From assembly GCA_964426385.1 (NCBI GenBank), contig CAYRQF010000002.1, positions 73,037 through 123,816 of the forward strand: a stretch of 50,780 nt of DNA. Reading direction: 5' to 3'. The position numbers and the translations under genes were made by a program. Positions 1 to 50,780 of the stretch are shown piece after piece (within the stretch, counting starts at the first letter, position 1; every line of letters begins with the position of its first letter). Source of the DNA: an uncultured Candidatus Saccharibacteria bacterium. Lineage in GTDB: Bacteria > Patescibacteriota > Minisyncoccia > Phycocordibacterales > CSBR16-119. Below the pieces are notes generated by a model that made no database searches, was not told the DNA's origin, and saw only the letters and a list, made by a program, of their open reading frames with translations.

Positions 1-348
1 GAGGATTTTTGGGAGTACAATCCTGCCACAAATTCATGGACCCAGAAAGCCAATTTTGGCGGAGGGTCAAGGGTTACACCTGTCGGATTTTCAATCGGAG
101 ATAAGGGCTACGTAGGTACTGGGCGAGATTCTTATTATAATCTGGACGCACTTCAAGACTTCTGGGAATTCGACCCTGGTGCAGACTGGGATGGTGAGTG
201 GACCCCAAAAGCCAATTTTGGTGGAGGGGACAGGGTATTGGCAGTAGGATTTTCAATTGGTAACAAGGGATATCTTGGCCTGGGTGGGCCTGACAATACC
301 ATGTCTGGTGTTGGTAGTTTGTCAGACTTCTGGGAATATTGTCCGTAA
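1..348 (+). CDS. Kelch-like beta-propeller repeat protein, C-terminal fragment (5' end outside window)
   Basis: Frame 1 is open from base 1 to TAA 346-348, and is absent from the ORF track because it has no start. Hand translation gives two full ~50-aa repeats plus the start of a third: DFWEY/DFWEF..W..KANFGGG.R...VGFSIG.KGY.G.G, a Kelch/galactose-oxidase-type blade pattern. Confidence 0.6.
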   Translation, partial: EDFWEYNPATNSWTQKANFGGGSRVTPVGFSIGDKGYVGTGRDSYYNLDALQDFWEFDPGADWDGEWTPKANFGGGDRVLAVGFSIGNKGYLGLGGPDNTMSGVGSLSDFWEYCP

Positions 349-355
349 TAAAAAA

Positions 356-709
356 ATGAAAAATATTAAACTAGTAATTTTGGGAGTTTTGGTTTTGGCG
401 GGTCTTGGATATGTAGTGTTTACAAAATTACACAAAGGAGAGAAAGAGGAGGTATCGAATCTATATGAGAATTCTGATATTACTGTGAATACTTTTGAAG
501 GAGATGCTGGGTGGGGCTATGATGTCTCGATTGACGGTAAGCTCTATGTTCACCAGCCGAATATTCCGGCTGTGGGAGGCAACAAGGGCTTCAAGAGCGA
601 AGCTGACGCTCGAGCAACAGGTAACTTGGCGATAGAAAAGATCCGCGAAGGGGTAATCCCGCCGACGATATCTGTCGAGGAACTCAAGGCAATCGGAGTT
701 GTGCAGTAG
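356..709 (+). CDS. small membrane-anchored or secreted protein, unknown function
   Basis: ATG 356 (MKNIKLVILGVLVLAGLGYVVF...) lies inside track ORF 257..709. The 257 start would overlap the upstream Kelch ORF. One N-terminal hydrophobic helix is followed by a soluble domain. Confidence 0.5.
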   Translation: MKNIKLVILGVLVLAGLGYVVFTKLHKGEKEEVSNLYENSDITVNTFEGDAGWGYDVSIDGKLYVHQPNIPAVGGNKGFKSEADARATGNLAIEKIREGVIPPTISVEELKAIGVVQ

Positions 710-819
710 GTTTGTTTGTCGCAATTCTTCATCCGCGGTATCATTAGTATGCGAGTAATTTCATACTAGCGTCGAGGTAGTAGGAAAATCGTTTGATAAA
801 TTAGTTTAGGAAAATAAAT

Positions 820-1101
820 ATGTACAACGATCAAGGAGGAGGTGGAGGTTACAAAGGTGGGGGTGGAGGAGGATACGGTGGCGGACAGCAGGCTCCACGA
901 CAGATGTTTACAGGCAATTGGACATGCGGAACATGTGGCGGAGCGATCACAGAGCTACCATTCGAACCAGATCCATCTAGACTAGGAACACTCAAGTGTC
1001 GCGACTGTCATCGCAAGTCTCGCGATGAGCGAGGAGGTGGTGGTGGAGGAAACTTCCGCGGCGGTAATGGAGGAGGCGGAGGAGGATACAATAGATTTTA
1101 A
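820..1101 (+). CDS. glycine-rich zinc-ribbon protein (CxxC-x20-CxxC core flanked by poly-Gly/GGY tails)
   Basis: 93-aa ORF: G-rich N tail, then WTCGTCGG...LKCRDCH, then G-rich C tail. A strong hairpin terminator follows. Confidence 0.7.
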   Translation: MYNDQGGGGGYKGGGGGGYGGGQQAPRQMFTGNWTCGTCGGAITELPFEPDPSRLGTLKCRDCHRKSRDERGGGGGGNFRGGNGGGGGGYNRF

Positions 1102-1117
1102 TTTACTAAATTACAAA

Positions 1118-1152
1118 GCAGTCCTGATTTATTATCAGGACTGCTTTGTTTT
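1118..1152. terminator. bidirectional intrinsic terminator
   Basis: gcagtcctgat-ttatt-atcaggactgc (11-bp stem) followed by a T-run. It lies between convergent genes 820..1101 and uppP. Confidence 0.65.
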
Positions 1153-1920
1153 TTACAGGATTATAAAGAAGAAAACGAGAGCTAGAACGATACGATAGAT
1201 ACCGAATGGGATAAAGTTGTGATTGCGGATATATCGTAGGAGAAATTTGATGCTGATGATCGCTACAATGAATGCCGTTAGGAATCCGACGATTAGAATG
1301 ATTGCATTTCCGTCGCTAAAAACACTTGGGTTATGATAAATGTCTACTACCGATGCACCGAGGATGGCTGGTACCGCGAGCAGGAACGAGAACTGCACTA
1401 CAGTCGTGCGCGGAATACCGAGAAGTAACCCACCGATAATGGTCGAAGCCGATCGGGAAACTCCGGGGATGATGGCGAGGACTTGAAATAGACCGATGTA
1501 GAAAGCTTGTAAGTATGTTATCTCATAGACTTCCTCGTGTTTTGTGTCTGGGCCTTTGTAGATTAGCTCGAAGAGTACCAGCAGTAGACCACCGATAAGC
1601 ATCGCCCAGATGACCACGATCTCTGACCCCAAGAGGTTATTTTTAATAATGCTGTAGGCTCCGAGGCCGATAACTGCGGTTGGTATAGTTCCGATAATTA
1701 TCTTCTTCAGATCTTTGGCATTGAAGAATAGCTTATAGAATATGACGAATACTGCGGCGATGGCGCCGAGCTGGATCACTATCTCAAAACTTTTTAGGAA
1801 TTCTGTTTGCGGTAATCCGAGTATTTTGTCGGCAAGGATAAGATGTCCCGTCGAAGAAATCGGCAAGAATTCTGTTACACCCTCGATAATACCGAGGATA
1901 ATGCTATCGAATATTGTCAT
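1153..1920 (-). CDS. uppP: undecaprenyl-diphosphate phosphatase
   Basis: 255 aa, polytopic membrane protein. N-terminal EGVTEFLPISSTGHLIL and PGVSRSASTI motifs are typical of BacA/UppP. Confidence 0.93.
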   Translation of the reverse strand: MTIFDSIILGIIEGVTEFLPISSTGHLILADKILGLPQTEFLKSFEIVIQLGAIAAVFVIFYKLFFNAKDLKKIIIGTIPTAVIGLGAYSIIKNNLLGSEIVVIWAMLIGGLLLVLFELIYKGPDTKHEEVYEITYLQAFYIGLFQVLAIIPGVSRSASTIIGGLLLGIPRTTVVQFSFLLAVPAILGASVVDIYHNPSVFSDGNAIILIVGFLTAFIVAIISIKFLLRYIRNHNFIPFGIYRIVLALVFFFIIL

Positions 1921-2013
1921 GGGGGTATTGTATCATTTGTGGATAATTGACTGAATACTTCTTTCTAAAATGTTATGATGTGTATAGTTAATTAACAACA
2001 CTATTTTTATTAT

Positions 2014-3879
2014 ATGAAAAAGAAAACTGATACTTTGCACCCTGTCCACAAGCATGTCTTCGCGACTATTCTCGCGGTCGGACTCGCTTGCGTGTTTGGC
2101 CTAGTGATTTATCCGAAACTCGCGATACTAGCCGAATTGCCAACGAAACCTCAGGGTCTCTCAGTGAGACTAGATGCCGAAAACGCTATTGTTACTTGGT
2201 CGGCCCCAGCACGCGAGGGCGATACTCCAGTTGTTGGATACAATATATCTTACTATGAGACAGCTAGACCGGATGGTGTTATAAATGACTCTGTTGATGA
2301 TAGGACTTTTGATTATTCTATGGCATTCTCGGATCTTGAGGTGGGGGTAGAGTATACATTTGAAATCACAGCGTCGAATTCTGGTGGAGCTGGAGACCAA
2401 GATACCGTCAAATTTGATACACCTTCTGATTCCAAACCTACTGCCCCACTCAATTGTTCAGGCACACCTGGTGATAGAGAGGTTTATCTGCTTTGTTCGG
2501 AGCCCACAGATATGGCTGGTGGAACCGTAATTTCATACTTAGTGTATTACGGAACCAAGGATTATGTCAGCATAGAGGTTCCTTCGACAAAGGGGCTTAC
2601 CTATTCTGTAACATCGCTGACCAATGATGTAGCATATAATTTCTATGTAACAGCAAAGAATTCTAATGACGTTGAGGGTGAGGCCTCGGCAGTATTTGCA
2701 GTTACCCCAGTTGCAGCCGGAGGAGGTGGAGACCCTGAAGACATCACCATATCTTCTAGCCCTGTGGTCACACCCGCAGCTACATCAGCGCAAATTACGT
2801 GGACGACCAACGTGCCTGCAACATCGAAGGTGCAATTTGGTCCAATGGAAAATTTTAAGGGCGAGACAGCTGAGTATAATGCGGAAAATCGAATTAGAGA
2901 CCACTCTGTAGAAATAACGAATCTTACATCTTGCGCAGCTTACTGGTATAAGGTTGTCTCAAGTGACGAGACGAACAATGTTGTCATGAGCGATGGCGGA
3001 GCGTTTAAGACATCCGGTTGTAAAGGCGATTCAGCCATAATTACATATGATGTACAAAAAGTTACGACTTTGGCGGGTGCGACAGTAGAGGCGAAAATCT
3101 CCGGTCGTGGTATCGAGGCCGAGGCGCCAGCTAATTTGAAAGTAGGCCTCGCTGAAATGGCCATTGAAGCGTTGAAGCTGGAGAAACAAAGAGTTCAAGA
3201 AGACACATCGGTGCCTGCCGGCAAACAATGGCTTGGCGCGGCGTATTCATTGAAGGCCTTTGAAGATGAAAGTACTGAGTTCGACGAGGAGTTCGATCAG
3301 CCCGTTGAAATCACGATCGACTATACAGCCGAGGATGTAGCCGGTATCGATATGGATAGCTTGAAAATCTATCATTACACTGACGGTATCGGCTGGGAAG
3401 TGCTCTCAAATTGTGTTGTTAATCAGGGTGCTATGACTGTTACCTGTACGACAACATCGTTTTCCATTTTCGGACTTTTCGGCAGCGCAAGTTCGGGTTC
3501 AACCTCAAGCGGATCGAAGCCCGCCAATTCACCTGTCGTTACAAACGTAACCACAACTCCAGCTAGCCAGCCTGTTGCAGAAACGCCGTCAAATGTAGTA
3601 GTCACAAATGGAAATTTCTCCAAAGACCTATGGATAGAAACGATCGACCCAGATGTTAAGAGACTACAAGCATATTTAAATAGTAATGGGTTTAATGTGG
3701 CTGCATCTGGATACGGGTCTGCCGGCAATGAGACAGAGTATTTTGGTCCACTTACACGTTCAGCCCTGATTAGATTCCAAGAGGAACACAAGGCGGAGAT
3801 ACTTGCCCCTCTCGGACTTATGAACGGCACTGGATTTTTTGGTGAGAGAACTCGCTCGTTCGTCAATTTGAATCCATAA
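2014..3879 (+). CDS. cell-surface protein with fibronectin type III repeats and a C-terminal peptidoglycan-binding domain
   Basis: N-terminal TM/signal segment. FN3-like units (PQGLSV..W..P...G..V.GY.I.Y......YTFEITA.N..G). C-terminal VKRLQAYLNSNGF...GYGSAGNETEYFGPLTRSALIRFQEEH resembles PG_binding_1. Confidence 0.8.
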   Translation: MKKKTDTLHPVHKHVFATILAVGLACVFGLVIYPKLAILAELPTKPQGLSVRLDAENAIVTWSAPAREGDTPVVGYNISYYETARPDGVINDSVDDRTFDYSMAFSDLEVGVEYTFEITASNSGGAGDQDTVKFDTPSDSKPTAPLNCSGTPGDREVYLLCSEPTDMAGGTVISYLVYYGTKDYVSIEVPSTKGLTYSVTSLTNDVAYNFYVTAKNSNDVEGEASAVFAVTPVAAGGGGDPEDITISSSPVVTPAATSAQITWTTNVPATSKVQFGPMENFKGETAEYNAENRIRDHSVEITNLTSCAAYWYKVVSSDETNNVVMSDGGAFKTSGCKGDSAIITYDVQKVTTLAGATVEAKISGRGIEAEAPANLKVGLAEMAIEALKLEKQRVQEDTSVPAGKQWLGAAYSLKAFEDESTEFDEEFDQPVEITIDYTAEDVAGIDMDSLKIYHYTDGIGWEVLSNCVVNQGAMTVTCTTTSFSIFGLFGSASSGSTSSGSKPANSPVVTNVTTTPASQPVAETPSNVVVTNGNFSKDLWIETIDPDVKRLQAYLNSNGFNVAASGYGSAGNETEYFGPLTRSALIRFQEEHKAEILAPLGLMNGTGFFGERTRSFVNLNP

Positions 3880-3978
3880 CATGCTAGAGAAAGTCCTCAC
3901 ACTTTACGGTGTGGGGATTTTTGTATTACCAGGGAAGCTAATTTAGTAGTAGAATATAGGTATAAAAGCACGTTCAAC

Positions 3979-4785
3979 ATGAGAACCATAGCAGGGATTT
4001 GCGCAGTATTGGTTTGCTGCGGAGCTACGCGCTCGCAGTCAGTGGGTTCTTTCGAGACTTTCTTGCGTGACAGCGTGGGGACAGACTCACTACGATTTTT
4101 CGTAGAGGAGGCGTCATTCTTCAAGCTTACGACTCAGCGACCACTCGTACTTCAACAGCGTATGAAAAGTGGTATAACGCTTCTCGATGAGAAGCCGAAG
4201 CGCTTGCGTTTTCAGTTTCTCGGCCGACAAACGTTTACACTCTTTCCAAGGAAACAGATCTCGCGAGATCTACAGCCTCATACTTTTCTCGAGCTGACCG
4301 GCCTTGCGACTTATATGTCTATACGGTTTGGTGCGGGAATGACGTTTCGAAGTCTCGGAACATCAGTTGGTCTCGCGGGCGCAACATACCTCAGGCGTAC
4401 TAACGAGGTCGCAGATGTAACCTATCGCGCAAAGGCTTTTGAGCAGGCAGTGTCGTACGGCGCGTACATCCATTCGAACCAGGAGCAGATATTCTGGTTT
4501 GCGTCGGTGTATCGGGAAAAGCGTGGCTTTTACTATCGCGCAGAGTTCGGCTATAAGCCAGGCGCCATATTCGATGCTCCGATGCTCAATACTATGCGCG
4601 TCTTCGTCAAGTGCGAGACATTCCTCGGAACTGGAGGAGGTATTGCCTACTGCCATCCGAGCGGACGTTTTGACCTGTCAGGTGCGTACTTGGTGCCCGA
4701 GGCCGGGGAGCGGCGCAAACAGAGGCACTTCGGCAACTATCTCGGTACGGGGTTCGAGGTCTCGGCGAGGGTGAGATGGTTCTAA
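3979..4785 (+). CDS. signal-peptide protein with beta-barrel-like features (outer-membrane-protein-like), unknown function
   Basis: MRTIAGICAVLVCCGATRSQS signal-like start, many short amphipathic alternating segments, and a terminal ...GTGFEVSARVRWF ending in an aromatic residue. Visibly GC-richer than its neighbours. Confidence 0.5.
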   Translation: MRTIAGICAVLVCCGATRSQSVGSFETFLRDSVGTDSLRFFVEEASFFKLTTQRPLVLQQRMKSGITLLDEKPKRLRFQFLGRQTFTLFPRKQISRDLQPHTFLELTGLATYMSIRFGAGMTFRSLGTSVGLAGATYLRRTNEVADVTYRAKAFEQAVSYGAYIHSNQEQIFWFASVYREKRGFYYRAEFGYKPGAIFDAPMLNTMRVFVKCETFLGTGGGIAYCHPSGRFDLSGAYLVPEAGERRKQRHFGNYLGTGFEVSARVRWF

Positions 4786-4797
4786 GACGAATTTGAG

Positions 4798-4830
4798 GGG
4801 GCCCGGCTATCAGCCGGGCCCCTTTCTTTT
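4798..4830 (+). terminator. intrinsic terminator
   Basis: ggggcccggct-atc-agccgggcccc (11-bp GC stem) followed by tttctttt. Confidence 0.7.
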
Positions 4831-4870
4831 GTCTGGAAATATATAGCCTATTTTGATATACTCGTTAGTC

Positions 4871-6289
4871 ATGAATAATAAAGACTCTAAATATACGAAA
4901 ATCGTCGCAACTCTCGGTCCTGCGTCGAACAACAAAGAAACACTGAGTGCCATACTGAATGCCGGCGTCGATGTTGTGCGGATGAACTTCAGTCACGGAG
5001 ATCATTCGACTCATCAGGCGAACCTTGACCTCGTTCGCAGGACAGCAAAAAGTCTGAAGAAGACGGTTGCTCTACTACAGGACCTCGGTGGGCCAAAAAT
5101 TCGCATTGGAGATTTTGTTCACGGTAAAGCTCTGTTGAAAAAGGGCGAGACGTTTACTCTTACAACGAAAAATGTTGCTGGTGATGAAAAGCTGGCCTAT
5201 ATAAACTATGAACTTCTTCCAGCAGAAGTAAAAAAAGGAGATTCGGTAATGATATTCGACGGCAAAATCCATCTTTCTGTTCTTAAGACCACGGCAACTG
5301 ACATCGTGTGCAAAGTTCTTGTTGGCGGAGAGATTTCGAACAGGAAAGGCGTGAATGTTCCTGGGGCGAACCTGTCGATATCATCCCTTACTAAGAAGGA
5401 TAAAGAAGATGTTGTTTTCGGTATCAAAAACAAAGTTGAGTTCGTCGCACTGTCATTCGTCCGCAAGGCGTCCGATGTTTTAGAACTTAAAAGCATCTTG
5501 AAAAAAGCCGGATCAAAAGCTCTCGTCGTTGCGAAGATTGAGACGCAAGAAGCTGTTGAGAATATTGACGCTATTATCGAAGCTTCTGATGCTGTCATGG
5601 TGGCGAGAGGTGACCTCGCCGTCGAGATCGGTCCAGAGAATGTACCAATGGTTCAGAAAAGTATCATAAAGAAGGCGAATAGTCTCGGCAAGCCCGTCAT
5701 TACTGCAACGCAGATGCTAGACTCGATGGAGCATTCGGCTACACCGACCAGGGCAGAAGTTTCGGATGTGGCTAACGCGATATTCGATGGAACAGACGCT
5801 ATCATGCTTTCAGGTGAGACAGCTGCGGGCGAGTACCCTGTCGAGTCTGTCGAAGTTATGACTCGCATTGCTCTCGCCACAGAGCAGTCTCGAAACAAAC
5901 GCCAGTTTGTGAACCTCTACGGGTCGTCCGACATTGTGGACGCAGTAACCCTGTCGGTTGTGCGAGTTTCTGAGTCAATCAATGCTCGGGCTATTATCGC
6001 TCTTACGGAGTCTGGTCTCACTGCACGGATGGTGTCTCGCTTTCACGCACCGTTCCCGATAATTGCCGTATCTCCAGTAGAAATATCCTGCAACCAACTT
6101 GTCCTGTCGTATGGAGTTTTCCCAGTTAAGATGGTTTTGTCTAAAAATATAGATATGTTTACTCGTCAGATTACGGACTTTGTGTTGAAGCAGGGTATCG
6201 CGAAACGAGGTGAGAAGATTGTTCTATCTGCCGGCATGCCTTTCGGCAAAGTCGGAAGTACTAACACTCTATTTGTCCTAAATATTTAG
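4871..6289 (+). CDS. pyk: pyruvate kinase
   Basis: KIVATLGPAS, MNFSHG, GGPKIR and VARGDLAVE motifs. I prefer ATG 4871 over the TTG 4853 start in the track. Confidence 0.93.
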   Translation: MNNKDSKYTKIVATLGPASNNKETLSAILNAGVDVVRMNFSHGDHSTHQANLDLVRRTAKSLKKTVALLQDLGGPKIRIGDFVHGKALLKKGETFTLTTKNVAGDEKLAYINYELLPAEVKKGDSVMIFDGKIHLSVLKTTATDIVCKVLVGGEISNRKGVNVPGANLSISSLTKKDKEDVVFGIKNKVEFVALSFVRKASDVLELKSILKKAGSKALVVAKIETQEAVENIDAIIEASDAVMVARGDLAVEIGPENVPMVQKSIIKKANSLGKPVITATQMLDSMEHSATPTRAEVSDVANAIFDGTDAIMLSGETAAGEYPVESVEVMTRIALATEQSRNKRQFVNLYGSSDIVDAVTLSVVRVSESINARAIIALTESGLTARMVSRFHAPFPIIAVSPVEISCNQLVLSYGVFPVKMVLSKNIDMFTRQITDFVLKQGIAKRGEKIVLSAGMPFGKVGSTNTLFVLNI

Positions 6290-6302
6290 TAACATTAATC
6301 TC

Positions 6303-7256
6303 ATGTCAGAATCAGTAATATCAATTAAAAATCTTTCGAAGTCTTTCAAGAAAGTCCGAGTCCTAGAGGATATCAATCTCGAGATTAAAAAGGGCACGAT
6401 GCTTGCATTACTCGGACCCAACGGCGCTGGCAAGACAACAACCGTCCGGATACTCTCGACACTTCTCAGTCCTGATAGTGGTGAAGTGAAAGTTGCCGGT
6501 TATGATGTTGTGAAGGATGCTGATGATGTACGTTCATCGATAGGGCTCACCGGACAGTATGCCGCTGTAGACGAACTTCTCACTGGCGAGGAAAATCTGA
6601 TAATGATGGGCAGGCTTTATCATTTATCAAAAGATGATTCTAGAAGGCGTGCATCCGAGCTTCTCCAGGAATTTGACCTCGTAGAGGCCAAAGACCGAAT
6701 CGCCAAGAATTATTCTGGCGGCATGCGTCGACGTCTCGACCTAGCCCTATCGCTCATCGCTACACCTCCGATACTATTTCTCGATGAGCCGACAACCGGA
6801 CTCGACCCGAGAAGTAGACTAAAAATTTGGGAGATTATAGAGAAACTTTTGAAGCAGGGAACAACCATACTTCTCACTACTCAATATCTAGAAGAGGCCG
6901 ATAAACTTGCCGATCAGATAGCCGTTCTGGATCACGGACGGATTATTGCCCTAGGTACATCGGACGAGCTCAAGGCACGTGTCGGCAAAGAGAGATTGGA
7001 GATAATAATTCATCAGTCTAGTAACTTTGATGAAGCGGTAGGCTTGATTGAAGGTGAGGATAAAGATTTCGATAGAGAAGATCGTCGTATCAGTATCGCT
7101 ACCAATGGTAAAGTCGCTGACCTAAAAATAGTTCTGGATAAGCTAAGTGACAGTGGTATCGAAGTCGAGACTCTGTCTATGCATAAGCCCACCCTCGACG
7201 ATGTGTTTATGAAATTAACCGGACGTTCTCGTGAAGATAAAGAGACTGAAAATTAG
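6303..7256 (+). CDS. ABC transporter ATP-binding protein (DrrA/ABC-2 type)
   Basis: Walker A GPNGAGKTT, signature YSGGMRRRL, Walker B ILFLDEPTTGLD. Confidence 0.9.
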   Translation: MSESVISIKNLSKSFKKVRVLEDINLEIKKGTMLALLGPNGAGKTTTVRILSTLLSPDSGEVKVAGYDVVKDADDVRSSIGLTGQYAAVDELLTGEENLIMMGRLYHLSKDDSRRRASELLQEFDLVEAKDRIAKNYSGGMRRRLDLALSLIATPPILFLDEPTTGLDPRSRLKIWEIIEKLLKQGTTILLTTQYLEEADKLADQIAVLDHGRIIALGTSDELKARVGKERLEIIIHQSSNFDEAVGLIEGEDKDFDREDRRISIATNGKVADLKIVLDKLSDSGIEVETLSMHKPTLDDVFMKLTGRSREDKETEN

Positions 7257-7257
7257 T

Positions 7258-8067
7258 ATGGAAAATATAACAACAGTTCAAAAGAAGAAAGCTTCGAAAC
7301 TATACTGGGCTTTTTCCGACACGTTCATACTTGTCGGTCGTAGTATTAAACATATCACCAAGAACCTGGATCAGCTTCTGTCTATAGTCATCTCCCCGAT
7401 TATGTTTATGATGCTTTTTCGCTATGTTTTCGGTGGCGCGATAGATACCGGTGGAACAACATACGTGAATTATCTCGTGGCGGGCATATTGGTTCAGACT
7501 GCAGCATTCGGAGCCACTACAACTTCGCTATCCGTTGCGAACGACCTTAAAAAAGGCATCATCGAGCGCATCAAAACTCTACCCATCGTTGGTTCGGGTG
7601 TTATCACGGGTCATGTCGTTGGAGACTTGTTCCGCAACACTCTGTCGTCGATAGTTATGATAGGAGTAGCACTGCTTGTCGGTTTCAGGCCGACGGCAAA
7701 TTTCATAGAGTGGCTTATGATTCTCGGGATTCTACTTATTTTTACTTTTGCTTTTTCTTGGCTATCGGGAATCCTCGGACTCATCGCCAAATCTGTCGAG
7801 GCTGTTCAGTGGATCGGCTTCGTTCTGGTATTTCCGTTAACCTTCGCCTCGAGCGCATTCGTACCGACTGCAGGTATGCCGTCGGGGCTCCGGTACTTCG
7901 CCGAGAATCAACCCGTCACGCACGTGATCGAGGCTATACGTGCGCTCATGATTGGCACTCCGATAGGGGATCATGCAAAGCTTGCTGTTATCTGGTGCGC
8001 GGGCATCATCATCGTGTGTATTCCGCTGGCCGCATATCTATTCCGCCATCACAAAGGTATGAGATAA
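7258..8067 (+). CDS. ABC-2 type transporter permease
   Basis: ATG 7258 comes 1 nt after the ATPase stop. About 6 TM segments. It pairs with the upstream DrrA-like ATPase. Confidence 0.85.
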   Translation: MENITTVQKKKASKLYWAFSDTFILVGRSIKHITKNLDQLLSIVISPIMFMMLFRYVFGGAIDTGGTTYVNYLVAGILVQTAAFGATTTSLSVANDLKKGIIERIKTLPIVGSGVITGHVVGDLFRNTLSSIVMIGVALLVGFRPTANFIEWLMILGILLIFTFAFSWLSGILGLIAKSVEAVQWIGFVLVFPLTFASSAFVPTAGMPSGLRYFAENQPVTHVIEAIRALMIGTPIGDHAKLAVIWCAGIIIVCIPLAAYLFRHHKGMR

Positions 8068-8083
8068 AATTAGAATTCTTTAC

Positions 8084-8112
8084 AAAAACTCCCTAGACCC
8101 TAGGGAGTTTTT
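8084..8112 (+). terminator. intrinsic terminator
   Basis: aaaaactcccta-gaccc-tagggagttttt. Confidence 0.65.
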
Positions 8113-8133
8113 GTGTCGTTTCGTTATCCACAT

Positions 8134-8163
8134 TTGACTTGTGAACGGTCGTTCACATATACT
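8134..8163 (+). promoter_or_regulatory. sigma70-type promoter with embedded LexA (SOS, Cheo-type) box
   Basis: TTGACT (8134-8139), an 18-nt spacer, then TATACT (8158-8163). The spacer holds the palindrome TGTGAAC-GGTC-GTTCACA (8140-8157), i.e. GAAC-N4-GTTC. Confidence 0.6.
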
Positions 8164-8201
8164 ACTCACAGGTCGATTAATCAAATAAATTTTTTAAATA
8201 T

Positions 8202-8390
8202 ATGACACGAAACCAATATGTAAAATCTCTCGAGTCTGAGATAAGTAAGCTGAACCGTCGTATTGATCAGAAGATCATGCGCGGGGAGAACTACTTCTTC
8301 GAGTCCATCAGGCACAAGTTCCTCTTGAAGCAACTAAACAAGCATCAGGGAGAGGGACTACTTACCAAACTCTTCCCGTCCTTCTTCTAA
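8202..8390 (+). CDS. small coiled-coil protein, first gene of the putative SOS operon
   Basis: 62-aa ORF starting 39 nt downstream of the -10 of the SOS-box promoter and ending 9 nt before lexA. I recognise no family. Confidence 0.5.
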   Translation: MTRNQYVKSLESEISKLNRRIDQKIMRGENYFFESIRHKFLLKQLNKHQGEGLLTKLFPSFF

Positions 8391-8399
8391 TAATTTTAT

Positions 8400-8966
8400 A
8401 TGGATAAAAACTACAAAGACAAATTGAGTGATTTCTATCATTCTGAAAAAAGGATGCCGTCGTACTCCGAGATGATGAAGATATTCGGTTTCAAGTCTAA
8501 AAACGCAGTCTATAGGCTCGTCGAGAAGATGGTCGACGCTGGCATCGTAGCCAAAGACAAACTCGGACGCTTGCTTCCGAGCAAGCTTCTCGGAGAAGTA
8601 CCGATGCTCGGAACGGTCAAGGCCGGATTCCCATCGCCTGCAGAAGAAGACCTCTCGAACACTATGAGTCTCGACGACTATCTCATCGAGAAGAAAGAGG
8701 CGACATACATGCTCGAAGTTGACGGAGACTCTATGATCGACGCTCATATCGAGAAGGGCGATATGGTTATCGCGGAGCGCAGAGATCGGGCCAAGGACGG
8801 CGAGATCGTTATCGCCGAAGTCGATGGAGAGTTCACTATGAAATATTTCCGAACGAAGGGTGGTAGGGTCTGGCTCGAACCTGCGAACAAAAACTACCAG
8901 AATATTTACCCCGAGGGCGACCTCAAGATTTGCGCGGTGGTCAAAGGCGTTATAAGAAAGTATTAG
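8400..8966 (+). CDS. lexA: LexA-family transcriptional repressor (S24 peptidase)
   Basis: N-terminal wHTH-like region, Ala-Gly cleavage context VKAGFPSPAEE, GDSM (Ser nucleophile) and GEFTMKYF (Lys). Confidence 0.85.
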   Translation: MDKNYKDKLSDFYHSEKRMPSYSEMMKIFGFKSKNAVYRLVEKMVDAGIVAKDKLGRLLPSKLLGEVPMLGTVKAGFPSPAEEDLSNTMSLDDYLIEKKEATYMLEVDGDSMIDAHIEKGDMVIAERRDRAKDGEIVIAEVDGEFTMKYFRTKGGRVWLEPANKNYQNIYPEGDLKICAVVKGVIRKY

Positions 8967-8975
8967 CTAATCAAC

Positions 8976-10238
8976 ATGCCCATATCTATAAGAAAATTTC
9001 CCCGCGCGATTGTCCATCTCGACGGGGATTCTTTCTTTGTGGCATGCGAGCTGACTCGGCGTCCTGACCTCGTAGGCAAGCCCGTCGTTACGGGGCACGA
9101 GCGAGGTATCGCGACCGCTATGAGTATGGAGGCGAAGAGTCTTGGCGTCACGCGTGGTATGCCAGTCGAGAGAATCAAGAGAGAATTCCCTGATGTCGTG
9201 ATACTTGCATCTGACTATGAGAATTATGCGTTGTATTCGAAGCGTATGTTAGATATCGTCAGGCGCTACACGCCTGACGTCGACGAGTATTCGATAGATG
9301 AATGCTTTGCAGACATCACAGGCTTGCGTCGACCGTTAGGAATGAACTATGAGGATATAGCCCGAGCGATCAAGCGTGATCTCCAGGCGGAGCTTGGTAT
9401 TACTTTTTCTGTCGGATTGTCAGTGAACAAAGTTTTGGCCAAGGTTGCTTCGAACAGAGAAAAGCCTGATGGGCTTACGTGTGTTCCAGGGTATCGGATC
9501 GAAGAATTCCTCCGAGATCTACCGGTTCATAGAGTTTGGGGTATCGGACCAAATACATCTCTTTACCTCGAGAAGCTCGGTATTCGCACAGCCCTAGACT
9601 TGGCTCATAAGAATCGTGAGTTCGTCGAGGCGTATCTGACCAAGCCAACCATCGAGATCTGGCGGGAACTTCGCGGTGAGTTTGTCTTGCCTCTCAATAC
9701 AGAGAAAAAAAGCGAATACAAGTCGATCATGAAGACTCATACATTCAGTCCGGCGTCGTCCAATAGGGAGACTGTGTTTGCTGAGCTCTCACAGAACATC
9801 GAGTCAGCGTGTGCACGTCTCCGCCATCATAACCTTTATACCAAGGAGATAGTGTTTTATCTGAAAGGTCAGGACTTTCGTCACTATGGCATAGAGCTCG
9901 CGATGTCTGTCCCAGTATGTGTGCCGGAAAAAGTTCTAGAGGTCGTGAGAGCCAATTTTGACCGAGTCTACCACCCAGGCAAGCTTTATCGTGCCACGGG
10001 GATCGTGATGAAGAAGATAACCCCGGCTTCATCAGTGACGCCAGATCTCTTCGGGAGCTTTGCCGATGCCGAGAAGGTCAGCCGGATATACCAGGAGATT
10101 GACGCTCTAGCTGAGAAGTTCGGTCGTCCAGTTGTAACACTCACTTCGAGCATGATAGGGAAGCCGGTTGAGCGGACTCATACTCGTCGATTTGATACTA
10201 GGATTCTACCTTTGCCACTTCTCGGACGTGTCGGCTAG
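8976..10238 (+). CDS. dinB: Y-family DNA polymerase (DinB/UmuC-like)
   Basis: IVHLDGDSFFVACE and YSIDECFADIT catalytic motifs, with a HhH-like region VWGIGPNT. Confidence 0.88.
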   Translation: MPISIRKFPRAIVHLDGDSFFVACELTRRPDLVGKPVVTGHERGIATAMSMEAKSLGVTRGMPVERIKREFPDVVILASDYENYALYSKRMLDIVRRYTPDVDEYSIDECFADITGLRRPLGMNYEDIARAIKRDLQAELGITFSVGLSVNKVLAKVASNREKPDGLTCVPGYRIEEFLRDLPVHRVWGIGPNTSLYLEKLGIRTALDLAHKNREFVEAYLTKPTIEIWRELRGEFVLPLNTEKKSEYKSIMKTHTFSPASSNRETVFAELSQNIESACARLRHHNLYTKEIVFYLKGQDFRHYGIELAMSVPVCVPEKVLEVVRANFDRVYHPGKLYRATGIVMKKITPASSVTPDLFGSFADAEKVSRIYQEIDALAEKFGRPVVTLTSSMIGKPVERTHTRRFDTRILPLPLLGRVG

Positions 10239-10269
10239 AGTTATATTGGCTGGCAGGTATAATAGGTCT

Positions 10270-10722
10270 ATGAACATAAAGAAGTTGTTTGGCTGGCTCA
10301 CCCTCGACATAGTCATATTTATCGGCATAAACATCTTTCTGGTTTCTCGCTATATAGACGAGCTGGGTGCTCTCGCAGGTTTAAATATTTTTCAGTTTAT
10401 CATCCTCGCACTCGCAACGTACCGCATGGCCAATATCATCTCGAACGAAGTTGTTATGAAGCCCCTACGAGCGCCATTCGTCGACGAGAAGATGGAAGAC
10501 GGTAAACTAGTCGAGAAGCCGAAGAAAACTGGTTTCCTCGGAGCGATAGGGCTACTTATCTACTGTCCGTCCTGTACTGGTGTGTGGGTGGCAGCGATTC
10601 TCGTTTACTTATGGGTATTTTGGCCCACATCGACATCTGTAGTTGCAACGATCTTCGCACTGAGTGCTATCGAAAGAATAGTCGCGAGTATTGTCGGTCG
10701 ACTCAAGACTGATTCTGAATAG
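10270..10722 (+). CDS. DUF1360-like membrane protein
   Basis: ATG 10270 inside track ORF 10168..10722. LATYRMANIISNEVVMKPLRAPF resembles the DUF1360 signature. About 4 TM segments. Confidence 0.6.
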   Translation: MNIKKLFGWLTLDIVIFIGINIFLVSRYIDELGALAGLNIFQFIILALATYRMANIISNEVVMKPLRAPFVDEKMEDGKLVEKPKKTGFLGAIGLLIYCPSCTGVWVAAILVYLWVFWPTSTSVVATIFALSAIERIVASIVGRLKTDSE

Positions 10723-10774
10723 CTCAAACGAAAAAGCCCACCTGGTAAGAGGGGGTTTCCTCGTACGTAGTGGG

Positions 10775-11032
10775 CTATTGGCGAATGACAGGTAAACGGG
10801 GTCGCTCACCGTGACCATTTGAGCAGAGTGTGGATGCGACAACGAAATCCTTGGCTCGTTCTTGGCAGTCTGGGTTATCGCAGCAGCGAGCTACACAGCT
10901 TGTCACCTTGCCAAGACTGGCAAAAGCTTCAAGTGTAACTCCTGTTGAGTTACAGAACAGACAGTTGTCGAAAACCCAGTTAGTTCTTCTTTGGATTATT
11001 GCAGTGACGGTGGGGGCGGTGTCGGGTGGCAT
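10775..11032 (-). CDS. small Cys-rich protein, unknown function
   Basis: 85 aa with 8 Cys. It has its own TTGACG-16-TAAATT promoter (11062-11089) and a hairpin plus T-run downstream. It competes with + strand ORF 10830..11048, which lacks such signals. Confidence 0.35.
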   Translation of the reverse strand: MPPDTAPTVTAIIQRRTNWVFDNCLFCNSTGVTLEAFASLGKVTSCVARCCDNPDCQERAKDFVVASTLCSNGHGERPRLPVIRQ

Positions 11033-11125
11033 TTACATGTCGTTGTGATCGGTTCTGCTCTAATTTACTTAAAAACCGAAATACGTCAAGAGCAAAGCTG
11101 TTGGTAACTGTACTAAAATATAGAA

Positions 11126-11761
11126 ATGAAAATCATCGCCTTATCTTGTTCGCCGTCACGTGGCCGTAACTCAGACACGATGCTCGATAACTTTATCGAA
11201 GGAGTCCGAACAGTCAATGGAATAGAGGTTGAAAAAGTATACCTTTCAGATATTCCGATGGATTATTATTCTTTTGAAAACAGTAAAGGTATTGAGGAAG
11301 AAGAGACCGAATTCGCCAGACTAGTCTGCAAGATGAAATCTGTGCAGGGTTTGGTCATTGCCACACCTACGTACAACTTCTCGGTACCAGCACACCTGAA
11401 GAATTTCGTCGATAGACTACGTTTCATCGCACTCGACTTTAGCCAGAAGAACTCTCTGGGTCAGCCGGTGGGTAGACTACATCATCTCAGCACATACTTT
11501 CTCGTTTCTGGTGGAACACCCGTCTGGGCACAGAAAATCCTTTTCTTCGCGTTCCCGCCATTTTGGCTTCGTGGAGTGTTTCTATACTTCGGAGCGAATG
11601 TCATGGGTGCGACCTATACTGGCGACATAAAGTCTTTCGAAACGGGTAGTATAAAGAATAGATGCATCAAAGCTGGACGAAAATACGCGAAGGGACTCCT
11701 CGCTGGTAAGAGAAACAGACTACTCGAGCGTATCTTCTGGAGACCCCCTCAGGTTAAATAG
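11126..11761 (+). CDS. NAD(P)H-dependent FMN reductase / flavodoxin-like fold oxidoreductase
   Basis: MKIIALSCSPSRGRNSDT...LVIATPTYNFSVPAHLKNFVDR is typical of the FMN_red family. Confidence 0.8.
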   Translation: MKIIALSCSPSRGRNSDTMLDNFIEGVRTVNGIEVEKVYLSDIPMDYYSFENSKGIEEEETEFARLVCKMKSVQGLVIATPTYNFSVPAHLKNFVDRLRFIALDFSQKNSLGQPVGRLHHLSTYFLVSGGTPVWAQKILFFAFPPFWLRGVFLYFGANVMGATYTGDIKSFETGSIKNRCIKAGRKYAKGLLAGKRNRLLERIFWRPPQVK

Positions 11762-11813
11762 CCTTTGTTGACTAGCCGCACAAAAGGGTCTAATCTTAGC
11801 CAAAACCCCCACC

Positions 11814-12227
11814 GTGATGTTCAAAATCATACTCTTCCTTGCGCTAGGCGCTGTTTGGTTTTTTTACTGGAGAGCCGTAAAGTCTGGACGAATAACGGCT
11901 CGTGAGACTAAGGGTCGCCTGTTGCGCCGCCATTTACTGGTCCCGCGACATCGCAAGAAAGGCCGAGCGCTCCTCTTCGTCGTTACGGGCTTGGTGCTCA
12001 CGATAGAGCTGATGGTAAGATGGCGCGGTGGAGTAAGTCTTCATGATGCGCTGTTTTGGATCCATATAAGCTTCAGCGTTCTGTTCTTCGCATGTCTCAT
12101 CCTCCTGAACTCCCGACTCAACGGCCTGCGGTCATCGAGTCACCGATTGCTTGCCTATAGTTCACTCGTCCTATTGGTCGGTGTCACTCTCACTGCCATC
12201 CCGATCATTTTACGCCTGCCGGTGTAA
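11814..12227 (+). CDS. membrane protein, unknown function
   Basis: 137 aa with 4 hydrophobic segments. GTG 11814 or ATG 11817 could be the start. A terminator follows. Confidence 0.5.
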   Translation: MMFKIILFLALGAVWFFYWRAVKSGRITARETKGRLLRRHLLVPRHRKKGRALLFVVTGLVLTIELMVRWRGGVSLHDALFWIHISFSVLFFACLILLNSRLNGLRSSSHRLLAYSSLVLLVGVTLTAIPIILRLPV

Positions 12228-12244
12228 TTATCTCCGGCGTGAAT

Positions 12245-12278
12245 GAAGCCCCCAGAAATGTGGGGCTTCGTCGTTTTT
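12245..12278 (+). terminator. intrinsic terminator
   Basis: gaagcccc-loop-ggggcttc followed by gtcgttttt. Confidence 0.65.
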
Positions 12279-12285
12279 AAAAAAG

Positions 12286-12328
12286 AAGAGCCCGCTCTGA
12301 ACGTTGTGCGTTCTGAGATCGGGCTCTT
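12286..12328 (-). terminator. intrinsic terminator for 12344..12619
   Basis: Long imperfect hairpin aagagcccgctctgaacg-ttgtg-cgttctgagatcgggctctt, with a T-run on the minus strand. Confidence 0.55.
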
Positions 12329-12343
12329 TGGGTGGTGAAGTTC

Positions 12344-12619
12344 CTATGCTGCAGCTTTCCAGGCCATCTCCTTGGGGAAGTAATGGAGGGTGAAGGGCTG
12401 ATGGGCATCGATCAGCACGCGCAGGATCTTGGCGGGGTGGTTCGGAAGATGTGCGACCTCTTTCGGCACTGGTACCAGTGTTGGTCTGATCAGCACCTTC
12501 CTTTTGGCGCCGAACAAGAGACTGATCATCTCTGGTGACTTGGCGAGATTCGCTGAGAGTTCCTTGCAGAGTTCTTCTTGTAGGGTGGTAGCAATGTGTT
12601 TGCTTCTTTCTGTGCGCAT
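12344..12619 (-). CDS. hypothetical protein (GC-rich single-gene cassette)
   Basis: 91-aa ORF bracketed by a TTGACA-16-TAGAAT promoter and a long hairpin terminator. I recognise no family. Confidence 0.45.
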   Translation of the reverse strand: MRTERSKHIATTLQEELCKELSANLAKSPEMISLLFGAKRKVLIRPTLVPVPKEVAHLPNHPAKILRVLIDAHQPFTLHYFPKEMAWKAAA

Positions 12620-12647
12620 TGTTCTGGGTTGTTATGGTTTCGGCTAT

Positions 12648-12675
12648 ATTCTACATATCAGAAAATATCTGTCAA
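12648..12675 (-). promoter_or_regulatory. sigma70-type promoter
   Basis: On the minus strand: TTGACA (12675-12670), 16-nt spacer, TAGAAT (12653-12648). It lies about 30 nt upstream of ATG 12619. Confidence 0.5.
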
Positions 12676-12678
12676 GAT

Positions 12679-12984
12679 TTATTTCCACTGGGAATAGATT
12701 TTCTTGTACTGTGACTTTCTGTAAAAAACATAATGCCAGTCGCGGTAAGTGAAGCCCTGAAGTACTGCGCCGATGAGGATGCCGTAAATCCAAGGATTAT
12801 AAAAGTCTACGAGAAAAAGTACGATTAAAATAATCGAGCAGTATATCCAGTGGTGGATATGAACGTACTCTTTGCCGATCAGGAATCGTAGAGATCTTTT
12901 TGGTTTGTCACCTTCGTGTCTACCGGCGACAAGAAATGTGATTATGAAGCCTAACAAGACACCGATAATAATTTGCAAAATCAT
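12679..12984 (-). CDS. membrane protein, unknown function
   Basis: 101 aa with three hydrophobic helices and AT-rich codon usage like the backbone. Confidence 0.55.
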   Translation of the reverse strand: MILQIIIGVLLGFIITFLVAGRHEGDKPKRSLRFLIGKEYVHIHHWIYCSIILIVLFLVDFYNPWIYGILIGAVLQGFTYRDWHYVFYRKSQYKKIYSQWK

Positions 12985-13050
12985 CCATTAATTGTATCAA
13001 AGAAAAAGTCCGCCACCGACGGACCTTTTCAGGTCGAGGTGACGGACTTG

Positions 13051-13545
13051 TTACGCCGTTTTCACTAAGCCACGCTTCTCAATAATGTCTGTGCTGTGCA
13101 CTTTTGCTTGTGCTTCCAGTACGACTACTTCCATGAGGTCAGAGAAAAGTACAGACATCGTATCAGGAGAGTTCTCGACATCTTCTGTCGTCTTGGAGGT
13201 TACGAGCGTGCGCGGCTTCAGGGTGCTAATGGCCTCATACACATCGGCCTGTGTTCTGGCTACGTAGATGTAGTCGACGCAGTCGTAGACTTTTCCATAT
13301 GACATCCTTTTGACTCGGATGGATTCTGCACGGATTGGTCGACCCGGGCCTTTGCGTGAACTGATGAGTTCATCTGAGTGCAGGATGAGCACCAGAGTAT
13401 CGCCGTAGCTCCTGGCTTTGCGTAGATAGCGTATGTGTCCGATATGTGGGACATCGAACGCACCTGTAGTGACAACGAGGTTCTGACATCCGGATAAGAA
13501 GCTGGTTAGCTCATCCAGACTCCTAAGTTTCTTCAGCTTGTTCAT
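13051..13545 (-). CDS. cytidylyl/adenylyltransferase family protein (RfaE domain II / TagD-like)
   Basis: TGAFDVPHIGHIRYL (HxGH nucleotidyltransferase motif). I prefer ATG 13545 over the TTG 13581 start in the track. Confidence 0.8.
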   Translation of the reverse strand: MNKLKKLRSLDELTSFLSGCQNLVVTTGAFDVPHIGHIRYLRKARSYGDTLVLILHSDELISSRKGPGRPIRAESIRVKRMSYGKVYDCVDYIYVARTQADVYEAISTLKPRTLVTSKTTEDVENSPDTMSVLFSDLMEVVVLEAQAKVHSTDIIEKRGLVKTA

Positions 13546-13660
13546 CTGGGGTGGTTGAGGTTTCGTATAGATATTACACAAATCTTGTAAAATGGGAAGT
13601 CCCTAGTCGCCAGGAAAGAGTTTGCTTTTTAGGCCATTTTTGGCTAATATTTCCAAGTAT

Positions 13661-13732
13661 TCCCTGGTGGCGCAGCGGTAGCGCAGTCGCCTGTTAAGCG
13701 ATTGGTCGTTGGTTCGAATCCAACCCAGGGAG
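13661..13732 (+). tRNA. tRNA-Asn (GTT)
   Basis: Hand-folded cloverleaf: acceptor TCCCTGG/CCAGGGA, D arm GCGC/GCGC, anticodon stem GTCGC/GCGAT with loop CTGTTAA, T arm GTTGG-TTCGAAT-CCAAC. No CCA is encoded. Confidence 0.9.
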
Positions 13733-13876
13733 CAAAATGAAAAAATCTCAGATAATATTCTGGGATTTTTTCATTTCTGACTCTTCTTGGATTCGAACAG
13801 GAAAGGGGTCGGGAAAACACTTGTTCTCCCGTAGAGGAAGGATTGGGAAAACCGTGGGTTTCCCAGGAGTGAGATT

Positions 13877-13931
13877 CCAACCCAGGGAGCAGCATGAAAA
13901 AATCCTAGTTTCGGTTAGGATTTTTTCATTT
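13877..13931 (+). repeat. second copy of the tRNA-Asn 3' end plus its terminator hairpin
   Basis: CCAACCCAGGGAGCA (13877-13891) is identical to 13720-13734. It is followed by atgaaaaaatcctag...ttaggattttttcat, which mirrors the hairpin at 13736-13776. Confidence 0.6.
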
Positions 13932-13955
13932 ATGTTCATGTGCCATAATAGACCT

Positions 13956-14774
13956 ATGGCAATGTGGGATAAAATCACGAGTAGGGGCAGGGTAGATGAC
14001 CGGCGTGGGAGCCCCCGTATGATCGGTGGCGGACTTGGTGTTGCCGGTATCGCCATCATTATCATACTGAATCTCCTAGGTGGCGGGGATATCACCGATG
14101 TCTTAACCCAGCTCCAAGATGTACCCATATCTACTACCACGACAGAGAACTCTGTCGAATTCGAAGGCGAGGATAGCTACGAAGTTTTCGCGGGGGCAGT
14201 TCTCGGGTCTGCGAACGACATGTGGTCCAAAGTTTTCACTGCGAATGGTCTCACATATAACGAACCGACCCTCGTACTTTTTCGCGGTGGCACTCAGTCC
14301 GGATGTGGAGGCGCCAATAGTTACGTCGGTCCGCACTATTGTCCGGCAGACGGGCAGATATATCTCGATGAGACATTTTTCGAGGAGCTCACGACACGGT
14401 TCGGCGCCGAGGGTGGTGATGTCGCCGAGGCATATGTCATCGCCCATGAGGTGGGTCATCATGTTCAGACCGAACTCAACATCCTCGACGGGGGACGCCC
14501 CTCTAACGCCGAATCTGTCGCTCTAGAGCTCCAAGCGGACTGTTTCGCTGGACTATGGGCCTACTCTATCCGAGATATCGGAGTATTCGAACCGGGCGAG
14601 ATCCGTGAAGCTATGGACGCCGCTGCAGCTGTCGGCGACGATCGTATCCAGAAGAAAACGACAGGCAGGATCGACCAGGAGTCCTGGACGCATGGCTCGT
14701 CCGAGCAACGTATGGCGGCATTTAACCGCGGGTATGAGACGGGCTCGGTCAAAGAGTGCAATATAACCATATGA
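13956..14774 (+). CDS. YpfJ-family putative neutral zinc metallopeptidase
   Basis: N-terminal KITSRGRVDDRRG plus a TM segment, and HEVGHHV (HExxH). The start is uncertain (ATG 13932, 13956 or 13962). The track start 13737 runs through the tRNA terminator repeats. Confidence 0.8.
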   Translation: MAMWDKITSRGRVDDRRGSPRMIGGGLGVAGIAIIIILNLLGGGDITDVLTQLQDVPISTTTTENSVEFEGEDSYEVFAGAVLGSANDMWSKVFTANGLTYNEPTLVLFRGGTQSGCGGANSYVGPHYCPADGQIYLDETFFEELTTRFGAEGGDVAEAYVIAHEVGHHVQTELNILDGGRPSNAESVALELQADCFAGLWAYSIRDIGVFEPGEIREAMDAAAAVGDDRIQKKTTGRIDQESWTHGSSEQRMAAFNRGYETGSVKECNITI

Positions 14775-15208
14775 TATACAAAGACTTTTTAATGACAGTT
14801 ACAAAGTGTCCATTCTGCGACGTGTCGCAAGATCGAATTATTGAAAATAACGATCTAGGGATCCTTACTTATTCGATCGCTCCTTATCACAAGCATCACA
14901 TGATGGTAGTTCCCCTGAGGCATATCGAAGATCTAAAAGATGTCACTGAAGCAGAGACCTCTGCCATAGACAAGCTTTTACGCCGGGGAGTACTCATGCT
15001 TGAATCATTGGGCTACCAGGATTACACTATTATCGTTAGGAATGGCGATCATGTAGGTAAAAGTATTAAGCACCTGCACTACCATGTCGTTCCGTCTGTT
15101 GTGATCGGTGACGTTGATCATAACGGTGATGAGAGGGTTGTGCTGACGGGGGAAGAGGCAGATGAAGTTGTCGGAGAGCTAAAGAAGGTAAGTGAGTCAT
15201 TAAAATAA
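14771..15208 (+). CDS. HIT-family (histidine triad) protein
   Basis: HLHYHVVP histidine triad. ATG 14771 overlaps the upstream TGA (ATGA). Confidence 0.85.
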   Translation: MIYKDFLMTVTKCPFCDVSQDRIIENNDLGILTYSIAPYHKHHMMVVPLRHIEDLKDVTEAETSAIDKLLRRGVLMLESLGYQDYTIIVRNGDHVGKSIKHLHYHVVPSVVIGDVDHNGDERVVLTGEEADEVVGELKKVSESLK

Positions 15209-15228
15209 TTATATTTAATAAATAATAT

Positions 15229-15729
15229 ATGCAAAAAATTACACCATTTTTGTGGTTCGATAAGGATTGTAAAGAAGCGATGAATTTTTATGTAGACCTT
15301 TTTAATAGTAATCCAGCAAAAAAATCTGAGTCAAAGATAAAAACTATCAAACTTTATCCAGAAGGTATGGAGGATGAGCATATGAAAAACATGGAAGGTA
15401 AAGTCCTGACCGGAGTCTTCGAGCTCGAAGGACAGACTTTTATGGGACTCGATGGCGGACCACTTTTCAAGCCGAACGAGTCGGTGTCTTTCCTCGTTGA
15501 CTGTGCCACCCAGGAAGAAATAGATCATTTCTGGAATGCTGTCACGGCAGAAGGTATGGAGAGCCAGTGTGGATGGTGCAAGGATAAATGGGGATTCAGT
15601 TGGCAGATCGCGCCAGATATGGGCAAGTGGCTGAGTGATAACTCTGACGCTGGAAAACGTGCGACAATGGCGATGCTCGGCATGAAAAAGATAATCATTG
15701 CAGATTTAGAGAAAGCATATAACGGTTAG
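15229..15729 (+). CDS. VOC-superfamily protein (PhnB / 3-demethylubiquinone-9 3-methyltransferase-like domain)
   Basis: The MQKITPFLWFD... N-terminus and ~165-aa length are typical of this family. Confidence 0.75.
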   Translation: MQKITPFLWFDKDCKEAMNFYVDLFNSNPAKKSESKIKTIKLYPEGMEDEHMKNMEGKVLTGVFELEGQTFMGLDGGPLFKPNESVSFLVDCATQEEIDHFWNAVTAEGMESQCGWCKDKWGFSWQIAPDMGKWLSDNSDAGKRATMAMLGMKKIIIADLEKAYNG

Positions 15730-15741
15730 TTGTAAAATAAA

Positions 15742-16299
15742 TTGAGAGAAATAGAAATAAAACTAGAGGCACCTGACTTATCAGCTATAGAAAAGAAACT
15801 AGTAGAACTCGGGTGTATATTGTCAGAACCCGTCACTCAGGAGGATGTAAATTTCATTCATCGCGAGGATACTAATTGGTTCGAAGAATCACACGGCAAT
15901 TATCTGTATCCGCGTTTGCGCAAGCAGTTGGGTAAGCCGCTGCGACTGACAGTCAAGAAACCCCTGTCGAATGAGATGGATTGTATCGAGCACGAGGTGG
16001 AGGTAAATGATGCGGAAGAAGTACGAGGCATCATGAAGATGTTCGATTACGTCGAGGGTGTAACGGTCAAAAAAACTCGTAGAACTTGTGAGTATCAGGA
16101 TTACACTATAACGCTAGACGAAGTTGAGGGACTAGGCTCGTTTGTAGAAATAGAAAGAGTTCTTGTAGACGGAGATCCAGTAAAGATTCAGCAAGAAATG
16201 TTTGATTTTGCGAAAGAAGCTTTTGGATTGGAGAAAGATGACAAAGTGATGAAAGGTTATGATATTTTAACCTACTATAAGAAAAAAGGAGACCAATGA
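15742..16299 (+). CDS. CYTH-domain protein (class IV adenylate cyclase / triphosphatase family)
   Basis: TTG start, REIEIKL opening strand, LRLTVKK and GSFVEIE strands. Confidence 0.8.
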   Translation: MREIEIKLEAPDLSAIEKKLVELGCILSEPVTQEDVNFIHREDTNWFEESHGNYLYPRLRKQLGKPLRLTVKKPLSNEMDCIEHEVEVNDAEEVRGIMKMFDYVEGVTVKKTRRTCEYQDYTITLDEVEGLGSFVEIERVLVDGDPVKIQQEMFDFAKEAFGLEKDDKVMKGYDILTYYKKKGDQ

Positions 16300-17153
16300 A
16301 CATCGCTATCATAACTGGTGGGGAATCAGGCGAACGGGATATTTCTATTAGGTCTGCCGAGAATGTAAAATTAGTAATAGGTTTTGCGGAGACTGAAACA
16401 TTTATTTTTCCAGAAGATCGGGATAAATTCTTGGCTGTACATAATGGCTTTGATATAGCCATACCAATCATTCATGGAGCGGGTGGTGAGGACGGAACAC
16501 TTCAGAAATTCTTGGGCGATCTCGGTTTGCCGTATATTTTCTCAGGTCCGGAAGCTCACGCCATAGGAATAGACAAGAAGAAGACTAAAGAGCTGGCCGA
16601 ATCCATCGGTATAAAAACAGCGAAAGAAATAAAGACACTTCCACTATTTGCCAAGCCTAGATTTGGCGGATCGTCGGTTGCCTCGGGGCTTTGTAGTAGA
16701 GAGCAAGACGTGGACGAATTAGTCTCGAATAATCCAAACACAGAATTTCTCACCGAAGAATTGATCAAGGGCAGGGAATTTACTGTCGGGGTTATCGAGT
16801 CTAATGGAAAAACTATCGCCTTGCCCGTGATAGAAATAATCCCGAAAGGAGAGTTTTTTGATTTTGAGAACAAGTACGATCCAGCGAAATTAGCCTCGGA
16901 GGTATGCCCGGCAGATATTGGCGAAGATTTAGCTAGAGAGCTCAAAAGGCAGGCTCTCGAAGTTCATAATAAAATTGGCGCCAAACATATTTCACGATCA
17001 GACTTTATGATGACCCACGATGGCGAGATATATTTTTTAGAGATCAATACTATCCCAGGCATGACAAAGACATCGCTCATCCCGAAGATGCTCCAAACAG
17101 CTGGAATGAATCTACGAGAATGGTTGAAAGAGCTAATATCTACCGTGATATAA
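16296..17153 (+). CDS. ddl: D-alanine--D-alanine ligase
   Basis: IAIITGGESGERDISIRSA, HGAGGEDGTLQ and LEINTIPGMT motifs. ATGA overlap with the upstream gene. Confidence 0.9.
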   Translation: MNIAIITGGESGERDISIRSAENVKLVIGFAETETFIFPEDRDKFLAVHNGFDIAIPIIHGAGGEDGTLQKFLGDLGLPYIFSGPEAHAIGIDKKKTKELAESIGIKTAKEIKTLPLFAKPRFGGSSVASGLCSREQDVDELVSNNPNTEFLTEELIKGREFTVGVIESNGKTIALPVIEIIPKGEFFDFENKYDPAKLASEVCPADIGEDLARELKRQALEVHNKIGAKHISRSDFMMTHDGEIYFLEINTIPGMTKTSLIPKMLQTAGMNLREWLKELISTVI

Positions 17154-17191
17154 TAAAACAAATAGGATTTATTAATTTAATTTGAATTCAT

Positions 17192-17329
17192 ATGTCTATA
17201 GTAACTATCGCAACTATCGTATTTTTTCTCGTCTACGGTGTTAGTCACTTCTATCCATTCAAGTATTCTGACAGGATCAGCGCCATCGCAGCTATAATCG
17301 TCGGAGTCTTGATGCTCGTCCGATACTAA
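17192..17329 (+). CDS. possible 45-aa two-helix membrane peptide
   Basis: Hand-found ORF below the track cutoff: MSIVTIATIVFFLVYGVSHFYPFKYSDRISAIAAIIVGVLMLVRY. I see no recognisable RBS. Confidence 0.3.
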   Translation: MSIVTIATIVFFLVYGVSHFYPFKYSDRISAIAAIIVGVLMLVRY

Positions 17330-17361
17330 AATTATAAAATCTATTTTATCTATAAAAGTCT

Positions 17362-17486
17362 ATGAATCCCGTTAGTGGTCGCGGTCGCTGATAGGGAAAG
17401 GTTCTTAATAAGATTGTCATTTTGTGTTTATTATTTTAATTTTGGATAGGGGTACTAAAAGCGCGACCTATCACTAACGGGATGAA
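17362..17486. mobile_element. MITE-like inverted-repeat element, copy A
   Basis: ATGAA | TCCCGTTAGTG ...(115 nt total)... CACTAACGGG | ATGAA. The terminal inverted repeat is a perfect 12 bp if the flanking A/T is included. The right-hand ATGAA contains the start codon of 17482..17850. Confidence 0.55.
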
Positions 17487-17850
17487 CAAAGGCTGGAAAA
17501 TTACATATTATATTTCGACGACAATATTGGTGCTCAGTATGCTCTGGGGTGGATATCTCGATGCTAGCCAGAATGAGCTAGCGGTTGCCGGCATCACATC
17601 TCTCGGCTACCCAGCGTATTTCGCTGTGATTATCGGTGTAGCGAAAATTCTCGGGGTTATAGGGATACTTCAGAACAAGGTTAGGTTTCTGCGAAGCTTT
17701 GCATATGCCGGATTCACATTCGATACTCTCGGGGCAGTCGTCTCGACTCTCCTCGCTGGTATGGCATTCATGTACGCAGTTCCGGCCCTAATCAGTCTCG
17801 TTATCGTTATAGTGTCATTCATGGCGGCGAGGAAGACTGGACGGGTCTAA
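17482..17850 (+). CDS. DoxX-like membrane protein
   Basis: 122 aa, 4 TM segments. GYPAYFAVIIGVAKILGVIGIL resembles the DoxX-like family. Confidence 0.55.
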   Translation: MNKGWKITYYISTTILVLSMLWGGYLDASQNELAVAGITSLGYPAYFAVIIGVAKILGVIGILQNKVRFLRSFAYAGFTFDTLGAVVSTLLAGMAFMYAVPALISLVIVIVSFMAARKTGRV

Positions 17851-17911
17851 AACTTAGTATAAAGCGAGTATCTCCTGTATACTGACTACCTTACCTTTAA
17901 CACACAAACAT

Positions 17912-17995
17912 ATGTCAGAAGAAGAAATCAAGAAAGAAGGTGAGGAAGTTGCTGAGCCTGCAACACCAGAGACAACAGAAGAAACACCTGCATAG
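17912..17995 (+). CDS. possible 27-aa acidic peptide
   Basis: Hand-found ORF MSEEEIKKEGEEVAEPATPETTEETPA, followed by a 13-bp-stem terminator. The coding status is uncertain. Confidence 0.25.
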   Translation: MSEEEIKKEGEEVAEPATPETTEETPA

Positions 17996-18013
17996 TCCTA
18001 CTAGGAATATGTC

Positions 18014-18050
18014 GCAAAATAGCTCCTATCCGGGAGCTATTTTGCTGTTT
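18014..18050 (+). terminator. intrinsic terminator
   Basis: gcaaaatagctcc-loop-ggagctattttgc followed by tgtttt. Confidence 0.65.
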
Positions 18051-18097
18051 TACAAGCCTCTCGGGGTGTGGTAGTTTTATGACAAACACCGAAGAAC

Positions 18098-18895
18098 ATG
18101 AACACAAGCACAGCGTTATCTGTCGACCATTGGGTTGACGAGCATTTGCGTAAGAACCCATACCCCGGTCGCGTGATCGTGATCGGCCAAAATGGCGCAG
18201 GAGAGCCTACCGTCGTTTATGGCATTATGGGTCGTAGCAGCGACTCCAGGGACCGCGGGTTCATCCACGATCCTGCTTCGCCAAACGACGTGGTTAGGAC
18301 TGCCACGGCAAGCGGACGTGAATTGCCTCCTGAAAAGGCGGCGCTCGTCATCTATCCAGCCATCGCCGTCAAGCGGCTCGCTGGCGGAAGGCAGGCCATC
18401 TTCGTCACGAACGGCGAGCAGACACAGGGACTGCTCGACAATGTCGGTAACGAGGACGAGTTCGAGAGTGTCCTCAGCCGGTACAACTACGAGCCCGACA
18501 AGCCGAACTACACAGCTCGGATATCTGGGATGATCGCCGTGAACGAAAAGGGTGGCTGGCCGAAGCTTACGCTTTCGATCATCACACCCGATCAGAACGA
18601 CGAAACTGATCCGCCGAGAGCCATACGAAGGACATTCTCCGATCTCGAGGTGAAGAACGGTCAGGGGCACATGCTCACCACATACGCAACCGACGGCAAT
18701 CCTTTGCCGGCATTCCAATACGGAGAGCCATTACCGGTTCCTCTGTTCGGTGGAACTGAGGATATCGCGAACTTCTACTGGGCTGCGCTCAATGAGGACA
18801 ACCGTGTCGCCTTGGTGGTTCGAACATTCGGCAATGATGGATCACCACGCGATATGCACATCATCCACGGACGGGGCACGCCTATACAAGGCTGA
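18098..18895 (+). CDS. purO: archaeal-type IMP cyclohydrolase (PurO family)
   Basis: YPGRVIVIGQNGAGEPTVVYGIMGRSSDSRDR, TNGEQTQ and YEPDKPNYTARISG match my memory of PurO signatures. About 60% GC by hand count of single lines. Confidence 0.7.
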   Translation: MNTSTALSVDHWVDEHLRKNPYPGRVIVIGQNGAGEPTVVYGIMGRSSDSRDRGFIHDPASPNDVVRTATASGRELPPEKAALVIYPAIAVKRLAGGRQAIFVTNGEQTQGLLDNVGNEDEFESVLSRYNYEPDKPNYTARISGMIAVNEKGGWPKLTLSIITPDQNDETDPPRAIRRTFSDLEVKNGQGHMLTTYATDGNPLPAFQYGEPLPVPLFGGTEDIANFYWAALNEDNRVALVVRTFGNDGSPRDMHIIHGRGTPIQG

Positions 18896-18915
18896 ACTGA
18901 CCGAACCGACTCATG

Positions 18916-18955
18916 CCGGGTCCCCACAGATGTGGGGACCCGGTTTCATTTTTTG
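18916..18955 (+). terminator. intrinsic terminator
   Basis: ccgggtcccca-cagatg-tggggacccgg (11-bp stem) followed by tttcatttttt. Confidence 0.7.
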
Positions 18956-18970
18956 GTATAATCTTTACAT

Positions 18971-19183
18971 ATGAAAACATTTGGATGGATAATAGTATTA
19001 TTGGTAGTCGTATTCTTGTTCCCGAAGCCTTTTACTTCGAGTCCAGGATTCACCACGCCTGAATTCGCGCAAGAATTTGAGGCGAACAAGAAACAGTGTG
19101 CAGGCTTCGAGATGCTTACGAACGCAGAACAAATGGCTGCTGACGCTCCAGGAAAAAGTCTGTGCTTCGGCTGGCTTTACTAG
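18971..19183 (+). CDS. small secreted or membrane protein, unknown function
   Basis: 70 aa with an N-terminal hydrophobic helix. The TAG stop directly abuts element copy B. Confidence 0.45.
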   Translation: MKTFGWIIVLLVVVFLFPKPFTSSPGFTTPEFAQEFEANKKQCAGFEMLTNAEQMAADAPGKSLCFGWLY

Positions 19184-19309
19184 ATGTATCCCGTTAGAGA
19201 TTTGCTGTTTGATTTTAAACCCTAAAAGTTTATTAACCTTTGAGCTTGTTGAGGTAGATATTTAATAATTAATACGCAAAATTAATTTTGCTATCTCTAA
19301 CGGGATGTA
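19184..19309. mobile_element. MITE-like inverted-repeat element, copy B
   Basis: ATGTA | TCCCGTTAGAGAT ...(116 nt total)... ATCTCTAACGGG | ATGTA. The terminal inverted repeat is a perfect 14 bp if the flanking A/T is included. The right-hand ATGTA contains the start codon of 19305..19532. Confidence 0.55.
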
Positions 19310-19532
19310 CATAAAACTAAAAGTCTTCCCAGATCAGAAAAAAGAGGCTTTTGCTGTGGTTGGTGAGAACCGGTTCGAGGCGAGGGTACGAGTCCCTGCC
19401 GAGCGTAATCTGGCCAATACGAGGGTCATAGAGCTTACTGCAGAGCATTTCGGTGTGTCAGTAAAACAGGTGCGCATCATCAGTGGACACCACCACCCGA
19501 GCAAAATCCTGTCGGTGGAAAATGGTGATTGA
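19305..19532 (+). CDS. DUF167 (YggU-like) protein
   Basis: 75 aa. The pattern KV.P......F........E.RV..P....AN..VIELTAEHFGV....V.I.SG resembles YggU. Confidence 0.7.
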   Translation: MYIKLKVFPDQKKEAFAVVGENRFEARVRVPAERNLANTRVIELTAEHFGVSVKQVRIISGHHHPSKILSVENGD

Positions 19533-19582
19533 TCATGTGCTAAAATATGTTTACAAAATAAACTTATTTTTAATTAATTTTT

Positions 19583-20779
19583 ATGGAATCTAGATCTACC
19601 ACGAATGTATTATTGATCATCCTTATCATTGGAGTAGTTATATTCGGCGTTCTATTTTTGAAGCAGCAGAAGCAGGTAGTTGAGGTATCGAACGAATGGC
19701 CTGAGACAGTACCAGCAACACCGACGAATAATTATCCGAACCCTAATCAGAATACAAATCCAAATACGAATCCTAATCCAACCCCTAATACCAACCCAAA
19801 CCCTGGCCAGACACAGTCACTGCGGACATTTAGCAAGGATGGAACTCCTGTAACGTTCCAGTATCCTTCGAGATTTGGAGCGCTCCAGTCCGTCATGTAT
19901 GTAAACGACGGTAATTATCTCGTCGGGATAGGTTCAGGAGATTCTTCCGTCCATGTCGATATAGTGTCAACAGGCTATCCTGACCATAATGAAATAGAAG
20001 TCCGTACCACAGCTCAGTACAATCAGATGAAGACTTTTTATGCAGGAACAGAATATCTCGATGCTTCGGGCAATATCTACTTCGTAGCCAATGGTAAGAC
20101 TCCCCCTTGCGACATGGGCGTCATATGCTCGCAGGGATTAGTGGGCGTCAAGAAGCTTCCCGGCAACGGTTACGGCTTTACATATGCATTGGTCATAGCG
20201 AAGTCGACCAATATCTCCATGGAAGAGTTCAAGAAAGTCACCGCTTCTATCAGTATCCTAAATTTACCACCAAGCCCTGAGAATGCCCCTGCTGCCTTCA
20301 TCCAGCCAGGATTCTTGAGCTATCCGTCGCCTACAGTTACATTCAATCATACGTCTTCTTTTCAGGGGGAACTCAAGGATCTATATGAACAGCGCTTAGG
20401 CGAGGATTTCCTCGATATGGCTCCGAACTTCGCTTCTTACTACAGAATAGGAGTTGTGGGCTGTGGAACCAGTTGTTGGGGACATGTGGTTATAGATCTC
20501 CGAGATGGTAAGTACTATAAAGTCCCTGACGGTAGCGGTAACGCATTCAGTTCCCAGGCGAATAGCAAGCTTTTTATAGGCGTAAATGTGCCGAATTATA
20601 CAGATTATCCGGATCAGGCCCTCGTAGTAGAACTTGAAGCTAAGAATAGGGAAGCCAAGGTTAAATGGTATTCGTTCTCTGAATCAACCAAATCTTTCAC
20701 TTATATAACTACTGGATACTGCAACATTATGGAGGGTACGAATGGGGCGAGCGCTACCGTTACGAGTTGCATAGAGTAG
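19583..20779 (+). CDS. membrane-anchored extracellular protein with an Asn/Pro-rich linker, unknown function
   Basis: N-terminal TM segment, then NPNQNTNPNTNPNPTPNTNPNPG low complexity, then a ~320-aa domain with no family I recognise. Confidence 0.6.
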   Translation: MESRSTTNVLLIILIIGVVIFGVLFLKQQKQVVEVSNEWPETVPATPTNNYPNPNQNTNPNTNPNPTPNTNPNPGQTQSLRTFSKDGTPVTFQYPSRFGALQSVMYVNDGNYLVGIGSGDSSVHVDIVSTGYPDHNEIEVRTTAQYNQMKTFYAGTEYLDASGNIYFVANGKTPPCDMGVICSQGLVGVKKLPGNGYGFTYALVIAKSTNISMEEFKKVTASISILNLPPSPENAPAAFIQPGFLSYPSPTVTFNHTSSFQGELKDLYEQRLGEDFLDMAPNFASYYRIGVVGCGTSCWGHVVIDLRDGKYYKVPDGSGNAFSSQANSKLFIGVNVPNYTDYPDQALVVELEAKNREAKVKWYSFSESTKSFTYITTGYCNIMEGTNGASATVTSCIE

Positions 20780-20838
20780 TAAAGATCCTCGCAGATAAAT
20801 ATGGTAAAATAGGGTCATTACAAGCTAATAAATGACCC

Positions 20839-21225
20839 ATGAACATAAATATCAAAGCAACGAATATTGAGCTTACTCCAGAAATCCGAGATTATGTAAC
20901 TGAAAAAATAAATTCACTTCAAAAGTTTTTACCAATAGGGAAAGAGATAAATGTTTTTGTTGAAATAGGTAAAGACTCTAATCATCACCAGAATGGTCCA
21001 GATGTGTTTCTGGCAGAAGTTAGATTTAGTCTCGATGGAAGAGACTTTTATATCAAAGATAGGGCCGGTGAATTATTCTCGGCAGTTGATCTGGTAAAAG
21101 ATGAAGCACTAAGGCAAGTTAAAGATATACGTGGTCGCAAGCGAGATCTTTTCGTTCGTGGTGCACGAAGTTTGAAAAAGCGGATCAAAGGTATGAAGCC
21201 TTGGTGGCCGTTCGGAGATAAATAA
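20839..21225 (+). CDS. hpf: ribosome hibernation-promoting factor (HPF/RaiA family)
   Basis: MNINIKATNIELTPEIRDYVTEKI..L.KF is the characteristic S30AE N-terminus. Confidence 0.85.
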   Translation: MNINIKATNIELTPEIRDYVTEKINSLQKFLPIGKEINVFVEIGKDSNHHQNGPDVFLAEVRFSLDGRDFYIKDRAGELFSAVDLVKDEALRQVKDIRGRKRDLFVRGARSLKKRIKGMKPWWPFGDK

Positions 21226-21236
21226 AATTGAAGCAT

Positions 21237-21263
21237 GAAAGCCCCGACATGGTCGGGGCATTC
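21237..21263. terminator. bidirectional intrinsic terminator
   Basis: gccccgac-atg-gtcggggc lies between convergent hpf and purH. Confidence 0.65.
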
Positions 21264-21285
21264 TGCGTCGTAGAAGAGCTGTGCG

Positions 21286-22275
21286 TTAGTGGCGGAAATG
21301 GCGATGGCCGGTGAACATCATGGTGATGCCACAGCTATCAGCTAGAGCGATCACCGCCTCATCCTGCTCGCTTCCACCCGGCTGTACAACTGCGTGGATG
21401 CCATATCTCAAGGCTTCTTGTAGGCCATCGGGCTTGGGGAAGAAGGCATCCGACGCCATAACACCTCGCACGGCTCGATCGCCCGCTTGATCACCAGCGA
21501 ATTTGACGGATCTTGCGCGATTCGCTTGTCCAACCCCGAGACCGATCACTTCATTGTCTCGCACGAACACGATCGCATTCGATATTGCTTGCTTTGCGAC
21601 CTTCCATGCGAGGAGCATGTCGCGGATCTGGTCCTCGGTTGGTTGTTGCTCCGTGACGCATCTCCAAGTGCTGGGGTCGAAGTCCGGGGTTCCCATGTCG
21701 GGTGTCTGGACCAGGTACCCTGCACCATTGAAGATGCTACGCACGCTCACTTTCGAATTGATGGCGCCATGCTTGAGTATCCGCAGGTTCGCCTTTTCTG
21801 CCATGAGATGTTGCAGTGCGCCAGCTTCGTACGAAGGAGCGATGATCACCTCCAGGAAGTGCTTCTTGTCACAGATCTCTCGTGCAAATGCGTAGTCTAC
21901 TTCGCCATTGAAAGCCACTATTCCACCATAGGCGCTGGTTGTGTCACACAGACGGGCTTGACGATAAGCTTCCAAGAAAGTGCTCCCTGTTGCGATACCA
22001 CAGGGCCCACCGTGCTTGATGATGGCGACCGTCGGTACATCAGGGGTAAAGTCCTGAAGCGCTGACCATGCACCGTTGGCGTCCCACCAGTTCAAGTAGC
22101 TCATCGGCTTACCGTGAAGCATTTCGACAGGCCAGGGTGCACCTCCAGGACGGTACAGGATTCCTTGCTGATGAGGGTTTTCTCCATAGCGGAGGTCTTC
22201 CACCTTTTCGAGACCGGGTGCGATCTCTTCCATGATCTGCTCAAGGCTAGCTGTGGTTTTGGCAAGCGTGCTCAT
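21286..22275 (-). CDS. purH: AICAR formyltransferase (AICARFT domain only; no fused IMP cyclohydrolase/MGS domain)
   Basis: RYGENPHQ, IIKHGGPCGIA and the C-terminal VVQPGGSEQDEAVIALADSCGITMMFTGHRHFRH. At 329 aa it has the length of the transformylase half of PurH. Confidence 0.85.
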   Translation of the reverse strand: MSTLAKTTASLEQIMEEIAPGLEKVEDLRYGENPHQQGILYRPGGAPWPVEMLHGKPMSYLNWWDANGAWSALQDFTPDVPTVAIIKHGGPCGIATGSTFLEAYRQARLCDTTSAYGGIVAFNGEVDYAFAREICDKKHFLEVIIAPSYEAGALQHLMAEKANLRILKHGAINSKVSVRSIFNGAGYLVQTPDMGTPDFDPSTWRCVTEQQPTEDQIRDMLLAWKVAKQAISNAIVFVRDNEVIGLGVGQANRARSVKFAGDQAGDRAVRGVMASDAFFPKPDGLQEALRYGIHAVVQPGGSEQDEAVIALADSCGITMMFTGHRHFRH

Positions 22276-22360
22276 GATATTGGGTTGTGTTGTGTGTCCT
22301 AACGTTAGTTTCCGAGGTCATCTTCCCATAAAGAAGAAAGCCCTGCAAGGACAGGACTTT

Positions 22361-23176
22361 CTAGATAGATATTTCGTTTTTGCCTTCGGGGATTATTTTT
22401 TTGATGATGAATTGGTCCTCGATCCATTCGGCACCGGTTACTTTCACTCTCTTACCGGCTTCGTCAAAGTAGAATACTCCCGGCCAGCCGTAGTACGCCT
22501 TGTACTTCCGCCATTTTTCATGGTCGTCATCGCCAAGCTTGATCTCGCCATCAGCCTTATCAGTCTTCCCACAATGTGTCGCGAGACTTTCATCTTGTTC
22601 GATCGGCGTAATATCGCCACCAATATATTTCGGGAGTATTTCTAGTAGTAGTTCGACACCTACCTCTGTCAGGATGTTCTTGAGCTCTGGAGTGGTTACA
22701 TGCTCGTCTATGGGGACGGGTTTGACGCCGATGATCGGTCCCGCATCAAGTTTGAAGACTAGTTTCTGGATAGTTACACCAGTTACGGTATCGCCAGAGA
22801 GGATCGCCTGTTCAACGGGTGATGCACCTCGGTATTTTGGAAGGAGAGAGTAGTGGATGTTCAGCATTCCGAGTGGGAATGTGTCGATAATACTTTGAGG
22901 AATGATTTTGCCATATGCGACAACGATAGCGAGGTCCGCCTGTGGCAAGACGAAATCTTTTAGTTTCTCAGGTTGGAGAACCTCTATGCCTTTTTCCTGA
23001 GCCAGGACTTTGACTGGCGGGGGAGTTATGAGATGTTTTCGCCCGACTGGTTGGTCAGGGTTCGTCACAACAGCTACTATTTCATATCCAGCGTCGACGA
23101 GACTTCCTAGCACTTTGGCGCTGACTTCCGGCGTGCCGAAGAATATTATTTTAGAGTTCTTGATTTGATTTGTCAT
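22361..23176 (-). CDS. fmt: methionyl-tRNA formyltransferase
   Basis: KIIFFGTPEVS and NIHYSLLPKYRGASP. It sits downstream of def in the classic def-fmt order. Confidence 0.9.
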   Translation of the reverse strand: MTNQIKNSKIIFFGTPEVSAKVLGSLVDAGYEIVAVVTNPDQPVGRKHLITPPPVKVLAQEKGIEVLQPEKLKDFVLPQADLAIVVAYGKIIPQSIIDTFPLGMLNIHYSLLPKYRGASPVEQAILSGDTVTGVTIQKLVFKLDAGPIIGVKPVPIDEHVTTPELKNILTEVGVELLLEILPKYIGGDITPIEQDESLATHCGKTDKADGEIKLGDDDHEKWRKYKAYYGWPGVFYFDEAGKRVKVTGAEWIEDQFIIKKIIPEGKNEISI

Positions 23177-23684
23177 CTTTCATTTCCTTTATATCAGTTG
23201 CCTTGTCGGTAAAAAGTATGCCGTCGAGGTGATCTATCTCGTGCTGAAATATCCGAGCGAGGAGTCCAGTAGCCTTGCGGGACTTTTTCTCACCTACAGT
23301 GTCGATATACTCTATCGAGACTGTGGTTGGGCGTTTAACCATGCCGTACATGCGAGGGATAGATAGACACCCCTCCTCAGCAGTCGAGAGTTTCTTGGAC
23401 ATCTTTGTGATTATAGGGTTGATGAAATACTCGTCCGGAGGCATGACCCCCTTGGTCTTCTTGTCATTAAGCCAGTCTTTGTTGAACACTTTGCCGGAGA
23501 CGACGAACACTCGCTTGTTCACGGCGATCTGTGGTGCAGATAGACCGACACCATCATCACGAGTGGTGAGAGCCTCTGACATGTCGGCTAGTAGTTTCTG
23601 GAAACTTTTAGAACGTAAGTCATCCATCGGGACGACAGTAGAGACTTTTCTTAGTGCCGGGTGGGGGATAGTTACTATCTCCAT
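23151..23684 (-). CDS. def: peptide deformylase
   Basis: GVGLSAPQI, EGCLSIP and QHEIDHLDG motifs. Confidence 0.92.
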   Translation of the reverse strand: MEIVTIPHPALRKVSTVVPMDDLRSKSFQKLLADMSEALTTRDDGVGLSAPQIAVNKRVFVVSGKVFNKDWLNDKKTKGVMPPDEYFINPIITKMSKKLSTAEEGCLSIPRMYGMVKRPTTVSIEYIDTVGEKKSRKATGLLARIFQHEIDHLDGILFTDKATDIKEMKDDKSNQEL

Positions 23685-23690
23685 AAGCTC

Positions 23691-25001
23691 TTATTTTAAT
23701 TTCTTAAGATATTCAGCGAGTTTGTCGATAGGGACGTTCTTCTGAGAACGGTTCTCCATATCTCGGACGATGACGGAGTTCTCGAGAGCCTCCTTCTGAC
23801 CGAAGATGATCGTGTATGGTAGCCCGAGCTTCTCAGCAACTGCGAGTTGTGAACCGAGGGAGTCCTTCGCCAGGGCGTGAGTGACCGGGATCTTGTTACA
23901 TCTCAATATCTCGATGATGTTCATACTCTTCATCTTGGCCTCGTTACCGAGCTGGATGAAATAGACTTTTTCTTTGCGTTTGATTTTTGGGAGGAATTTC
24001 TTGGTTGTTGACTCAAGTATTCTGTCTACTCCGAGTGCGAAGCCGACACCAGGGATATTCTTCTTGTGACCCATGGCCTTGGCCAGATAGTCGTATCGTC
24101 CGCCACCACCGAGAGCGAGACGGCGAGCATTTGGATCGTCACCTTCCTCTGGGGTTTTCTCTGTGTAGAACTCGAATACAGTGTGACTGTAGTAGTCGAG
24201 TCCACGCACTAGGGTGTGATCGAGTTCGTAGTCGATACCCATCTCATTCAAATACTCTATAACTTCTTTGAAGTGTTTTTTAGATACGGCGTTTAGATGT
24301 GCTACTGACTGAGGAGCACCGGCGTTGATCTCTATCGTTTTAGGATCTTTGGAGTCGAGGATGCCCATCGGGTTCGTTTTCATCTTCTGACGATCTTCGG
24401 GCCCCATTTTCGATAGGAACTTCTTGTAGTAGTTAGTCAGTTCTTTGACATAGTCCTTACGACTCTCTGTATCGCCGATAGAGTTGATTTTCAAGCGGAT
24501 ATTTTTGACCTCGGCTTCCTCTAGGATTATCATCGCTATCTTGATAATCATGGCGTCTAGGACGCTTTTAGGAGAACCGACTACCTCGATGCCGAACTGG
24601 TAGAACTCTCGATACCGACCTTTCTGGGGCTTGTCATGTCGAAAGAATGGTGAGAAGTAGTAGAAGCGAAGTGGTTGTGGGCGTGACTGCATGCCGTGCT
24701 CGATATATGCGCGCATAACACCAGCCGTACCTTCGGGACGCAGGGCGAGCTTCGTACCTGATCCAGTTTTGAGCGAATACATCTCTTTGTCGACGATATC
24801 GGTGCCTTCACCGACAGCTTTCATGAAGACCTCTTCGTGTTCGACGACAGGAGTTTGGATAGGGGTGAAGCCGTAGTACTCGGCTACCTCCTGAGCTTTC
24901 TCATAGAAGCCCTGGTAGTTATAGTAATCAACACCTTCGATGTCTCGCATGCCACGAGGTGCTTGCAAGAAATTCTGTCGGTCCTTTTTTTCTTCTGACA
25001 T
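23691..25001 (-). CDS. hisS: histidine--tRNA ligase
   Basis: PRGMRDI, FRHDKPQKGRYREFYQ and GGGRYD class-II motifs. Confidence 0.93.
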   Translation of the reverse strand: MSEEKKDRQNFLQAPRGMRDIEGVDYYNYQGFYEKAQEVAEYYGFTPIQTPVVEHEEVFMKAVGEGTDIVDKEMYSLKTGSGTKLALRPEGTAGVMRAYIEHGMQSRPQPLRFYYFSPFFRHDKPQKGRYREFYQFGIEVVGSPKSVLDAMIIKIAMIILEEAEVKNIRLKINSIGDTESRKDYVKELTNYYKKFLSKMGPEDRQKMKTNPMGILDSKDPKTIEINAGAPQSVAHLNAVSKKHFKEVIEYLNEMGIDYELDHTLVRGLDYYSHTVFEFYTEKTPEEGDDPNARRLALGGGGRYDYLAKAMGHKKNIPGVGFALGVDRILESTTKKFLPKIKRKEKVYFIQLGNEAKMKSMNIIEILRCNKIPVTHALAKDSLGSQLAVAEKLGLPYTIIFGQKEALENSVIVRDMENRSQKNVPIDKLAEYLKKLK

Positions 25002-25035
25002 ATGTTATTTATGGGGTTGGTAAAAGATGCGTTAG

Positions 25036-25647
25036 TTATTCGGCGTAATGGTATTCGCCTGGATGTATTTCTAACGTATCTACTGGTAGGAGTCGTAACA
25101 GAGCTTTGCCGACGACGTTCTTCCTAGGTAGAACGCCCCATGTGCGAGAGTCTGAACTTGCGATGCGGTTATCACCCATGACGAAATATTCATCGTCACC
25201 GAGTTCGAATGTTGCGTTATCACTACTTATACGGTCTAGTTGGAGATATGGTTCGTCGAGTTTCATATCATTTCCATCAGCGTCGTGTATCGCGATCTTA
25301 CCATCGTCAATTTTTACCGTTTCGTTCGGGAGACCGATGACACGTTTGATGAAAAACTTCGATGGGTCGAGAGGGTAGCGGAAGATGATGACGTCTCCTC
25401 TGGCTGGTTCTTCGAATCGGTACGATATCTGGTCGACGATAAGATACTGCTTGTCTTCGAATGTGGGAAACATCGAGCTACCTGAGACGATAAAAGGCTG
25501 AGCTACGAGCATGCGGATAGGTAGGACGATGATGACGGCGATGAAAATGAATCTGACTAAGTCCCAGATATTTTCTTTTTTAGTATTCGGATTGTTTAGG
25601 GTGTTTGTCGTGAAATCTGCTTGTTTTTGGTCTTCCATGGGCTTCAT
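25036..25647 (-). CDS. lepB: signal peptidase I
   Basis: SGSSMFPTF (Ser box), KRVIGLPNE and GDNRIASSDSR. I prefer ATG 25647 over the TTG 25674 start in the track. Confidence 0.88.
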   Translation of the reverse strand: MKPMEDQKQADFTTNTLNNPNTKKENIWDLVRFIFIAVIIVLPIRMLVAQPFIVSGSSMFPTFEDKQYLIVDQISYRFEEPARGDVIIFRYPLDPSKFFIKRVIGLPNETVKIDDGKIAIHDADGNDMKLDEPYLQLDRISSDNATFELGDDEYFVMGDNRIASSDSRTWGVLPRKNVVGKALLRLLPVDTLEIHPGEYHYAE

Positions 25648-25757
25648 TATAGTACTCTTTCTTACTTGACGCAACGCTGTATAAAAGGTTTTTTCACGAG
25701 GCTTTTTCTGTGCCAGCCTCTAGCCACTAGAAGCTAGAAGCTGATATACTAAATTAC

Positions 25758-26354
25758 ATGTATCTAATAGTAGGACTAGGTAATCCCGGAGAAAAATATG
25801 TTAAATCCCGTCACAATGTCGGATTTTTAGTTTTGCGTAATATTGTCGGTGATGATTGGACGAGTGAGAAAAGAGAGAAATCTCTTATTTCGCACGCGAG
25901 TATGCTTGATCAGGAGCTCTGCTATGTTATGCCTCAGACCTTCATGAATAATTCAGGTCTCGCGGTGAAGGTCCTCCAGAATAAATTCGGGGTATCTCCA
26001 GAGAATATTATTGTCATCCATGATGACATCGATTTACCATTTGGTACATGGAAGATCCACTACGCGCGCGGTGCTGGCGGACATAACGGAGTGCAGTCTA
26101 TTGTCGATCAGATAGGTACGAATGAGTTCGTGAGGGTCAAGGTTGGTATCGCACCGTCTGATAGCGATGGCAAAGCCATGAAGCCGAAGCCGGGAATATT
26201 TCAGAGTCAGAAAGCAGCGGTCGCGAAGTATGTACTCAAAGATTTTTCTAAAGGCGATCAAGAAAAGATAAAAGTTATGTCAAAGGATATTGAATCCGCC
26301 ATCGAAACCCTCATCAAAGACGGCCGAGAGAAGGCGATGAATCGATATAATTAG
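25758..26354 (+). CDS. pth: peptidyl-tRNA hydrolase
   Basis: LIVGLGNPGEKYVKSRHNVGF and HDDIDLPFG. Confidence 0.92.
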   Translation: MYLIVGLGNPGEKYVKSRHNVGFLVLRNIVGDDWTSEKREKSLISHASMLDQELCYVMPQTFMNNSGLAVKVLQNKFGVSPENIIVIHDDIDLPFGTWKIHYARGAGGHNGVQSIVDQIGTNEFVRVKVGIAPSDSDGKAMKPKPGIFQSQKAAVAKYVLKDFSKGDQEKIKVMSKDIESAIETLIKDGREKAMNRYN

Positions 26355-26387
26355 GTTGTAGGGAAATAGGTGATAGGTTATAGAAAA

Positions 26388-26418
26388 CAGAAAAGCCCCG
26401 TGAGGGGCTTTTCTGTTT
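26388..26418. terminator. bidirectional intrinsic terminator
   Basis: cagaaaagcccc-gtga-ggggcttttctg lies between convergent pth and rpsA. Confidence 0.7.
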
Positions 26419-26450
26419 CTTAAATTCTAAATCTTACTTCTTAAATATAT

Positions 26451-27524
26451 CTATTTATTCTCTACAAACGCGAGTGTCATCTTCTGATCTTTCGGTTCGA
26501 ATATGTTGATCTGGAAGTTATATGACTTGCCGAGCTCTAGAGCTTCACGAAGCTTCTCCTCAGTTCCAAAGCTTGAGTTGTGGACTAGTCCAGCAACACC
26601 ATCTTTGATAGAAACCAGTGCTCCATGCTTGTTGAACTTGATAACGACACCAGAGACGATGTCGCCCTTCTTGAGCTTGCCGTCGAACTCTGTCCAAGGG
26701 TTCTCCTTGAAGACCTTGAGTGATAGAGATATCTTACCGTCCTTGATCTCGATGATGCGAGCTTTAACTTTGTCACCAACCTTGAAAAGCTTTCTAGGGT
26801 CTTCGATTAGTCCCCAGTCGATCTCAGAAATATGAACGAGACCTTCTAGACCTTCTTCGATCTTGAGGAAGATACCGAAGTCTACGACTCCAGCAACCTC
26901 GCATTCGAGATCGTCACCTAGAGCATACTTGCTGACAGTTTCTTTGCGCTCTTCCTGGTTTGTAGCTTTCTCAGAGAAAACTAGTTTGTCCTCCTGAGGG
27001 TTGATAGAGATAACGATAACAGATAGTTTCTCACCGACGAATTTCTTGAGCTCGCCGAGGATCTTGTCCTTGTCAGAGCCTTCGACACGAGGGTAGTGCT
27101 CAGGCTTAAGCTGTGATGCAGGGAGGAATCCCTGGATACCACGCCATTCGATTATAAGTCCGCCTTTGTTCGCCTCTTTGACCGGGAGTTCTAGAACTTC
27201 CGCTTTCTTCATCGCTTCTTCTGCTTCTTTCCATACTAGAGCCTGACGAGCCTCCTTGAGAGAGAGCTCGGTGTATCCCTCGGCGTTTTGGACCTCGACG
27301 ATTTTCGCCTTGATCATGTCGCCGACGCGAATGTTCTTGATGATATCACGAGCATTGATATACTCGCGGCCGAAGATGAGTCCAGTACCGTATAGGCCGA
27401 GATCTATATATAGAGCCGCCTTCTTGAGTTCGATAACCTGTCCTTCGACTATCGATCCAGCATGGATAGCCAGAGTCGATTCTTCTAATGTTTTCTTCAA
27501 TTCTTCGCTTATCTGTGTTGTCAT
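26451..27524 (-). CDS. rpsA: 30S ribosomal protein S1 (short, four S1 domains)
   Basis: Four repeats of the S1 OB-fold pattern (G..V.G.V......G..V.L..G..G..H.S). Confidence 0.88.
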   Translation of the reverse strand: MTTQISEELKKTLEESTLAIHAGSIVEGQVIELKKAALYIDLGLYGTGLIFGREYINARDIIKNIRVGDMIKAKIVEVQNAEGYTELSLKEARQALVWKEAEEAMKKAEVLELPVKEANKGGLIIEWRGIQGFLPASQLKPEHYPRVEGSDKDKILGELKKFVGEKLSVIVISINPQEDKLVFSEKATNQEERKETVSKYALGDDLECEVAGVVDFGIFLKIEEGLEGLVHISEIDWGLIEDPRKLFKVGDKVKARIIEIKDGKISLSLKVFKENPWTEFDGKLKKGDIVSGVVIKFNKHGALVSIKDGVAGLVHNSSFGTEEKLREALELGKSYNFQINIFEPKDQKMTLAFVENK

Positions 27525-27765
27525 AAAAAATACCCGCTCTAATTAGCGGGCCCGCAATGGGTTCTCAGGTTTTATGGGTCCATATCAACTTGATATTTCG
27601 CCATAAGGTTAGCCTAGGAATCCAACTAATTAATGTAGGCATACTATTACAAAAAGTCTGAATTGTAAAGGTTGAGATACTCTGAATGTATTTCCACACG
27701 AATAATGAAAAATGAATATATTATAGGGTATAATTATATCGTTATTTTTAACTTCTATTTGTACT

Positions 27766-28131
27766 ATGAAAATCGACGCCCATTATTATACGAGAGCCAC
27801 ACAGAGCATCTTCATCGTGGCCGGAATACTGATGCTTTTCAGTTTTCCGTATTTTTTCAAGGAGTTTGAAGCGACAGCTCTCGCTCTCTGGCTCGTTATT
27901 ATTCTCCTAGCAATATTTGCGGGTCTCGCTGGCGGTGGCAATGCTTTGACTAGAAAGATAAATGTCGTTATAGCTGTCGGTGCGTTCGTTTTGTCGTCGT
28001 ATCGTGCCATAACTTTGTATTTCTCAGAAACCGAGGAGCCAGTAATGATATTTTCATTCTGGATATTACAGATACTCTCTTTACTATTTTTTCTCGCGAT
28101 ATATTTCAGTATCCGTGCTACACGTAAATAA
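27766..28131 (+). CDS. membrane protein, unknown function
   Basis: 121 aa with 4 TM segments. It ends 7 nt before the VirD4-like gene. Confidence 0.5.
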   Translation: MKIDAHYYTRATQSIFIVAGILMLFSFPYFFKEFEATALALWLVIILLAIFAGLAGGGNALTRKINVVIAVGAFVLSSYRAITLYFSETEEPVMIFSFWILQILSLLFFLAIYFSIRATRK

Positions 28132-28138
28132 TACATAG

Positions 28139-30094
28139 ATGAATCCCGATAACGTAACATATTTTGGAGAAACTGACTTCCGAGGTGAGAAACGTCGTTT
28201 CGGAATAAAGAACGAAGATCGTTCGAGGCATGTTTATGTTATCGGAAAGACGGGTATGGGTAAGTCGACACTACTCGAGAATATGGCCGCCCAAGATATC
28301 CAAAACGGAGAGGGAATGTGCTTCATCGACCCTCACGGTTCGGCCATCGACACATTGCTCGAGTATATCCCAGAGGATCGCATAAAAGACGTGGTGTATT
28401 TTGCGCCGTTTGATTCAGACTATCCTATCGCTTTTAACGTCATGGAAGATGTCGGTATCGACCAACGTCACCTCGTCGTGTCAGGACTCATGTCTGCATT
28501 CAAAAAGATTTGGGTAGATGCATGGTCTGCCAGAATGGAGCATATTTTAAACAACACTATCCTCGCGCTTCTCGAGTATCCTGGTTCGACCTTGCTATCT
28601 GTAAACCGAATGTATGCCGATAAAGGTTTCCGAGAGGAGGTGGTATCGAAAGTCAAAGATCCCGCAGTCAAAAGTTTCTGGAACGAAGAGTTCGCCAAAT
28701 GGGATGAAAGGTTCATGCGTGAAGCGACAGCCGCGATTCAGAACAAGGTTGGTCAATTCACCGCGAATCCTCTCATCAGGAATATCGTCGGACAGGCGAG
28801 ATCGAGTTTCGATCTCCGTGAGATGATGGATAACGGCAAGATATTCCTAGTGAACTTATCCAAAGGACGTATCGGTGAGCAGAATGCCGCACTTCTCGGC
28901 GCCATGATTGTGACCAAGATATATCTCGCAGCCATGTCTCGCGCAGAAGTCTCGAAGAACAACATGCGTGAGCTCCCACCGTTTTTTCTATTCGTCGACG
29001 AGTTCCAGAACTTCGCTAACGACTCATTCTCTGACATTCTCTCAGAAGCCCGTAAGTATAAACTGAACCTAACTATCGCTCATCAGTATATAGAACAGAT
29101 GGAAGAAGAAGTTCGCGATGCTGTGTTTGGTAACGTCGGTACGACGATATCATTTCGTGTGGGACCACTCGACGCTGAGGTGTTGGAGAAAGTATTTCTC
29201 CCTACTTTTACTGCAGAAGACATAGTCAATCTCGGTAAGTACCAGATATATTTGTCGCTTATGATTAACGGCGTCGGTTCCAAGCCTTTTTCTGCAACAA
29301 ATATGGCGCCACTCAAAAGAAAGAGTATCTCATATAGGACTGAAGTTATCGAGAATTCTAGGAGTCTCTACGCTCATTCTCGGGACGAAGTACAGGGTGG
29401 AATAGAGGCGTGGCACGGCACGCTTTTCGAAACAGGTAAGGATAAAAAGGAGCGGGAGAAGAAAGAGGCCTATATCGCGGAAAAAGCTGAGAAAGAGAAG
29501 CTTCTATACGGCGACAAGCCGAAGCCTACTGAACCCGCCAAGATTGTTATACCAACGGATATCATCAAGAAAGTTACAGAAAGTGCTGCCCCTCGAGAAG
29601 ACCGTAATGCCAATCCCTCTCAGAATCGTTCCAGTATGCCAAGCCAGCCTAGAAATGACAGGCCATCTGCAAGGCCCGATAACCAGAACAGGACTGCAGA
29701 GTCTCGCAGTAATACACCCGCTGACGCAAACAAGAGATTCTCTCAGAGTAAAATCCCAACAGAGAAAAACAAATCTTTACTAAAGGACGTCTTGTCCAAG
29801 GCTCTACAGAAGCCCACAAGTCAGCCAGTTGCTTCTCCTCAGAATATAAATATTCATGTCGAGCAGAAGAATATCAACGTTGAGGTGAATCGTCCTCAGT
29901 CAATTACAGACATCAAGCAGACTCCCGTTATAAAGACGGAAGTTTCGGAAGTGCAGGAGAAAGAAAAAGCAGAAACTACCTTTATTCCACGGCCAAAGCA
30001 GGCAGAACCTACACCTCCGCCGAATCAGGATAGTGGAGAGAAGAAAAAACCGAGAGAAATACCAGAAGATATTTTAAAGCAAATATTAGAATAA
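28139..30094 (+). CDS. VirD4/TraD/TraG-like coupling-protein-family ATPase (soluble) with a long disordered C-terminal tail
   Basis: Walker A GKTGMGKST, Walker B FFLFVDEFQNF, and LSEARKYKLNLTIAHQYIEQM resembling the TraG/TraD C-terminal module. No N-terminal TM helices. The last ~230 aa are K/P/Q/E/N-rich low complexity. Confidence 0.7.
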   Translation: MNPDNVTYFGETDFRGEKRRFGIKNEDRSRHVYVIGKTGMGKSTLLENMAAQDIQNGEGMCFIDPHGSAIDTLLEYIPEDRIKDVVYFAPFDSDYPIAFNVMEDVGIDQRHLVVSGLMSAFKKIWVDAWSARMEHILNNTILALLEYPGSTLLSVNRMYADKGFREEVVSKVKDPAVKSFWNEEFAKWDERFMREATAAIQNKVGQFTANPLIRNIVGQARSSFDLREMMDNGKIFLVNLSKGRIGEQNAALLGAMIVTKIYLAAMSRAEVSKNNMRELPPFFLFVDEFQNFANDSFSDILSEARKYKLNLTIAHQYIEQMEEEVRDAVFGNVGTTISFRVGPLDAEVLEKVFLPTFTAEDIVNLGKYQIYLSLMINGVGSKPFSATNMAPLKRKSISYRTEVIENSRSLYAHSRDEVQGGIEAWHGTLFETGKDKKEREKKEAYIAEKAEKEKLLYGDKPKPTEPAKIVIPTDIIKKVTESAAPREDRNANPSQNRSSMPSQPRNDRPSARPDNQNRTAESRSNTPADANKRFSQSKIPTEKNKSLLKDVLSKALQKPTSQPVASPQNINIHVEQKNINVEVNRPQSITDIKQTPVIKTEVSEVQEKEKAETTFIPRPKQAEPTPPPNQDSGEKKKPREIPEDILKQILE

Positions 30095-30110
30095 TTAATT
30101 TTATTTTCGT

Positions 30111-31592
30111 ATGAGTAAGAAAATATTTTACAAAGCGTTGTTCGTTGTTGCTTTTTTGCTGGGTCCAAAGTTTGTCGGTGCGGAAATTATGATTACGGAG
30201 GTGGCTTGGATGGGGACTGCTGCTTCAGCCAACGATGAATGGCTGGAGCTCTATAATGACGGCTCAAGCCCCGTGAATCTCTCGGGTTGGAGTATCGTTT
30301 CCGCGGACGGTACTCCGAGCATTAATCTCTCGGGCACTCTACCGGCAGGAGCGTACGGTCTGGTTGAGAGGACTGACGACACTACATATCCAGGCATAAC
30401 AGCGTTACATATTTTTACTGGCGCTTTCGGGAACGAAGGTGAGAATTTGTCGCTTAAAAACGGAGGAGTTACCGCGCAGACTTTGGCATTTGCAGGCGGT
30501 TGGCCTGCTGGAGATGTTACGACTAAACATACGATGCAGTGGAACGGGTCTAGTTGGATAACTGGCGCAGAGTCAGCAGGTGGTCCAACAACGGCGACAG
30601 GAGAAGGGGATGACGATGACGATACTGAGGGAGATGACGACGATACTACCGGCGACGATGATACAACAGGGGATGACGACACTACTGCCGATGATGATAC
30701 TTCGGGCGACGACGATGATTCAGAGAATTCGAGTTCTAAATCAAGTGTCAAGGCGGGTCCCGTCAGAAAAGTCTATGATGACATGATATTTGAGCTTGAT
30801 TTTCCGAAGCGTGCTATTGCTGGAAGTCCTGCGCACTTCAAAGCGCAAGCGCTAGATTTTGATCGGACGCCGATGTTCCAGGGAACATATATGTTCAATA
30901 TGGGAGACGGTACGATACGTACATATACTAGAGATTTTAATAAAGATGAAGAAGGTTTCATGCATACGTACGATCATCCAGGGTCATATCTCATCAAGAT
31001 CAAATACTATAGAACATATTTCGAAGGAGTTGATCCTGAAGTGGACGACACTTTTACCATAGAAGTGAGTGCTCCGACTGTGTCAATCGCCGGAGTGCAC
31101 CCGGATGGCAGTATAGAGATGAAGAATAGCTCGTCGAACGAGATTGATATATCGGGATGGAGGCTTCGAGACGCTACAGGTAAGAGCTTCGATATTCCCG
31201 AAGACACCATAGTGCTTGCGGGCAAATCCATGACCCTCTCAGTAAAGAGAACAAAACTCTCACCCCAGAGCGGAGTTAGTCTCTACACTCCGACTGGTGT
31301 ACAGGCCACAGTTTGGAGCCCTGTTGCTCTAAAAGTAGCTCGTGTCGTTGTTCCAGCTTCGAAGAGAGAAGCGGTAGAGCCAACAGGTGAAGTGCTAGGT
31401 ATATCTGACACCCTGATCTCGACCAGAGAAGCGTCGGTCCTCGAGGAACCGCTCGTATCGAAAGATAAGAATCAGCAGGGACTTATATTTACACTTTTGT
31501 TTATTATCCTAGTGCTCATATCTGTCATAGCAGTAATGTTCCTACAAAAAAGCGAAAAACCCGTAAATGAATACGAGCTTATCGACGAGTAA
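30111..31592 (+). CDS. surface protein with two lamin-tail-like domains, an Asp-rich repeat linker and a C-terminal TM anchor
   Basis: ITEVAWMGTAASANDEWLELYNDGSSPVNLSGWSI (LTD pattern). A second LTD-like unit is SIEMKNSSSNEIDISGWRLRD. N-terminal signal and C-terminal LIFTLLFIILVLISVIAVMFL. Confidence 0.72.
   Translation: MSKKIFYKALFVVAFLLGPKFVGAEIMITEVAWMGTAASANDEWLELYNDGSSPVNLSGWSIVSADGTPSINLSGTLPAGAYGLVERTDDTTYPGITALHIFTGAFGNEGENLSLKNGGVTAQTLAFAGGWPAGDVTTKHTMQWNGSSWITGAESAGGPTTATGEGDDDDDTEGDDDDTTGDDDTTGDDDTTADDDTSGDDDDSENSSSKSSVKAGPVRKVYDDMIFELDFPKRAIAGSPAHFKAQALDFDRTPMFQGTYMFNMGDGTIRTYTRDFNKDEEGFMHTYDHPGSYLIKIKYYRTYFEGVDPEVDDTFTIEVSAPTVSIAGVHPDGSIEMKNSSSNEIDISGWRLRDATGKSFDIPEDTIVLAGKSMTLSVKRTKLSPQSGVSLYTPTGVQATVWSPVALKVARVVVPASKREAVEPTGEVLGISDTLISTREASVLEEPLVSKDKNQQGLIFTLLFIILVLISVIAVMFLQKSEKPVNEYELIDE
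30604..30722 (+). repeat. in-frame Asp-codon tandem repeat (about 21-nt / 7-aa units)
   Basis: Encodes GDDDDDTEGDDDDTTGDDDTTGDDDTTADDDTSGDDDDSE. Confidence 0.8.
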
Positions 31593-31623
31593 ACCCTCTC
31601 TGAAACTTGGTGTGCGGGTAAAT

Positions 31624-32025
31624 TTATTTAACGCTTGCAGAAGCTTCGGCCTTTTGGTTATTTCTCTCAACTTCTAGAGCTTTTTGAGCTAGGTCTAGAT
31701 CTCTAAGTTTCTTGTAAGTTTCTATCTCTGAAGCGATGCGATTCACGGCCTGGGCGAGAGATAGTGCTTCTTTGAAACGTCCGCGATCGAGCTTGTCCTC
31801 AGCTTCACGTAGAAGTCTTTTTGCCTCGACGATTTTCGCATCGATATCGAATTCTGGTTGATCCGTGATCGTAACCTCTGTCTCCACTACCGTTTGAATC
31901 GGTTCTATTATTTTCGTGACTTCTTTTGTGTCTATTATTTTAGATACAGGTACCTCTATGACGGCAGTCGCAGGAGCATTCGTTTCTTCTGTGGGTACTA
32001 CGACAGGTGTATATATGACAGACAT
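31624..32025 (-). CDS. coiled-coil protein, unknown function (last gene of the ECF sigma operon)
   Basis: 133 aa. Its start directly abuts the stop of 32026..32907. Confidence 0.5.
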   Translation of the reverse strand: MSVIYTPVVVPTEETNAPATAVIEVPVSKIIDTKEVTKIIEPIQTVVETEVTITDQPEFDIDAKIVEAKRLLREAEDKLDRGRFKEALSLAQAVNRIASEIETYKKLRDLDLAQKALEVERNNQKAEASASVK

Positions 32026-32907
32026 CTAGAGCTCGCGAGCTTCATCTATTTGAGCTATCTTATCCTTGGCTGTTCTGATGCGTGATTTTACAATCTTTTC
32101 GAGATCTTCGTTTATTTCTGCGATGTCATTCTCAGCTTGTTCGAAGAACTCGGTCTCGGCCGGATCTGAAACCTTCATCATCATAGTGGTAGCGGTAGAC
32201 ATGTCTACATCGTCGTCTTCGACAGATGCGATAATAGAATTTTCAGAGTCCTCGACTTCGCGGATACTGTCCTCGACACGGGCTATAAGCACATCTGTGT
32301 TCTCGTGATTCTTGTTATTCTCACCCTCGGTATCTTCTAGTATTTCCTTGTGTGCTTCGAGTACGGGAGTGAGGTTAGAAGTCGTTTCGAGGGCGAGCTC
32401 TAGGTTACCCTCTTCTCGGAGATTCTCGATGTCCTCGGCGAGGTTATCTATGTGCTCTTCGAGCTTCTTCTCCACCACCATCTGGAGTTCTGGAGAAAGC
32501 TTGTTCTCCTTGTCGAGCGTCTGCGCTTCGACGAGACGACGTTCGACTTTCTTCGAGTTCACGACGGCGCGGGCTTCTGGACTCATGGCTAGAGTACTCT
32601 CGATACCTTCGTTAACGTTCACTTTGACACTGTATAGTTTGTCTCCAGGGAGTGCACTAGATGCGGCGAGAGATACTCCTGATCCACCAGCGACTACGGC
32701 TATGATAAGAACAAGAGAGGCCGCCTTGGCGAAGTATCTAACTTCAAATATAGAAATAGAGCTACGTTCACGTAGAACGGGCATTTTGCCTCGTATTGGG
32801 TTATAAGATATGAATTCCATTATCCTAGAACGTAGAAGACTTCTCTCCGTATCGGATAGCTTTTCTCGTTTGGCATTTTTTATGAAATTTTTGAATTCTT
32901 TTTTCAT
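32026..32907 (-). CDS. single-pass membrane protein, putative anti-sigma factor (DUF5667-like)
   Basis: Short cytoplasmic N-terminus, one TM segment (ASLVLIIAVVAGGSGV), and a helical acidic ectodomain. It lies immediately downstream of the ECF sigma gene. Confidence 0.55.
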   Translation of the reverse strand: MKKEFKNFIKNAKREKLSDTERSLLRSRIMEFISYNPIRGKMPVLRERSSISIFEVRYFAKAASLVLIIAVVAGGSGVSLAASSALPGDKLYSVKVNVNEGIESTLAMSPEARAVVNSKKVERRLVEAQTLDKENKLSPELQMVVEKKLEEHIDNLAEDIENLREEGNLELALETTSNLTPVLEAHKEILEDTEGENNKNHENTDVLIARVEDSIREVEDSENSIIASVEDDDVDMSTATTMMMKVSDPAETEFFEQAENDIAEINEDLEKIVKSRIRTAKDKIAQIDEAREL

Positions 32908-32915
32908 TTTCTTTT

Positions 32916-33437
32916 CTAAAGTTCGTAGAAGTCTTTGAGTACGAGTTTCATCTTGTCTATCGACCGGTGAATCTTGACTGAGACATTGTTCGGGGTCAGG
33001 TCGGTAGCTTCGGCGATTTCTTTGATACTCATCTCGTTCACGTATCGCATGGTTAGTATCTCGCGAGCATCTGGATCAAGTTTCTCGAGCTGGCTCAACA
33101 CGAACTGTCTATCAAACTTGTTCGTGGCATCCTCACTTTCGTCACCTTCAGAGAATTCGATACCAGTCTCGGTGATGGCGTCTAGGGAGTAGCTCTTCTT
33201 CTTGCGTCGGTAGTCGATGATTAGGTTCTTGGCGACTTTGTATAAAAAGGCTTTGACATTGTCGACTTCGTTACCGCCTTGGAGATAGCTCCAAGTTTTC
33301 ATGAAAGTGTCCTGGACCAGGTCTAGGGCGACCTCTCGATTCGAGGTCTGGAAGTGGCAATAGCGTAAAATGGCGTCCGAGTGCTCTTCGTAGCTTTTCA
33401 TGAAAATCGCTTGAATTTTCGTATGTTCCTCTGCCAT
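32916..33437 (-). CDS. ECF-type sigma-70 family RNA polymerase sigma factor
   Basis: Region 2 LDLVQDTFMKTW and region 4 HTH MSIKEIAEATDLTPNNVSVKIHRS. Confidence 0.85.
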   Translation of the reverse strand: MAEEHTKIQAIFMKSYEEHSDAILRYCHFQTSNREVALDLVQDTFMKTWSYLQGGNEVDNVKAFLYKVAKNLIIDYRRKKKSYSLDAITETGIEFSEGDESEDATNKFDRQFVLSQLEKLDPDAREILTMRYVNEMSIKEIAEATDLTPNNVSVKIHRSIDKMKLVLKDFYEL

Positions 33438-33572
33438 ATAAGACGCTTTGCAAGGGTTTTCCTTACAGGGGCTATCCTAGCATAACAGAGCCCGGAAACC
33501 TTGTAAAATAGAGCCTTTTATGGTTATATTTGGCCAGATTCTTTGAGTTAAACCCTTTAACTACGATCCCAG

Positions 33573-34364
33573 ATGGGCACAACCCTACGTAGAGTATCGC
33601 GGGCCTATCTTGAGGTTCCGGCGAAGACAGATGGAGGCAAGTCACACCCTCTTCTGATGATTGCAGCTCTTAACCGGCTTTTGTCAGCCAAGCTGATGTT
33701 CATACCTAACACCAAGCTCGTTGACTGTTGCCACGCTTCAGTGTCGGGACTTTTTGACGAGTCGCGAGATAAGGCAAGGCGCCTGCTCGATAGCCTTGGC
33801 ATCAATTACGAAAATGGAAGAGTTGTGGCCTTTGAGCTAATAGTGAGTTTGCAGTTTCCGCTAGAAAAGCTGAAGCTCTTTATCGACTCGGAAGTCTATG
33901 GCCGGATTCTTCGCAATCCTGAATACCACGAAGAGGAGGTAGAGCAGGAAGAAGATTACGAGGCGTTGTTGGCCATGCCAGTGATTACTCGCAGACTTGG
34001 ATTGTGGGTCAAGACCCTGCTCTATAGGGCGCGCATAGCGCATACGCTCTCTAGTACTGGAAAGTATGTCGTGGGTGACAGGGTTTTCAGGATCTATGTC
34101 GGTAACGAGGAAGACAGAGCGCGGGCGCGGAGTATTTTCTTAGAGGCTGGTTTTGCTTTTGAGTGCGGCCAGCCTAGGAGCAAGAGAGAGGAAATTAGCG
34201 CTAATTTTTACTTCAAGCGCGCCAACCCAGACTTTAGACTCCTCTCGCAGGTCTTACCAGACTGGAAGAACCCGAAGTCTGTCTACAGATCACGGCGTGC
34301 AGTTTCGATCAAGTCCCGTGACGGTCAGAGGGTTAGTGCGACCAGGCATAAGAAGAACTACTAG
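33573..34364 (+). CDS. hypothetical protein (orphan, GC-richer cassette)
   Basis: 263-aa ORF with a possible TTGTAA-N17/18-TATATT promoter at 33501-33530 and a GC-stem terminator. I recognise no motif. Confidence 0.5.
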   Translation: MGTTLRRVSRAYLEVPAKTDGGKSHPLLMIAALNRLLSAKLMFIPNTKLVDCCHASVSGLFDESRDKARRLLDSLGINYENGRVVAFELIVSLQFPLEKLKLFIDSEVYGRILRNPEYHEEEVEQEEDYEALLAMPVITRRLGLWVKTLLYRARIAHTLSSTGKYVVGDRVFRIYVGNEEDRARARSIFLEAGFAFECGQPRSKREEISANFYFKRANPDFRLLSQVLPDWKNPKSVYRSRRAVSIKSRDGQRVSATRHKKNY

Positions 34365-34382
34365 TCCTTTGTGTCGCAGGAT

Positions 34383-34408
34383 GAAGCCCCGGTCCGCCGG
34401 GGTTTCGT
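34383..34408. terminator. bidirectional intrinsic terminator
   Basis: aagccccgg-tccg-ccggggttt. Confidence 0.6.
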
Positions 34409-34409
34409 G

Positions 34410-34982
34410 CTATCTAGCTCTAATCTTTTTTAGAATAAATGGAATCTTTTTGAAATCTTCTGTGAGAGTTGCTCGCATGCTTCCATTATAGAGCGCGGCA
34501 GCTGGGTGATAGAGAGGGAAGAAGTATTCTGTATCGATACCATTAATTTTTTTTTGCATCAGTTTCCCATGCACTTCGGAAATTTTGTCGCTAGGGAAGA
34601 ATCTATTCATGGCGTGGCGACCCAGGGGGATTATGAGAAGTGGTTTTATGAAGTTCAGTTCCTCCATAAGCCATGGCAGACAGTCAGCTATCTCATCTGG
34701 TTCTGGGTCCCTGTTATCTGGTGGACGATACTTCACGGTATTTGTTATGTATACATCCTCACGTTTCATTTTGATAGTTTCGAGCATCTCGGATAGGAAC
34801 TTGCCGGAACGCCCGATGAATGGCTTGCCCTGGAGATCCTCTTCTTTGCCAGGAGCTTCGCCGATGAAAACTATTTTTGCCAATGGGTTACCATCGCCAA
34901 AGACGGGTTGAGTCGCCAGAGGCTTTAGTTTGCATTTGTTCTTCTTGTGCCATTTTTGGTGGATATCTTGGAGGGTTTGCAT
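34410..34982 (-). CDS. uracil-DNA glycosylase, family 4
   Basis: GEAPGKEEDLQGKPFIGRSGKFL and LYHPAAAL motifs. Confidence 0.88.
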   Translation of the reverse strand: MQTLQDIHQKWHKKNKCKLKPLATQPVFGDGNPLAKIVFIGEAPGKEEDLQGKPFIGRSGKFLSEMLETIKMKREDVYITNTVKYRPPDNRDPEPDEIADCLPWLMEELNFIKPLLIIPLGRHAMNRFFPSDKISEVHGKLMQKKINGIDTEYFFPLYHPAAALYNGSMRATLTEDFKKIPFILKKIRAR

Positions 34983-35019
34983 GTGGTAATTCTATTATAC
35001 TTCTGCTAATATTTCACCC

Positions 35020-35253
35020 ATGGGAATAAAAGACTTTTTTATGCGCAAAATGCTCTCTAGTCAGCTCAAGAAGAGCGGACTTCCTGAGGCACAACAGCAG
35101 AAAATAATAGAAGCTATGATGAAAAATCCTGGGCTTTTCGAGAAGATCGCCAAGGAAACCAAAGAACTCGAGAAACAAGGCAAAAACCAAGCCTTCGCAT
35201 CAATGGAGGTAATGAAGAAATATCAAAACGAACTTCGCGACCTAATGATGTAA
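35020..35253 (+). CDS. small helical protein, unknown function
   Basis: 77-aa Lys/Glu-rich ORF followed by a perfect 14-bp palindromic terminator. Confidence 0.45.
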   Translation: MGIKDFFMRKMLSSQLKKSGLPEAQQQKIIEAMMKNPGLFEKIAKETKELEKQGKNQAFASMEVMKKYQNELRDLMM

Positions 35254-35260
35254 AAACAAG

Positions 35261-35288
35261 GAAACCGATGCATTAATGCATCGGTTTC
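35261..35288. terminator. bidirectional hairpin
   Basis: gaaaccgatgcatt/aatgcatcggtttc perfect palindrome. Confidence 0.6.
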
Positions 35289-35312
35289 TCCTTTGAACGC
35301 TTGGCCTTACGG

Positions 35313-35489
35313 CTAGTTGTTCGTGTGAACATGGGCCACCCCAGCCCCTCGGATGTAGCGGTACGGTCCGACCACTTCGTTCTTGTATCCCAGCATGCTT
35401 CCGGGCAGCTGGGCCAGCAGTTCGCTGGCGGTCAGGAATCCTTTGCGACGACGGCGGCCTTCGAAATGACGGACTTTCAGCGTGTTCAT
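35313..35489 (-). CDS. small basic protein (58 aa), paralog of 38008..38136
   Basis: Hand translation: MNTLKVRHFEGRRRRKGFLTASELLAQLPGSMLGYKNEVVGPYRYIRGAGVAHVHTNN. It has its own promoter, and the track shows only an extended alternative-frame ORF here. Confidence 0.4.
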   Translation of the reverse strand: MNTLKVRHFEGRRRRKGFLTASELLAQLPGSMLGYKNEVVGPYRYIRGAGVAHVHTNN

Positions 35490-35509
35490 GGTGATAGGGG
35501 TTTGATATT

Positions 35510-35538
35510 ATACTACCACAGTATAATAGATTTGTCAA
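35510..35538 (-). promoter_or_regulatory. sigma70-type promoter (extended -10)
   Basis: On the minus strand: TTGACA (35538-35533), 17-nt spacer ending in TGG, TAGTAT (35515-35510). Confidence 0.45.
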
Positions 35539-35623
35539 TAGAGTTAAATTTCTATTAAATACCAAAATCTCGTTGTTTTCAAAGGCAAAAGCTGTTATAT
35601 TCTACGGGTAAAATAAATCATTT

Positions 35624-36724
35624 ATGGGACTATCTATCGGCATCGTCGGACTTCCGAACGTAGGGAAGTCGACACTATTTAATGCATTGACCAAAAAAGG
35701 CGTTCTCGCCGCTAATTACCCGTTCGCGACGATCGATCCGTCAGTCGGCATCGTTGCTGTGCCTGACGACAGACTCTGGAAGCTCTCGACATTTTCAAGT
35801 TCCAAAAAAACTATCCCCGCTGCGATCGAGTTCGTCGATATCGCCGGACTTGTCGAGGGCGCGTCCAAAGGGGAGGGGTTGGGGAACAAATTCCTTACAC
35901 ACATCCGTGACGTTGATGCGATTCTCCAGATGGTTCGAATATTTCCACTCGAAGAATCAGGTAACGGCATTATGCATGTTTATGGGAACATTGACCCACT
36001 TCGCGATATCAAAGTTATAAACCTCGAGCTTATCCTCTCGGACCTCGAAACTGTAACGAAAAGAATTGGTAATATTTCTCGTGATGCCAAGCGAGGGGAC
36101 AAGCCAGCCGTTGCTGAAGATGCTGTACTTCAGAAAGTCCGAGCAGTACTCGAAGAAGAAAAGATGGCGAACACTCTTGAGCTCGAGGAGGCTGAAGAGA
36201 AGATTCTGAAGGGTATGAATCTCCTCACAATGAAGAAAATGATTTTTGGACTTAATAAAAAGTCTGGTGTGAAGAATCTCGACGCTACCGATCCTGACAA
36301 ATTCGCCGAGCTCACGAAACATATCGAATCACAGGGTTATGAGTTCGTCATAATAGATGCGAAAACAGAAGACGAGCTCCGCGATATGACCGCTGAAGAG
36401 AAAACAGTATTTCGCGAAGGCGATGGTGATGGCATCAACGAACTTATTACCAAAAGTTACAAACTCTTAGGCCTGATGACGTACTTCACAACAGGCGAGG
36501 ACGAGACTCGCGCATGGACTGTTCGTGTCGGCTCAACTGCGCCACAAGCAGGTGCCGCTATTCATACGGACTTCCTGACGAAATTCATCCGCGCACAGGT
36601 TATCGGTTGGCAGGAACTACTCGACTCCGGATCGATGGGTAACGCTAGAAGCAAAGGACTCCTACGTACTGAAGGTAAAGAATACATAGTCAAAGACGGC
36701 GAGGTTATAGAATTTTTGGTGTAA
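35624..36724 (+). CDS. ychF: redox-regulated ATPase YchF
   Basis: IGIVGLPNVGKSTLFNALT G1 motif, and a C-terminal TGS-like region ending KDGEVIEF. Confidence 0.93.
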   Translation: MGLSIGIVGLPNVGKSTLFNALTKKGVLAANYPFATIDPSVGIVAVPDDRLWKLSTFSSSKKTIPAAIEFVDIAGLVEGASKGEGLGNKFLTHIRDVDAILQMVRIFPLEESGNGIMHVYGNIDPLRDIKVINLELILSDLETVTKRIGNISRDAKRGDKPAVAEDAVLQKVRAVLEEEKMANTLELEEAEEKILKGMNLLTMKKMIFGLNKKSGVKNLDATDPDKFAELTKHIESQGYEFVIIDAKTEDELRDMTAEEKTVFREGDGDGINELITKSYKLLGLMTYFTTGEDETRAWTVRVGSTAPQAGAAIHTDFLTKFIRAQVIGWQELLDSGSMGNARSKGLLRTEGKEYIVKDGEVIEFLV

Positions 36725-36726
36725 AA

Positions 36727-36760
36727 GAAAGGCCTCGTCGTGGTTGCGACGGGGCCTTCC
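36727..36760. terminator. bidirectional intrinsic terminator
   Basis: gaaaggcctcgtcg-tggtt-cgacggggccttcc. Confidence 0.6.
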
Positions 36761-36778
36761 GTATTGCTGCGCTTACTG

Positions 36779-37177
36779 CTATTGCAAAAGCTCCAGTTGT
36801 ACTCCCTTGGGTTGCGCTACCAGGCTACCTTGTAAGAACGACGGCTCATCATTGTATCCCCAAACGCTTTTGAAACCTTCACCGTGTTCCTTGTCCCAGA
36901 TCAAGGTGATCTTGGAATTTTCGTCGACGATGAATTCGGGAGATAGTGCGATGGGTGACACCTTCAGTTTATAGGTGTCGTTAGGGTAGTGTTGATTTGA
37001 GTATTCACCAATGGCCATCCAGTTTCCAGTGTAGAAGTAGGAGTCTTTCACAAGAGTAAAGTCCATTCCAGGTTGAAAGACTCTTCGTGTGTGTTCGACG
37101 TGTGTGTCGTCTGGCTCCGAACGGCTGCAGCTCGTGGCGAGTAGTCCAGCAATTGCAGCGAAAAGAATGTACTTCAT
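36779..37177 (-). CDS. putative lipoprotein, unknown function
   Basis: MKYILFAAIAGLLATSCS lipobox-like signal. It has its own TTGACA-16-TAAAAT promoter. Confidence 0.6.
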   Translation of the reverse strand: MKYILFAAIAGLLATSCSRSEPDDTHVEHTRRVFQPGMDFTLVKDSYFYTGNWMAIGEYSNQHYPNDTYKLKVSPIALSPEFIVDENSKITLIWDKEHGEGFKSVWGYNDEPSFLQGSLVAQPKGVQLELLQ

Positions 37178-37203
37178 GTGTTGCGGGGTTTGTTACGGGT
37201 ATT

Positions 37204-37231
37204 ATTTTACATTCGGGATTACCGTTGTCAA
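37204..37231 (-). promoter_or_regulatory. sigma70-type promoter
   Basis: On the minus strand: TTGACA (37231-37226), 16-nt spacer, TAAAAT (37209-37204). Confidence 0.45.
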
Positions 37232-37262
37232 ATTTATAAAATATATATTTTTTTGAAAAACG

Positions 37263-37294
37263 AAAAAGCCCCGGGGTCGCCGGGGCTTCTTTTC
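37263..37294 (-). terminator. intrinsic terminator
   Basis: aagccccgg-ggtcg-ccggggctt with flanking A/T runs. Confidence 0.65.
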
Positions 37295-37308
37295 AGCGGT
37301 GGTAGCAA

Positions 37309-37899
37309 TCACTCAATAATCGCCACAACCATGTTCTCAGGTCCTTGATCATGTTCAGCCGATGTGGTGAACCGCTCTCGGTAAAGTTCAATGCGTACAT
37401 TCGCTGGCGCCATGATAGTGAGATTCGGAAGTGGCCAGGGATTTTCTGAAACCAGGCGGGATAGTTCTGTATGCTTCGTCCCGCAACGTTCGAACCCATA
37501 GTCAGCATCGCTCCGGCGATCATTTCGTTTCTGTAGTTCAGCGATCGTCACCGATGACTTCATACTCTCCTCCAGTGTATTTGGAGGGAGAAGTTTCAGG
37601 ACACCATTCTCGTAGCTGTGATTCCACCCGCCGGGCCAACTCACCGCAAACGAAGGAAAGTTGCCGAGCTGTGCATCGTGGTACACCTCGAGCTCATAAG
37701 CACCATAGTCGAGCGTGTCATCGCGGGTGAAATCCACGAAGTACATGGTCCAGAGATTCTCTGCGAGGAGCCGGTGCTTCTCGGTAGTATCAACAGGGCT
37801 CGTTGTGATCCGCTTGCCGTAACTCGGCAGGTCAGGATTTGTCTGCGCACTGAGTGCGAGTGTAGTTGAAAGGGCGAGGGAAGTCAGCAGATACTTCAT
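37309..37899 (-). CDS. secreted protein, unknown function
   Basis: ATG 37899 gives the signal peptide MKYLLTSLALSTTLALSAQ. The track start 37947 adds 16 residues that do not look like a signal peptide. Confidence 0.6.
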   Translation of the reverse strand: MKYLLTSLALSTTLALSAQTNPDLPSYGKRITTSPVDTTEKHRLLAENLWTMYFVDFTRDDTLDYGAYELEVYHDAQLGNFPSFAVSWPGGWNHSYENGVLKLLPPNTLEESMKSSVTIAELQKRNDRRSDADYGFERCGTKHTELSRLVSENPWPLPNLTIMAPANVRIELYRERFTTSAEHDQGPENMVVAIIE

Positions 37900-37956
37900 G
37901 GTCGTTCGGTTTGTTTTTACCTTACTGATATATATGGATTCTGTCAATAAAAAAGT

Positions 37957-37990
37957 AGAACCGCGTCCCGAAATGGGAGGACGCGGTTCT
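37957..37990 (-). terminator. intrinsic terminator
   Basis: agaaccgcgtcc-loop-ggacgcggttct (12-bp stem). Confidence 0.65.
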
Positions 37991-38007
37991 TAAGTAGGGT
38001 GTGGGTG

Positions 38008-38136
38008 TTACTTGTTCCGGCTGGCGGTGAGGAAACGCCGCTTACTGCCGAAATTGCTGAAGCGGGAGATGACCAGACCGAAGTTCTTGGTCAGCGTTTT
38101 CCGCAAATGAGACTGTTCTTTCCTGTTTCGTTCCAT
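38008..38136 (-). CDS. small basic ORF (42 aa), shorter paralog of 35313..35489
   Basis: Hand translation: MERNRKEQSHLRKTLTKNFGLVISRFSNFGSKRRFLTASRNK. Near-consensus promoter, terminator downstream. It may be a truncated copy. Confidence 0.3.
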   Translation of the reverse strand: MERNRKEQSHLRKTLTKNFGLVISRFSNFGSKRRFLTASRNK

Positions 38137-38154
38137 GGTAAAGGGTTTAAGTAT

Positions 38155-38182
38155 ATTATACATATTATTAATAGTATGTCAA
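38155..38182 (-). promoter_or_regulatory. near-consensus sigma70 promoter
   Basis: On the minus strand: TTGACA (38182-38177), 16-nt spacer, TATAAT (38160-38155). Confidence 0.5.
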
Positions 38183-38250
38183 GTATTTTAACCCCCAAAA
38201 AACCTATGAGAAAGCTTTGAAAAAAGCCTTGTTTTTGCTAAAATCGTCCC

Positions 38251-38874
38251 ATGATTATCCAATATTTCGGCAAACAATTCTTCAAGATTTCTCAAGGAGA
38301 CTTCACTGTGGCGGTCAATCCTATCGGCAAAGATTCTAGTGATTTCAACAAAGCCAAGTTTGGCTCAAATGCAGTGCTTATAACCACGAATCACCCAGAC
38401 TATAACGGTATCGATAGTGCAACATTTGGCGAGAACACACCTTTTATTATCAACGGTCCTGGTGAATACGAGGTTGGTGACATGTATATCGAAGGTTTTG
38501 AGTCTAGAGGCACGATAGACGGCAAGGAGTACATCAATACTATATATCTATTCACTCTGGACGATATTCGTGTGGCATTCCTCGGGGCTCTCGGCAGTCG
38601 TGAATCCATATCGAAGAGTTTCATCGAGTCAGTGGATGAGCCTGACCTATTCTTCGTGCCTGTTGGAGGTAAGTCGACTATTGATGGCGCCACCGCGCAG
38701 AAGCTTGCGAACTCTTTCAATGCGAAGATGGTTATACCGATGGATTACGATGCGACGGCTCTCAAGGTTTTCCTCAAAGAGTCTGGCGCCGAAGGAACGA
38801 AGCCTATCGACAAGTTAACGATCAAGAAAAAGGATTTCGTCGGCAAGCAGGGCGAGGTTATTATCTTCGAGTAA
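38251..38874 (+). CDS. MBL-fold (UPF0173-like) metal-dependent hydrolase family protein, possibly degenerate
   Basis: MIIQYFGKQFFKI...VAVNPIG and the overall ~200-aa layout resemble the family. I do not see the canonical HxHxDH motif. Confidence 0.55.
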   Translation: MIIQYFGKQFFKISQGDFTVAVNPIGKDSSDFNKAKFGSNAVLITTNHPDYNGIDSATFGENTPFIINGPGEYEVGDMYIEGFESRGTIDGKEYINTIYLFTLDDIRVAFLGALGSRESISKSFIESVDEPDLFFVPVGGKSTIDGATAQKLANSFNAKMVIPMDYDATALKVFLKESGAEGTKPIDKLTIKKKDFVGKQGEVIIFE

Positions 38875-38885
38875 CGAATATTATT

Positions 38886-39179
38886 ATGAGTGAATGGCTC
38901 CAAAAAGCGCGAAGCGGGACTGACGGCACGAAGAATAAGATTGCTATTTTTGGAGCGGTTACGGTCACGGTTATAATAGTAATCATATGGTTACTGGTCA
39001 TAAAACAGAAGAATACCGACAGGGTGGTAAAAACCGAGTCTGCCCGCGAGGATTTACGGCCACTTTTTATGATTTTTAAATCAGCCAAGGATAATTTCTC
39101 TAACATAAAGACTGACATTCGGACCCAGAAAGCAGAAGTTATCGAAGCATCAACTACTGACGAAGCCGTGGTAGAATAA
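38886..39179 (+). CDS. single-pass membrane protein, unknown function
   Basis: 97 aa with one TM segment ([21 protein letters not shown]). Confidence 0.45.
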
Positions 39180-39184
39180 TCCCT

Positions 39185-41653
39185 ATGCCAAAGAATTCCA
39201 AAGATACAAATGAAATAGCCCCTACAGGATCTGACAAAATCATCTCTTCTAACATCGTGACTGAGATGAAGGATTCGTATCTAGCCTACGCCATGTCCGT
39301 CATCACTTCACGTGCTCTGCCAGATGTTCGTGATGGGCTGAAACCTGTTCATCGACGTATTCTATACGCCATGCACCGCCTCGGGATCACTTCCCAGGCC
39401 AAGTTTGTGAAGTCTGCACGTATCGTCGGAGAAGTCATCGGTAAGTATCACCCTCATGGAGACACATCTGTTTATGATGCGATGGTTAACACCGCGCAGA
39501 CATTCTCTTTCCGATACCCCCTAGTTCTCGGGCAGGGTAACTTCGGTTCCGTTGACGGTGACTCAGCTGCTGCTATGCGATATACCGAGGCTAAAATGTC
39601 GAAAATATCGAGTGAACTCCTCCGAGATATCGAGAAGGACACAGTAGATTTCCGTCCTAACTATGATGATACGCTGAAGGAGCCGACAGTTCTTCCATCT
39701 GCTGTGCCATCACTACTTCTAAACGGTACCCTCGGTATCGCTGTCGGTATGGCGACGAACATTCCACCGCACAACCTGACGGAAGTCGTTGATGCCACAC
39801 TTCACCTGATCGACAATCCGAAAGCAACGACAGAGGACCTGACAGAGTTCGTCCAAGCACCAGACTTCCCAACCGGAGGAATAATTTATAACAAGAAAGA
39901 CTTGCTCGTCGCTTACTCAACAGGACGTGGCGGAGTCGTGACACGAGGAGAGGCAGAAGTCACTGAGACGAAACTTGGCCAATCGCAGATCATCATCAAG
40001 TCTCTGCCGTACCGCGTGGTGAAGTCGAACCTTGTCGAACAAATCGCCGACCTTGTACGTGAGAAGAAGATCATCGGTCTCAAGGACCTCCGCGATGAAT
40101 CCACAGATGAGATTCGTGTCGTAATCGAGCTCAAGAGTTCTGCGCATCCACAGAAAATCCTGAACTATCTATATAAACACACTCAGCTCGAACAGAATTT
40201 TAACTTCAACATGGTCGCTCTCGTTGATGGTGTACCACAGACCTTGTCGCTCAAGGACTTCCTCGTCGAATTCATCGCACATCGCGAAGTCGTTGTCACA
40301 CGCAGAGCCAAATTTGACCTCGACAAGGCTCTCGCTCGTGAGCACATCCTTCTTGGACTCAAAAAAGCCCTAGATCATATCGACGAGATCATCAAAGTCA
40401 TCCGCGCATCCAAAGATGTCGCTGAGGCCAAGATAAACCTTATGAAGAAATGGAAGTTCTCTGATCTCCAGGCGCAGGCTATTCTCGAGATGCGCCTACA
40501 GAAACTCGCAGGACTCGAGAGAAAAGCTATCGAAGACGAACTGAAGGAGAAACAGGCGCTTATCGCCGACCTCCGGGACCTACTCGCGAGCCCGAAAAGG
40601 ATTCTCAAAGTCATCGGCACTGAGCTCAAAGAGATCCGTGACAAACACGGCGACGAACGCCGTACCAAATTCGTCAAAGGTAACCTGAAGTCTATGTCCG
40701 ACGAAGACCTGATACCCGATACGGACTCCGTTCTCGTATTCACCGCAGGCGGATATGTGAAGCGCACTGACCCGAACGAATACAAGACTCAGAAGCGTGG
40801 TGGTGTCGGAGTCGTTGATCTAGAGACAAAGGAAGAGGATGTGGTTACGCACCTATTGAAAACGAGCACTCATAGCGACTTACTTTTCTTCACCAACAAG
40901 GGCAAGGCATATCAGCTCAAGATGCACGAGATCCCAGAAGGTCGTCGTGCTACCAAGGGTAAATCTGTCATGAACTTCATCCAGCTTTCTACTGATGAGA
41001 AAGTCACGTCGATCGTGGCTATGAGTAAGGACACGAAAGCCATGAGCCCGTTCTTACTTCTCGTTACAAAAAGGGGTGTGACCAAGAAAATGGCCGCCGA
41101 GAGTTTCAAAGACGTTCGCCGTTCGGGACTCATCGCCATCAAGCTCGATGCTGATGACGAACTTCACTCTGCTCAGTTTCTAGATAAAAGTCATGACGTC
41201 ATCATAGCAACACGTATGGGGCAGTCCATCCGATTCAAAGAGTCAGATGTGCGTGAGATGGGCCGAGGAGCTGGAGGTGTTCGAGGTATCAAGCTTATCA
41301 AGGCATCCGATGCTGTAGTGGGTGTCGGTATCGTCGGCAAAGAAACCAAAGATGTGACTTTTCTTGTCATCTCTGAGAATGGACTAGGTAAGCGTAGCCC
41401 TATGACTGAGTACAAGACTCAGGGTCGTGGTGGATCAGGCGTCAAAACTTTCAAGATCACTCCAAAAACAGGCAACGTCGTCGCAGCCGGAGTCGTGACC
41501 GAAGCTCAGTCAGAGATGATAGCTATGTCAAAGAAAGGGCAGGTCATCCGCGTTGAGATCGATGCCGTACCAGTCCAGTCTCGTTCGACCCAGGGCGTCA
41601 AGATCATGCGTCCTCGCGAAGGCGACTCGCTCGCATCTATTACTTTCCTATAA
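39185..41653 (+). CDS. gyrA: DNA gyrase subunit A
   Basis: [15 protein letters not shown] (catalytic Tyr) and C-terminal beta-pinwheel repeats. 822 aa. Confidence 0.95.
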
Positions 41654-41656
41654 GAG

Positions 41657-41790
41657 GACTCCGCAGAAGCGTCATTTGAAAAGACCGGAATAACCCGCCA
41701 TTCAAAAGGCGGGTTTTCCTCTGTCTCGACCTTTTTGTAAACAAAAGGTCTGCGGCAAGCCTTTTCAAACGACACTTTTGACTCCGTAGA
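41657..41790. repeat. structured ~112-nt insert flanked by an 11-bp direct repeat
   Basis: GACTCCGCAGA (41657-41667) and GACTCCGTAGA (41780-41790) flank an outer stem gtcatttgaaaag/cttttcaaacgac. That stem encloses two hairpins: aacccgcc..ggcgggtt plus a T-run at 41692-41718, and gacctttt..aaaaggtc. Confidence 0.4.
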
Positions 41791-41844
41791 GAGTTTTTTT
41801 CTTAAATCCTAATTCCTAAATCTTAAATCTGATATAATATTTAT

Positions 41845-42375
41845 ATGATTGATCCCAAAGACAACATCAAACAATTCGGCATCCAAGAAGGCTGGCATGT
41901 TGCTGATCTCGGTGTCGGATATGGACACTATGCTTACGCACTTTCGGCGGCTGTAGGTCCAGATGGCAAAGTTTTTGCCATAGATATCCAAAAAGACATG
42001 CTGGAAAGGCTGAAGAAGGAGGTGGAAGAGAAACATATCAAAAATATCGAGGTTATATGGGGCGATGTTGAAATCGTCGGCGGTACGAAGCTTCGCGTTG
42101 ATTCTCTCGATGCCCTCGTCATATCGAACGTTTTGTTCCAGATAGACTCCAAGGCTGGCATGGTGCATGAGGCGTCACGTGTACTCAAAACTGGCGGTAA
42201 AATTCTCCTCGTAGACTGGTCAGAATCTTTTGGTGGTCTTGGTCCGCAACCGGGAATGGTTGTTGACGAAGCTACCGCTCGACGCATCTTTGAGACGGGA
42301 CCTTTCGAGTACAAGAAGTCTATCGATGCTGGAGAACATCACTATGGAATGGTATTCGAGAAGAAAACTTCATAG
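41845..42375 (+). CDS. class I SAM-dependent methyltransferase
   Basis: Motif I VADLGVGYGHY, and post-I/II LKTGGKILLVDW. Confidence 0.8.
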   Translation: MIDPKDNIKQFGIQEGWHVADLGVGYGHYAYALSAAVGPDGKVFAIDIQKDMLERLKKEVEEKHIKNIEVIWGDVEIVGGTKLRVDSLDALVISNVLFQIDSKAGMVHEASRVLKTGGKILLVDWSESFGGLGPQPGMVVDEATARRIFETGPFEYKKSIDAGEHHYGMVFEKKTS

Positions 42376-42439
42376 CAATTCACAAAATTCACAATATAAT
42401 TTAGTTATTTCTCCGCTTATATCTTACAATTAGGGGAGT

Positions 42440-43750
42440 ATGAAAGGTTTTCAGGTAGGTGTTTTAATATTTTTCGGAGTATTCGTATTCCTGGGTGTTT
42501 TGATATTCTCAGGAGCGATAAACGTCGGTGGCAAGAAGGATGCCGCCGTAGCGGCTGTTGATCGTTCTATTGTCTTGTGGGGGATTGTTCCAGAATCGAG
42601 ACTCGAGAGTTCGATAAGCTTTCTCAACAAGAAAAATCCAGGTAGTCCTATAAAATACGTAGAAAAGGATGTACGAACTTATGAGCAGGAGCTTCTAGAA
42701 GCCTTCGCGTTCGGAGGATTGCCGGACATGTTCCTCATGTCCCAAGACCTCATTTTTACCTATGAGGATAAGATCATTAACATACCATTTACGTATTTCC
42801 CAGAAGCAACATTTGATGAGACCTATGTTAGGTCTGCGGAATTGTTCAAGCGACCAGAAGGCTTCCTCGGCTTTCCGATATTTTCCGATCCATTGGTCAT
42901 GTATTACAACCAGGATATCCTCGAAACCGCCGGTTTTACCGCACCACCGAAGTATTGGAGTGACCTCTTTACTTACGTACCAAAACTCACAACTAAAAAT
43001 GAAGCTCTAGAGATATCAGTTTCAGGAGTTGCCATGGGCGAGTTCACAAACATAAAGAATGCCAAGGAGATATTTATGGCACTCATGCTCCAGCTTAACA
43101 ACAGCGTCATTGCTCGAGACAGTACAAGGGGTATGTATGTCCCTATATTAAACCAGGGATCCACTGTCTCTGCACAGCCAGCTATCCAGTCACTACGATT
43201 TTACACGGAGTTTTCTGATCCACTGAAGACCGTTTACTCATGGAACAAATCGATGAAAAACTCTCTAGACGCATTTATTGCTGGTGAGCTCGCTATATAT
43301 TTCGGTCCAGTCAGTGAGTTTAGAAATATCTCAAGTAAGAACCCAAATCTAAATTTCGATGTGACAACTATTCCTCAGGTAAAAGAGCTGAGTACGACTA
43401 TTACATATGCTGACGTTTATGCTCTAGCCATACCTCGGGTATCACCTAAAGCACAGTTGGCGCTATCTGTTTCAGCTCAGCTTGCAAATGGTGCAGATAC
43501 TGCCACGATAATATCAGCGAGCGGATTCGCACCCATTAGACGTGATCTTATCGCAGCTCCAAACCCGACCAAATTTAACAAAGTTTTTAACAGTGCAGCG
43601 CTCAATTCTAGATCATGGATGGATCCTAACGATCTGAAGACACAGGAAACTTTTATGAATATGTTTGAGAACATCTCCTCTGGTCTAGACACTCCAGAGG
43701 ATGCTGTAAAGCGTGCCGAAAGAGAACTAAGGTTATTGCTCATCAAATGA
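42440..43750 (+). CDS. membrane-anchored extracellular solute-binding-protein-like protein (family 1), orphan
   Basis: N-terminal TM segment. PDMFLMSQD and DPLVMYYNQDILETAGFTAPPKYWSDL match the MalE-like SBP pattern. No ABC permease or ATPase is adjacent. The stop overlaps the first pilin start (ATGA). Confidence 0.65.
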   Translation: MKGFQVGVLIFFGVFVFLGVLIFSGAINVGGKKDAAVAAVDRSIVLWGIVPESRLESSISFLNKKNPGSPIKYVEKDVRTYEQELLEAFAFGGLPDMFLMSQDLIFTYEDKIINIPFTYFPEATFDETYVRSAELFKRPEGFLGFPIFSDPLVMYYNQDILETAGFTAPPKYWSDLFTYVPKLTTKNEALEISVSGVAMGEFTNIKNAKEIFMALMLQLNNSVIARDSTRGMYVPILNQGSTVSAQPAIQSLRFYTEFSDPLKTVYSWNKSMKNSLDAFIAGELAIYFGPVSEFRNISSKNPNLNFDVTTIPQVKELSTTITYADVYALAIPRVSPKAQLALSVSAQLANGADTATIISASGFAPIRRDLIAAPNPTKFNKVFNSAALNSRSWMDPNDLKTQETFMNMFENISSGLDTPEDAVKRAERELRLLLIK

Positions 43751-44964
43751 TAAATATAGATAAGTTAAAAATCTTCTCACTGTTTATACTAGCACTTGCT
43801 CTTTCGCCGTTCTCGACAGCTATTGCCCAGCAACCGGGAGATATCATGGCGCCGAATACTGCTCAGCCGATGTGGATCGCAGGAGTGAATTGGGGGGCGG
43901 TGACTGAATCGGGCTCATCGCTTGTCACAGATCGTTCGATATCTATAACAGGTGCACGGATTATTCCTCTTCCTCCTGATGGAGTCAAAACATTTCGAGT
44001 CGAGTACGGTCGGGGAGTTCCCGGTCAGAACACAGACTATGGACAGGGTTATATCGGTCAGAGTAATCCGATAACCGTCGATGACATGATGAATCCTGCG
44101 TATAGTTTCGGCGGCAATATCAACAGCTTGATGCCAGCGACTGACTACTATCTAAACATCCGAGAGATGGGTCAGGTTGGCGGGAACGATGTTACGGGTA
44201 ACTTGTTCGTGTATGGCTTCGTAAAAACTAGCAAGATTCCTTCGGGAAGCGTGAGTTATAGCTTCATTTCAAATAATACGACAATGAAGGTCTCCGGACA
44301 TCTCATAAACAGTGCCGGTGTCGCCCTCATGAACGCTTCCGTAAACATAATCGTGGCACCTGTCGTGAACGGTGCTCCAGATATGAACGGAGCTATGACT
44401 TCAGGATTAATTACCGGAGGTACGAGTATGATGAACGGTAATGGTTATTTCAATACTACGATGACCGGACCTGTAACACCTGGAAGTTCTTACTATCTGA
44501 TGATTCAGTATCAATCGACAGGAAACGATATTATCGAGCCGATACTTCTCACTGTTCCTACTTATAATGCGCAGGATACTGACCCTGAACCGAACCCTGA
44601 TACTGATAACGAATATGAACTTGAGGGGCCGTCATACAATGGACTAGTGGTTGAGTGTGGACTTGATTGCGATTTTTATGATCTTATCGCCACCATCAAT
44701 CGTGTTATTGATTTTATGATCAAGTTTATCGCATTCCCATTGGTCGCTATTGTCGTAGCATGGGCAGGATTCAAGATGATTATAAGCGGGGGTAGTTCGG
44801 AGGCTGTCGGCTCAGCCAAGAAAATGATATGGAAAGTCGTAATAGGTCTATGCATAGCTCTCCTGTGTTGGGTTATAATCAAGCTTATACTCGTAACACT
44901 CGGATATGTCCCTGGTGGTCCACTATGGTGTCTGTTTAATATTACGCCTCAGTGCACACCCTAA
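43747..44964 (+). CDS. TrbC/VirB2-type pilin-like protein with a ~290-aa N-terminal passenger domain (P1)
   Basis: Signal ...STAIAQ. C-terminal module FIAFPLVAIVVAWAGFKMIISGGSSEAVGSAKKMIWKVVIGLCIALLCWVII. Confidence 0.65.
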   Translation: MINIDKLKIFSLFILALALSPFSTAIAQQPGDIMAPNTAQPMWIAGVNWGAVTESGSSLVTDRSISITGARIIPLPPDGVKTFRVEYGRGVPGQNTDYGQGYIGQSNPITVDDMMNPAYSFGGNINSLMPATDYYLNIREMGQVGGNDVTGNLFVYGFVKTSKIPSGSVSYSFISNNTTMKVSGHLINSAGVALMNASVNIIVAPVVNGAPDMNGAMTSGLITGGTSMMNGNGYFNTTMTGPVTPGSSYYLMIQYQSTGNDIIEPILLTVPTYNAQDTDPEPNPDTDNEYELEGPSYNGLVVECGLDCDFYDLIATINRVIDFMIKFIAFPLVAIVVAWAGFKMIISGGSSEAVGSAKKMIWKVVIGLCIALLCWVIIKLILVTLGYVPGGPLWCLFNITPQCTP

Positions 44965-44967
44965 TAT

Positions 44968-45882
44968 ATGAAATACTACACTCAGATAATAATGATATTT
45001 GTTCTCGCTCTGACCTTCGGCTTCACCGCAGATGTCGAAGAAGCCTCGGCGCAGTCATGTGATGTAACTTCGGCGCAGTTTCGTACTAATCGCGAGGTAA
45101 ACTCGATATTCTATGATGACGAGAATACCCCATACGTGTATATAGACATAGTTACGGCTAACTGCTCAGGCGAGACCATCCAAGTATCGATAACCGAGGA
45201 CGACGCTGGTGTCGACGATGATGTTAATGGAACACTCGGTATGGGGCAGACTTGTAACGAGACTAATCCGAGTTGTATGGATAATAGGGTTATCAGTATT
45301 ACGGGCAACGAGACTACTCTCTCACTGCGCGCAGGCGAAGATGAGTGCCAGAGTGCGGGGAATCCTGATTGTGACTACCACATCGAAACTTGGGACGAAG
45401 TTGATAGTGGATATGAGTGGGAATCGGGACTTCAGCTCAACTATAATTGTGATGGGGCATGCCAAAATAACTGGCAGTATCTCGGTACCCTCACGCCTTT
45501 TGGGGCTTCAGATCAGGGCGACCAAGACGACGATGGTGATGCAGGGGTAGACGAGGGCGCTGATGCCAGTGTGGATGAGAATAGTATAGGCATACAGGCG
45601 ACGAACTATGACCTAAGCCTCAACAATCCTTTGGCTGGGACCATAGATAGTATCCCGCAGTTATTACAGAAAATAGTGAATGTCATCATCAAGGTAAGCA
45701 TCCCGATTGTAGCCATGGCTATCGTGTTCTCTGGATTCCTATTCGTCACCGCTCGAGGCTCAGATGAGCAACTGAAGAAGGCGAAACAGGTTCTACTCTA
45801 TGCTGTTATCGGAGGACTCATCCTGATGGCATCATGGCTTATCGCTGAGGCGATATATTCAGCATTAACAAGTTTTGATTAG
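44968..45882 (+). CDS. TrbC/VirB2-type pilin-like protein with a Cys-rich/acidic N-terminal passenger domain (P2)
   Basis: Signal ...EEASAQ. C-terminal module VSIPIVAMAIVFSGFLFVTARGSDEQLKKAKQVLLYAVIGGLILMASWLI. Confidence 0.65.
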   Translation: MKYYTQIIMIFVLALTFGFTADVEEASAQSCDVTSAQFRTNREVNSIFYDDENTPYVYIDIVTANCSGETIQVSITEDDAGVDDDVNGTLGMGQTCNETNPSCMDNRVISITGNETTLSLRAGEDECQSAGNPDCDYHIETWDEVDSGYEWESGLQLNYNCDGACQNNWQYLGTLTPFGASDQGDQDDDGDAGVDEGADASVDENSIGIQATNYDLSLNNPLAGTIDSIPQLLQKIVNVIIKVSIPIVAMAIVFSGFLFVTARGSDEQLKKAKQVLLYAVIGGLILMASWLIAEAIYSALTSFD

Positions 45883-45884
45883 AC

Positions 45885-46730
45885 ATGATTAATTCTTTCA
45901 AGAAAAATTTTGCATACATAGCACTGCTCGCAGGGGTGTTAGTTCTGCCTCACCAAGTTTCTGCTGATCCTGGTTTAAACATGGGGCTTATGAACGTTAC
46001 TCCGATGACCGGAGACTTTATCGTCACTACACAGTTACAGCCCGTAGAAATAAGTTCGTTTTCGAGCTTCACCCTGATTGGCGTTATCGATGCTGATGGG
46101 CTCGATATGCCACTCGGAGATATTAGAACTTTACCTATCAACCTAAACGGCGGATATATAAACGTGAACATGATGCTGAACTATGACCCAGCAGGATACA
46201 CATTCCAATTTTGTTTAGTCGACAGTCTAGACCTGGTGACACAGGGTGGACAATACCTATTCAATCCAAATAATCCTGCGTATGATCCACTTTATTGTAG
46301 TAGTCCCTCTTTGTACCAGCCTGGCAATCAAGATGGAGATGCCGATGTCGAAGAAGACGATACGATCATAACTCCAGACACCACCCAGCCAGGAACGGGT
46401 AGTCCTAACCCGATAGTATTCACGACGAGCATCGCGAATCCTCTCGGCGAAGATATGGACATACTCGACTTCTTGAAGCGATTGTTTGTGAATATGGTGA
46501 AGATAGCCTTTCCATTCCTAGTACTATTCATGATGTATGCCGGCTTTATGTTCATCGAGGCGCGCGGTAACGAGGAGAAGCTCAAGAAAGCCAAGAAGAA
46601 TTTCCTTTACGTTGTACTGGGAGCTCTCTTGGTCCTCGGAGCTTGGACTATCGCTTCGGTCATAAAGGGAACTGTTGATGAGATCGCAGAACCGACCGTA
46701 TTTATAGAAATTATTAATAATATTGTTTAA
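45885..46730 (+). CDS. TrbC/VirB2-type pilin-like protein with an N-terminal passenger domain (P3)
   Basis: Signal ...HQVSAD. C-terminal module IAFPFLVLFMMYAGFMFIEARGNEEKLKKAKKNFLYVVLGALLVLGAWTI. Confidence 0.65.
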   Translation: MINSFKKNFAYIALLAGVLVLPHQVSADPGLNMGLMNVTPMTGDFIVTTQLQPVEISSFSSFTLIGVIDADGLDMPLGDIRTLPINLNGGYINVNMMLNYDPAGYTFQFCLVDSLDLVTQGGQYLFNPNNPAYDPLYCSSPSLYQPGNQDGDADVEEDDTIITPDTTQPGTGSPNPIVFTTSIANPLGEDMDILDFLKRLFVNMVKIAFPFLVLFMMYAGFMFIEARGNEEKLKKAKKNFLYVVLGALLVLGAWTIASVIKGTVDEIAEPTVFIEIINNIV

Positions 46731-46731
46731 C

Positions 46732-47106
46732 ATGAAAAGAATCTATATAGCGCTGATGCCACTTTTATCATTTGCCCCTCTGGTTGTTTCGGCCCAGGAA
46801 CAGACTGGCGCCTGTCAGTACAACATAAACAGTATCGCTCTAGTTTTCCATCTCTTCGGGTGTATTCTCGCATCAGCCGTCATTCCGATGTTGGTAACCC
46901 TCACCGTTGTAGTCTTTATAATCGGCGTGCTCAAATATATCGCTGGTGCGGACGAAGCAGCGAAGCGTGAAGAGGGTCGCAAATTCATGATATACGGAAT
47001 CGTGGGACTTTTCGTCATGGTTTCTATCTGGGGACTCGTTGGAATCTTGCAGGGAACATTTGGACTCGGCACGAACATTCTTCTTCCACAGATGACTGAG
47101 TTCTAG
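46732..47106 (+). CDS. TrbC/VirB2-type pilin-like protein, short form (P4)
   Basis: ATG 46732. Signal ...LVVSAQ. AVIPMLVTLTVVVFIIGVLKYIAGADEAAKREEGRKFMIYGIVGLFVMVSIWGLVGIL. Confidence 0.7.
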   Translation: MKRIYIALMPLLSFAPLVVSAQEQTGACQYNINSIALVFHLFGCILASAVIPMLVTLTVVVFIIGVLKYIAGADEAAKREEGRKFMIYGIVGLFVMVSIWGLVGILQGTFGLGTNILLPQMTEF

Positions 47107-47214
47107 GTTGCGTTGTCGATTAGGGCATATGCTATAATATGTAAACCTAACGGTAATTTAAATATTGGTCGTCCATATTTATTATTAGCATTATTATTAG
47201 TAAATCATTTTTAT

Positions 47215-47646
47215 ATGAAGAAATTGTCTAGATTATTAAGCGGAGCAGCAGCGTTTGCATTACCTGCACTCGCCTTTGCTCAGACTACAGATGTCGGTGT
47301 ACAGCTCGATACAACTGACGCCTTTGATTTGATGGGAACTGTTTCTCAAATATTCGGAATCTTGATTCCGATTCTCGTCACGTTCGCAGTTATATACATC
47401 ATTGTTGGTGTTATCAAATACGCCACAGCATCTGATGATGAGACTCAGGCATCAGCTAGGAAGAGCATCCTACACGGAATCATCGCTCTCTTCGTTATCG
47501 TCTCTATCTGGGGACTTGTTGCTATCCTCAACAGTACATTCAACATCGGACAGAACGGAGAAAACCTCGGAGTTTGTCAGGAAGTATGGGTTCCTAACGA
47601 CGAACCGCCATATTACGGAGAATTCGTGGTTCCACCAGGCTGCTAA
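47215..47646 (+). CDS. TrbC/VirB2-type pilin-like protein, short form (P5)
   Basis: ATG 47215. Signal ...ALAFAQ. ILIPILVTFAVIYIIVGVIKYATASDDETQASARKSILHGIIALFVIVSIWGLVAIL. The nucleotide stretch around VSIWGLV is nearly identical to P4. Confidence 0.7.
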   Translation: MKKLSRLLSGAAAFALPALAFAQTTDVGVQLDTTDAFDLMGTVSQIFGILIPILVTFAVIYIIVGVIKYATASDDETQASARKSILHGIIALFVIVSIWGLVAILNSTFNIGQNGENLGVCQEVWVPNDEPPYYGEFVVPPGC

Positions 47647-47652
47647 TACTAT

Positions 47653-48015
47653 ATGTGGGATCTTCTTACGATATTTACGCCGGTCGCTTATGCCGATGTC
47701 GATACCTTCGTCAAGAAGCTGAATACCTATATATTCAATCCCGCGATAATACTGATGGTAACTCTGGCGACCGTATACTTCCTCTATGGGATATACGAGT
47801 ACGTTCAGGGGTCGGCGAGCGATGAGGCTAGGGAGAAAGGCCAGAGACACATGCTCTGGGGCCTCATCGGACTCACGATAATGGTATCCGTGTTCTTCAT
47901 TATGAAAGTCTTACTCGGTACGATAGGTATAGATGAGAGTGAGATAAACGTAGAGACCGGACAAGTTAACTTCGGAACTACGATAAATGGAGAGACGATA
48001 CCAGGAGGAGGATAA
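47653..48015 (+). CDS. TrbC/VirB2-type pilin-like protein, short form (P6)
   Basis: Short signal ...PVAYAD. IFNPAIILMVTLATVYFLYGIYEYVQGSASDEAREKGQRHMLWGLIGLTIMVSVFFIM. Confidence 0.6.
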   Translation: MWDLLTIFTPVAYADVDTFVKKLNTYIFNPAIILMVTLATVYFLYGIYEYVQGSASDEAREKGQRHMLWGLIGLTIMVSVFFIMKVLLGTIGIDESEINVETGQVNFGTTINGETIPGGG

Positions 48016-48033
48016 TACATAAGTAAAAAGAAT

Positions 48034-48061
48034 GAAGCCCCGGGACAGGTCCCGGGGCTTC
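48034..48061. terminator. bidirectional intrinsic terminator
   Basis: gaagccccggga-cagg-tcccggggcttc (12-bp stem). Confidence 0.7.
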
Positions 48062-48119
48062 TTCGTTGATGTTGTACAGTGATCAAGTGTTGGCCAGAGC
48101 CTTGCTTGATCCCCGAACG

Positions 48120-49403
48120 CTAGTGACGGCGGTGTGGCCGTTTGCCACCGTTTCTTCCACCTTGTACCTGTTCACCGATAGCACTCGCTGTAGCAGCGGG
48201 GCCAAATGCTCCAGCTGCCTTTGCGAGGTGTCCGACGATCTTCTCGATGTCCCCTGGTTGATATCCGAGGTCCTTGAGTTCCTTGGCGATAGTGCCGAGG
48301 TCCTTGGAACCACCGAGGCTCAAGCTGATCCGCTGTCTGCGAATCTCATCACCATCCAGGTCTCCCGTTAGGGTCATGGCTGCTTCAACGAGGTTGTCTC
48401 CTGTGAGACCGAGCTTCGCGAAGTATTTGACGGCGACATCCAAGCGACCCTTTTTGGCATCGACCTCCGCGTTCATCGAGGACTTCTTCCGCAGTGATGC
48501 GGCAAGTTCAGGATTTGGCGAGAGGTCGTTGATGTGGATGTTGTAGAGTCCGAGTCCGCACTCGGTATCAACCACACGTTCCTTATGACCGCTGATCTTT
48601 ACCCACAGTAGTCGGATCTCCGATGCTTGGTCACCCTCTACCTTGCTGAAAGCCTCTGAGAGCTTCTGATCAAGATCAGGTGATCCCATGACATCTCTCA
48701 GTTTGAGATCAGTCACAGCTAGCCTCATCAAAGATGAGGAGGTGTCCTGCAGGTCGTTATACAGTAGCAGGTTACCTGCTGTGTCGTCCTTGCCCTGAGC
48801 GAAGCGTCTTATCAGCTTGAATAGGTCGAGGGGTAGAAGGGAGCCAGTAATATCTGGTGGTCCACCGTCCTTGTTTGTGACCTGCACGAGATCCTTCCCG
48901 GTACCTTTTACGTAGAACGTACCTGGCGGCTTCACGTCGACCGTGTTGCCTCCGAGCGCTATCTGGTAGTAGTTGAACATGCGATATGCCGCATGCTCTC
49001 CAGGAAGGAGGTAGAAACCCTGTCGAAAAAACGAGGGTAACCACCACTTCTTATCCCAGTTTGGCTGGACACCTCCGAACATGTCGAAGGCTATCAGGTG
49101 ACCTGGGCCAGAACTTACGTATCGCATAGGGTTGAAGTACAAGAGGAGGAGCGAGGCGAGGATAGGGGAGAGCCCGTATATCAGAGCTCCCGCCATGTCT
49201 TCCCACCACTCAGCACCAAACATGCTGGCCACGTAGATCACCAAGCAGAGGAAGGCTGTTACGACGATGCTTTGTAGTAAGCATACGAACGGCTGTATTC
49301 CACTTGTCAGAAATCGGCCGATACCCCAGCAGTCTGCTCGGTAGTTCATACTCACTTGTTTGGTGCCGCGTTTACGCTTAGCACCGGTTTTGGTAGTTGC
49401 CAT
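48120..49403 (-). CDS. membrane protein, unknown function (weak SPFH/band-7-like impression only)
   Basis: 427 aa. Basic N-tail, two TM helices, a large soluble domain, and a basic C-tail GGRNGGKRPHRRH. About 60% GC by hand count of one line. Confidence 0.5.
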   Translation of the reverse strand: MATTKTGAKRKRGTKQVSMNYRADCWGIGRFLTSGIQPFVCLLQSIVVTAFLCLVIYVASMFGAEWWEDMAGALIYGLSPILASLLLLYFNPMRYVSSGPGHLIAFDMFGGVQPNWDKKWWLPSFFRQGFYLLPGEHAAYRMFNYYQIALGGNTVDVKPPGTFYVKGTGKDLVQVTNKDGGPPDITGSLLPLDLFKLIRRFAQGKDDTAGNLLLYNDLQDTSSSLMRLAVTDLKLRDVMGSPDLDQKLSEAFSKVEGDQASEIRLLWVKISGHKERVVDTECGLGLYNIHINDLSPNPELAASLRKKSSMNAEVDAKKGRLDVAVKYFAKLGLTGDNLVEAAMTLTGDLDGDEIRRQRISLSLGGSKDLGTIAKELKDLGYQPGDIEKIVGHLAKAAGAFGPAATASAIGEQVQGGRNGGKRPHRRH

Positions 49404-49415
49404 GAGTGCTTTAGT

Positions 49416-49964
49416 TTAGCGTTTACAGCGTGTAACCGAGATCGTACCCGTGCCCTTTGCGATGAATCCTTCCTTTAGGTCGGAAATCGTAAAGGGTGGT
49501 TCGGGAGTATTGCCTCCGAACGGGTATGAACCGCTCTTCAGGACGACAGTCATCAGACCTTCCGTGTGGACGTTCAGTTTGCCTGCGTCTTTATTGCGCA
49601 GTAGTAAGGGGTCCACAACAACCTTAGTCTCGCCATTGATCACATGATCGTCTGGTGGGGTACAGGGGTTGCTGTCGGTGGTCGGCGTAGCAGTAGTTGC
49701 CGTGCTGACACCCGGTCCACCATTTCTGGCGGTTGCGGTCGTTCCAGCAGTAGTAGTAGAACTCTTCTTCTTGTTCTCAGCTGCATCAAGGCGTTCGCTC
49801 ATGGTGCCCCATCGTACAAAGAATACGGTGACACCGATAAGCATGAAGGCTATCATTGAGATCAACTTGTACCAGTAGAACGTACTACCAGAGGTTTCTG
49901 GCTTCATTCTCTGCACGAATCCATCAAGTGGATTCGGGCCATTTTCTGCGTTCGCGGCTTTCAT
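49416..49964 (-). CDS. single-pass membrane protein with a Thr/Ala-rich linker, unknown function
   Basis: 182 aa with TM segment LISMIAFMLIGVTVFFV. It ends 12 nt upstream of the 48120..49403 start, so co-transcription is likely. Confidence 0.5.
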   Translation of the reverse strand: MKAANAENGPNPLDGFVQRMKPETSGSTFYWYKLISMIAFMLIGVTVFFVRWGTMSERLDAAENKKKSSTTTAGTTATARNGGPGVSTATTATPTTDSNPCTPPDDHVINGETKVVVDPLLLRNKDAGKLNVHTEGLMTVVLKSGSYPFGGNTPEPPFTISDLKEGFIAKGTGTISVTRCKR

Positions 49965-50035
49965 GGTATGGAGTGTTTTTTTGTTAGCGTTCGGGTTGAC
50001 GATGAGCTATGAAAATCTGAGCTCTATCTAATAGT

Positions 50036-50065
50036 ATTATAGCACAGAATAGTGCGTATTGTCAA
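50036..50065 (-). promoter_or_regulatory. near-consensus sigma70 promoter
   Basis: On the minus strand: TTGACA (50065-50060), 18-nt spacer, TATAAT (50041-50036). Confidence 0.45.
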
Positions 50066-50171
50066 GCTAAAAAGCGTTGATTTGTAAGGGGATTTGGGGA
50101 AACCCCAGATAGGACGCTTCGCTATCTCACTTCTCGGAAACCCACGGTTTTCCGACGAAAAGCCTTTATTT

Positions 50172-50315
50172 TGTGGTCACGAGTATTTTTCCTGACGGAA
50201 AAATCTCTCGACCCCACCTCGCGGTTTTTGCCTTTCGCTTCGCTCAAACAAAAACATCGCTGCGGTTGGCACAAAAGCACAAAATCCCGCGCAGGCGGGA
50301 TGTTTGTGTCTTTTG
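50172..50315. repeat. structured repeat R1, 3' of tRNA-Leu(TAG)
   Basis: Shares the blocks TGTGGTCAC, hairpin, CGACCCCNCCTCGC, GGCACAAA, long hairpin with a GCAG loop, and TGTCT(T)TTGTGCC with R2. Confidence 0.5.
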
Positions 50316-50397
50316 TGCCCAGGAGAGGAATCGAACCTCCACGGATTGCTCCATTAGTTCCTAAGACTAACGCGGCTACCAATTACGCCACCTGGGC
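50316..50397 (-). tRNA. tRNA-Leu (TAG)
   Basis: Hand-folded type II tRNA: acceptor GCCCAGG/CCTGGGC, anticodon stem TTAGT/ACTAA with loop CTTAGGA, long variable arm, T loop TTCGATT. Confidence 0.88.
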
Positions 50398-50471
50398 AAA
50401 CGTCTGCTAACTATACCGTCCCGCTTTTCCTGCACTGCAGGGTCGGGACAAGAATAAAGAATTTATTCTTG

Positions 50472-50544
50472 TCCCCTCGGTAGGGATCGAACCTACGACC
50501 TTCTCCTTAAGAGGGAGCTGCTCTACCAGCTGAGCTACAAGGGG
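50472..50544 (-). tRNA. tRNA-Lys (CTT)
   Basis: Hand-folded: acceptor CCCCTTG/CGAGGGG, D arm GCTC/GAGC, anticodon loop CTCTTAA, T arm GTAGG-TTCGATC-CCTAC. C1-G72 and a G27-A43 mismatch are slightly unusual. Confidence 0.8.
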
Positions 50545-50594
50545 TAACAGGGAAGATTCTAACAGAAAATTTGTAAAAAGGAAGAGTGAAAATG

Positions 50595-50717
50595 TGTGGT
50601 CACAGATATTTTACTTACAGTAAAATTCCGCGACCCCGCCTCGCCCGTCGCCTTGCGACATGGCTCCGGCCGGCACAAAGCATGAAATCCTGAGCAGTCA
50701 GGATTTCATGTCTGTTG
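50595..50717. repeat. structured repeat R2, 3' of tRNA-Leu(TAA)
   Basis: Same block order as R1. Hairpins attttac-ttaca-gtaaaat and gaaatcctga-gcag-tcaggatttc. Confidence 0.5.
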
Positions 50718-50780
50718 TGCCCGGAGTGGGGGTCGAACCCACATCCCTTGCGAGACACGATTTTAAGTCGTGCGCGTATA
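50718..50780 (-). tRNA. tRNA-Leu (TAA), 5' part cut by the window end
   Basis: Reverse complement shows anticodon stem CACGA/TCGTG with loop CTTAAAA, a variable arm, T arm GTGGG-TTCGACC-CCCAC and acceptor 3' strand TCCGGGC-A. Confidence 0.75.

Follow-up and report, generated by a model that had tools for sequence, protein, structure and literature searches.

Short hairpin elements on start codons in a Patescibacteria genome as probable deletion derivatives of a small selfish GIY-YIG element

Introduction

The Correia/CREE of Neisseria, RUP of Streptococcus pneumoniae and ERIC/IRU of enterobacteria are non-coding MITEs of ∼100–150 bp, whose terminal inverted repeats (TIRs) form a long hairpin and are flanked by a short target duplication; they occur in many copies in or beside transcription units, and are deletion derivatives of a coding parent, with presence/absence polymorphism among relatives. 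The two elements described here and their family share all of these traits. They differ in that the parent encodes an 84–87-aa putative GIY-YIG nuclease where the parents of those MITEs encode a DDE transposase, and in that insertion is directed to start codons (NTG-N-A) and not to TA or another short motif; in addition, the orientation is strongly biased, and the ends are conserved phylum-wide and not genus-wide.

A selfish gene whose sole product is a GIY-YIG nuclease, and which is transcribed together with the host genes that it precedes or separates, is also represented by the T4 seg genes and the I-TevI family (PMC2988022). The T4 seg and I-TevI enzymes, however, have ∼200–250 aa and a separate DNA-binding domain, unlike the present protein, rely on double-strand-break repair to home to a single allelic site, and come without inverted-repeat ends, target duplication or MITE derivatives; in the fold search I-TevI was more distant from the present protein than Slx1 and UPF0213 were. 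The UPF0213/COG2827 proteins and the Slx1 nuclease domain are likewise single-domain nucleases, and gave the best sequence and fold matches. Slx1 is a eukaryotic, Slx4-dependent repair nuclease that acts on branched DNA, while to our knowledge no function has been assigned to, and no mobility reported for, the UPF0213 proteins; nor do we know of either being bounded by hairpin arms. In the same phylum as the present family, GIY-YIG ORFs have been described in CPR rRNA genes, within short insertions unlike introns of either group I or group II; these insertions lie in rRNA genes and not at start codons, and, as far as the available part of that report goes, arms or target repeats are not reported there (PMC11270868).

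Tiny hairpin-dependent elements with abundant non-coding derivatives, inserting strand- or orientation-specifically beside a fixed 4–5-nt target, are also found among IS200/IS605 with their PATEs and among the REP/RAYT systems, but these use an HUH Y1 tyrosine transposase, have separate subterminal hairpins and make no target duplication, whereas here the two ends pair together. An IS200/IS605-derived PATE or REP was rejected on these grounds, namely that a duplication is present, the two ends pair and the partner is a GIY-YIG gene. Yeast mitochondrial GC clusters and ‘byp’ elements are also short mobile hairpins with short direct repeats, which are tolerated in or beside coding sequence and with which translation copes; they are, however, organellar and GC-rich, with no linked nuclease gene, and byps are bypassed by the ribosome, while the present elements sit upstream of a restored start codon. 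Integron attC sites carry RYYYAAC on the 5′ side and GTTRRRY on the 3′ side of a hairpin that lies downstream of the cassette ORF; here the 5′ arm has GTTAG and the 3′ arm CTAAC, i.e. the reverse order, and the inserted unit has no cassette ORF, so attC was rejected. A likeness between the junction and the initiator-tRNA anticodon stem, as well as an IS10 end, was dropped as coincidence. A full-text literature search returned no account of the present ends or of start-codon MITEs in CPR bacteria, nor of any GIY-YIG element that has inverted repeats together with target duplications.

Results

Two hairpin elements precede genes in the window

The window, i.e. the whole 50.8-kb stretch of DNA analysed, contains two elements, copies A and B, and a generic scan detected no others. 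Copy A (+ strand) had been predicted as a 115-nt element at 17367–17481, and on re-reading both coordinates and sequence were correct; it begins TCCCGTTAGTG and finishes CACTAACGGG. The ATGAA predicted on either side is also there: the left copy (17362–17366, + strand) consists of the former start codon plus 2 nt, while the right copy (17482–17486) is the start of the DoxX-like gene (17482–17850, + strand), the L122 ortholog of which has Pfam DoxX_2. The termini, described originally as an inverted repeat, were verified by the repeat finder and by folds as 14-bp complementary ends, hereafter P1, with the 5′ arm ATCCCGTTAGTGGT (17366–17379, + strand) pairing with the 3′ arm ATCACTAACGGGAT (17470–17483, + strand), the final 2 bases of which supply the A and T in the ATG of the DoxX-like gene; the inverted repeat I3 of the repeat finder spans 17366–17394/17455–17483. 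Minimum-free-energy and centroid folds contain a second stem, P2, formed by GGTCGC (17383–17388, + strand) and GCGACC (17463–17468, + strand), the latter followed by a T and then by the P1 3′ arm. This P2 is homologous to that of the full-length elements described below, and the 3′ layout of P2 arm, T and P1 arm is the same as the GGCGCTTCC-T-ATCTCTAACGGGAT that ends the GIY-YIG gene. As P1 and P2 are nearly continuous and the loop is AT-rich filler, copy A was classified as type 1. From the old start codon a short upstream ORF, MNPVSGRGR and a stop codon (17362–17391, + strand), crosses the P1 5′ arm and falls into the ‘stops inside’ class.

Copy B, predicted as a second element with the termini of copy A, was confirmed on the sequence as 116 nt at 19189–19304 on the + strand. 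Its left target copy ATGTA (19184–19188, + strand) comes immediately after the TAG that ends the upstream gene (18971–19183), and its right target copy (19305–19309) opens a DUF167 gene (19305–19532, + strand; NCBIfam TIGR00251, E = 3.2e-15). The P1 arms, ATCCCGTTAGAGAT (19188–19201, + strand) and ATCTCTAACGGGAT (19293–19306, + strand), were found both by the fold and by the repeat finder (I13, 19188–19201/19293–19306), which gave 14 nt of 100% complementarity. Copy B is of type 2, with a local P2 hairpin, GCAAAA-TTAA-TTTTGC (19276–19291, + strand; sequence and centroid fold), immediately inside the 3′ arm and separated from it by a T, the position held by P2 in other type-2 copies. Starting at its old ATG, a short upstream ORF, MYPVRDLLFDFKP and a stop codon (19184–19225, + strand), likewise belongs to the ‘stops inside’ class.

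The two copies are alike at the ends and unlike in the interiors, and both folded on the + strand more stably than all 200 shuffles (z = −3.1 for A and −5.7 for B). Both are non-coding, holding ORFs of only 9 and 13 codons, and GIY-YIG similarity was absent from the window.

Empty sites and family size indicate mobility

Empty sites, proposed originally as a check on mobility, were found in two syntenic relatives, L121 and L122, which were located via protein search and contig look-up. The element is absent at the copy A locus in L122 and at the copy B locus in both L121 and L122, where a single ATGAA or ATGTA stands in its place, with clean single alignment gaps of 120 nt (copy A versus L122) and 121 nt (copy B versus L121 and L122). 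The empty copy A site in L122 reads ‘...aaaatatATGAAtaaaggctgg...’, and the empty copy B site in L121 and L122 reads ‘...ctttacta(g/a)ATGTAtataaaa...’.

The search for further copies was also positive: a census with a 20-base paired-end pattern, taking one genome per species, yielded at least 120 loci with the same paired ends versus ∼17 expected by chance, the latter being our own estimate. Among the matches listed, nearly all came from one phylum, Patescibacteria, and ATGNA repeats flank most of the listed loci, although the pattern did not force them. An unbiased re-detection found 5-nt flanking repeats in 104 of 151 elements at ORF starts, 100 of these 104 being ATGNA, while a clean repeat was absent from 39 of the 151 (about one quarter). 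The left N equals the right N of ATGNA in almost every element, and the duplication depends on the site, such as ATGAA at copy A versus ATGTA at copy B. Tandem copies with one common ATGAA occur in L064, L112 and L091; the copies within L066 and those within L073 are 91–96% identical, yet precede different genes. Only three similar pairs were usable for asking whether N travels with the element. Logan contigs from six wastewater/freshwater runs contained other family members and a relative without DoxX, and were too short for a comparison of filled and empty alleles. No related loci were found in JGI metagenomes via the IMP-cyclohydrolase-like gene, and IMG/VR viral contigs gave no matches to the short or full-length paired-end patterns.

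The empty sites, the flanking repeats, the tandem and near-identical copies and the coding parent together uphold the original prediction: the element is transposable but non-autonomous, prefers ATGNA and duplicates 5 bp of its target. Copies A and B are real mobile insertions exactly on gene start codons.

Covariation maintains the stems P1 and P2

Folding and covariation, likewise suggested at the outset, yielded stable folds for copies A and B and compensatory changes in both stems family-wide. P1 was 99.6% paired with both-sided changes in 8 of its 14 pairs, and P2 was 97.6% paired with both-sided changes in 4 of 10; none of 500 shuffles reached the observed values, and slid controls were 29–48% paired. 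Arm variants are still complementary, such as CCCGTACG/CGTACGGG, CACGTACG/CGTACGTG and CCCGTTAA/TTAACGGG. Among 123 copies the commonest terminal repeat length was 14 bp, and P2 was retained in the short copies either beside the 5′ arm or beside the 3′ arm; the DNA fold centroid of one full-length copy contained both P1 and P2. G·T versus A·C mismatches in the stems numbered 14 versus 8 in one count and were mixed in another, and thus pointed neither to one folding strand nor to DNA or RNA as the folding molecule.

The full-length parent carries a GIY-YIG gene

Full-length elements of 275–282 bp have the same arms and target as the short copies; their P1 is the 14-bp TIR TCCCGTTAGAGAT...ATCTCTAACGGGA, and in their P2 the codons of an LRKRL motif pair with those that close the nuclease gene. 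This sole gene encodes an 84–87-aa, UPF0213/Slx1-like putative GIY-YIG nuclease, and its stop codon is either a TAA in the right arm 4 nt before the host ATG or a TGA overlapping that ATG (ATGA); class II copies, which take the stop codon from the flank, are nearly all at ATGAA. At parent loci the following gene was seen to begin 5 nt past the nuclease stop codon. In the 276-nt copy L077 the interior is the GIY-YIG ORF, which matched Pfam PF01541 with E = 3.6e-16 and 59.6 bits versus the Pfam cut-off of 22.6. Protein clusters with 80–88% identity to it numbered 373, a metagenome scan yielded 479 relatives, and 62 full-length copies with the same arms were collected, each holding the GIY-YIG ORF. 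In the intermediate L096 the N-terminal half of the nuclease is still present in truncated form, whereas the short copies, A and B included, have lost all but P1, P2 and the 3′-terminal ∼20 nt of the nuclease gene. Since both P1 and P2 are retained in them, copies A and B are non-autonomous deletion derivatives.

Copies A and B have what is found in MITEs, i.e. a short non-coding sequence, a TIR, a site-varying duplication, empty sites and a coding parent. A transposase with matching ends, which the original prediction had proposed to look for, was found only in part, namely as a coding parent with the same ends whose sole ORF encodes a putative GIY-YIG nuclease (PF01541) and not a classical transposase of the DDE, HUH, serine or tyrosine type.

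The AF2 model of the nuclease had a mean pLDDT of 90.6, and among its fold matches 1ZG2, a UPF0213 protein, ranked first and the Slx1 nuclease domain next (TMq 0.56–0.70), ahead of I-TevI and UvrC. Against PDB sequences the best matches were 1ZG2 (E = 1.6e-10) and 1YWL (E = 7.3e-5), which are BH0048 and EF2693, small GIY-YIG proteins of UPF0213/COG2827. Residues Y4, Y6, Y17, G19, R27, H31, E51 and N77 vary hardly or not at all, and by analogy a catalytic role may be assigned among them. With a domain match above the cut-off, conserved residues and a predicted fold of the GIY-YIG superfamily, the parent protein is classified as a putative nuclease of that superfamily. It also weakly matches TIGR01453, a group I intron endonuclease model, and some of its relatives carry the mislabel ‘excinuclease ABC subunit C’. 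Because tblastn of the 50.8-kb window found no GIY-YIG gene, a trans-acting source of the nuclease in this genome is assumed.

Insertions favour start codons of unrelated genes

The insertion target is NTG-N-A, overwhelmingly at start codons, and since insertion leaves 4–5 nt (ATGNA) duplicated, an intact ATG is retained at the right of the element. With the element removed in silico, the right-hand ATG was the first start codon after an in-frame stop in 85 of 115 cases, and the downstream ORF had a median of 224 aa; among control ATGRA sites, an ORF of ≥60 aa followed in only 30%. Available ATGRA sites in noncoding sequence (537) were at least as many as those at ORF starts (≤451). The downstream genes are unrelated housekeeping genes, 115 of them comprising 146 Pfam families. 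Among the 62 full-length copies, the start codon of an ORF of ≥60 aa is the direct insertion point in 43, and ∼30% are away from start codons, some at (A/G)TAAA sites. Interior orientation relative to the gene was strongly biased, as, of 123 elements, 57 had a YCCT motif inside the 3′ arm and 5 had it in the inverted position. A preference for leaderless or SD-less genes was considered and rejected, as SD-like motifs preceded 15% of targeted versus 17% of control genes, and −10-like hexamers lay 4–10 nt upstream of the ATG in 21% versus 20%.

The left-ATG ORF stays open through the whole short element in 33 of 97 cases, versus 10 ± 2.8 in shuffles (maximum 19); 23 of these ORFs terminate at the TAA of the arm and 9 where ATGA overlaps. 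In both window copies, A and B, the ORF stops after 9 and 13 codons with no read-through. The promoter TTGTCA-N17-TAATTT that had been proposed at 17414–17442 is present as a string, but is not supported as a promoter facing the gene, as 17100–19600 holds 4 promoter-like matches versus 4.4 from shuffles; among 123 elements, sigma-70-like sites showed no strand preference (64 versus 59) and no positional peak. Rfam gave no match on the elements, either when the whole window was searched at gathering thresholds or when 17300–19400 was searched at E≤5.

Discussion

In the explanation that we favour as probable, which takes in the nuclease and start-codon model given below, copies A and B are internally deleted MITEs of a small selfish GIY-YIG element widespread in Patescibacteria. 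We infer that mobilisation is the work of the GIY-YIG ORF product. With another copy of full length, in the genome or in the population, as its trans source, this protein would recognise the extruded P1+P2 hairpin or cruciform, and would cut the hairpin base and the target, with the stagger filled by host repair. Counting against this model, characterised GIY-YIG enzymes leave 1–2-nt 3′ overhangs, of which a 4–5-nt duplication is not an obvious product. Also against it stand the window without a GIY-YIG gene, the quarter of elements with no clean repeat, the ∼30% of full-length copies away from start codons, and the missing read-through ORF in copies A and B, whose genes would have to be translated past a 14-bp stem. 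Placement on a start codon would give the element the promoter and initiation region of the host gene. The host gene would still be translated, because ribosomes starting from the old left ATG would melt the hairpin and, where the frame is open, terminate beside the new ATG; for copies A and B only the hairpin-melting part would apply, since their left-ATG ORFs stop at 9 and 13 codons.

More tentatively, and with some doubt on our side, the 84–87-aa GIY-YIG protein may be the transposase itself, which would make this the first DNA transposon family with a minimal Slx1-like structure-specific nuclease, recognition of its own hairpin and insertion at start codons. Insertion would then be nearly harmless because the placement of the nuclease stop codon would let the host gene re-initiate, and, if true, this would explain the spread of the family in the most streamlined bacterial genomes.

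A homing endonuclease gene in the strict sense, with one cognate site and no duplication, is contradicted by the 146 families downstream and the 5-nt repeats. We also consider it unlikely that the elements spread by a homing-type copying, in which the nuclease would break NTGNA and repair would copy the donor via the 5-nt ATGNA microhomology, or via homology of orthologous genes between strains. Homing endonucleases do use this nuclease superfamily, with which the weak TIGR01453 match agrees, and the near-constant equality of left and right N, together with the bias of class II copies to ATGAA, fits an N that travels with the element or is selected; yet a single-domain protein of 84 aa lacks the DNA-binding domain for a long site, and the P1 and P2 stems, which would be roleless in pure homing, are kept even in non-coding derivatives.

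Quite improbable is a classical MITE moved by a conventional DDE or HUH transposase, with the GIY-YIG gene as a passenger or later capture. Between the TCCCGTTAG...CTAACGGGA arms of 62 full-length copies only the GIY-YIG ORF was ever found, and its last codons themselves form the right arm and P2; the deletion intermediate L096 also argues against a passenger. Moreover, no gene was seen within any other long arm pairing in the ∼930 kb surrounding 131 elements, and the arms are conserved across whole Patescibacteria classes alongside a protein of 80–88% identity. These observations outweigh the points that a TIR with a short target duplication is a DDE hallmark, that GIY-YIG enzymes are not known for 4–5-nt staggers, and that the window is without a nuclease gene.

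That the hairpin is a conserved, vertically inherited and non-mobile cis-regulatory RNA sequestering the start codon, i.e. the RNA switch offered as the alternative in the original prediction, is refuted as the sole explanation and has next to no probability left: the 14-bp stem of copies A and B does take in the A and U of the AUG within its 3′ arm, the folds are stabler than shuffles and the stems covary, but it was rejected because the 146 Pfam families downstream share no common function, both sites are element-free in syntenic relatives and Rfam gave no match at E≤5, and the direct repeats, which vary with the site, the tandem copies and the protein-coding parent also stand against it. 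A secondary regulatory effect of the inserted copies is possible.

Patescibacteria have tiny, gene-dense genomes that are thought to be poor in mobile elements. As probable derivatives of the GIY-YIG element, copies A and B belong to a family that, across classes of Patescibacteria, copes with such crowding through insertion precisely at start codons, which it restores. Many small GIY-YIG proteins, to which no function is currently assigned, are thereby tied to a concrete biological role, and a very small putative nuclease with a defined hairpin partner becomes a subject for biochemistry. For annotation the elements are a pitfall, producing false upstream starts, spurious short ORFs and 8-residue N-terminal extensions (MDPVRD...), while their presence or absence provides a strain-level marker. 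The family also offers a natural system for translation re-initiation and for leaderless or SD-less initiation in Patescibacteria.

Empty sites and the target of insertion

Re-reading of the sequence confirmed the described layout of the two inverted-repeat elements of the window: copy A (17367-17481, + strand) reads gtct ATGAA TCCCGTTAGTG...CACTAACGGG ATGAA caaagg, and copy B (19189-19304, + strand) reads ctag ATGTA TCCCGTTAGAG...CTCTAACGGG ATGTA cataaa. The 14-bp pairing of their ends reaches into the flanking repeats, by the last base on the left and by the A and T of the ATG on the right. The interiors of the two copies are unrelated, and when the window was scanned generically for inverted repeats between TGNA repeats, these two were the sole matches. 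The right-hand ATG of copy A opens a DoxX-like ORF (17482..17850), the ortholog of which in the syntenic relative L122 carries Pfam DoxX_2, and that of copy B opens a DUF167 ORF (19305..19532; TIGR00251, E=3.2e-15).

Orthologous sites without the element, the empty sites called for by the original prediction, were found for copy B in the syntenic relatives L121 (ctttactagATGTAtataaaactaaaagtcttccc) and L122 (ctttactaaATGTAtataaaaataaaagtcttccc), and for copy A in L122 (aaaatatATGAAtaaaggctggaaaattacgtattat). The alignment to these relatives leaves a single gap of 121 nt for copy B and 120 nt for copy A, i.e. the element plus one repeat. Copies A and B are thus inserted DNA. For the IMP-cyclohydrolase-like gene between them (18098..18895), even the closest homologs are only 56-59% identical, with synteny kept; strong terminator-like hairpins with T runs (13-14 bp stems) lie upstream of this gene (18014-18045) and just after it (18915-18944). 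In L121 (4783-4807) the DoxX-like gene and copy A are both missing, and likewise in a contig of sequencing run X6, where window position 17324 is joined to 17878 via the same 25 nt as in L121; in these cases the small membrane-peptide ORF upstream of copy A (end at 17330) is kept.

A scan with ATCCCGTTAG-N(83-113)-CTAACGGGAT on one genome per species detected the paired ends in at least 120 loci, versus a chance expectation of ~17 by our own estimate. These loci hold 131 elements of 103-133 nt, and the matches listed are nearly all MAGs of Saccharibacteria, Paceibacteria, Kaiser-, Nomura-, Wolfe-, Levy-, Kerfeldbacteria and similar; the family is large and almost confined to Patescibacteria. 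Some MAGs labelled Omnitrophota, Gammaproteobacteria, WOR-3 and Sedimentisphaerales carry elements too (L016, L045, L052, L074, L062, L065), which may reflect binning error or real transfer.

Identical flanking repeats were present on both sides in 95 of the 131 elements (ATGAA 71, ATGGA 20, ATGTA 2, ATGCA 1, ATAAA 1). As the paired-end pattern fixed an A before the core and a T after it, elements were re-detected by the core alone; among 151 such elements at ORF starts, 104 had a 5-nt repeat, 100 of these being ATGNA, which bears out the proposed 5-bp duplication at ATGNA. Another four carry a 4-nt repeat with the first base alone different (e.g. GTG left, ATG right), and 39 have no clean repeat. 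Insertion occurs at NTG-N-A with a 4-5-nt duplication and a rebuilt start codon. Head-to-tail tandem pairs with one common ATGAA between them (L064 5471-5712; L112 6502-6722; L091 3563-3802; L015 7672-7895) are as expected if a regenerated target was hit again, and one genome holds copies 91-96% identical upstream of different genes (L066, L073). A second hairpin family has related but different arms, i.e. CCCGGTTAGTACAAT...ATTGTCCTACCGGG with flanks CATG...TCATG (L049 4546-4677) and CCCGGTAGGACAAT...ATTGTACTAACCGGG with flanks GATTG...GATTG (L007 5485-5618).

Placement at start codons

The ATG at the element end opens an ORF of at least 60 aa (or one running off the locus) in 120 of 133 cases (median: 224 aa), compared with 30% of all ATGRA sites. 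After in silico removal of the element, this ATG is the first possible start following the upstream in-frame stop in 85 of 115. ATGRA occurs at noncoding sites (537) at least as often as at ORF starts (at most 451), so affinity for the 5-mer combined with the loss of insertions within genes would not fully account for the start-codon preference. Targeted and control genes were alike in the frequency of SD-like motifs and of -10-like hexamers spaced as for leaderless mRNAs. In control genes of L001-L120 and the window, SD-like motifs upstream of ORF starts are rare (17%), and -10-like hexamers show a sharp peak 6-9 nt upstream of the ATG (~20% of genes versus ~1% background per position), suggesting that leaderless mRNAs are common in these Patescibacteria loci.

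A coding parent with a GIY-YIG nuclease gene

A 276-nt copy in L077 (Parcubacteria RAAC4_OD1_1) has the same arms and a complete ORF as its interior, encoding a GIY-YIG catalytic domain (PF01541, E=3.6e-16). In place of the envisaged transposase with matching terminal repeats, a coding parent with the same arms was found, whose gene is for a GIY-YIG nuclease. Protein search returned 373 clusters of 83, 84 or 92 aa, 80-88% identical, the named ones all from Patescibacteria, and at least 479 relatives were found among the 600 pattern matches listed in a metagenome scan. The 92-aa forms start MDPVRD or MNPVRD, i.e. the left ATG of the target translated through the left arm. In some public records the 84-aa protein (P0085, P0107) is called 'excinuclease ABC subunit C', a misleading transfer from the common domain.

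The full-length copies (n=62, 275-282 bp) consist of the target repeat, the 14-bp arm, about 8 nt and the ORF, and 43 of them lie directly at the start codon of an ORF of at least 60 aa. The parent has a single nuclease gene with its stop abutting the rebuilt ATG: class I ORFs (84 aa) end ...TCC TAT CTC TAA|CGGG|ATG, with the stop within the right arm and 4 nt between it and the host ATG, and class II ORFs (87 aa) end ...CTA TCT CTA ACG GGA TGA, where the stop overlaps the host ATG as ATGA, or else have a TAA or TAG supplied by the flank; gene calls place the next gene start 5 nt after the nuclease stop. In L096, a deletion intermediate of 120 nt retains a truncated N-terminal half of the nuclease.

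Some class II copies, including L168, L197, L208, L215 and L219, lie at (A/G)TAAA and not ATG, the flank giving the TAA stop; the site rule looks like NT(G/A)(A/G)A, plus a stop codon requirement in class II. Copies with the slightly different left arm CCCATTAG (L011 7174-7238; L100 570-662; L017 1126-1233; L006 ~3949) have, when gene-oriented, CTTG or CCTG directly to their left and repeat TG only, and the full-length L143, L148 and L149 share this left flank; the target may here have been a TTG or CTG start codon, or the duplication may be shorter.

Two conserved stems

In alignment A4 of 54 full-length copies, the stem of the arms (P1) is 99.6% paired, with both-side changes at 8 of 14 pairs. 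A second, 10-bp stem (P2), in which the final codons of the gene, one base from the right arm, pair with those of the LRKRL motif, is 97.6% paired, with both-side changes at 4 of 10 pairs. None of 500 shuffles paired as highly, and sliding the partner gave 29-48%. Arm variants stay complementary in full-length (CCCGTACG/CGTACGGG, CACGTACG/CGTACGTG, CCCGTTAA/TTAACGGG) as well as short, non-coding copies (CACGTTAG/CTAACGTG, CCCGCTAG/CTAGCGGG). The short copies retain both P1, whose positions 12-14 covary, and P2, which lies 3 nt inside the 5′ arm in type 1 (copy A: GGTCGC 17383-17388 with GCGACC 17463-17468) or forms a local hairpin just inside the 3′ arm in type 2 (copy B: GCAAAA-TTAA-TTTTGC, 19276-19291). 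The folds of copies A and B each beat all 200 shuffles. Pairing potential is kept wherever the partner strand lies, which suggests a folded single strand and not two separate duplex binding sites; mismatch types fit either strand, as DNA or RNA.

Interiors are almost always oriented one way relative to the gene (57 versus 5). An inverted P2 hairpin beside the 5′ arm, with normal flanks, was seen in a few short copies (L070, L040, L023 1783-1905, L077 5457-5579 and L008); inversion by arm-arm recombination is one possible cause.

Movement and expression

The AF2 model of the GIY-YIG protein is of high confidence (mean pLDDT 90.6) and shows no extra DNA-binding domain, and the residues catalytic in GIY-YIG enzymes are invariant in the family. 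The solved structures closest in sequence are the UPF0213 proteins 1ZG2 and 1YWL. In the fold comparison 1ZG2 leads, the nuclease domain of the branched-DNA nuclease Slx1 comes next (TMq 0.56-0.70), and I-TevI and UvrC rank lower. Both the extruded hairpin and the target would be recognised by the predicted nuclease, which would carry out or start the movement; short copies, including A and B, would depend on a full-length copy elsewhere, none being present within the window. Break-induced copying with the ATGNA microhomology as primer is an alternative route of movement.

The geometry of full-length copies points to use of the host gene's transcription and initiation region by the nuclease gene, and to translation of the host gene by termination-reinitiation. 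Among short copies, the ORF from the old ATG stays open through the element in 33 of 97 versus 10 ± 2.8 in shuffles, ending at the TAA of the arm in 23 and in an ATGA overlap in 9, so selection for translational coupling persists in part of the family. The corresponding ORFs of copies A and B, of 9 and 13 codons, could at most open P1 and free the real AUG.

Other readings and novelty

The alternative of a conserved RNA switch was abandoned: the 115 downstream proteins match 146 Pfam families with none in common (e.g. PheT, L9, topoisomerase I, RRF, SSB, Adk, MurG and T2SS-F), L121 and L122 lack the element, and Rfam gave no match to the elements. Family-wide and local promoter tests likewise spoke against the proposed internal promoter facing the gene. 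The defining features of attC sites and of IS200/IS605 elements were not found, and a viral origin was dismissed with zero IMG/VR matches to the end patterns.

The non-autonomous transposable element reading therefore holds on empty sites, target repeats and a coding parent, and the window elements are MITEs, a known kind. Full-text literature search returned nothing on these ends, on MITEs specific to start codons in these bacteria, or on GIY-YIG elements that combine inverted repeats with target duplications; the nearest published note that we found is a passage in PMC11270868 on GIY-YIG ORFs within non-intron insertions of CPR rRNA genes. As far as can be told, the parent, target and expression strategy of these MITEs are new. 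Of most interest is the GIY-YIG nuclease, which may be a new type of transposase.

Follow-up and report, generated by a model that had tools for sequence, protein, structure and literature searches.

A Conserved Chromosomal Array of Six VirB2-like Pilin Genes in a Patescibacterium

Six co-directional genes, called here P1 to P6, were identified on the forward strand at positions 43747–48015 of the window (the whole stretch of DNA analyzed, 50,780 nt), each encoding a protein which ends in a helical-hairpin module behind a signal peptide. The existence of this six-gene hairpin array is confirmed. With a probability of about 0.55, this chromosomal VirB2-like pilin array is the pilin component of a divergent, non-conjugative T4SS-like apparatus widespread in Patescibacteria. 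The multi-subunit surface structure proposed in the preliminary description is judged to be the most economical reading, and we infer that it forms a filament.

Organization of the Array and Features of the Proteins

The start of P1 and the stop codon of the preceding gene overlap by 4 nt (ATGA), and the gaps between successive genes amount to 3 nt (P1/P2), 2 nt (P2/P3), 1 nt (P3/P4), 108 nt (P4/P5), and 6 nt (P5/P6), in agreement with the previous account of an overlapping P1 start and four of the five junctions being 6 nt or shorter. The leader endings listed there (AIAQ, ASAQ, VSAD, VSAQ, AFAQ, and AYAD in P1 to P6, respectively) and the six inter-helix loop strings were all found literally in the translations, and the hydropathy analysis showed the two C-terminal hydrophobic helices claimed for each protein. 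All six proteins matched PF18895 (T4SS_pilin) in a Pfam search, with scores ranging from 25.2 to 40.4 bits, and five of them passed the Pfam cut-off (26.6 bits), which P1 missed by 1.4 bits; these matches bear out the assignment of the modules to this CPR family. An HMM built from the six modules gave no other match anywhere in the 50.8 kb. Since all six modules match PF18895 and this HMM is specific to the array, their likeness is not due to chance.

P1 (43747–44964, 405 aa; 25.2 bits) is a "giant pilin": a signal peptide cleaved behind AIA27 is followed by a pair of FN3-like beta-sandwich domains (aa 32–160 and 169–270), a disordered acidic linker (aa 286–305), and a PF18895-like hairpin (helices 310–346 and 351–384; nt 44674–44898), which is also present in the AlphaFold model (mean pLDDT 82). 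Its ectodomains gave a Foldseek match to tandem FN3 domains (E 2e-7, prob 1.0), and the orthologues, which are 373–533 aa long, carry fn3 or Pur_ac_phosph_N domains in some cases. P2 (44968–45882, 304 aa; 30.2 bits) is composed of a signal peptide, an acidic ectodomain with eight Cys residues, which matched nothing in Pfam when searched alone, and a hairpin at aa 227–296 (nt 45646–45855). The P2 orthologue is only 149 aa long in locus L008 (gene call), and just 85 aa were found at that position in L011 (ORF caller), so that the ectodomain seems to have been lost or reduced there. In P3 (45885–46730, 281 aa; 35.9 bits), a signal peptide is followed by some 160 aa of ectodomain that matched nothing in Pfam, and then by an acidic linker and a hairpin at aa 197–260 (nt 46473–46664). 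P2 and P3 appear to be derived from a single ancestral position.

The last three proteins are short. P4 (46732–47106, 124 aa; 32.2 bits), the maximal ORF of which starts at TTG 46723, consists of a signal peptide, a Cys pair, and a hairpin, and it aligns with its orthologues. P5 (47215–47646, 143 aa), which has the highest score of the six (40.4 bits), consists of a signal peptide, a hairpin (helices 36–71 and 75–108 in the AlphaFold model), and, at the C-terminus, a tail in which a Cys...Cys loop is conserved; its maximal ORF, starting at TTG 47113, would cross the conserved promoter described below. P5 is a candidate for the major subunit. P6 (47653–48015, 120 aa; 26.9 bits) has an atypical leader of about 14 aa devoid of a basic n-region and ending in AYA before D, and the same short form occurs in its orthologues. 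The loops between the helices carry 2–6 Lys/Arg, as against 0–1 in each of the six C-terminal tails and in the segments that precede the first helix in P4 and P5; the corresponding segment of P6 has two Lys. With the positive charge gathered in the loop and acidic outer segments bearing Cys pairs, the proteins would be oriented N-out/C-out in the membrane.

Operon Context

An extended -10 promoter-like element, TGATATAAT (41830–41838, forward strand), located 6 nt before the ATG of a methyltransferase gene, is likely to be the start of the transcription unit: the motif TGnTATAAT occurs at five sites on both strands of the whole window, all five of which are intergenic and directed into a gene. 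The methyltransferase (41845–42375, forward strand; 176 aa) is a small class I SAM-dependent enzyme (Pfam Methyltransf_31/25/11) with generic NCBIfam and PDB matches only. Conserved as the opening gene of the module, it lies directly 5' of the solute-binding protein (SBP) gene in related loci, the two genes overlapping or being at most 14 nt apart in about 30 of 47 loci. The SBP gene (42440–43750, forward strand) encodes a membrane-anchored sugar-type protein of 436 aa (Pfam SBP_bac_1, 3.5e-17) with one N-terminal TM helix, to which the closest solved structures are sugar-binding proteins (4r9f, 1e-7), and no ABC permease gene adjoins it.

The 108-nt P4–P5 spacer contains an internal extended -10 promoter, TGCTATAAT (47130–47138, forward strand), which is conserved in all 11 aligned sequences (the window and 10 loci), with the variant TATACT in L015. 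The strict -10 motif stands in front of the next-to-last gene in 30 of 59 loci but in 5 of the 200 remaining gaps within arrays, the background being 2.1%. A GC-rich perfect hairpin with a 12-bp stem (48034–48061), detected by the terminator scan and in the sequence, lies between the stop codons of P6 and the convergent gene, and is a probable bidirectional terminator closing the operon. Promoter, SAM methyltransferase, SBP, P1–P4, second promoter, P5–P6, and terminator constitute one conserved module. The array is flanked by housekeeping genes, and no compositional break occurs around it in the window.

Conservation in Related Genomes

The array is collinear in 62 related genomes (P1, P2/P3, P4, P5, P6), and each position has an orthologue in about 60 of them. 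The named relatives of the host belong to the Parcubacteria group, which we take to correspond to the GTDB class Paceibacteria. The related loci mostly comprise 5–6 module genes (range 2–10, the smallest counts being on contig fragments). An SBP homologue is present directly 5' of the array in 54 of the 62 loci; the remaining eight extend too little upstream for a homologue to be seen, as they reach contig ends or, in L057, cover just 2.2 kb. The same gyrA-linked site is occupied in 54 of the 62 genomes, and this position is kept in at least 50 genomes spanning 68–87% GyrA identity. The locus is thus chromosomal and, as previously suggested, non-conjugative, in view of its housekeeping flanks, the lack of a relaxase, and this linkage. 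The array might consist of the pilin genes of an ICE or another mobile element with its transfer genes just outside the window, as the VirD4-like ATPase and the sub-threshold matches to Mycoplasma ICE proteins presented below could suggest, but the fixed site directly after gyrA, the housekeeping flanks, the lack of a relaxase or integrase in 50 kb, the uniform composition, and the near-universal presence of T4CP homologues on the chromosomes of Patescibacteria (PMC12102498) make this extremely improbable; for practical purposes it is refuted by the synteny.

Where GyrA is 82–87% identical, the hairpins show 51–72% identity and the P1 and P2 ectodomains 27–51%, while the ectodomain of P3 mostly escaped detection: judging from these values, the P1–P3 ectodomains diverge much faster than the hairpins. 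Helix 2 contains an invariant S-x-W-G. Between the window and a 97.5%-identical strain, P4–P6 differ by 16 synonymous changes and not a single non-synonymous one (4/0 in P4, no substitutions in P5, 12/0 in P6), and on these counts P4–P6 are under strong purifying selection. Natural single-chain fusions, in which two or three hairpin modules follow one leader (4- and 6-TM versions), give a hint of co-assembly.

The near-identical nucleotides reported in P4 and P5 do exist (47020–47041 and 47500–47521, 20 of 22 bases), but they are the mere core of a 51-nt stretch with 80% identity encoding the VSIWGLV motif that is conserved in helix 2, the sole such stretch between any two members. The ongoing duplication deduced from them is contradicted by the positional orthologues in about 60 genomes, the 40% identity of the P4 and P5 modules, and the selection on P4–P6; the collinearity in 62 genomes indicates that the paralogues are old and differentiated. 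It also seems unlikely that the six proteins are redundant, interchangeable variants of one pilin providing antigenic or host-range variation by ongoing duplication and diversifying selection, as proposed for the VirB2 paralogues of Bartonella and Anaplasma and suggested for Patescibacteria (PMC12102498). The low pairwise identity of the modules (9–40%), the hypervariable ectodomains, and the gain and loss of the P2/P3 ectodomains among relatives would fit such a set, but the strict positional orthology, the absence of non-synonymous changes in P4–P6, the single stretch of 80% identity, the differences between members in size, leader, and tail, and the conserved promoter dedicated to P5–P6 speak against it. 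The proposal is already largely refuted for the array's lineage, and the six positions are non-interchangeable.

Relationship to VirB2 Pilins and Secretion Machinery

The likeness to classical VirB2 is only weak and sub-threshold. The best PF04956 (TrbC/VirB2) match was that of P3 (23.4 bits, E 7e-5, cut-off 27.9), hhalign gave no match with an Agrobacterium-type VirB2 profile (Prob 0.65%), and Foldseek retrieved only generic, uninformative helical hairpins with the P5 hairpin, so that the label "TrbC/VirB2-type" used previously was put too strongly. A fold as simple as the two-helix hairpin could equally be a mere membrane anchor. Along with the PF04956 match of P3, several weak links converge on conjugative pilins: P2–P6 matched NCBIfam NF045849 ("Mbov_0395 pilin-like conjugal transfer protein," Mycoplasma ICEs) below threshold, with values down to 2e-9; the top PDB match of a P5-family profile was the pKM101 pilin TraM (8cw4, E 0.047); and some CPR relatives carry PF18895 together with PF04956. 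A tblastn search of 72,556 plasmids found nothing.

No VirB4, VirB6, VirB8–11, or relaxase was detected by Pfam in essentially all the ORFs of at least 100 aa in the 50 kb, no VirB3, TrsD, or integrase was found in the window, and in none of the 62 related loci did the ±10 kb around the array contain VirB4, VirB3, VirB6, or TrsD. The statement that no machinery lies beside the array holds for these components but has to be qualified, since a VirD4/TraG-type (T4CP-like) ATPase (28139–30094, forward strand) is encoded 13.6 kb upstream. It exceeds the Pfam cut-offs for TrwB_AAD_bind, TraG-D_C, T4SS-DNA_transf, and DUF87, scores far under the NCBIfam TraD/VirD4 cut-offs, has TrwB as its sole PDB match, and has a long disordered tail and no TM segment; its neighbors encode a 4-TM protein of 121 aa (27766–28131) and an LTD+PKD surface protein (30111–31592). 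A Patescibacteria genome contains about two VirD4/T4CP homologues, most of which show no linkage to virB4 (PMC12102498). The ATPase of the window is regarded as context rather than as an established member of the pilin system. The idea of a filament rather than a conjugation locus stands as regards the non-conjugative nature of the array, but the absence of a T4SS cannot be concluded from the window alone, since virB4 is usually near dnaA in the host's class.

A possible, though distinctly less probable, alternative is a membrane-resident complex with neither filament nor T4SS motor, the hairpins being double-TM anchors or VirB3/PrgI-like inner-membrane subunits which tether the FN3-like and Cys-rich ectodomains, forming with the SBP a surface platform for host-glycan capture or sensing. 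The lack of any ATPase or channel gene close to the array, which holds for 62 of 62 loci, the tight, universal coupling to an orphan SBP, the large ectodomains of half of the members, and the failure of Foldseek and hhalign to link the modules specifically to polymerizing pilins are in line with it; the covalent 4- and 6-TM fusions resemble polytopic membrane proteins more, and CPR bacteria can assemble fibers of Ig-fold proteins anchored in the membrane, with no need of a trans-envelope machine. However, related PF18895 genes adjoin virB4 in 1,135 assemblies (PMC12102498), pilins are essential together with T4SS genes in Southlakia (PMC10633639), the conservation of the hairpins, including S-x-W-G, far exceeds that expected of a mere anchor, and P4–P6 have almost no ectodomain to anchor.

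Proposed Mode of Action

In the T4SS-like pilin apparatus we favor, each protein would be inserted via Sec and cut by signal peptidase I, and the resulting membrane pool would be built into a hetero-oligomeric surface fiber. P5, and perhaps P6, would be the bulk subunit under a separate promoter, and P1–P3 would be low-copy subunits with their FN3-like or Cys-rich N-terminal domains pointing outward as host-contact modules. Extraction and polymerization would require a VirB4-type ATPase from another part of the genome; since VirB4, VirB3, VirB6, and TrsD are missing from the window and the vicinity of the 62 loci, this T4SS dependence is assumed. The co-transcribed SBP, and possibly the methyltransferase, may act together with the fiber to recognize ligands or host glycans or to modify subunits.

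Comparison with Known Systems

Arrays of this kind are already known from work published in 2023–2025. The novelty implied previously does not hold, since 441 divergent VirB2-like pilin arrays of 2–11 genes have been surveyed in 383 Patescibacteria assemblies, a pilin gene being near virB4 in only 1,135 of 1,948 assemblies (PMC12102498). Nor is it correct that no function has been demonstrated: in Ca. Southlakia epibionticum, a predicted pilin series, counted as six by a 2025 review (PMC12857230), is essential in Tn-seq for epibiotic growth (PMC10633639). The Southlakia pilins lie inside a T4SS cluster, whereas the array studied here has no VirB4 within 10 kb. In the literature, we found no report of such an array always lying behind gyrA, a SAM methyltransferase gene, and the gene of an orphan sugar-type SBP, of VirB4 being absent within 10 kb in 62 of 62 loci, of a conserved extended -10 promoter just before P5, or of two FN3-like P1 ectodomains and ectodomains outpacing the hairpins in evolution. 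Unlike classical VirB2 pilins, among which we know of no 300-aa N-terminal domains, P1–P3 have large N-terminal ectodomains. To our knowledge, a VirB2-type pilus has yet to be visualized in a Patescibacterium. Those thin filaments of a CPR bacterium that have been solved to date (Pam pili) belong to a different, Ig-fold system.

Six tandem genes with a common C-terminal hairpin module

Six co-directional genes were identified on the forward strand between positions 43747 and 48015: P1 (43747–44964, 405 aa), P2 (44968–45882, 304 aa), P3 (45885–46730, 281 aa), P4 (46732–47106, 124 aa), P5 (47215–47646, 143 aa), and P6 (47653–48015, 120 aa), the start codon retained in each case being the most plausible one. 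The ATG of P1 shows a 4-nt overlap with the stop codon of the upstream gene, and the internal gaps from P1 to P6 measure 3, 2, 1, 108, and 6 nt, in agreement with the six co-directional ORFs, the overlapping P1 start, and the four junctions out of five of 6 nt or less mentioned in the preliminary description. The leader endings and inter-helix loops listed there were all recovered in P1–P6, and each protein closes with two C-terminal hydrophobic helices, as had been noted.

The C-terminal modules match the T4SS_pilin family of VirB2-like CPR pilins (PF18895; gathering cut-off 26.6 bits) with scores of 25.2 (P1), 30.2 (P2), 35.9 (P3), 32.2 (P4), 40.4 (P5), and 26.9 bits (P6): P2–P6 reach the cut-off and P1 lies just under it, but P1 orthologues are annotated PF18895. 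The architecture typical of this family, consisting of a leader and two hydrophobic helices separated by a short charged loop, was found in the hydropathy profiles, in the alignment of the six modules, and in the AlphaFold models of P5 and P1. The model of P5 (mean pLDDT 75) shows a leader helix followed by a hairpin (H36–71/H75–108), and that of P1 (mean pLDDT 82) a leader, two beta-sandwich domains, a disordered acidic linker, and a hairpin (H310–346/H351–384). The ORFs, leaders, loops, family matches, and these two models together confirm the six-gene observation. When searched with an HMM of the six modules, the 50.8 kb yielded no match other than P1–P6.

In the short proteins, the Lys and Arg residues are nearly all located in the inter-helix loop; the outer tails, which are acidic, have conserved Cys pairs. 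This distribution fits an N-out/C-out topology. The leaders have A-x-A endings resembling the sites cut by signal peptidase I, and the hydrophobic module stands at the C-terminus. A type IV pilin or pseudopilin reading was rejected, the type of leader and the position of the helix being wrong: P1–P6 show no N_methyl or pilin family match and no class III G|F...E5 leader. The N-terminus of P6 (47653–47697) is peculiar in that its leader is very short, lacks a basic n-region, and ends in AYA|[SD], all the orthologues being alike in this respect. The leader is about 9–16 aa long in most P6 orthologues and differs from the normal Sec leaders of P1–P5, so that its processing or insertion may be different.

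Relationship with the TrbC/VirB2 pilins

The genes initially labelled "TrbC/VirB2-type" belong to PF18895, where P2–P6 reach the cut-off; with the classical family, some comparisons give positive but weak signals and others are negative. None of the six proteins reaches the gathering cut-off of PF04956 (TrbC/VirB2; 27.9 bits): P3 comes closest with 23.4 bits (E 6.9e-5), P1 reaches 11 bits, and P2 and P4–P6 give no match. P2–P6 also match the NCBIfam model NF045849, all of them under its 40-bit cut-off, the best score being that of P5 (37 bits, E 2e-9). When the P5 profile was compared with the PDB, pKM101 TraM came out on top with an E-value of 0.047. The comparison by hhalign of the P5-family profile with an alignment of Agrobacterium-type VirB2 gave a probability of 0.65%, only the "PAxAQ" cleavage motif being aligned; the VirB2 profile is a narrow one, built from 5 sequences carried by plasmids of Agrobacterium, Mesorhizobium, Komagataeibacter, and Novacetimonas, and tblastn reached no more diverse members. 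A Foldseek search of the PDB with the P5 model returned generic helical hairpins (best E 0.6) with no pilin in the top 50, the fold being too simple to discriminate, and the P3 hairpin had no tblastn match in all the PLSDB plasmids.

Some CPR proteins are annotated with both PF18895 and PF04956. The one match annotated PF04956 (P0094) was considered as a bridge to the true TrbC proteins and discarded: it is another CPR pilin, and its relatives are mostly PF18895. These proteins belong to PF18895, and their membership of the classical TrbC/VirB2 family is not demonstrated here. The functional link with T4SSs rests mainly on the gene neighbourhood and genetics published for other classes.

Age and differentiation of the paralogs

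A scan of species-representative genomes yielded 62 related loci, in which the best identity to P5 was 69%, so that these representatives do not include the species of the window. Almost all of them carry five or six module genes (range 2–10). The modules of the window show pairwise identities of 9–40% and fall into two groups, P1–P3 and P4–P6. When the genes were assigned by best hit, their order proved collinear. Among the loci with complete arrays, the 12 closest have at each position i a gene that matches Pi far better than the other members, and in more distant loci the five genes follow the succession P1, P2 or P3, P4, P5, P6. The collinear order and the distinct positional matches indicate that the array is ancient and that its members are differentiated; P2 and P3 alone look like the product of a lineage-specific split.

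The nucleotide similarity between P4 and P5 from which ongoing duplication had been deduced does exist, 20 of 22 bases being identical between 47020–47041 and 47500–47521, and these bases form the core of a single 51-nt stretch with 80% identity. This stretch encodes VSIWGLV, the most conserved motif of the family, whose S, W, and G residues do not vary within the P5 family. Given this conserved motif and the collinear orthology, ongoing duplication is unsupported. A 116-aa variant of P4 in two Logan contigs (L002 and L004) turned out to be a different start call, the DNA being 100% identical to that of the window.

P4–P6 show 97.5% identity with a contig from another sample (L003). The numbers of synonymous and non-synonymous changes are 4 and 0 in P4 and 12 and 0 in P6, P5 showing no changes at all, versus 27 and 11 within 794 nt of the convergent neighboring gene. 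The fact that no non-synonymous changes were found in P4–P6 indicates strong purifying selection. That the six genes are simply redundant variants of one another is improbable, since both the positional orthology and the purifying selection argue against it.

Ectodomains and fusions

Three of the six members (P1–P3) have large N-terminal ectodomains. For that of P1, Foldseek returned tandem fibronectin type III domains (E 2e-7, prob 1.0); the P1 orthologues are 373–533 aa long, some of them with recognizable fn3 or Pur_ac_phosph_N domains, and versions of 721–929 aa were also found in relatives. The rates of divergence differ greatly along these proteins: at a GyrA identity of 82–87%, the identity amounts to 61–64% in the solute-binding protein encoded upstream of P1, 51–72% in the hairpins, and 27–51% in the P1 and P2 ectodomains, and the P3 ectodomain is mostly undetectable. 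The P2 position is occupied by a 149-aa gene call (7800–8249) in the related locus L008 and by an 85-aa ORF (8413–8670, according to our own ORF calls) in L011, versus 304 aa in the window. The hairpin is retained, whereas the ectodomains come and go.

The P5-family profile retrieved 15,997 cluster representatives at E <= 1e-3. Natural fusions were observed in which one chain carries two or three hairpin modules of the P4/P5 class behind a single leader, with 4–6 TM helices (L043, 9156–9863; L028, 2352–3059; L042, 7992–8708; L027, 306–1088; proteins P0129, P0130, and P0137). These fusions are a hint, of the Rosetta-stone kind, that neighboring short subunits work side by side. The solute-binding protein gene and the array also occur together, with giant pilins of 929 and 721 aa, at 170–7654 of a contig binned as "Flavobacteriaceae bacterium" (L024, JBLHIK010000009.1), which is probably a mis-binned Patescibacteria contig.

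Upstream genes and transcription signals

The gene directly upstream of P1 (42440–43750) encodes an SBP_bac_1 solute-binding protein (SBP) with an N-terminal TM anchor, the nearest solved relatives of which are sugar-binding proteins. It is preceded by a gene encoding a small, generic class I SAM methyltransferase (MTase; 41845–42375), located between gyrA and the SBP gene. An SBP homolog lies directly before the array in 54 of the 62 related loci, at a spacing of −10 to +83 nt, and in 54 of the 62 the array is found at this gyrA-linked site. In the other eight loci the upstream sequence is too short: in seven of them, no more than about 450 nt separate the start of the array from a contig end, and the remaining locus (L057) has only 2.2 kb upstream of the first module detected. 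In the related loci (L010–L071), the MTase gene is invariably located between gyrA and the SBP gene, often overlapping the start of the latter or translationally coupled to it. It is conceivable that the MTase might modify the pilins. No ABC importer permease adjoins the SBP gene, and no chaperone-like gene was found within the operon. The main rival to a fiber is that the hairpins stay in the membrane and form, together with the SBP, a surface platform; we regard this as possible, though rather unlikely.

The motif TGnTATAAT occurs at five sites in the whole window, all intergenic and all correctly oriented just before genes (17146, 18954, 41830, and 47130 on the forward strand; 50044 on the reverse strand). 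Since all five face a gene, this organism seems as a rule to use extended −10 promoters without a clear −35. The site at 41830 lies 6 nt before the MTase ATG and that at 47130 inside the 108-nt spacer between P4 and P5. The latter element is kept in all 11 aligned sequences (the window and 10 loci), locus L015 having the variant TATACT. Of 59 loci, 30 have the strict motif ahead of their penultimate gene, as compared with 5 of 200 other intra-array gaps and a background of 2.1%. Downstream of this promoter, the P5 5'UTR (47139–47214) contains two short motifs kept in relatives, GGTCG[CT] and ATTATTATTA; neither an Rfam family nor a significant fold (z 0.5) was recognized in it, and the only Rfam matches of the window are three tRNAs. 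A perfect 12-bp, GC-rich hairpin follows P6 (48034–48061). The transcription map predicted from these signals would consist of a first promoter followed by the MTase, SBP, and P1–P4 genes, a second promoter followed by P5 and P6, and a terminator.

Genomic context and T4SS machinery

The rest of the window carries chromosomal housekeeping genes (gyrA, hisS, pth, lepB, def, fmt, pyk, ddl, dinB, ychF, an rpsA-like gene, and purine genes), with no compositional break. As had been noted from the outset, VirB4, VirB6, VirB8–11, and relaxases appear to be absent, our family searches of the 50.8-kb window having yielded no match. No VirB4 gene was found within ±10 kb of the array in any of the 62 related loci, where the large Walker-A ORFs correspond only to GyrA, IF-2, ClpB, UvrA, FtsH, and one ABC protein. 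Proximity to virB4, which is not obligatory in the pilin arrays of Patescibacteria, is therefore lacking, and the array of the window is, like them, chromosomal and relaxase-free.

A VirD4/TraG-type ATPase gene (28139–30094), the product of which passes the Pfam cut-offs of TrwB_AAD_bind, TraG-D_C, T4SS-DNA_transf, and DUF87 and has no TM segment, is located 13.6 kb from the array. That the array might be part of a mobile element is highly improbable: synteny essentially excludes it, the gyrA-linked site being constant in 54 of the 62 loci, and out of a relaxase, VirB4, T4CP, and integrase/replicon cluster, this T4CP-like ATPase is the only component present.

The ATPase gene itself belongs to a three-gene cluster on the forward strand (27766–31592, with gaps of 7 and 16 nt), encoding a 121-aa protein with 4 TM segments, the soluble ATPase, which has a 220-aa low-complexity tail, and a surface protein with Lamin-tail and PKD domains and a C-terminal TM anchor. 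This cluster looks like a split coupling protein with a separate TM part, beside a possible DNA- or surface-binding protein.

The two convergent genes downstream of the array (48120–49403 and 49416–49964) adjoin it only in the closest relatives and were consequently left out of the system. The former, on the reverse strand, encodes a 427-aa membrane protein without any family match, which evolves fast between strains, unlike the adjoining pilin genes; the 379-aa gene at the same position in locus L005 shows a weak SPFH/Band 7 match. Elsewhere in the window, two lipoprotein-like genes on the reverse strand (36779–37947; leaders ...LLATSC and ...LALSAQ) are located between ychF and a metallo-beta-lactamase-fold gene, which are adjacent in L005 without this insertion, and the genes at 257–709 and 3979–4785 encode a DUF4907 protein and a 268-aa protein ending in ...RVRWF like an outer-membrane beta-barrel. 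These genes look Bacteroidota-like, which is odd for a monoderm CPR bacterium, and could reflect horizontal transfer or a chimeric assembly.

Proposed function

Patescibacteria, of which Paceibacteria are the largest class, live attached to other microbes, holding on to their hosts and drawing resources from them, and may represent a considerable part of bacterial diversity. To our knowledge, the work on Ca. Southlakia epibionticum is the only genetic study, and it showed the T4SS-like genes to be essential along with their pilin series. We favor, with a probability of about 0.55, the reading that the array encodes a heteromeric VirB2-like surface fiber, with its VirB4 machine elsewhere and the SBP and MTase as accessory components. 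P5, and perhaps P6, would form the bulk of the fiber, with P1–P3 as minor subunits that present adhesive domains of fast evolution; its assembly would be the task of the VirB4 machine, and the co-transcribed SBP and MTase would be accessory factors. The early interpretation of a surface filament distinct from a conjugation locus is partly upheld by the T4SS_pilin family matches and by the synteny, and the accompanying claims of ongoing duplication and classical VirB2 identity are not.

A stronger proposal, which we consider doubtful, is that the MTase, the SBP, and five or six differentiated hairpin proteins constitute a distinct, virB4-unlinked apparatus of Paceibacteria, in which P5 and P6 make up the bulk of a heteromeric VirB2-like fiber, P1–P3 are giant pilins with FN3-like or Cys-rich domains that evolve fast, and the SBP serves in host-glycan recognition or sugar capture. 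If true, this would be a pilus-coupled machine for host recognition and nutrient capture with no described counterpart. The locus in any case constrains the question of host attachment: its paralogs form a constant set of five or six different components and are not redundant copies; P5 and P6 have their own promoter, and some parts have rapidly evolving, outward-facing domains; and the array is predicted to be always co-transcribed with the SBP and MTase genes, far from any motor gene. Predictions can be derived from it on subunit stoichiometry, co-assembly, and ligand binding.

Comparison with known systems

P1–P6 share with the classical TrbC/VirB2 pilins (Agrobacterium VirB2, RP4 TrbC, and pKM101 TraM) the leader, the two helices, and the short basic loop, and the N-out/C-out topology of the latter is compatible with them. 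They differ from these pilins in that all the matches are under the thresholds, no virB1, virB3, or virB4 gene is in the neighborhood, and the host is a monoderm; the window carries six differentiated paralogs, whereas the classical systems have one major pilin plus VirB5, and unlike classical VirB2, some members carry N-terminally fused ectodomains of the FN3 or Cys-rich type, which reach about 260 aa. The pilin-like protein of the Mycoplasma ICE (NF045849, Mbov_0395/MMCAP2_0565; MPF-FATA), matched by P2–P6 below the cut-off, comes from a wall-less monoderm, the VirB4 class of which has been reported to be the sister group of the Patescibacteria VirB4; unlike the array, it is encoded by a single gene beside VirB4 in a mobile ICE.

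With type IV pili and T2SS pseudopili the analogy is purely functional: one abundant and several low-copy subunits are encoded in a row, some of them with bulky outward domains, whereas the fold and biogenesis are unrelated and the array lacks a class III leader, an N-methylation motif, and PilB/PilC/PilD. The Pam pili, CPR surface fibers described mainly in Saccharimonadia and Microgenomatia, consist of Sec-exported Ig/FN3-like proteins, including the membrane-anchored tandem-FnIII protein PamR, with subunits that have single C-terminal TM anchors and undergo donor-strand exchange (bioRxiv 10.64898/2026.03.03.709456). They resemble the array in having Ig/FN3-like exported surface proteins, but are devoid of the helical-hairpin module. 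Pam pili are further characterized by a nine-strand beta-sandwich, a truncated Ig domain with a donor strand, and PapD-like anchored chaperones encoded in their operon.

The closest systems are the pilin arrays of other Patescibacteria, and the core finding, namely that tandem VirB2-like pilins occur in CPR genomes, is already published. In Southlakia ML1, the T4SS cluster SEML1_0006–0019 contains a series of pilins which are themselves essential (Wang et al., PMC10633639), so that the family can no longer be said, as in the preliminary description, to be entirely without demonstrated function. Six VirB2-like pilins with a conserved structure and divergent sequences were counted in this organism in a 2025 review (PMC12857230). 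In a survey of 3,035 genomes based on PF04956 and PF18895, Quinonero-Coronel et al. (2025; PMC12102498) found pilins in 1,948 VirB4-containing assemblies, near virB4 in only 1,135 of them, and 441 arrays of 2–11 pilin genes with an average identity of 25% and a maximum of 54%, for which they suggested host-range or antigenic variation. The identities between the modules of the window (9–40%) fall within this range, and the six genes form an array in the same sense. About two T4CP homologs per Patescibacteria genome, mostly unlinked to virB4, were also reported (PMC12102498); that of Southlakia is dispensable. Since the supplementary figure of the survey annotates the arrays "near virB4" (PMC12102498), unlinked arrays may be under-reported. 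The survey makes no mention of the SBP, the gyrA linkage, or the extra domains, the related assemblies looked up are absent from its supplement (PMC12102498), and our literature search for this combination found nothing. The locus represents a system of a known kind, the conserved configuration of which is apparently undescribed. Like the other Patescibacteria arrays, it consists of about six very divergent tandem PF18895 paralogs and is monoderm, chromosomal, and relaxase-free; unlike them in the descriptions consulted, it lies neither inside nor near a virB4 cluster, is fixed behind gyrA, shares its operon with the MTase and an orphan SBP, and has three members with large N-terminal ectodomains and an internal promoter before P5.
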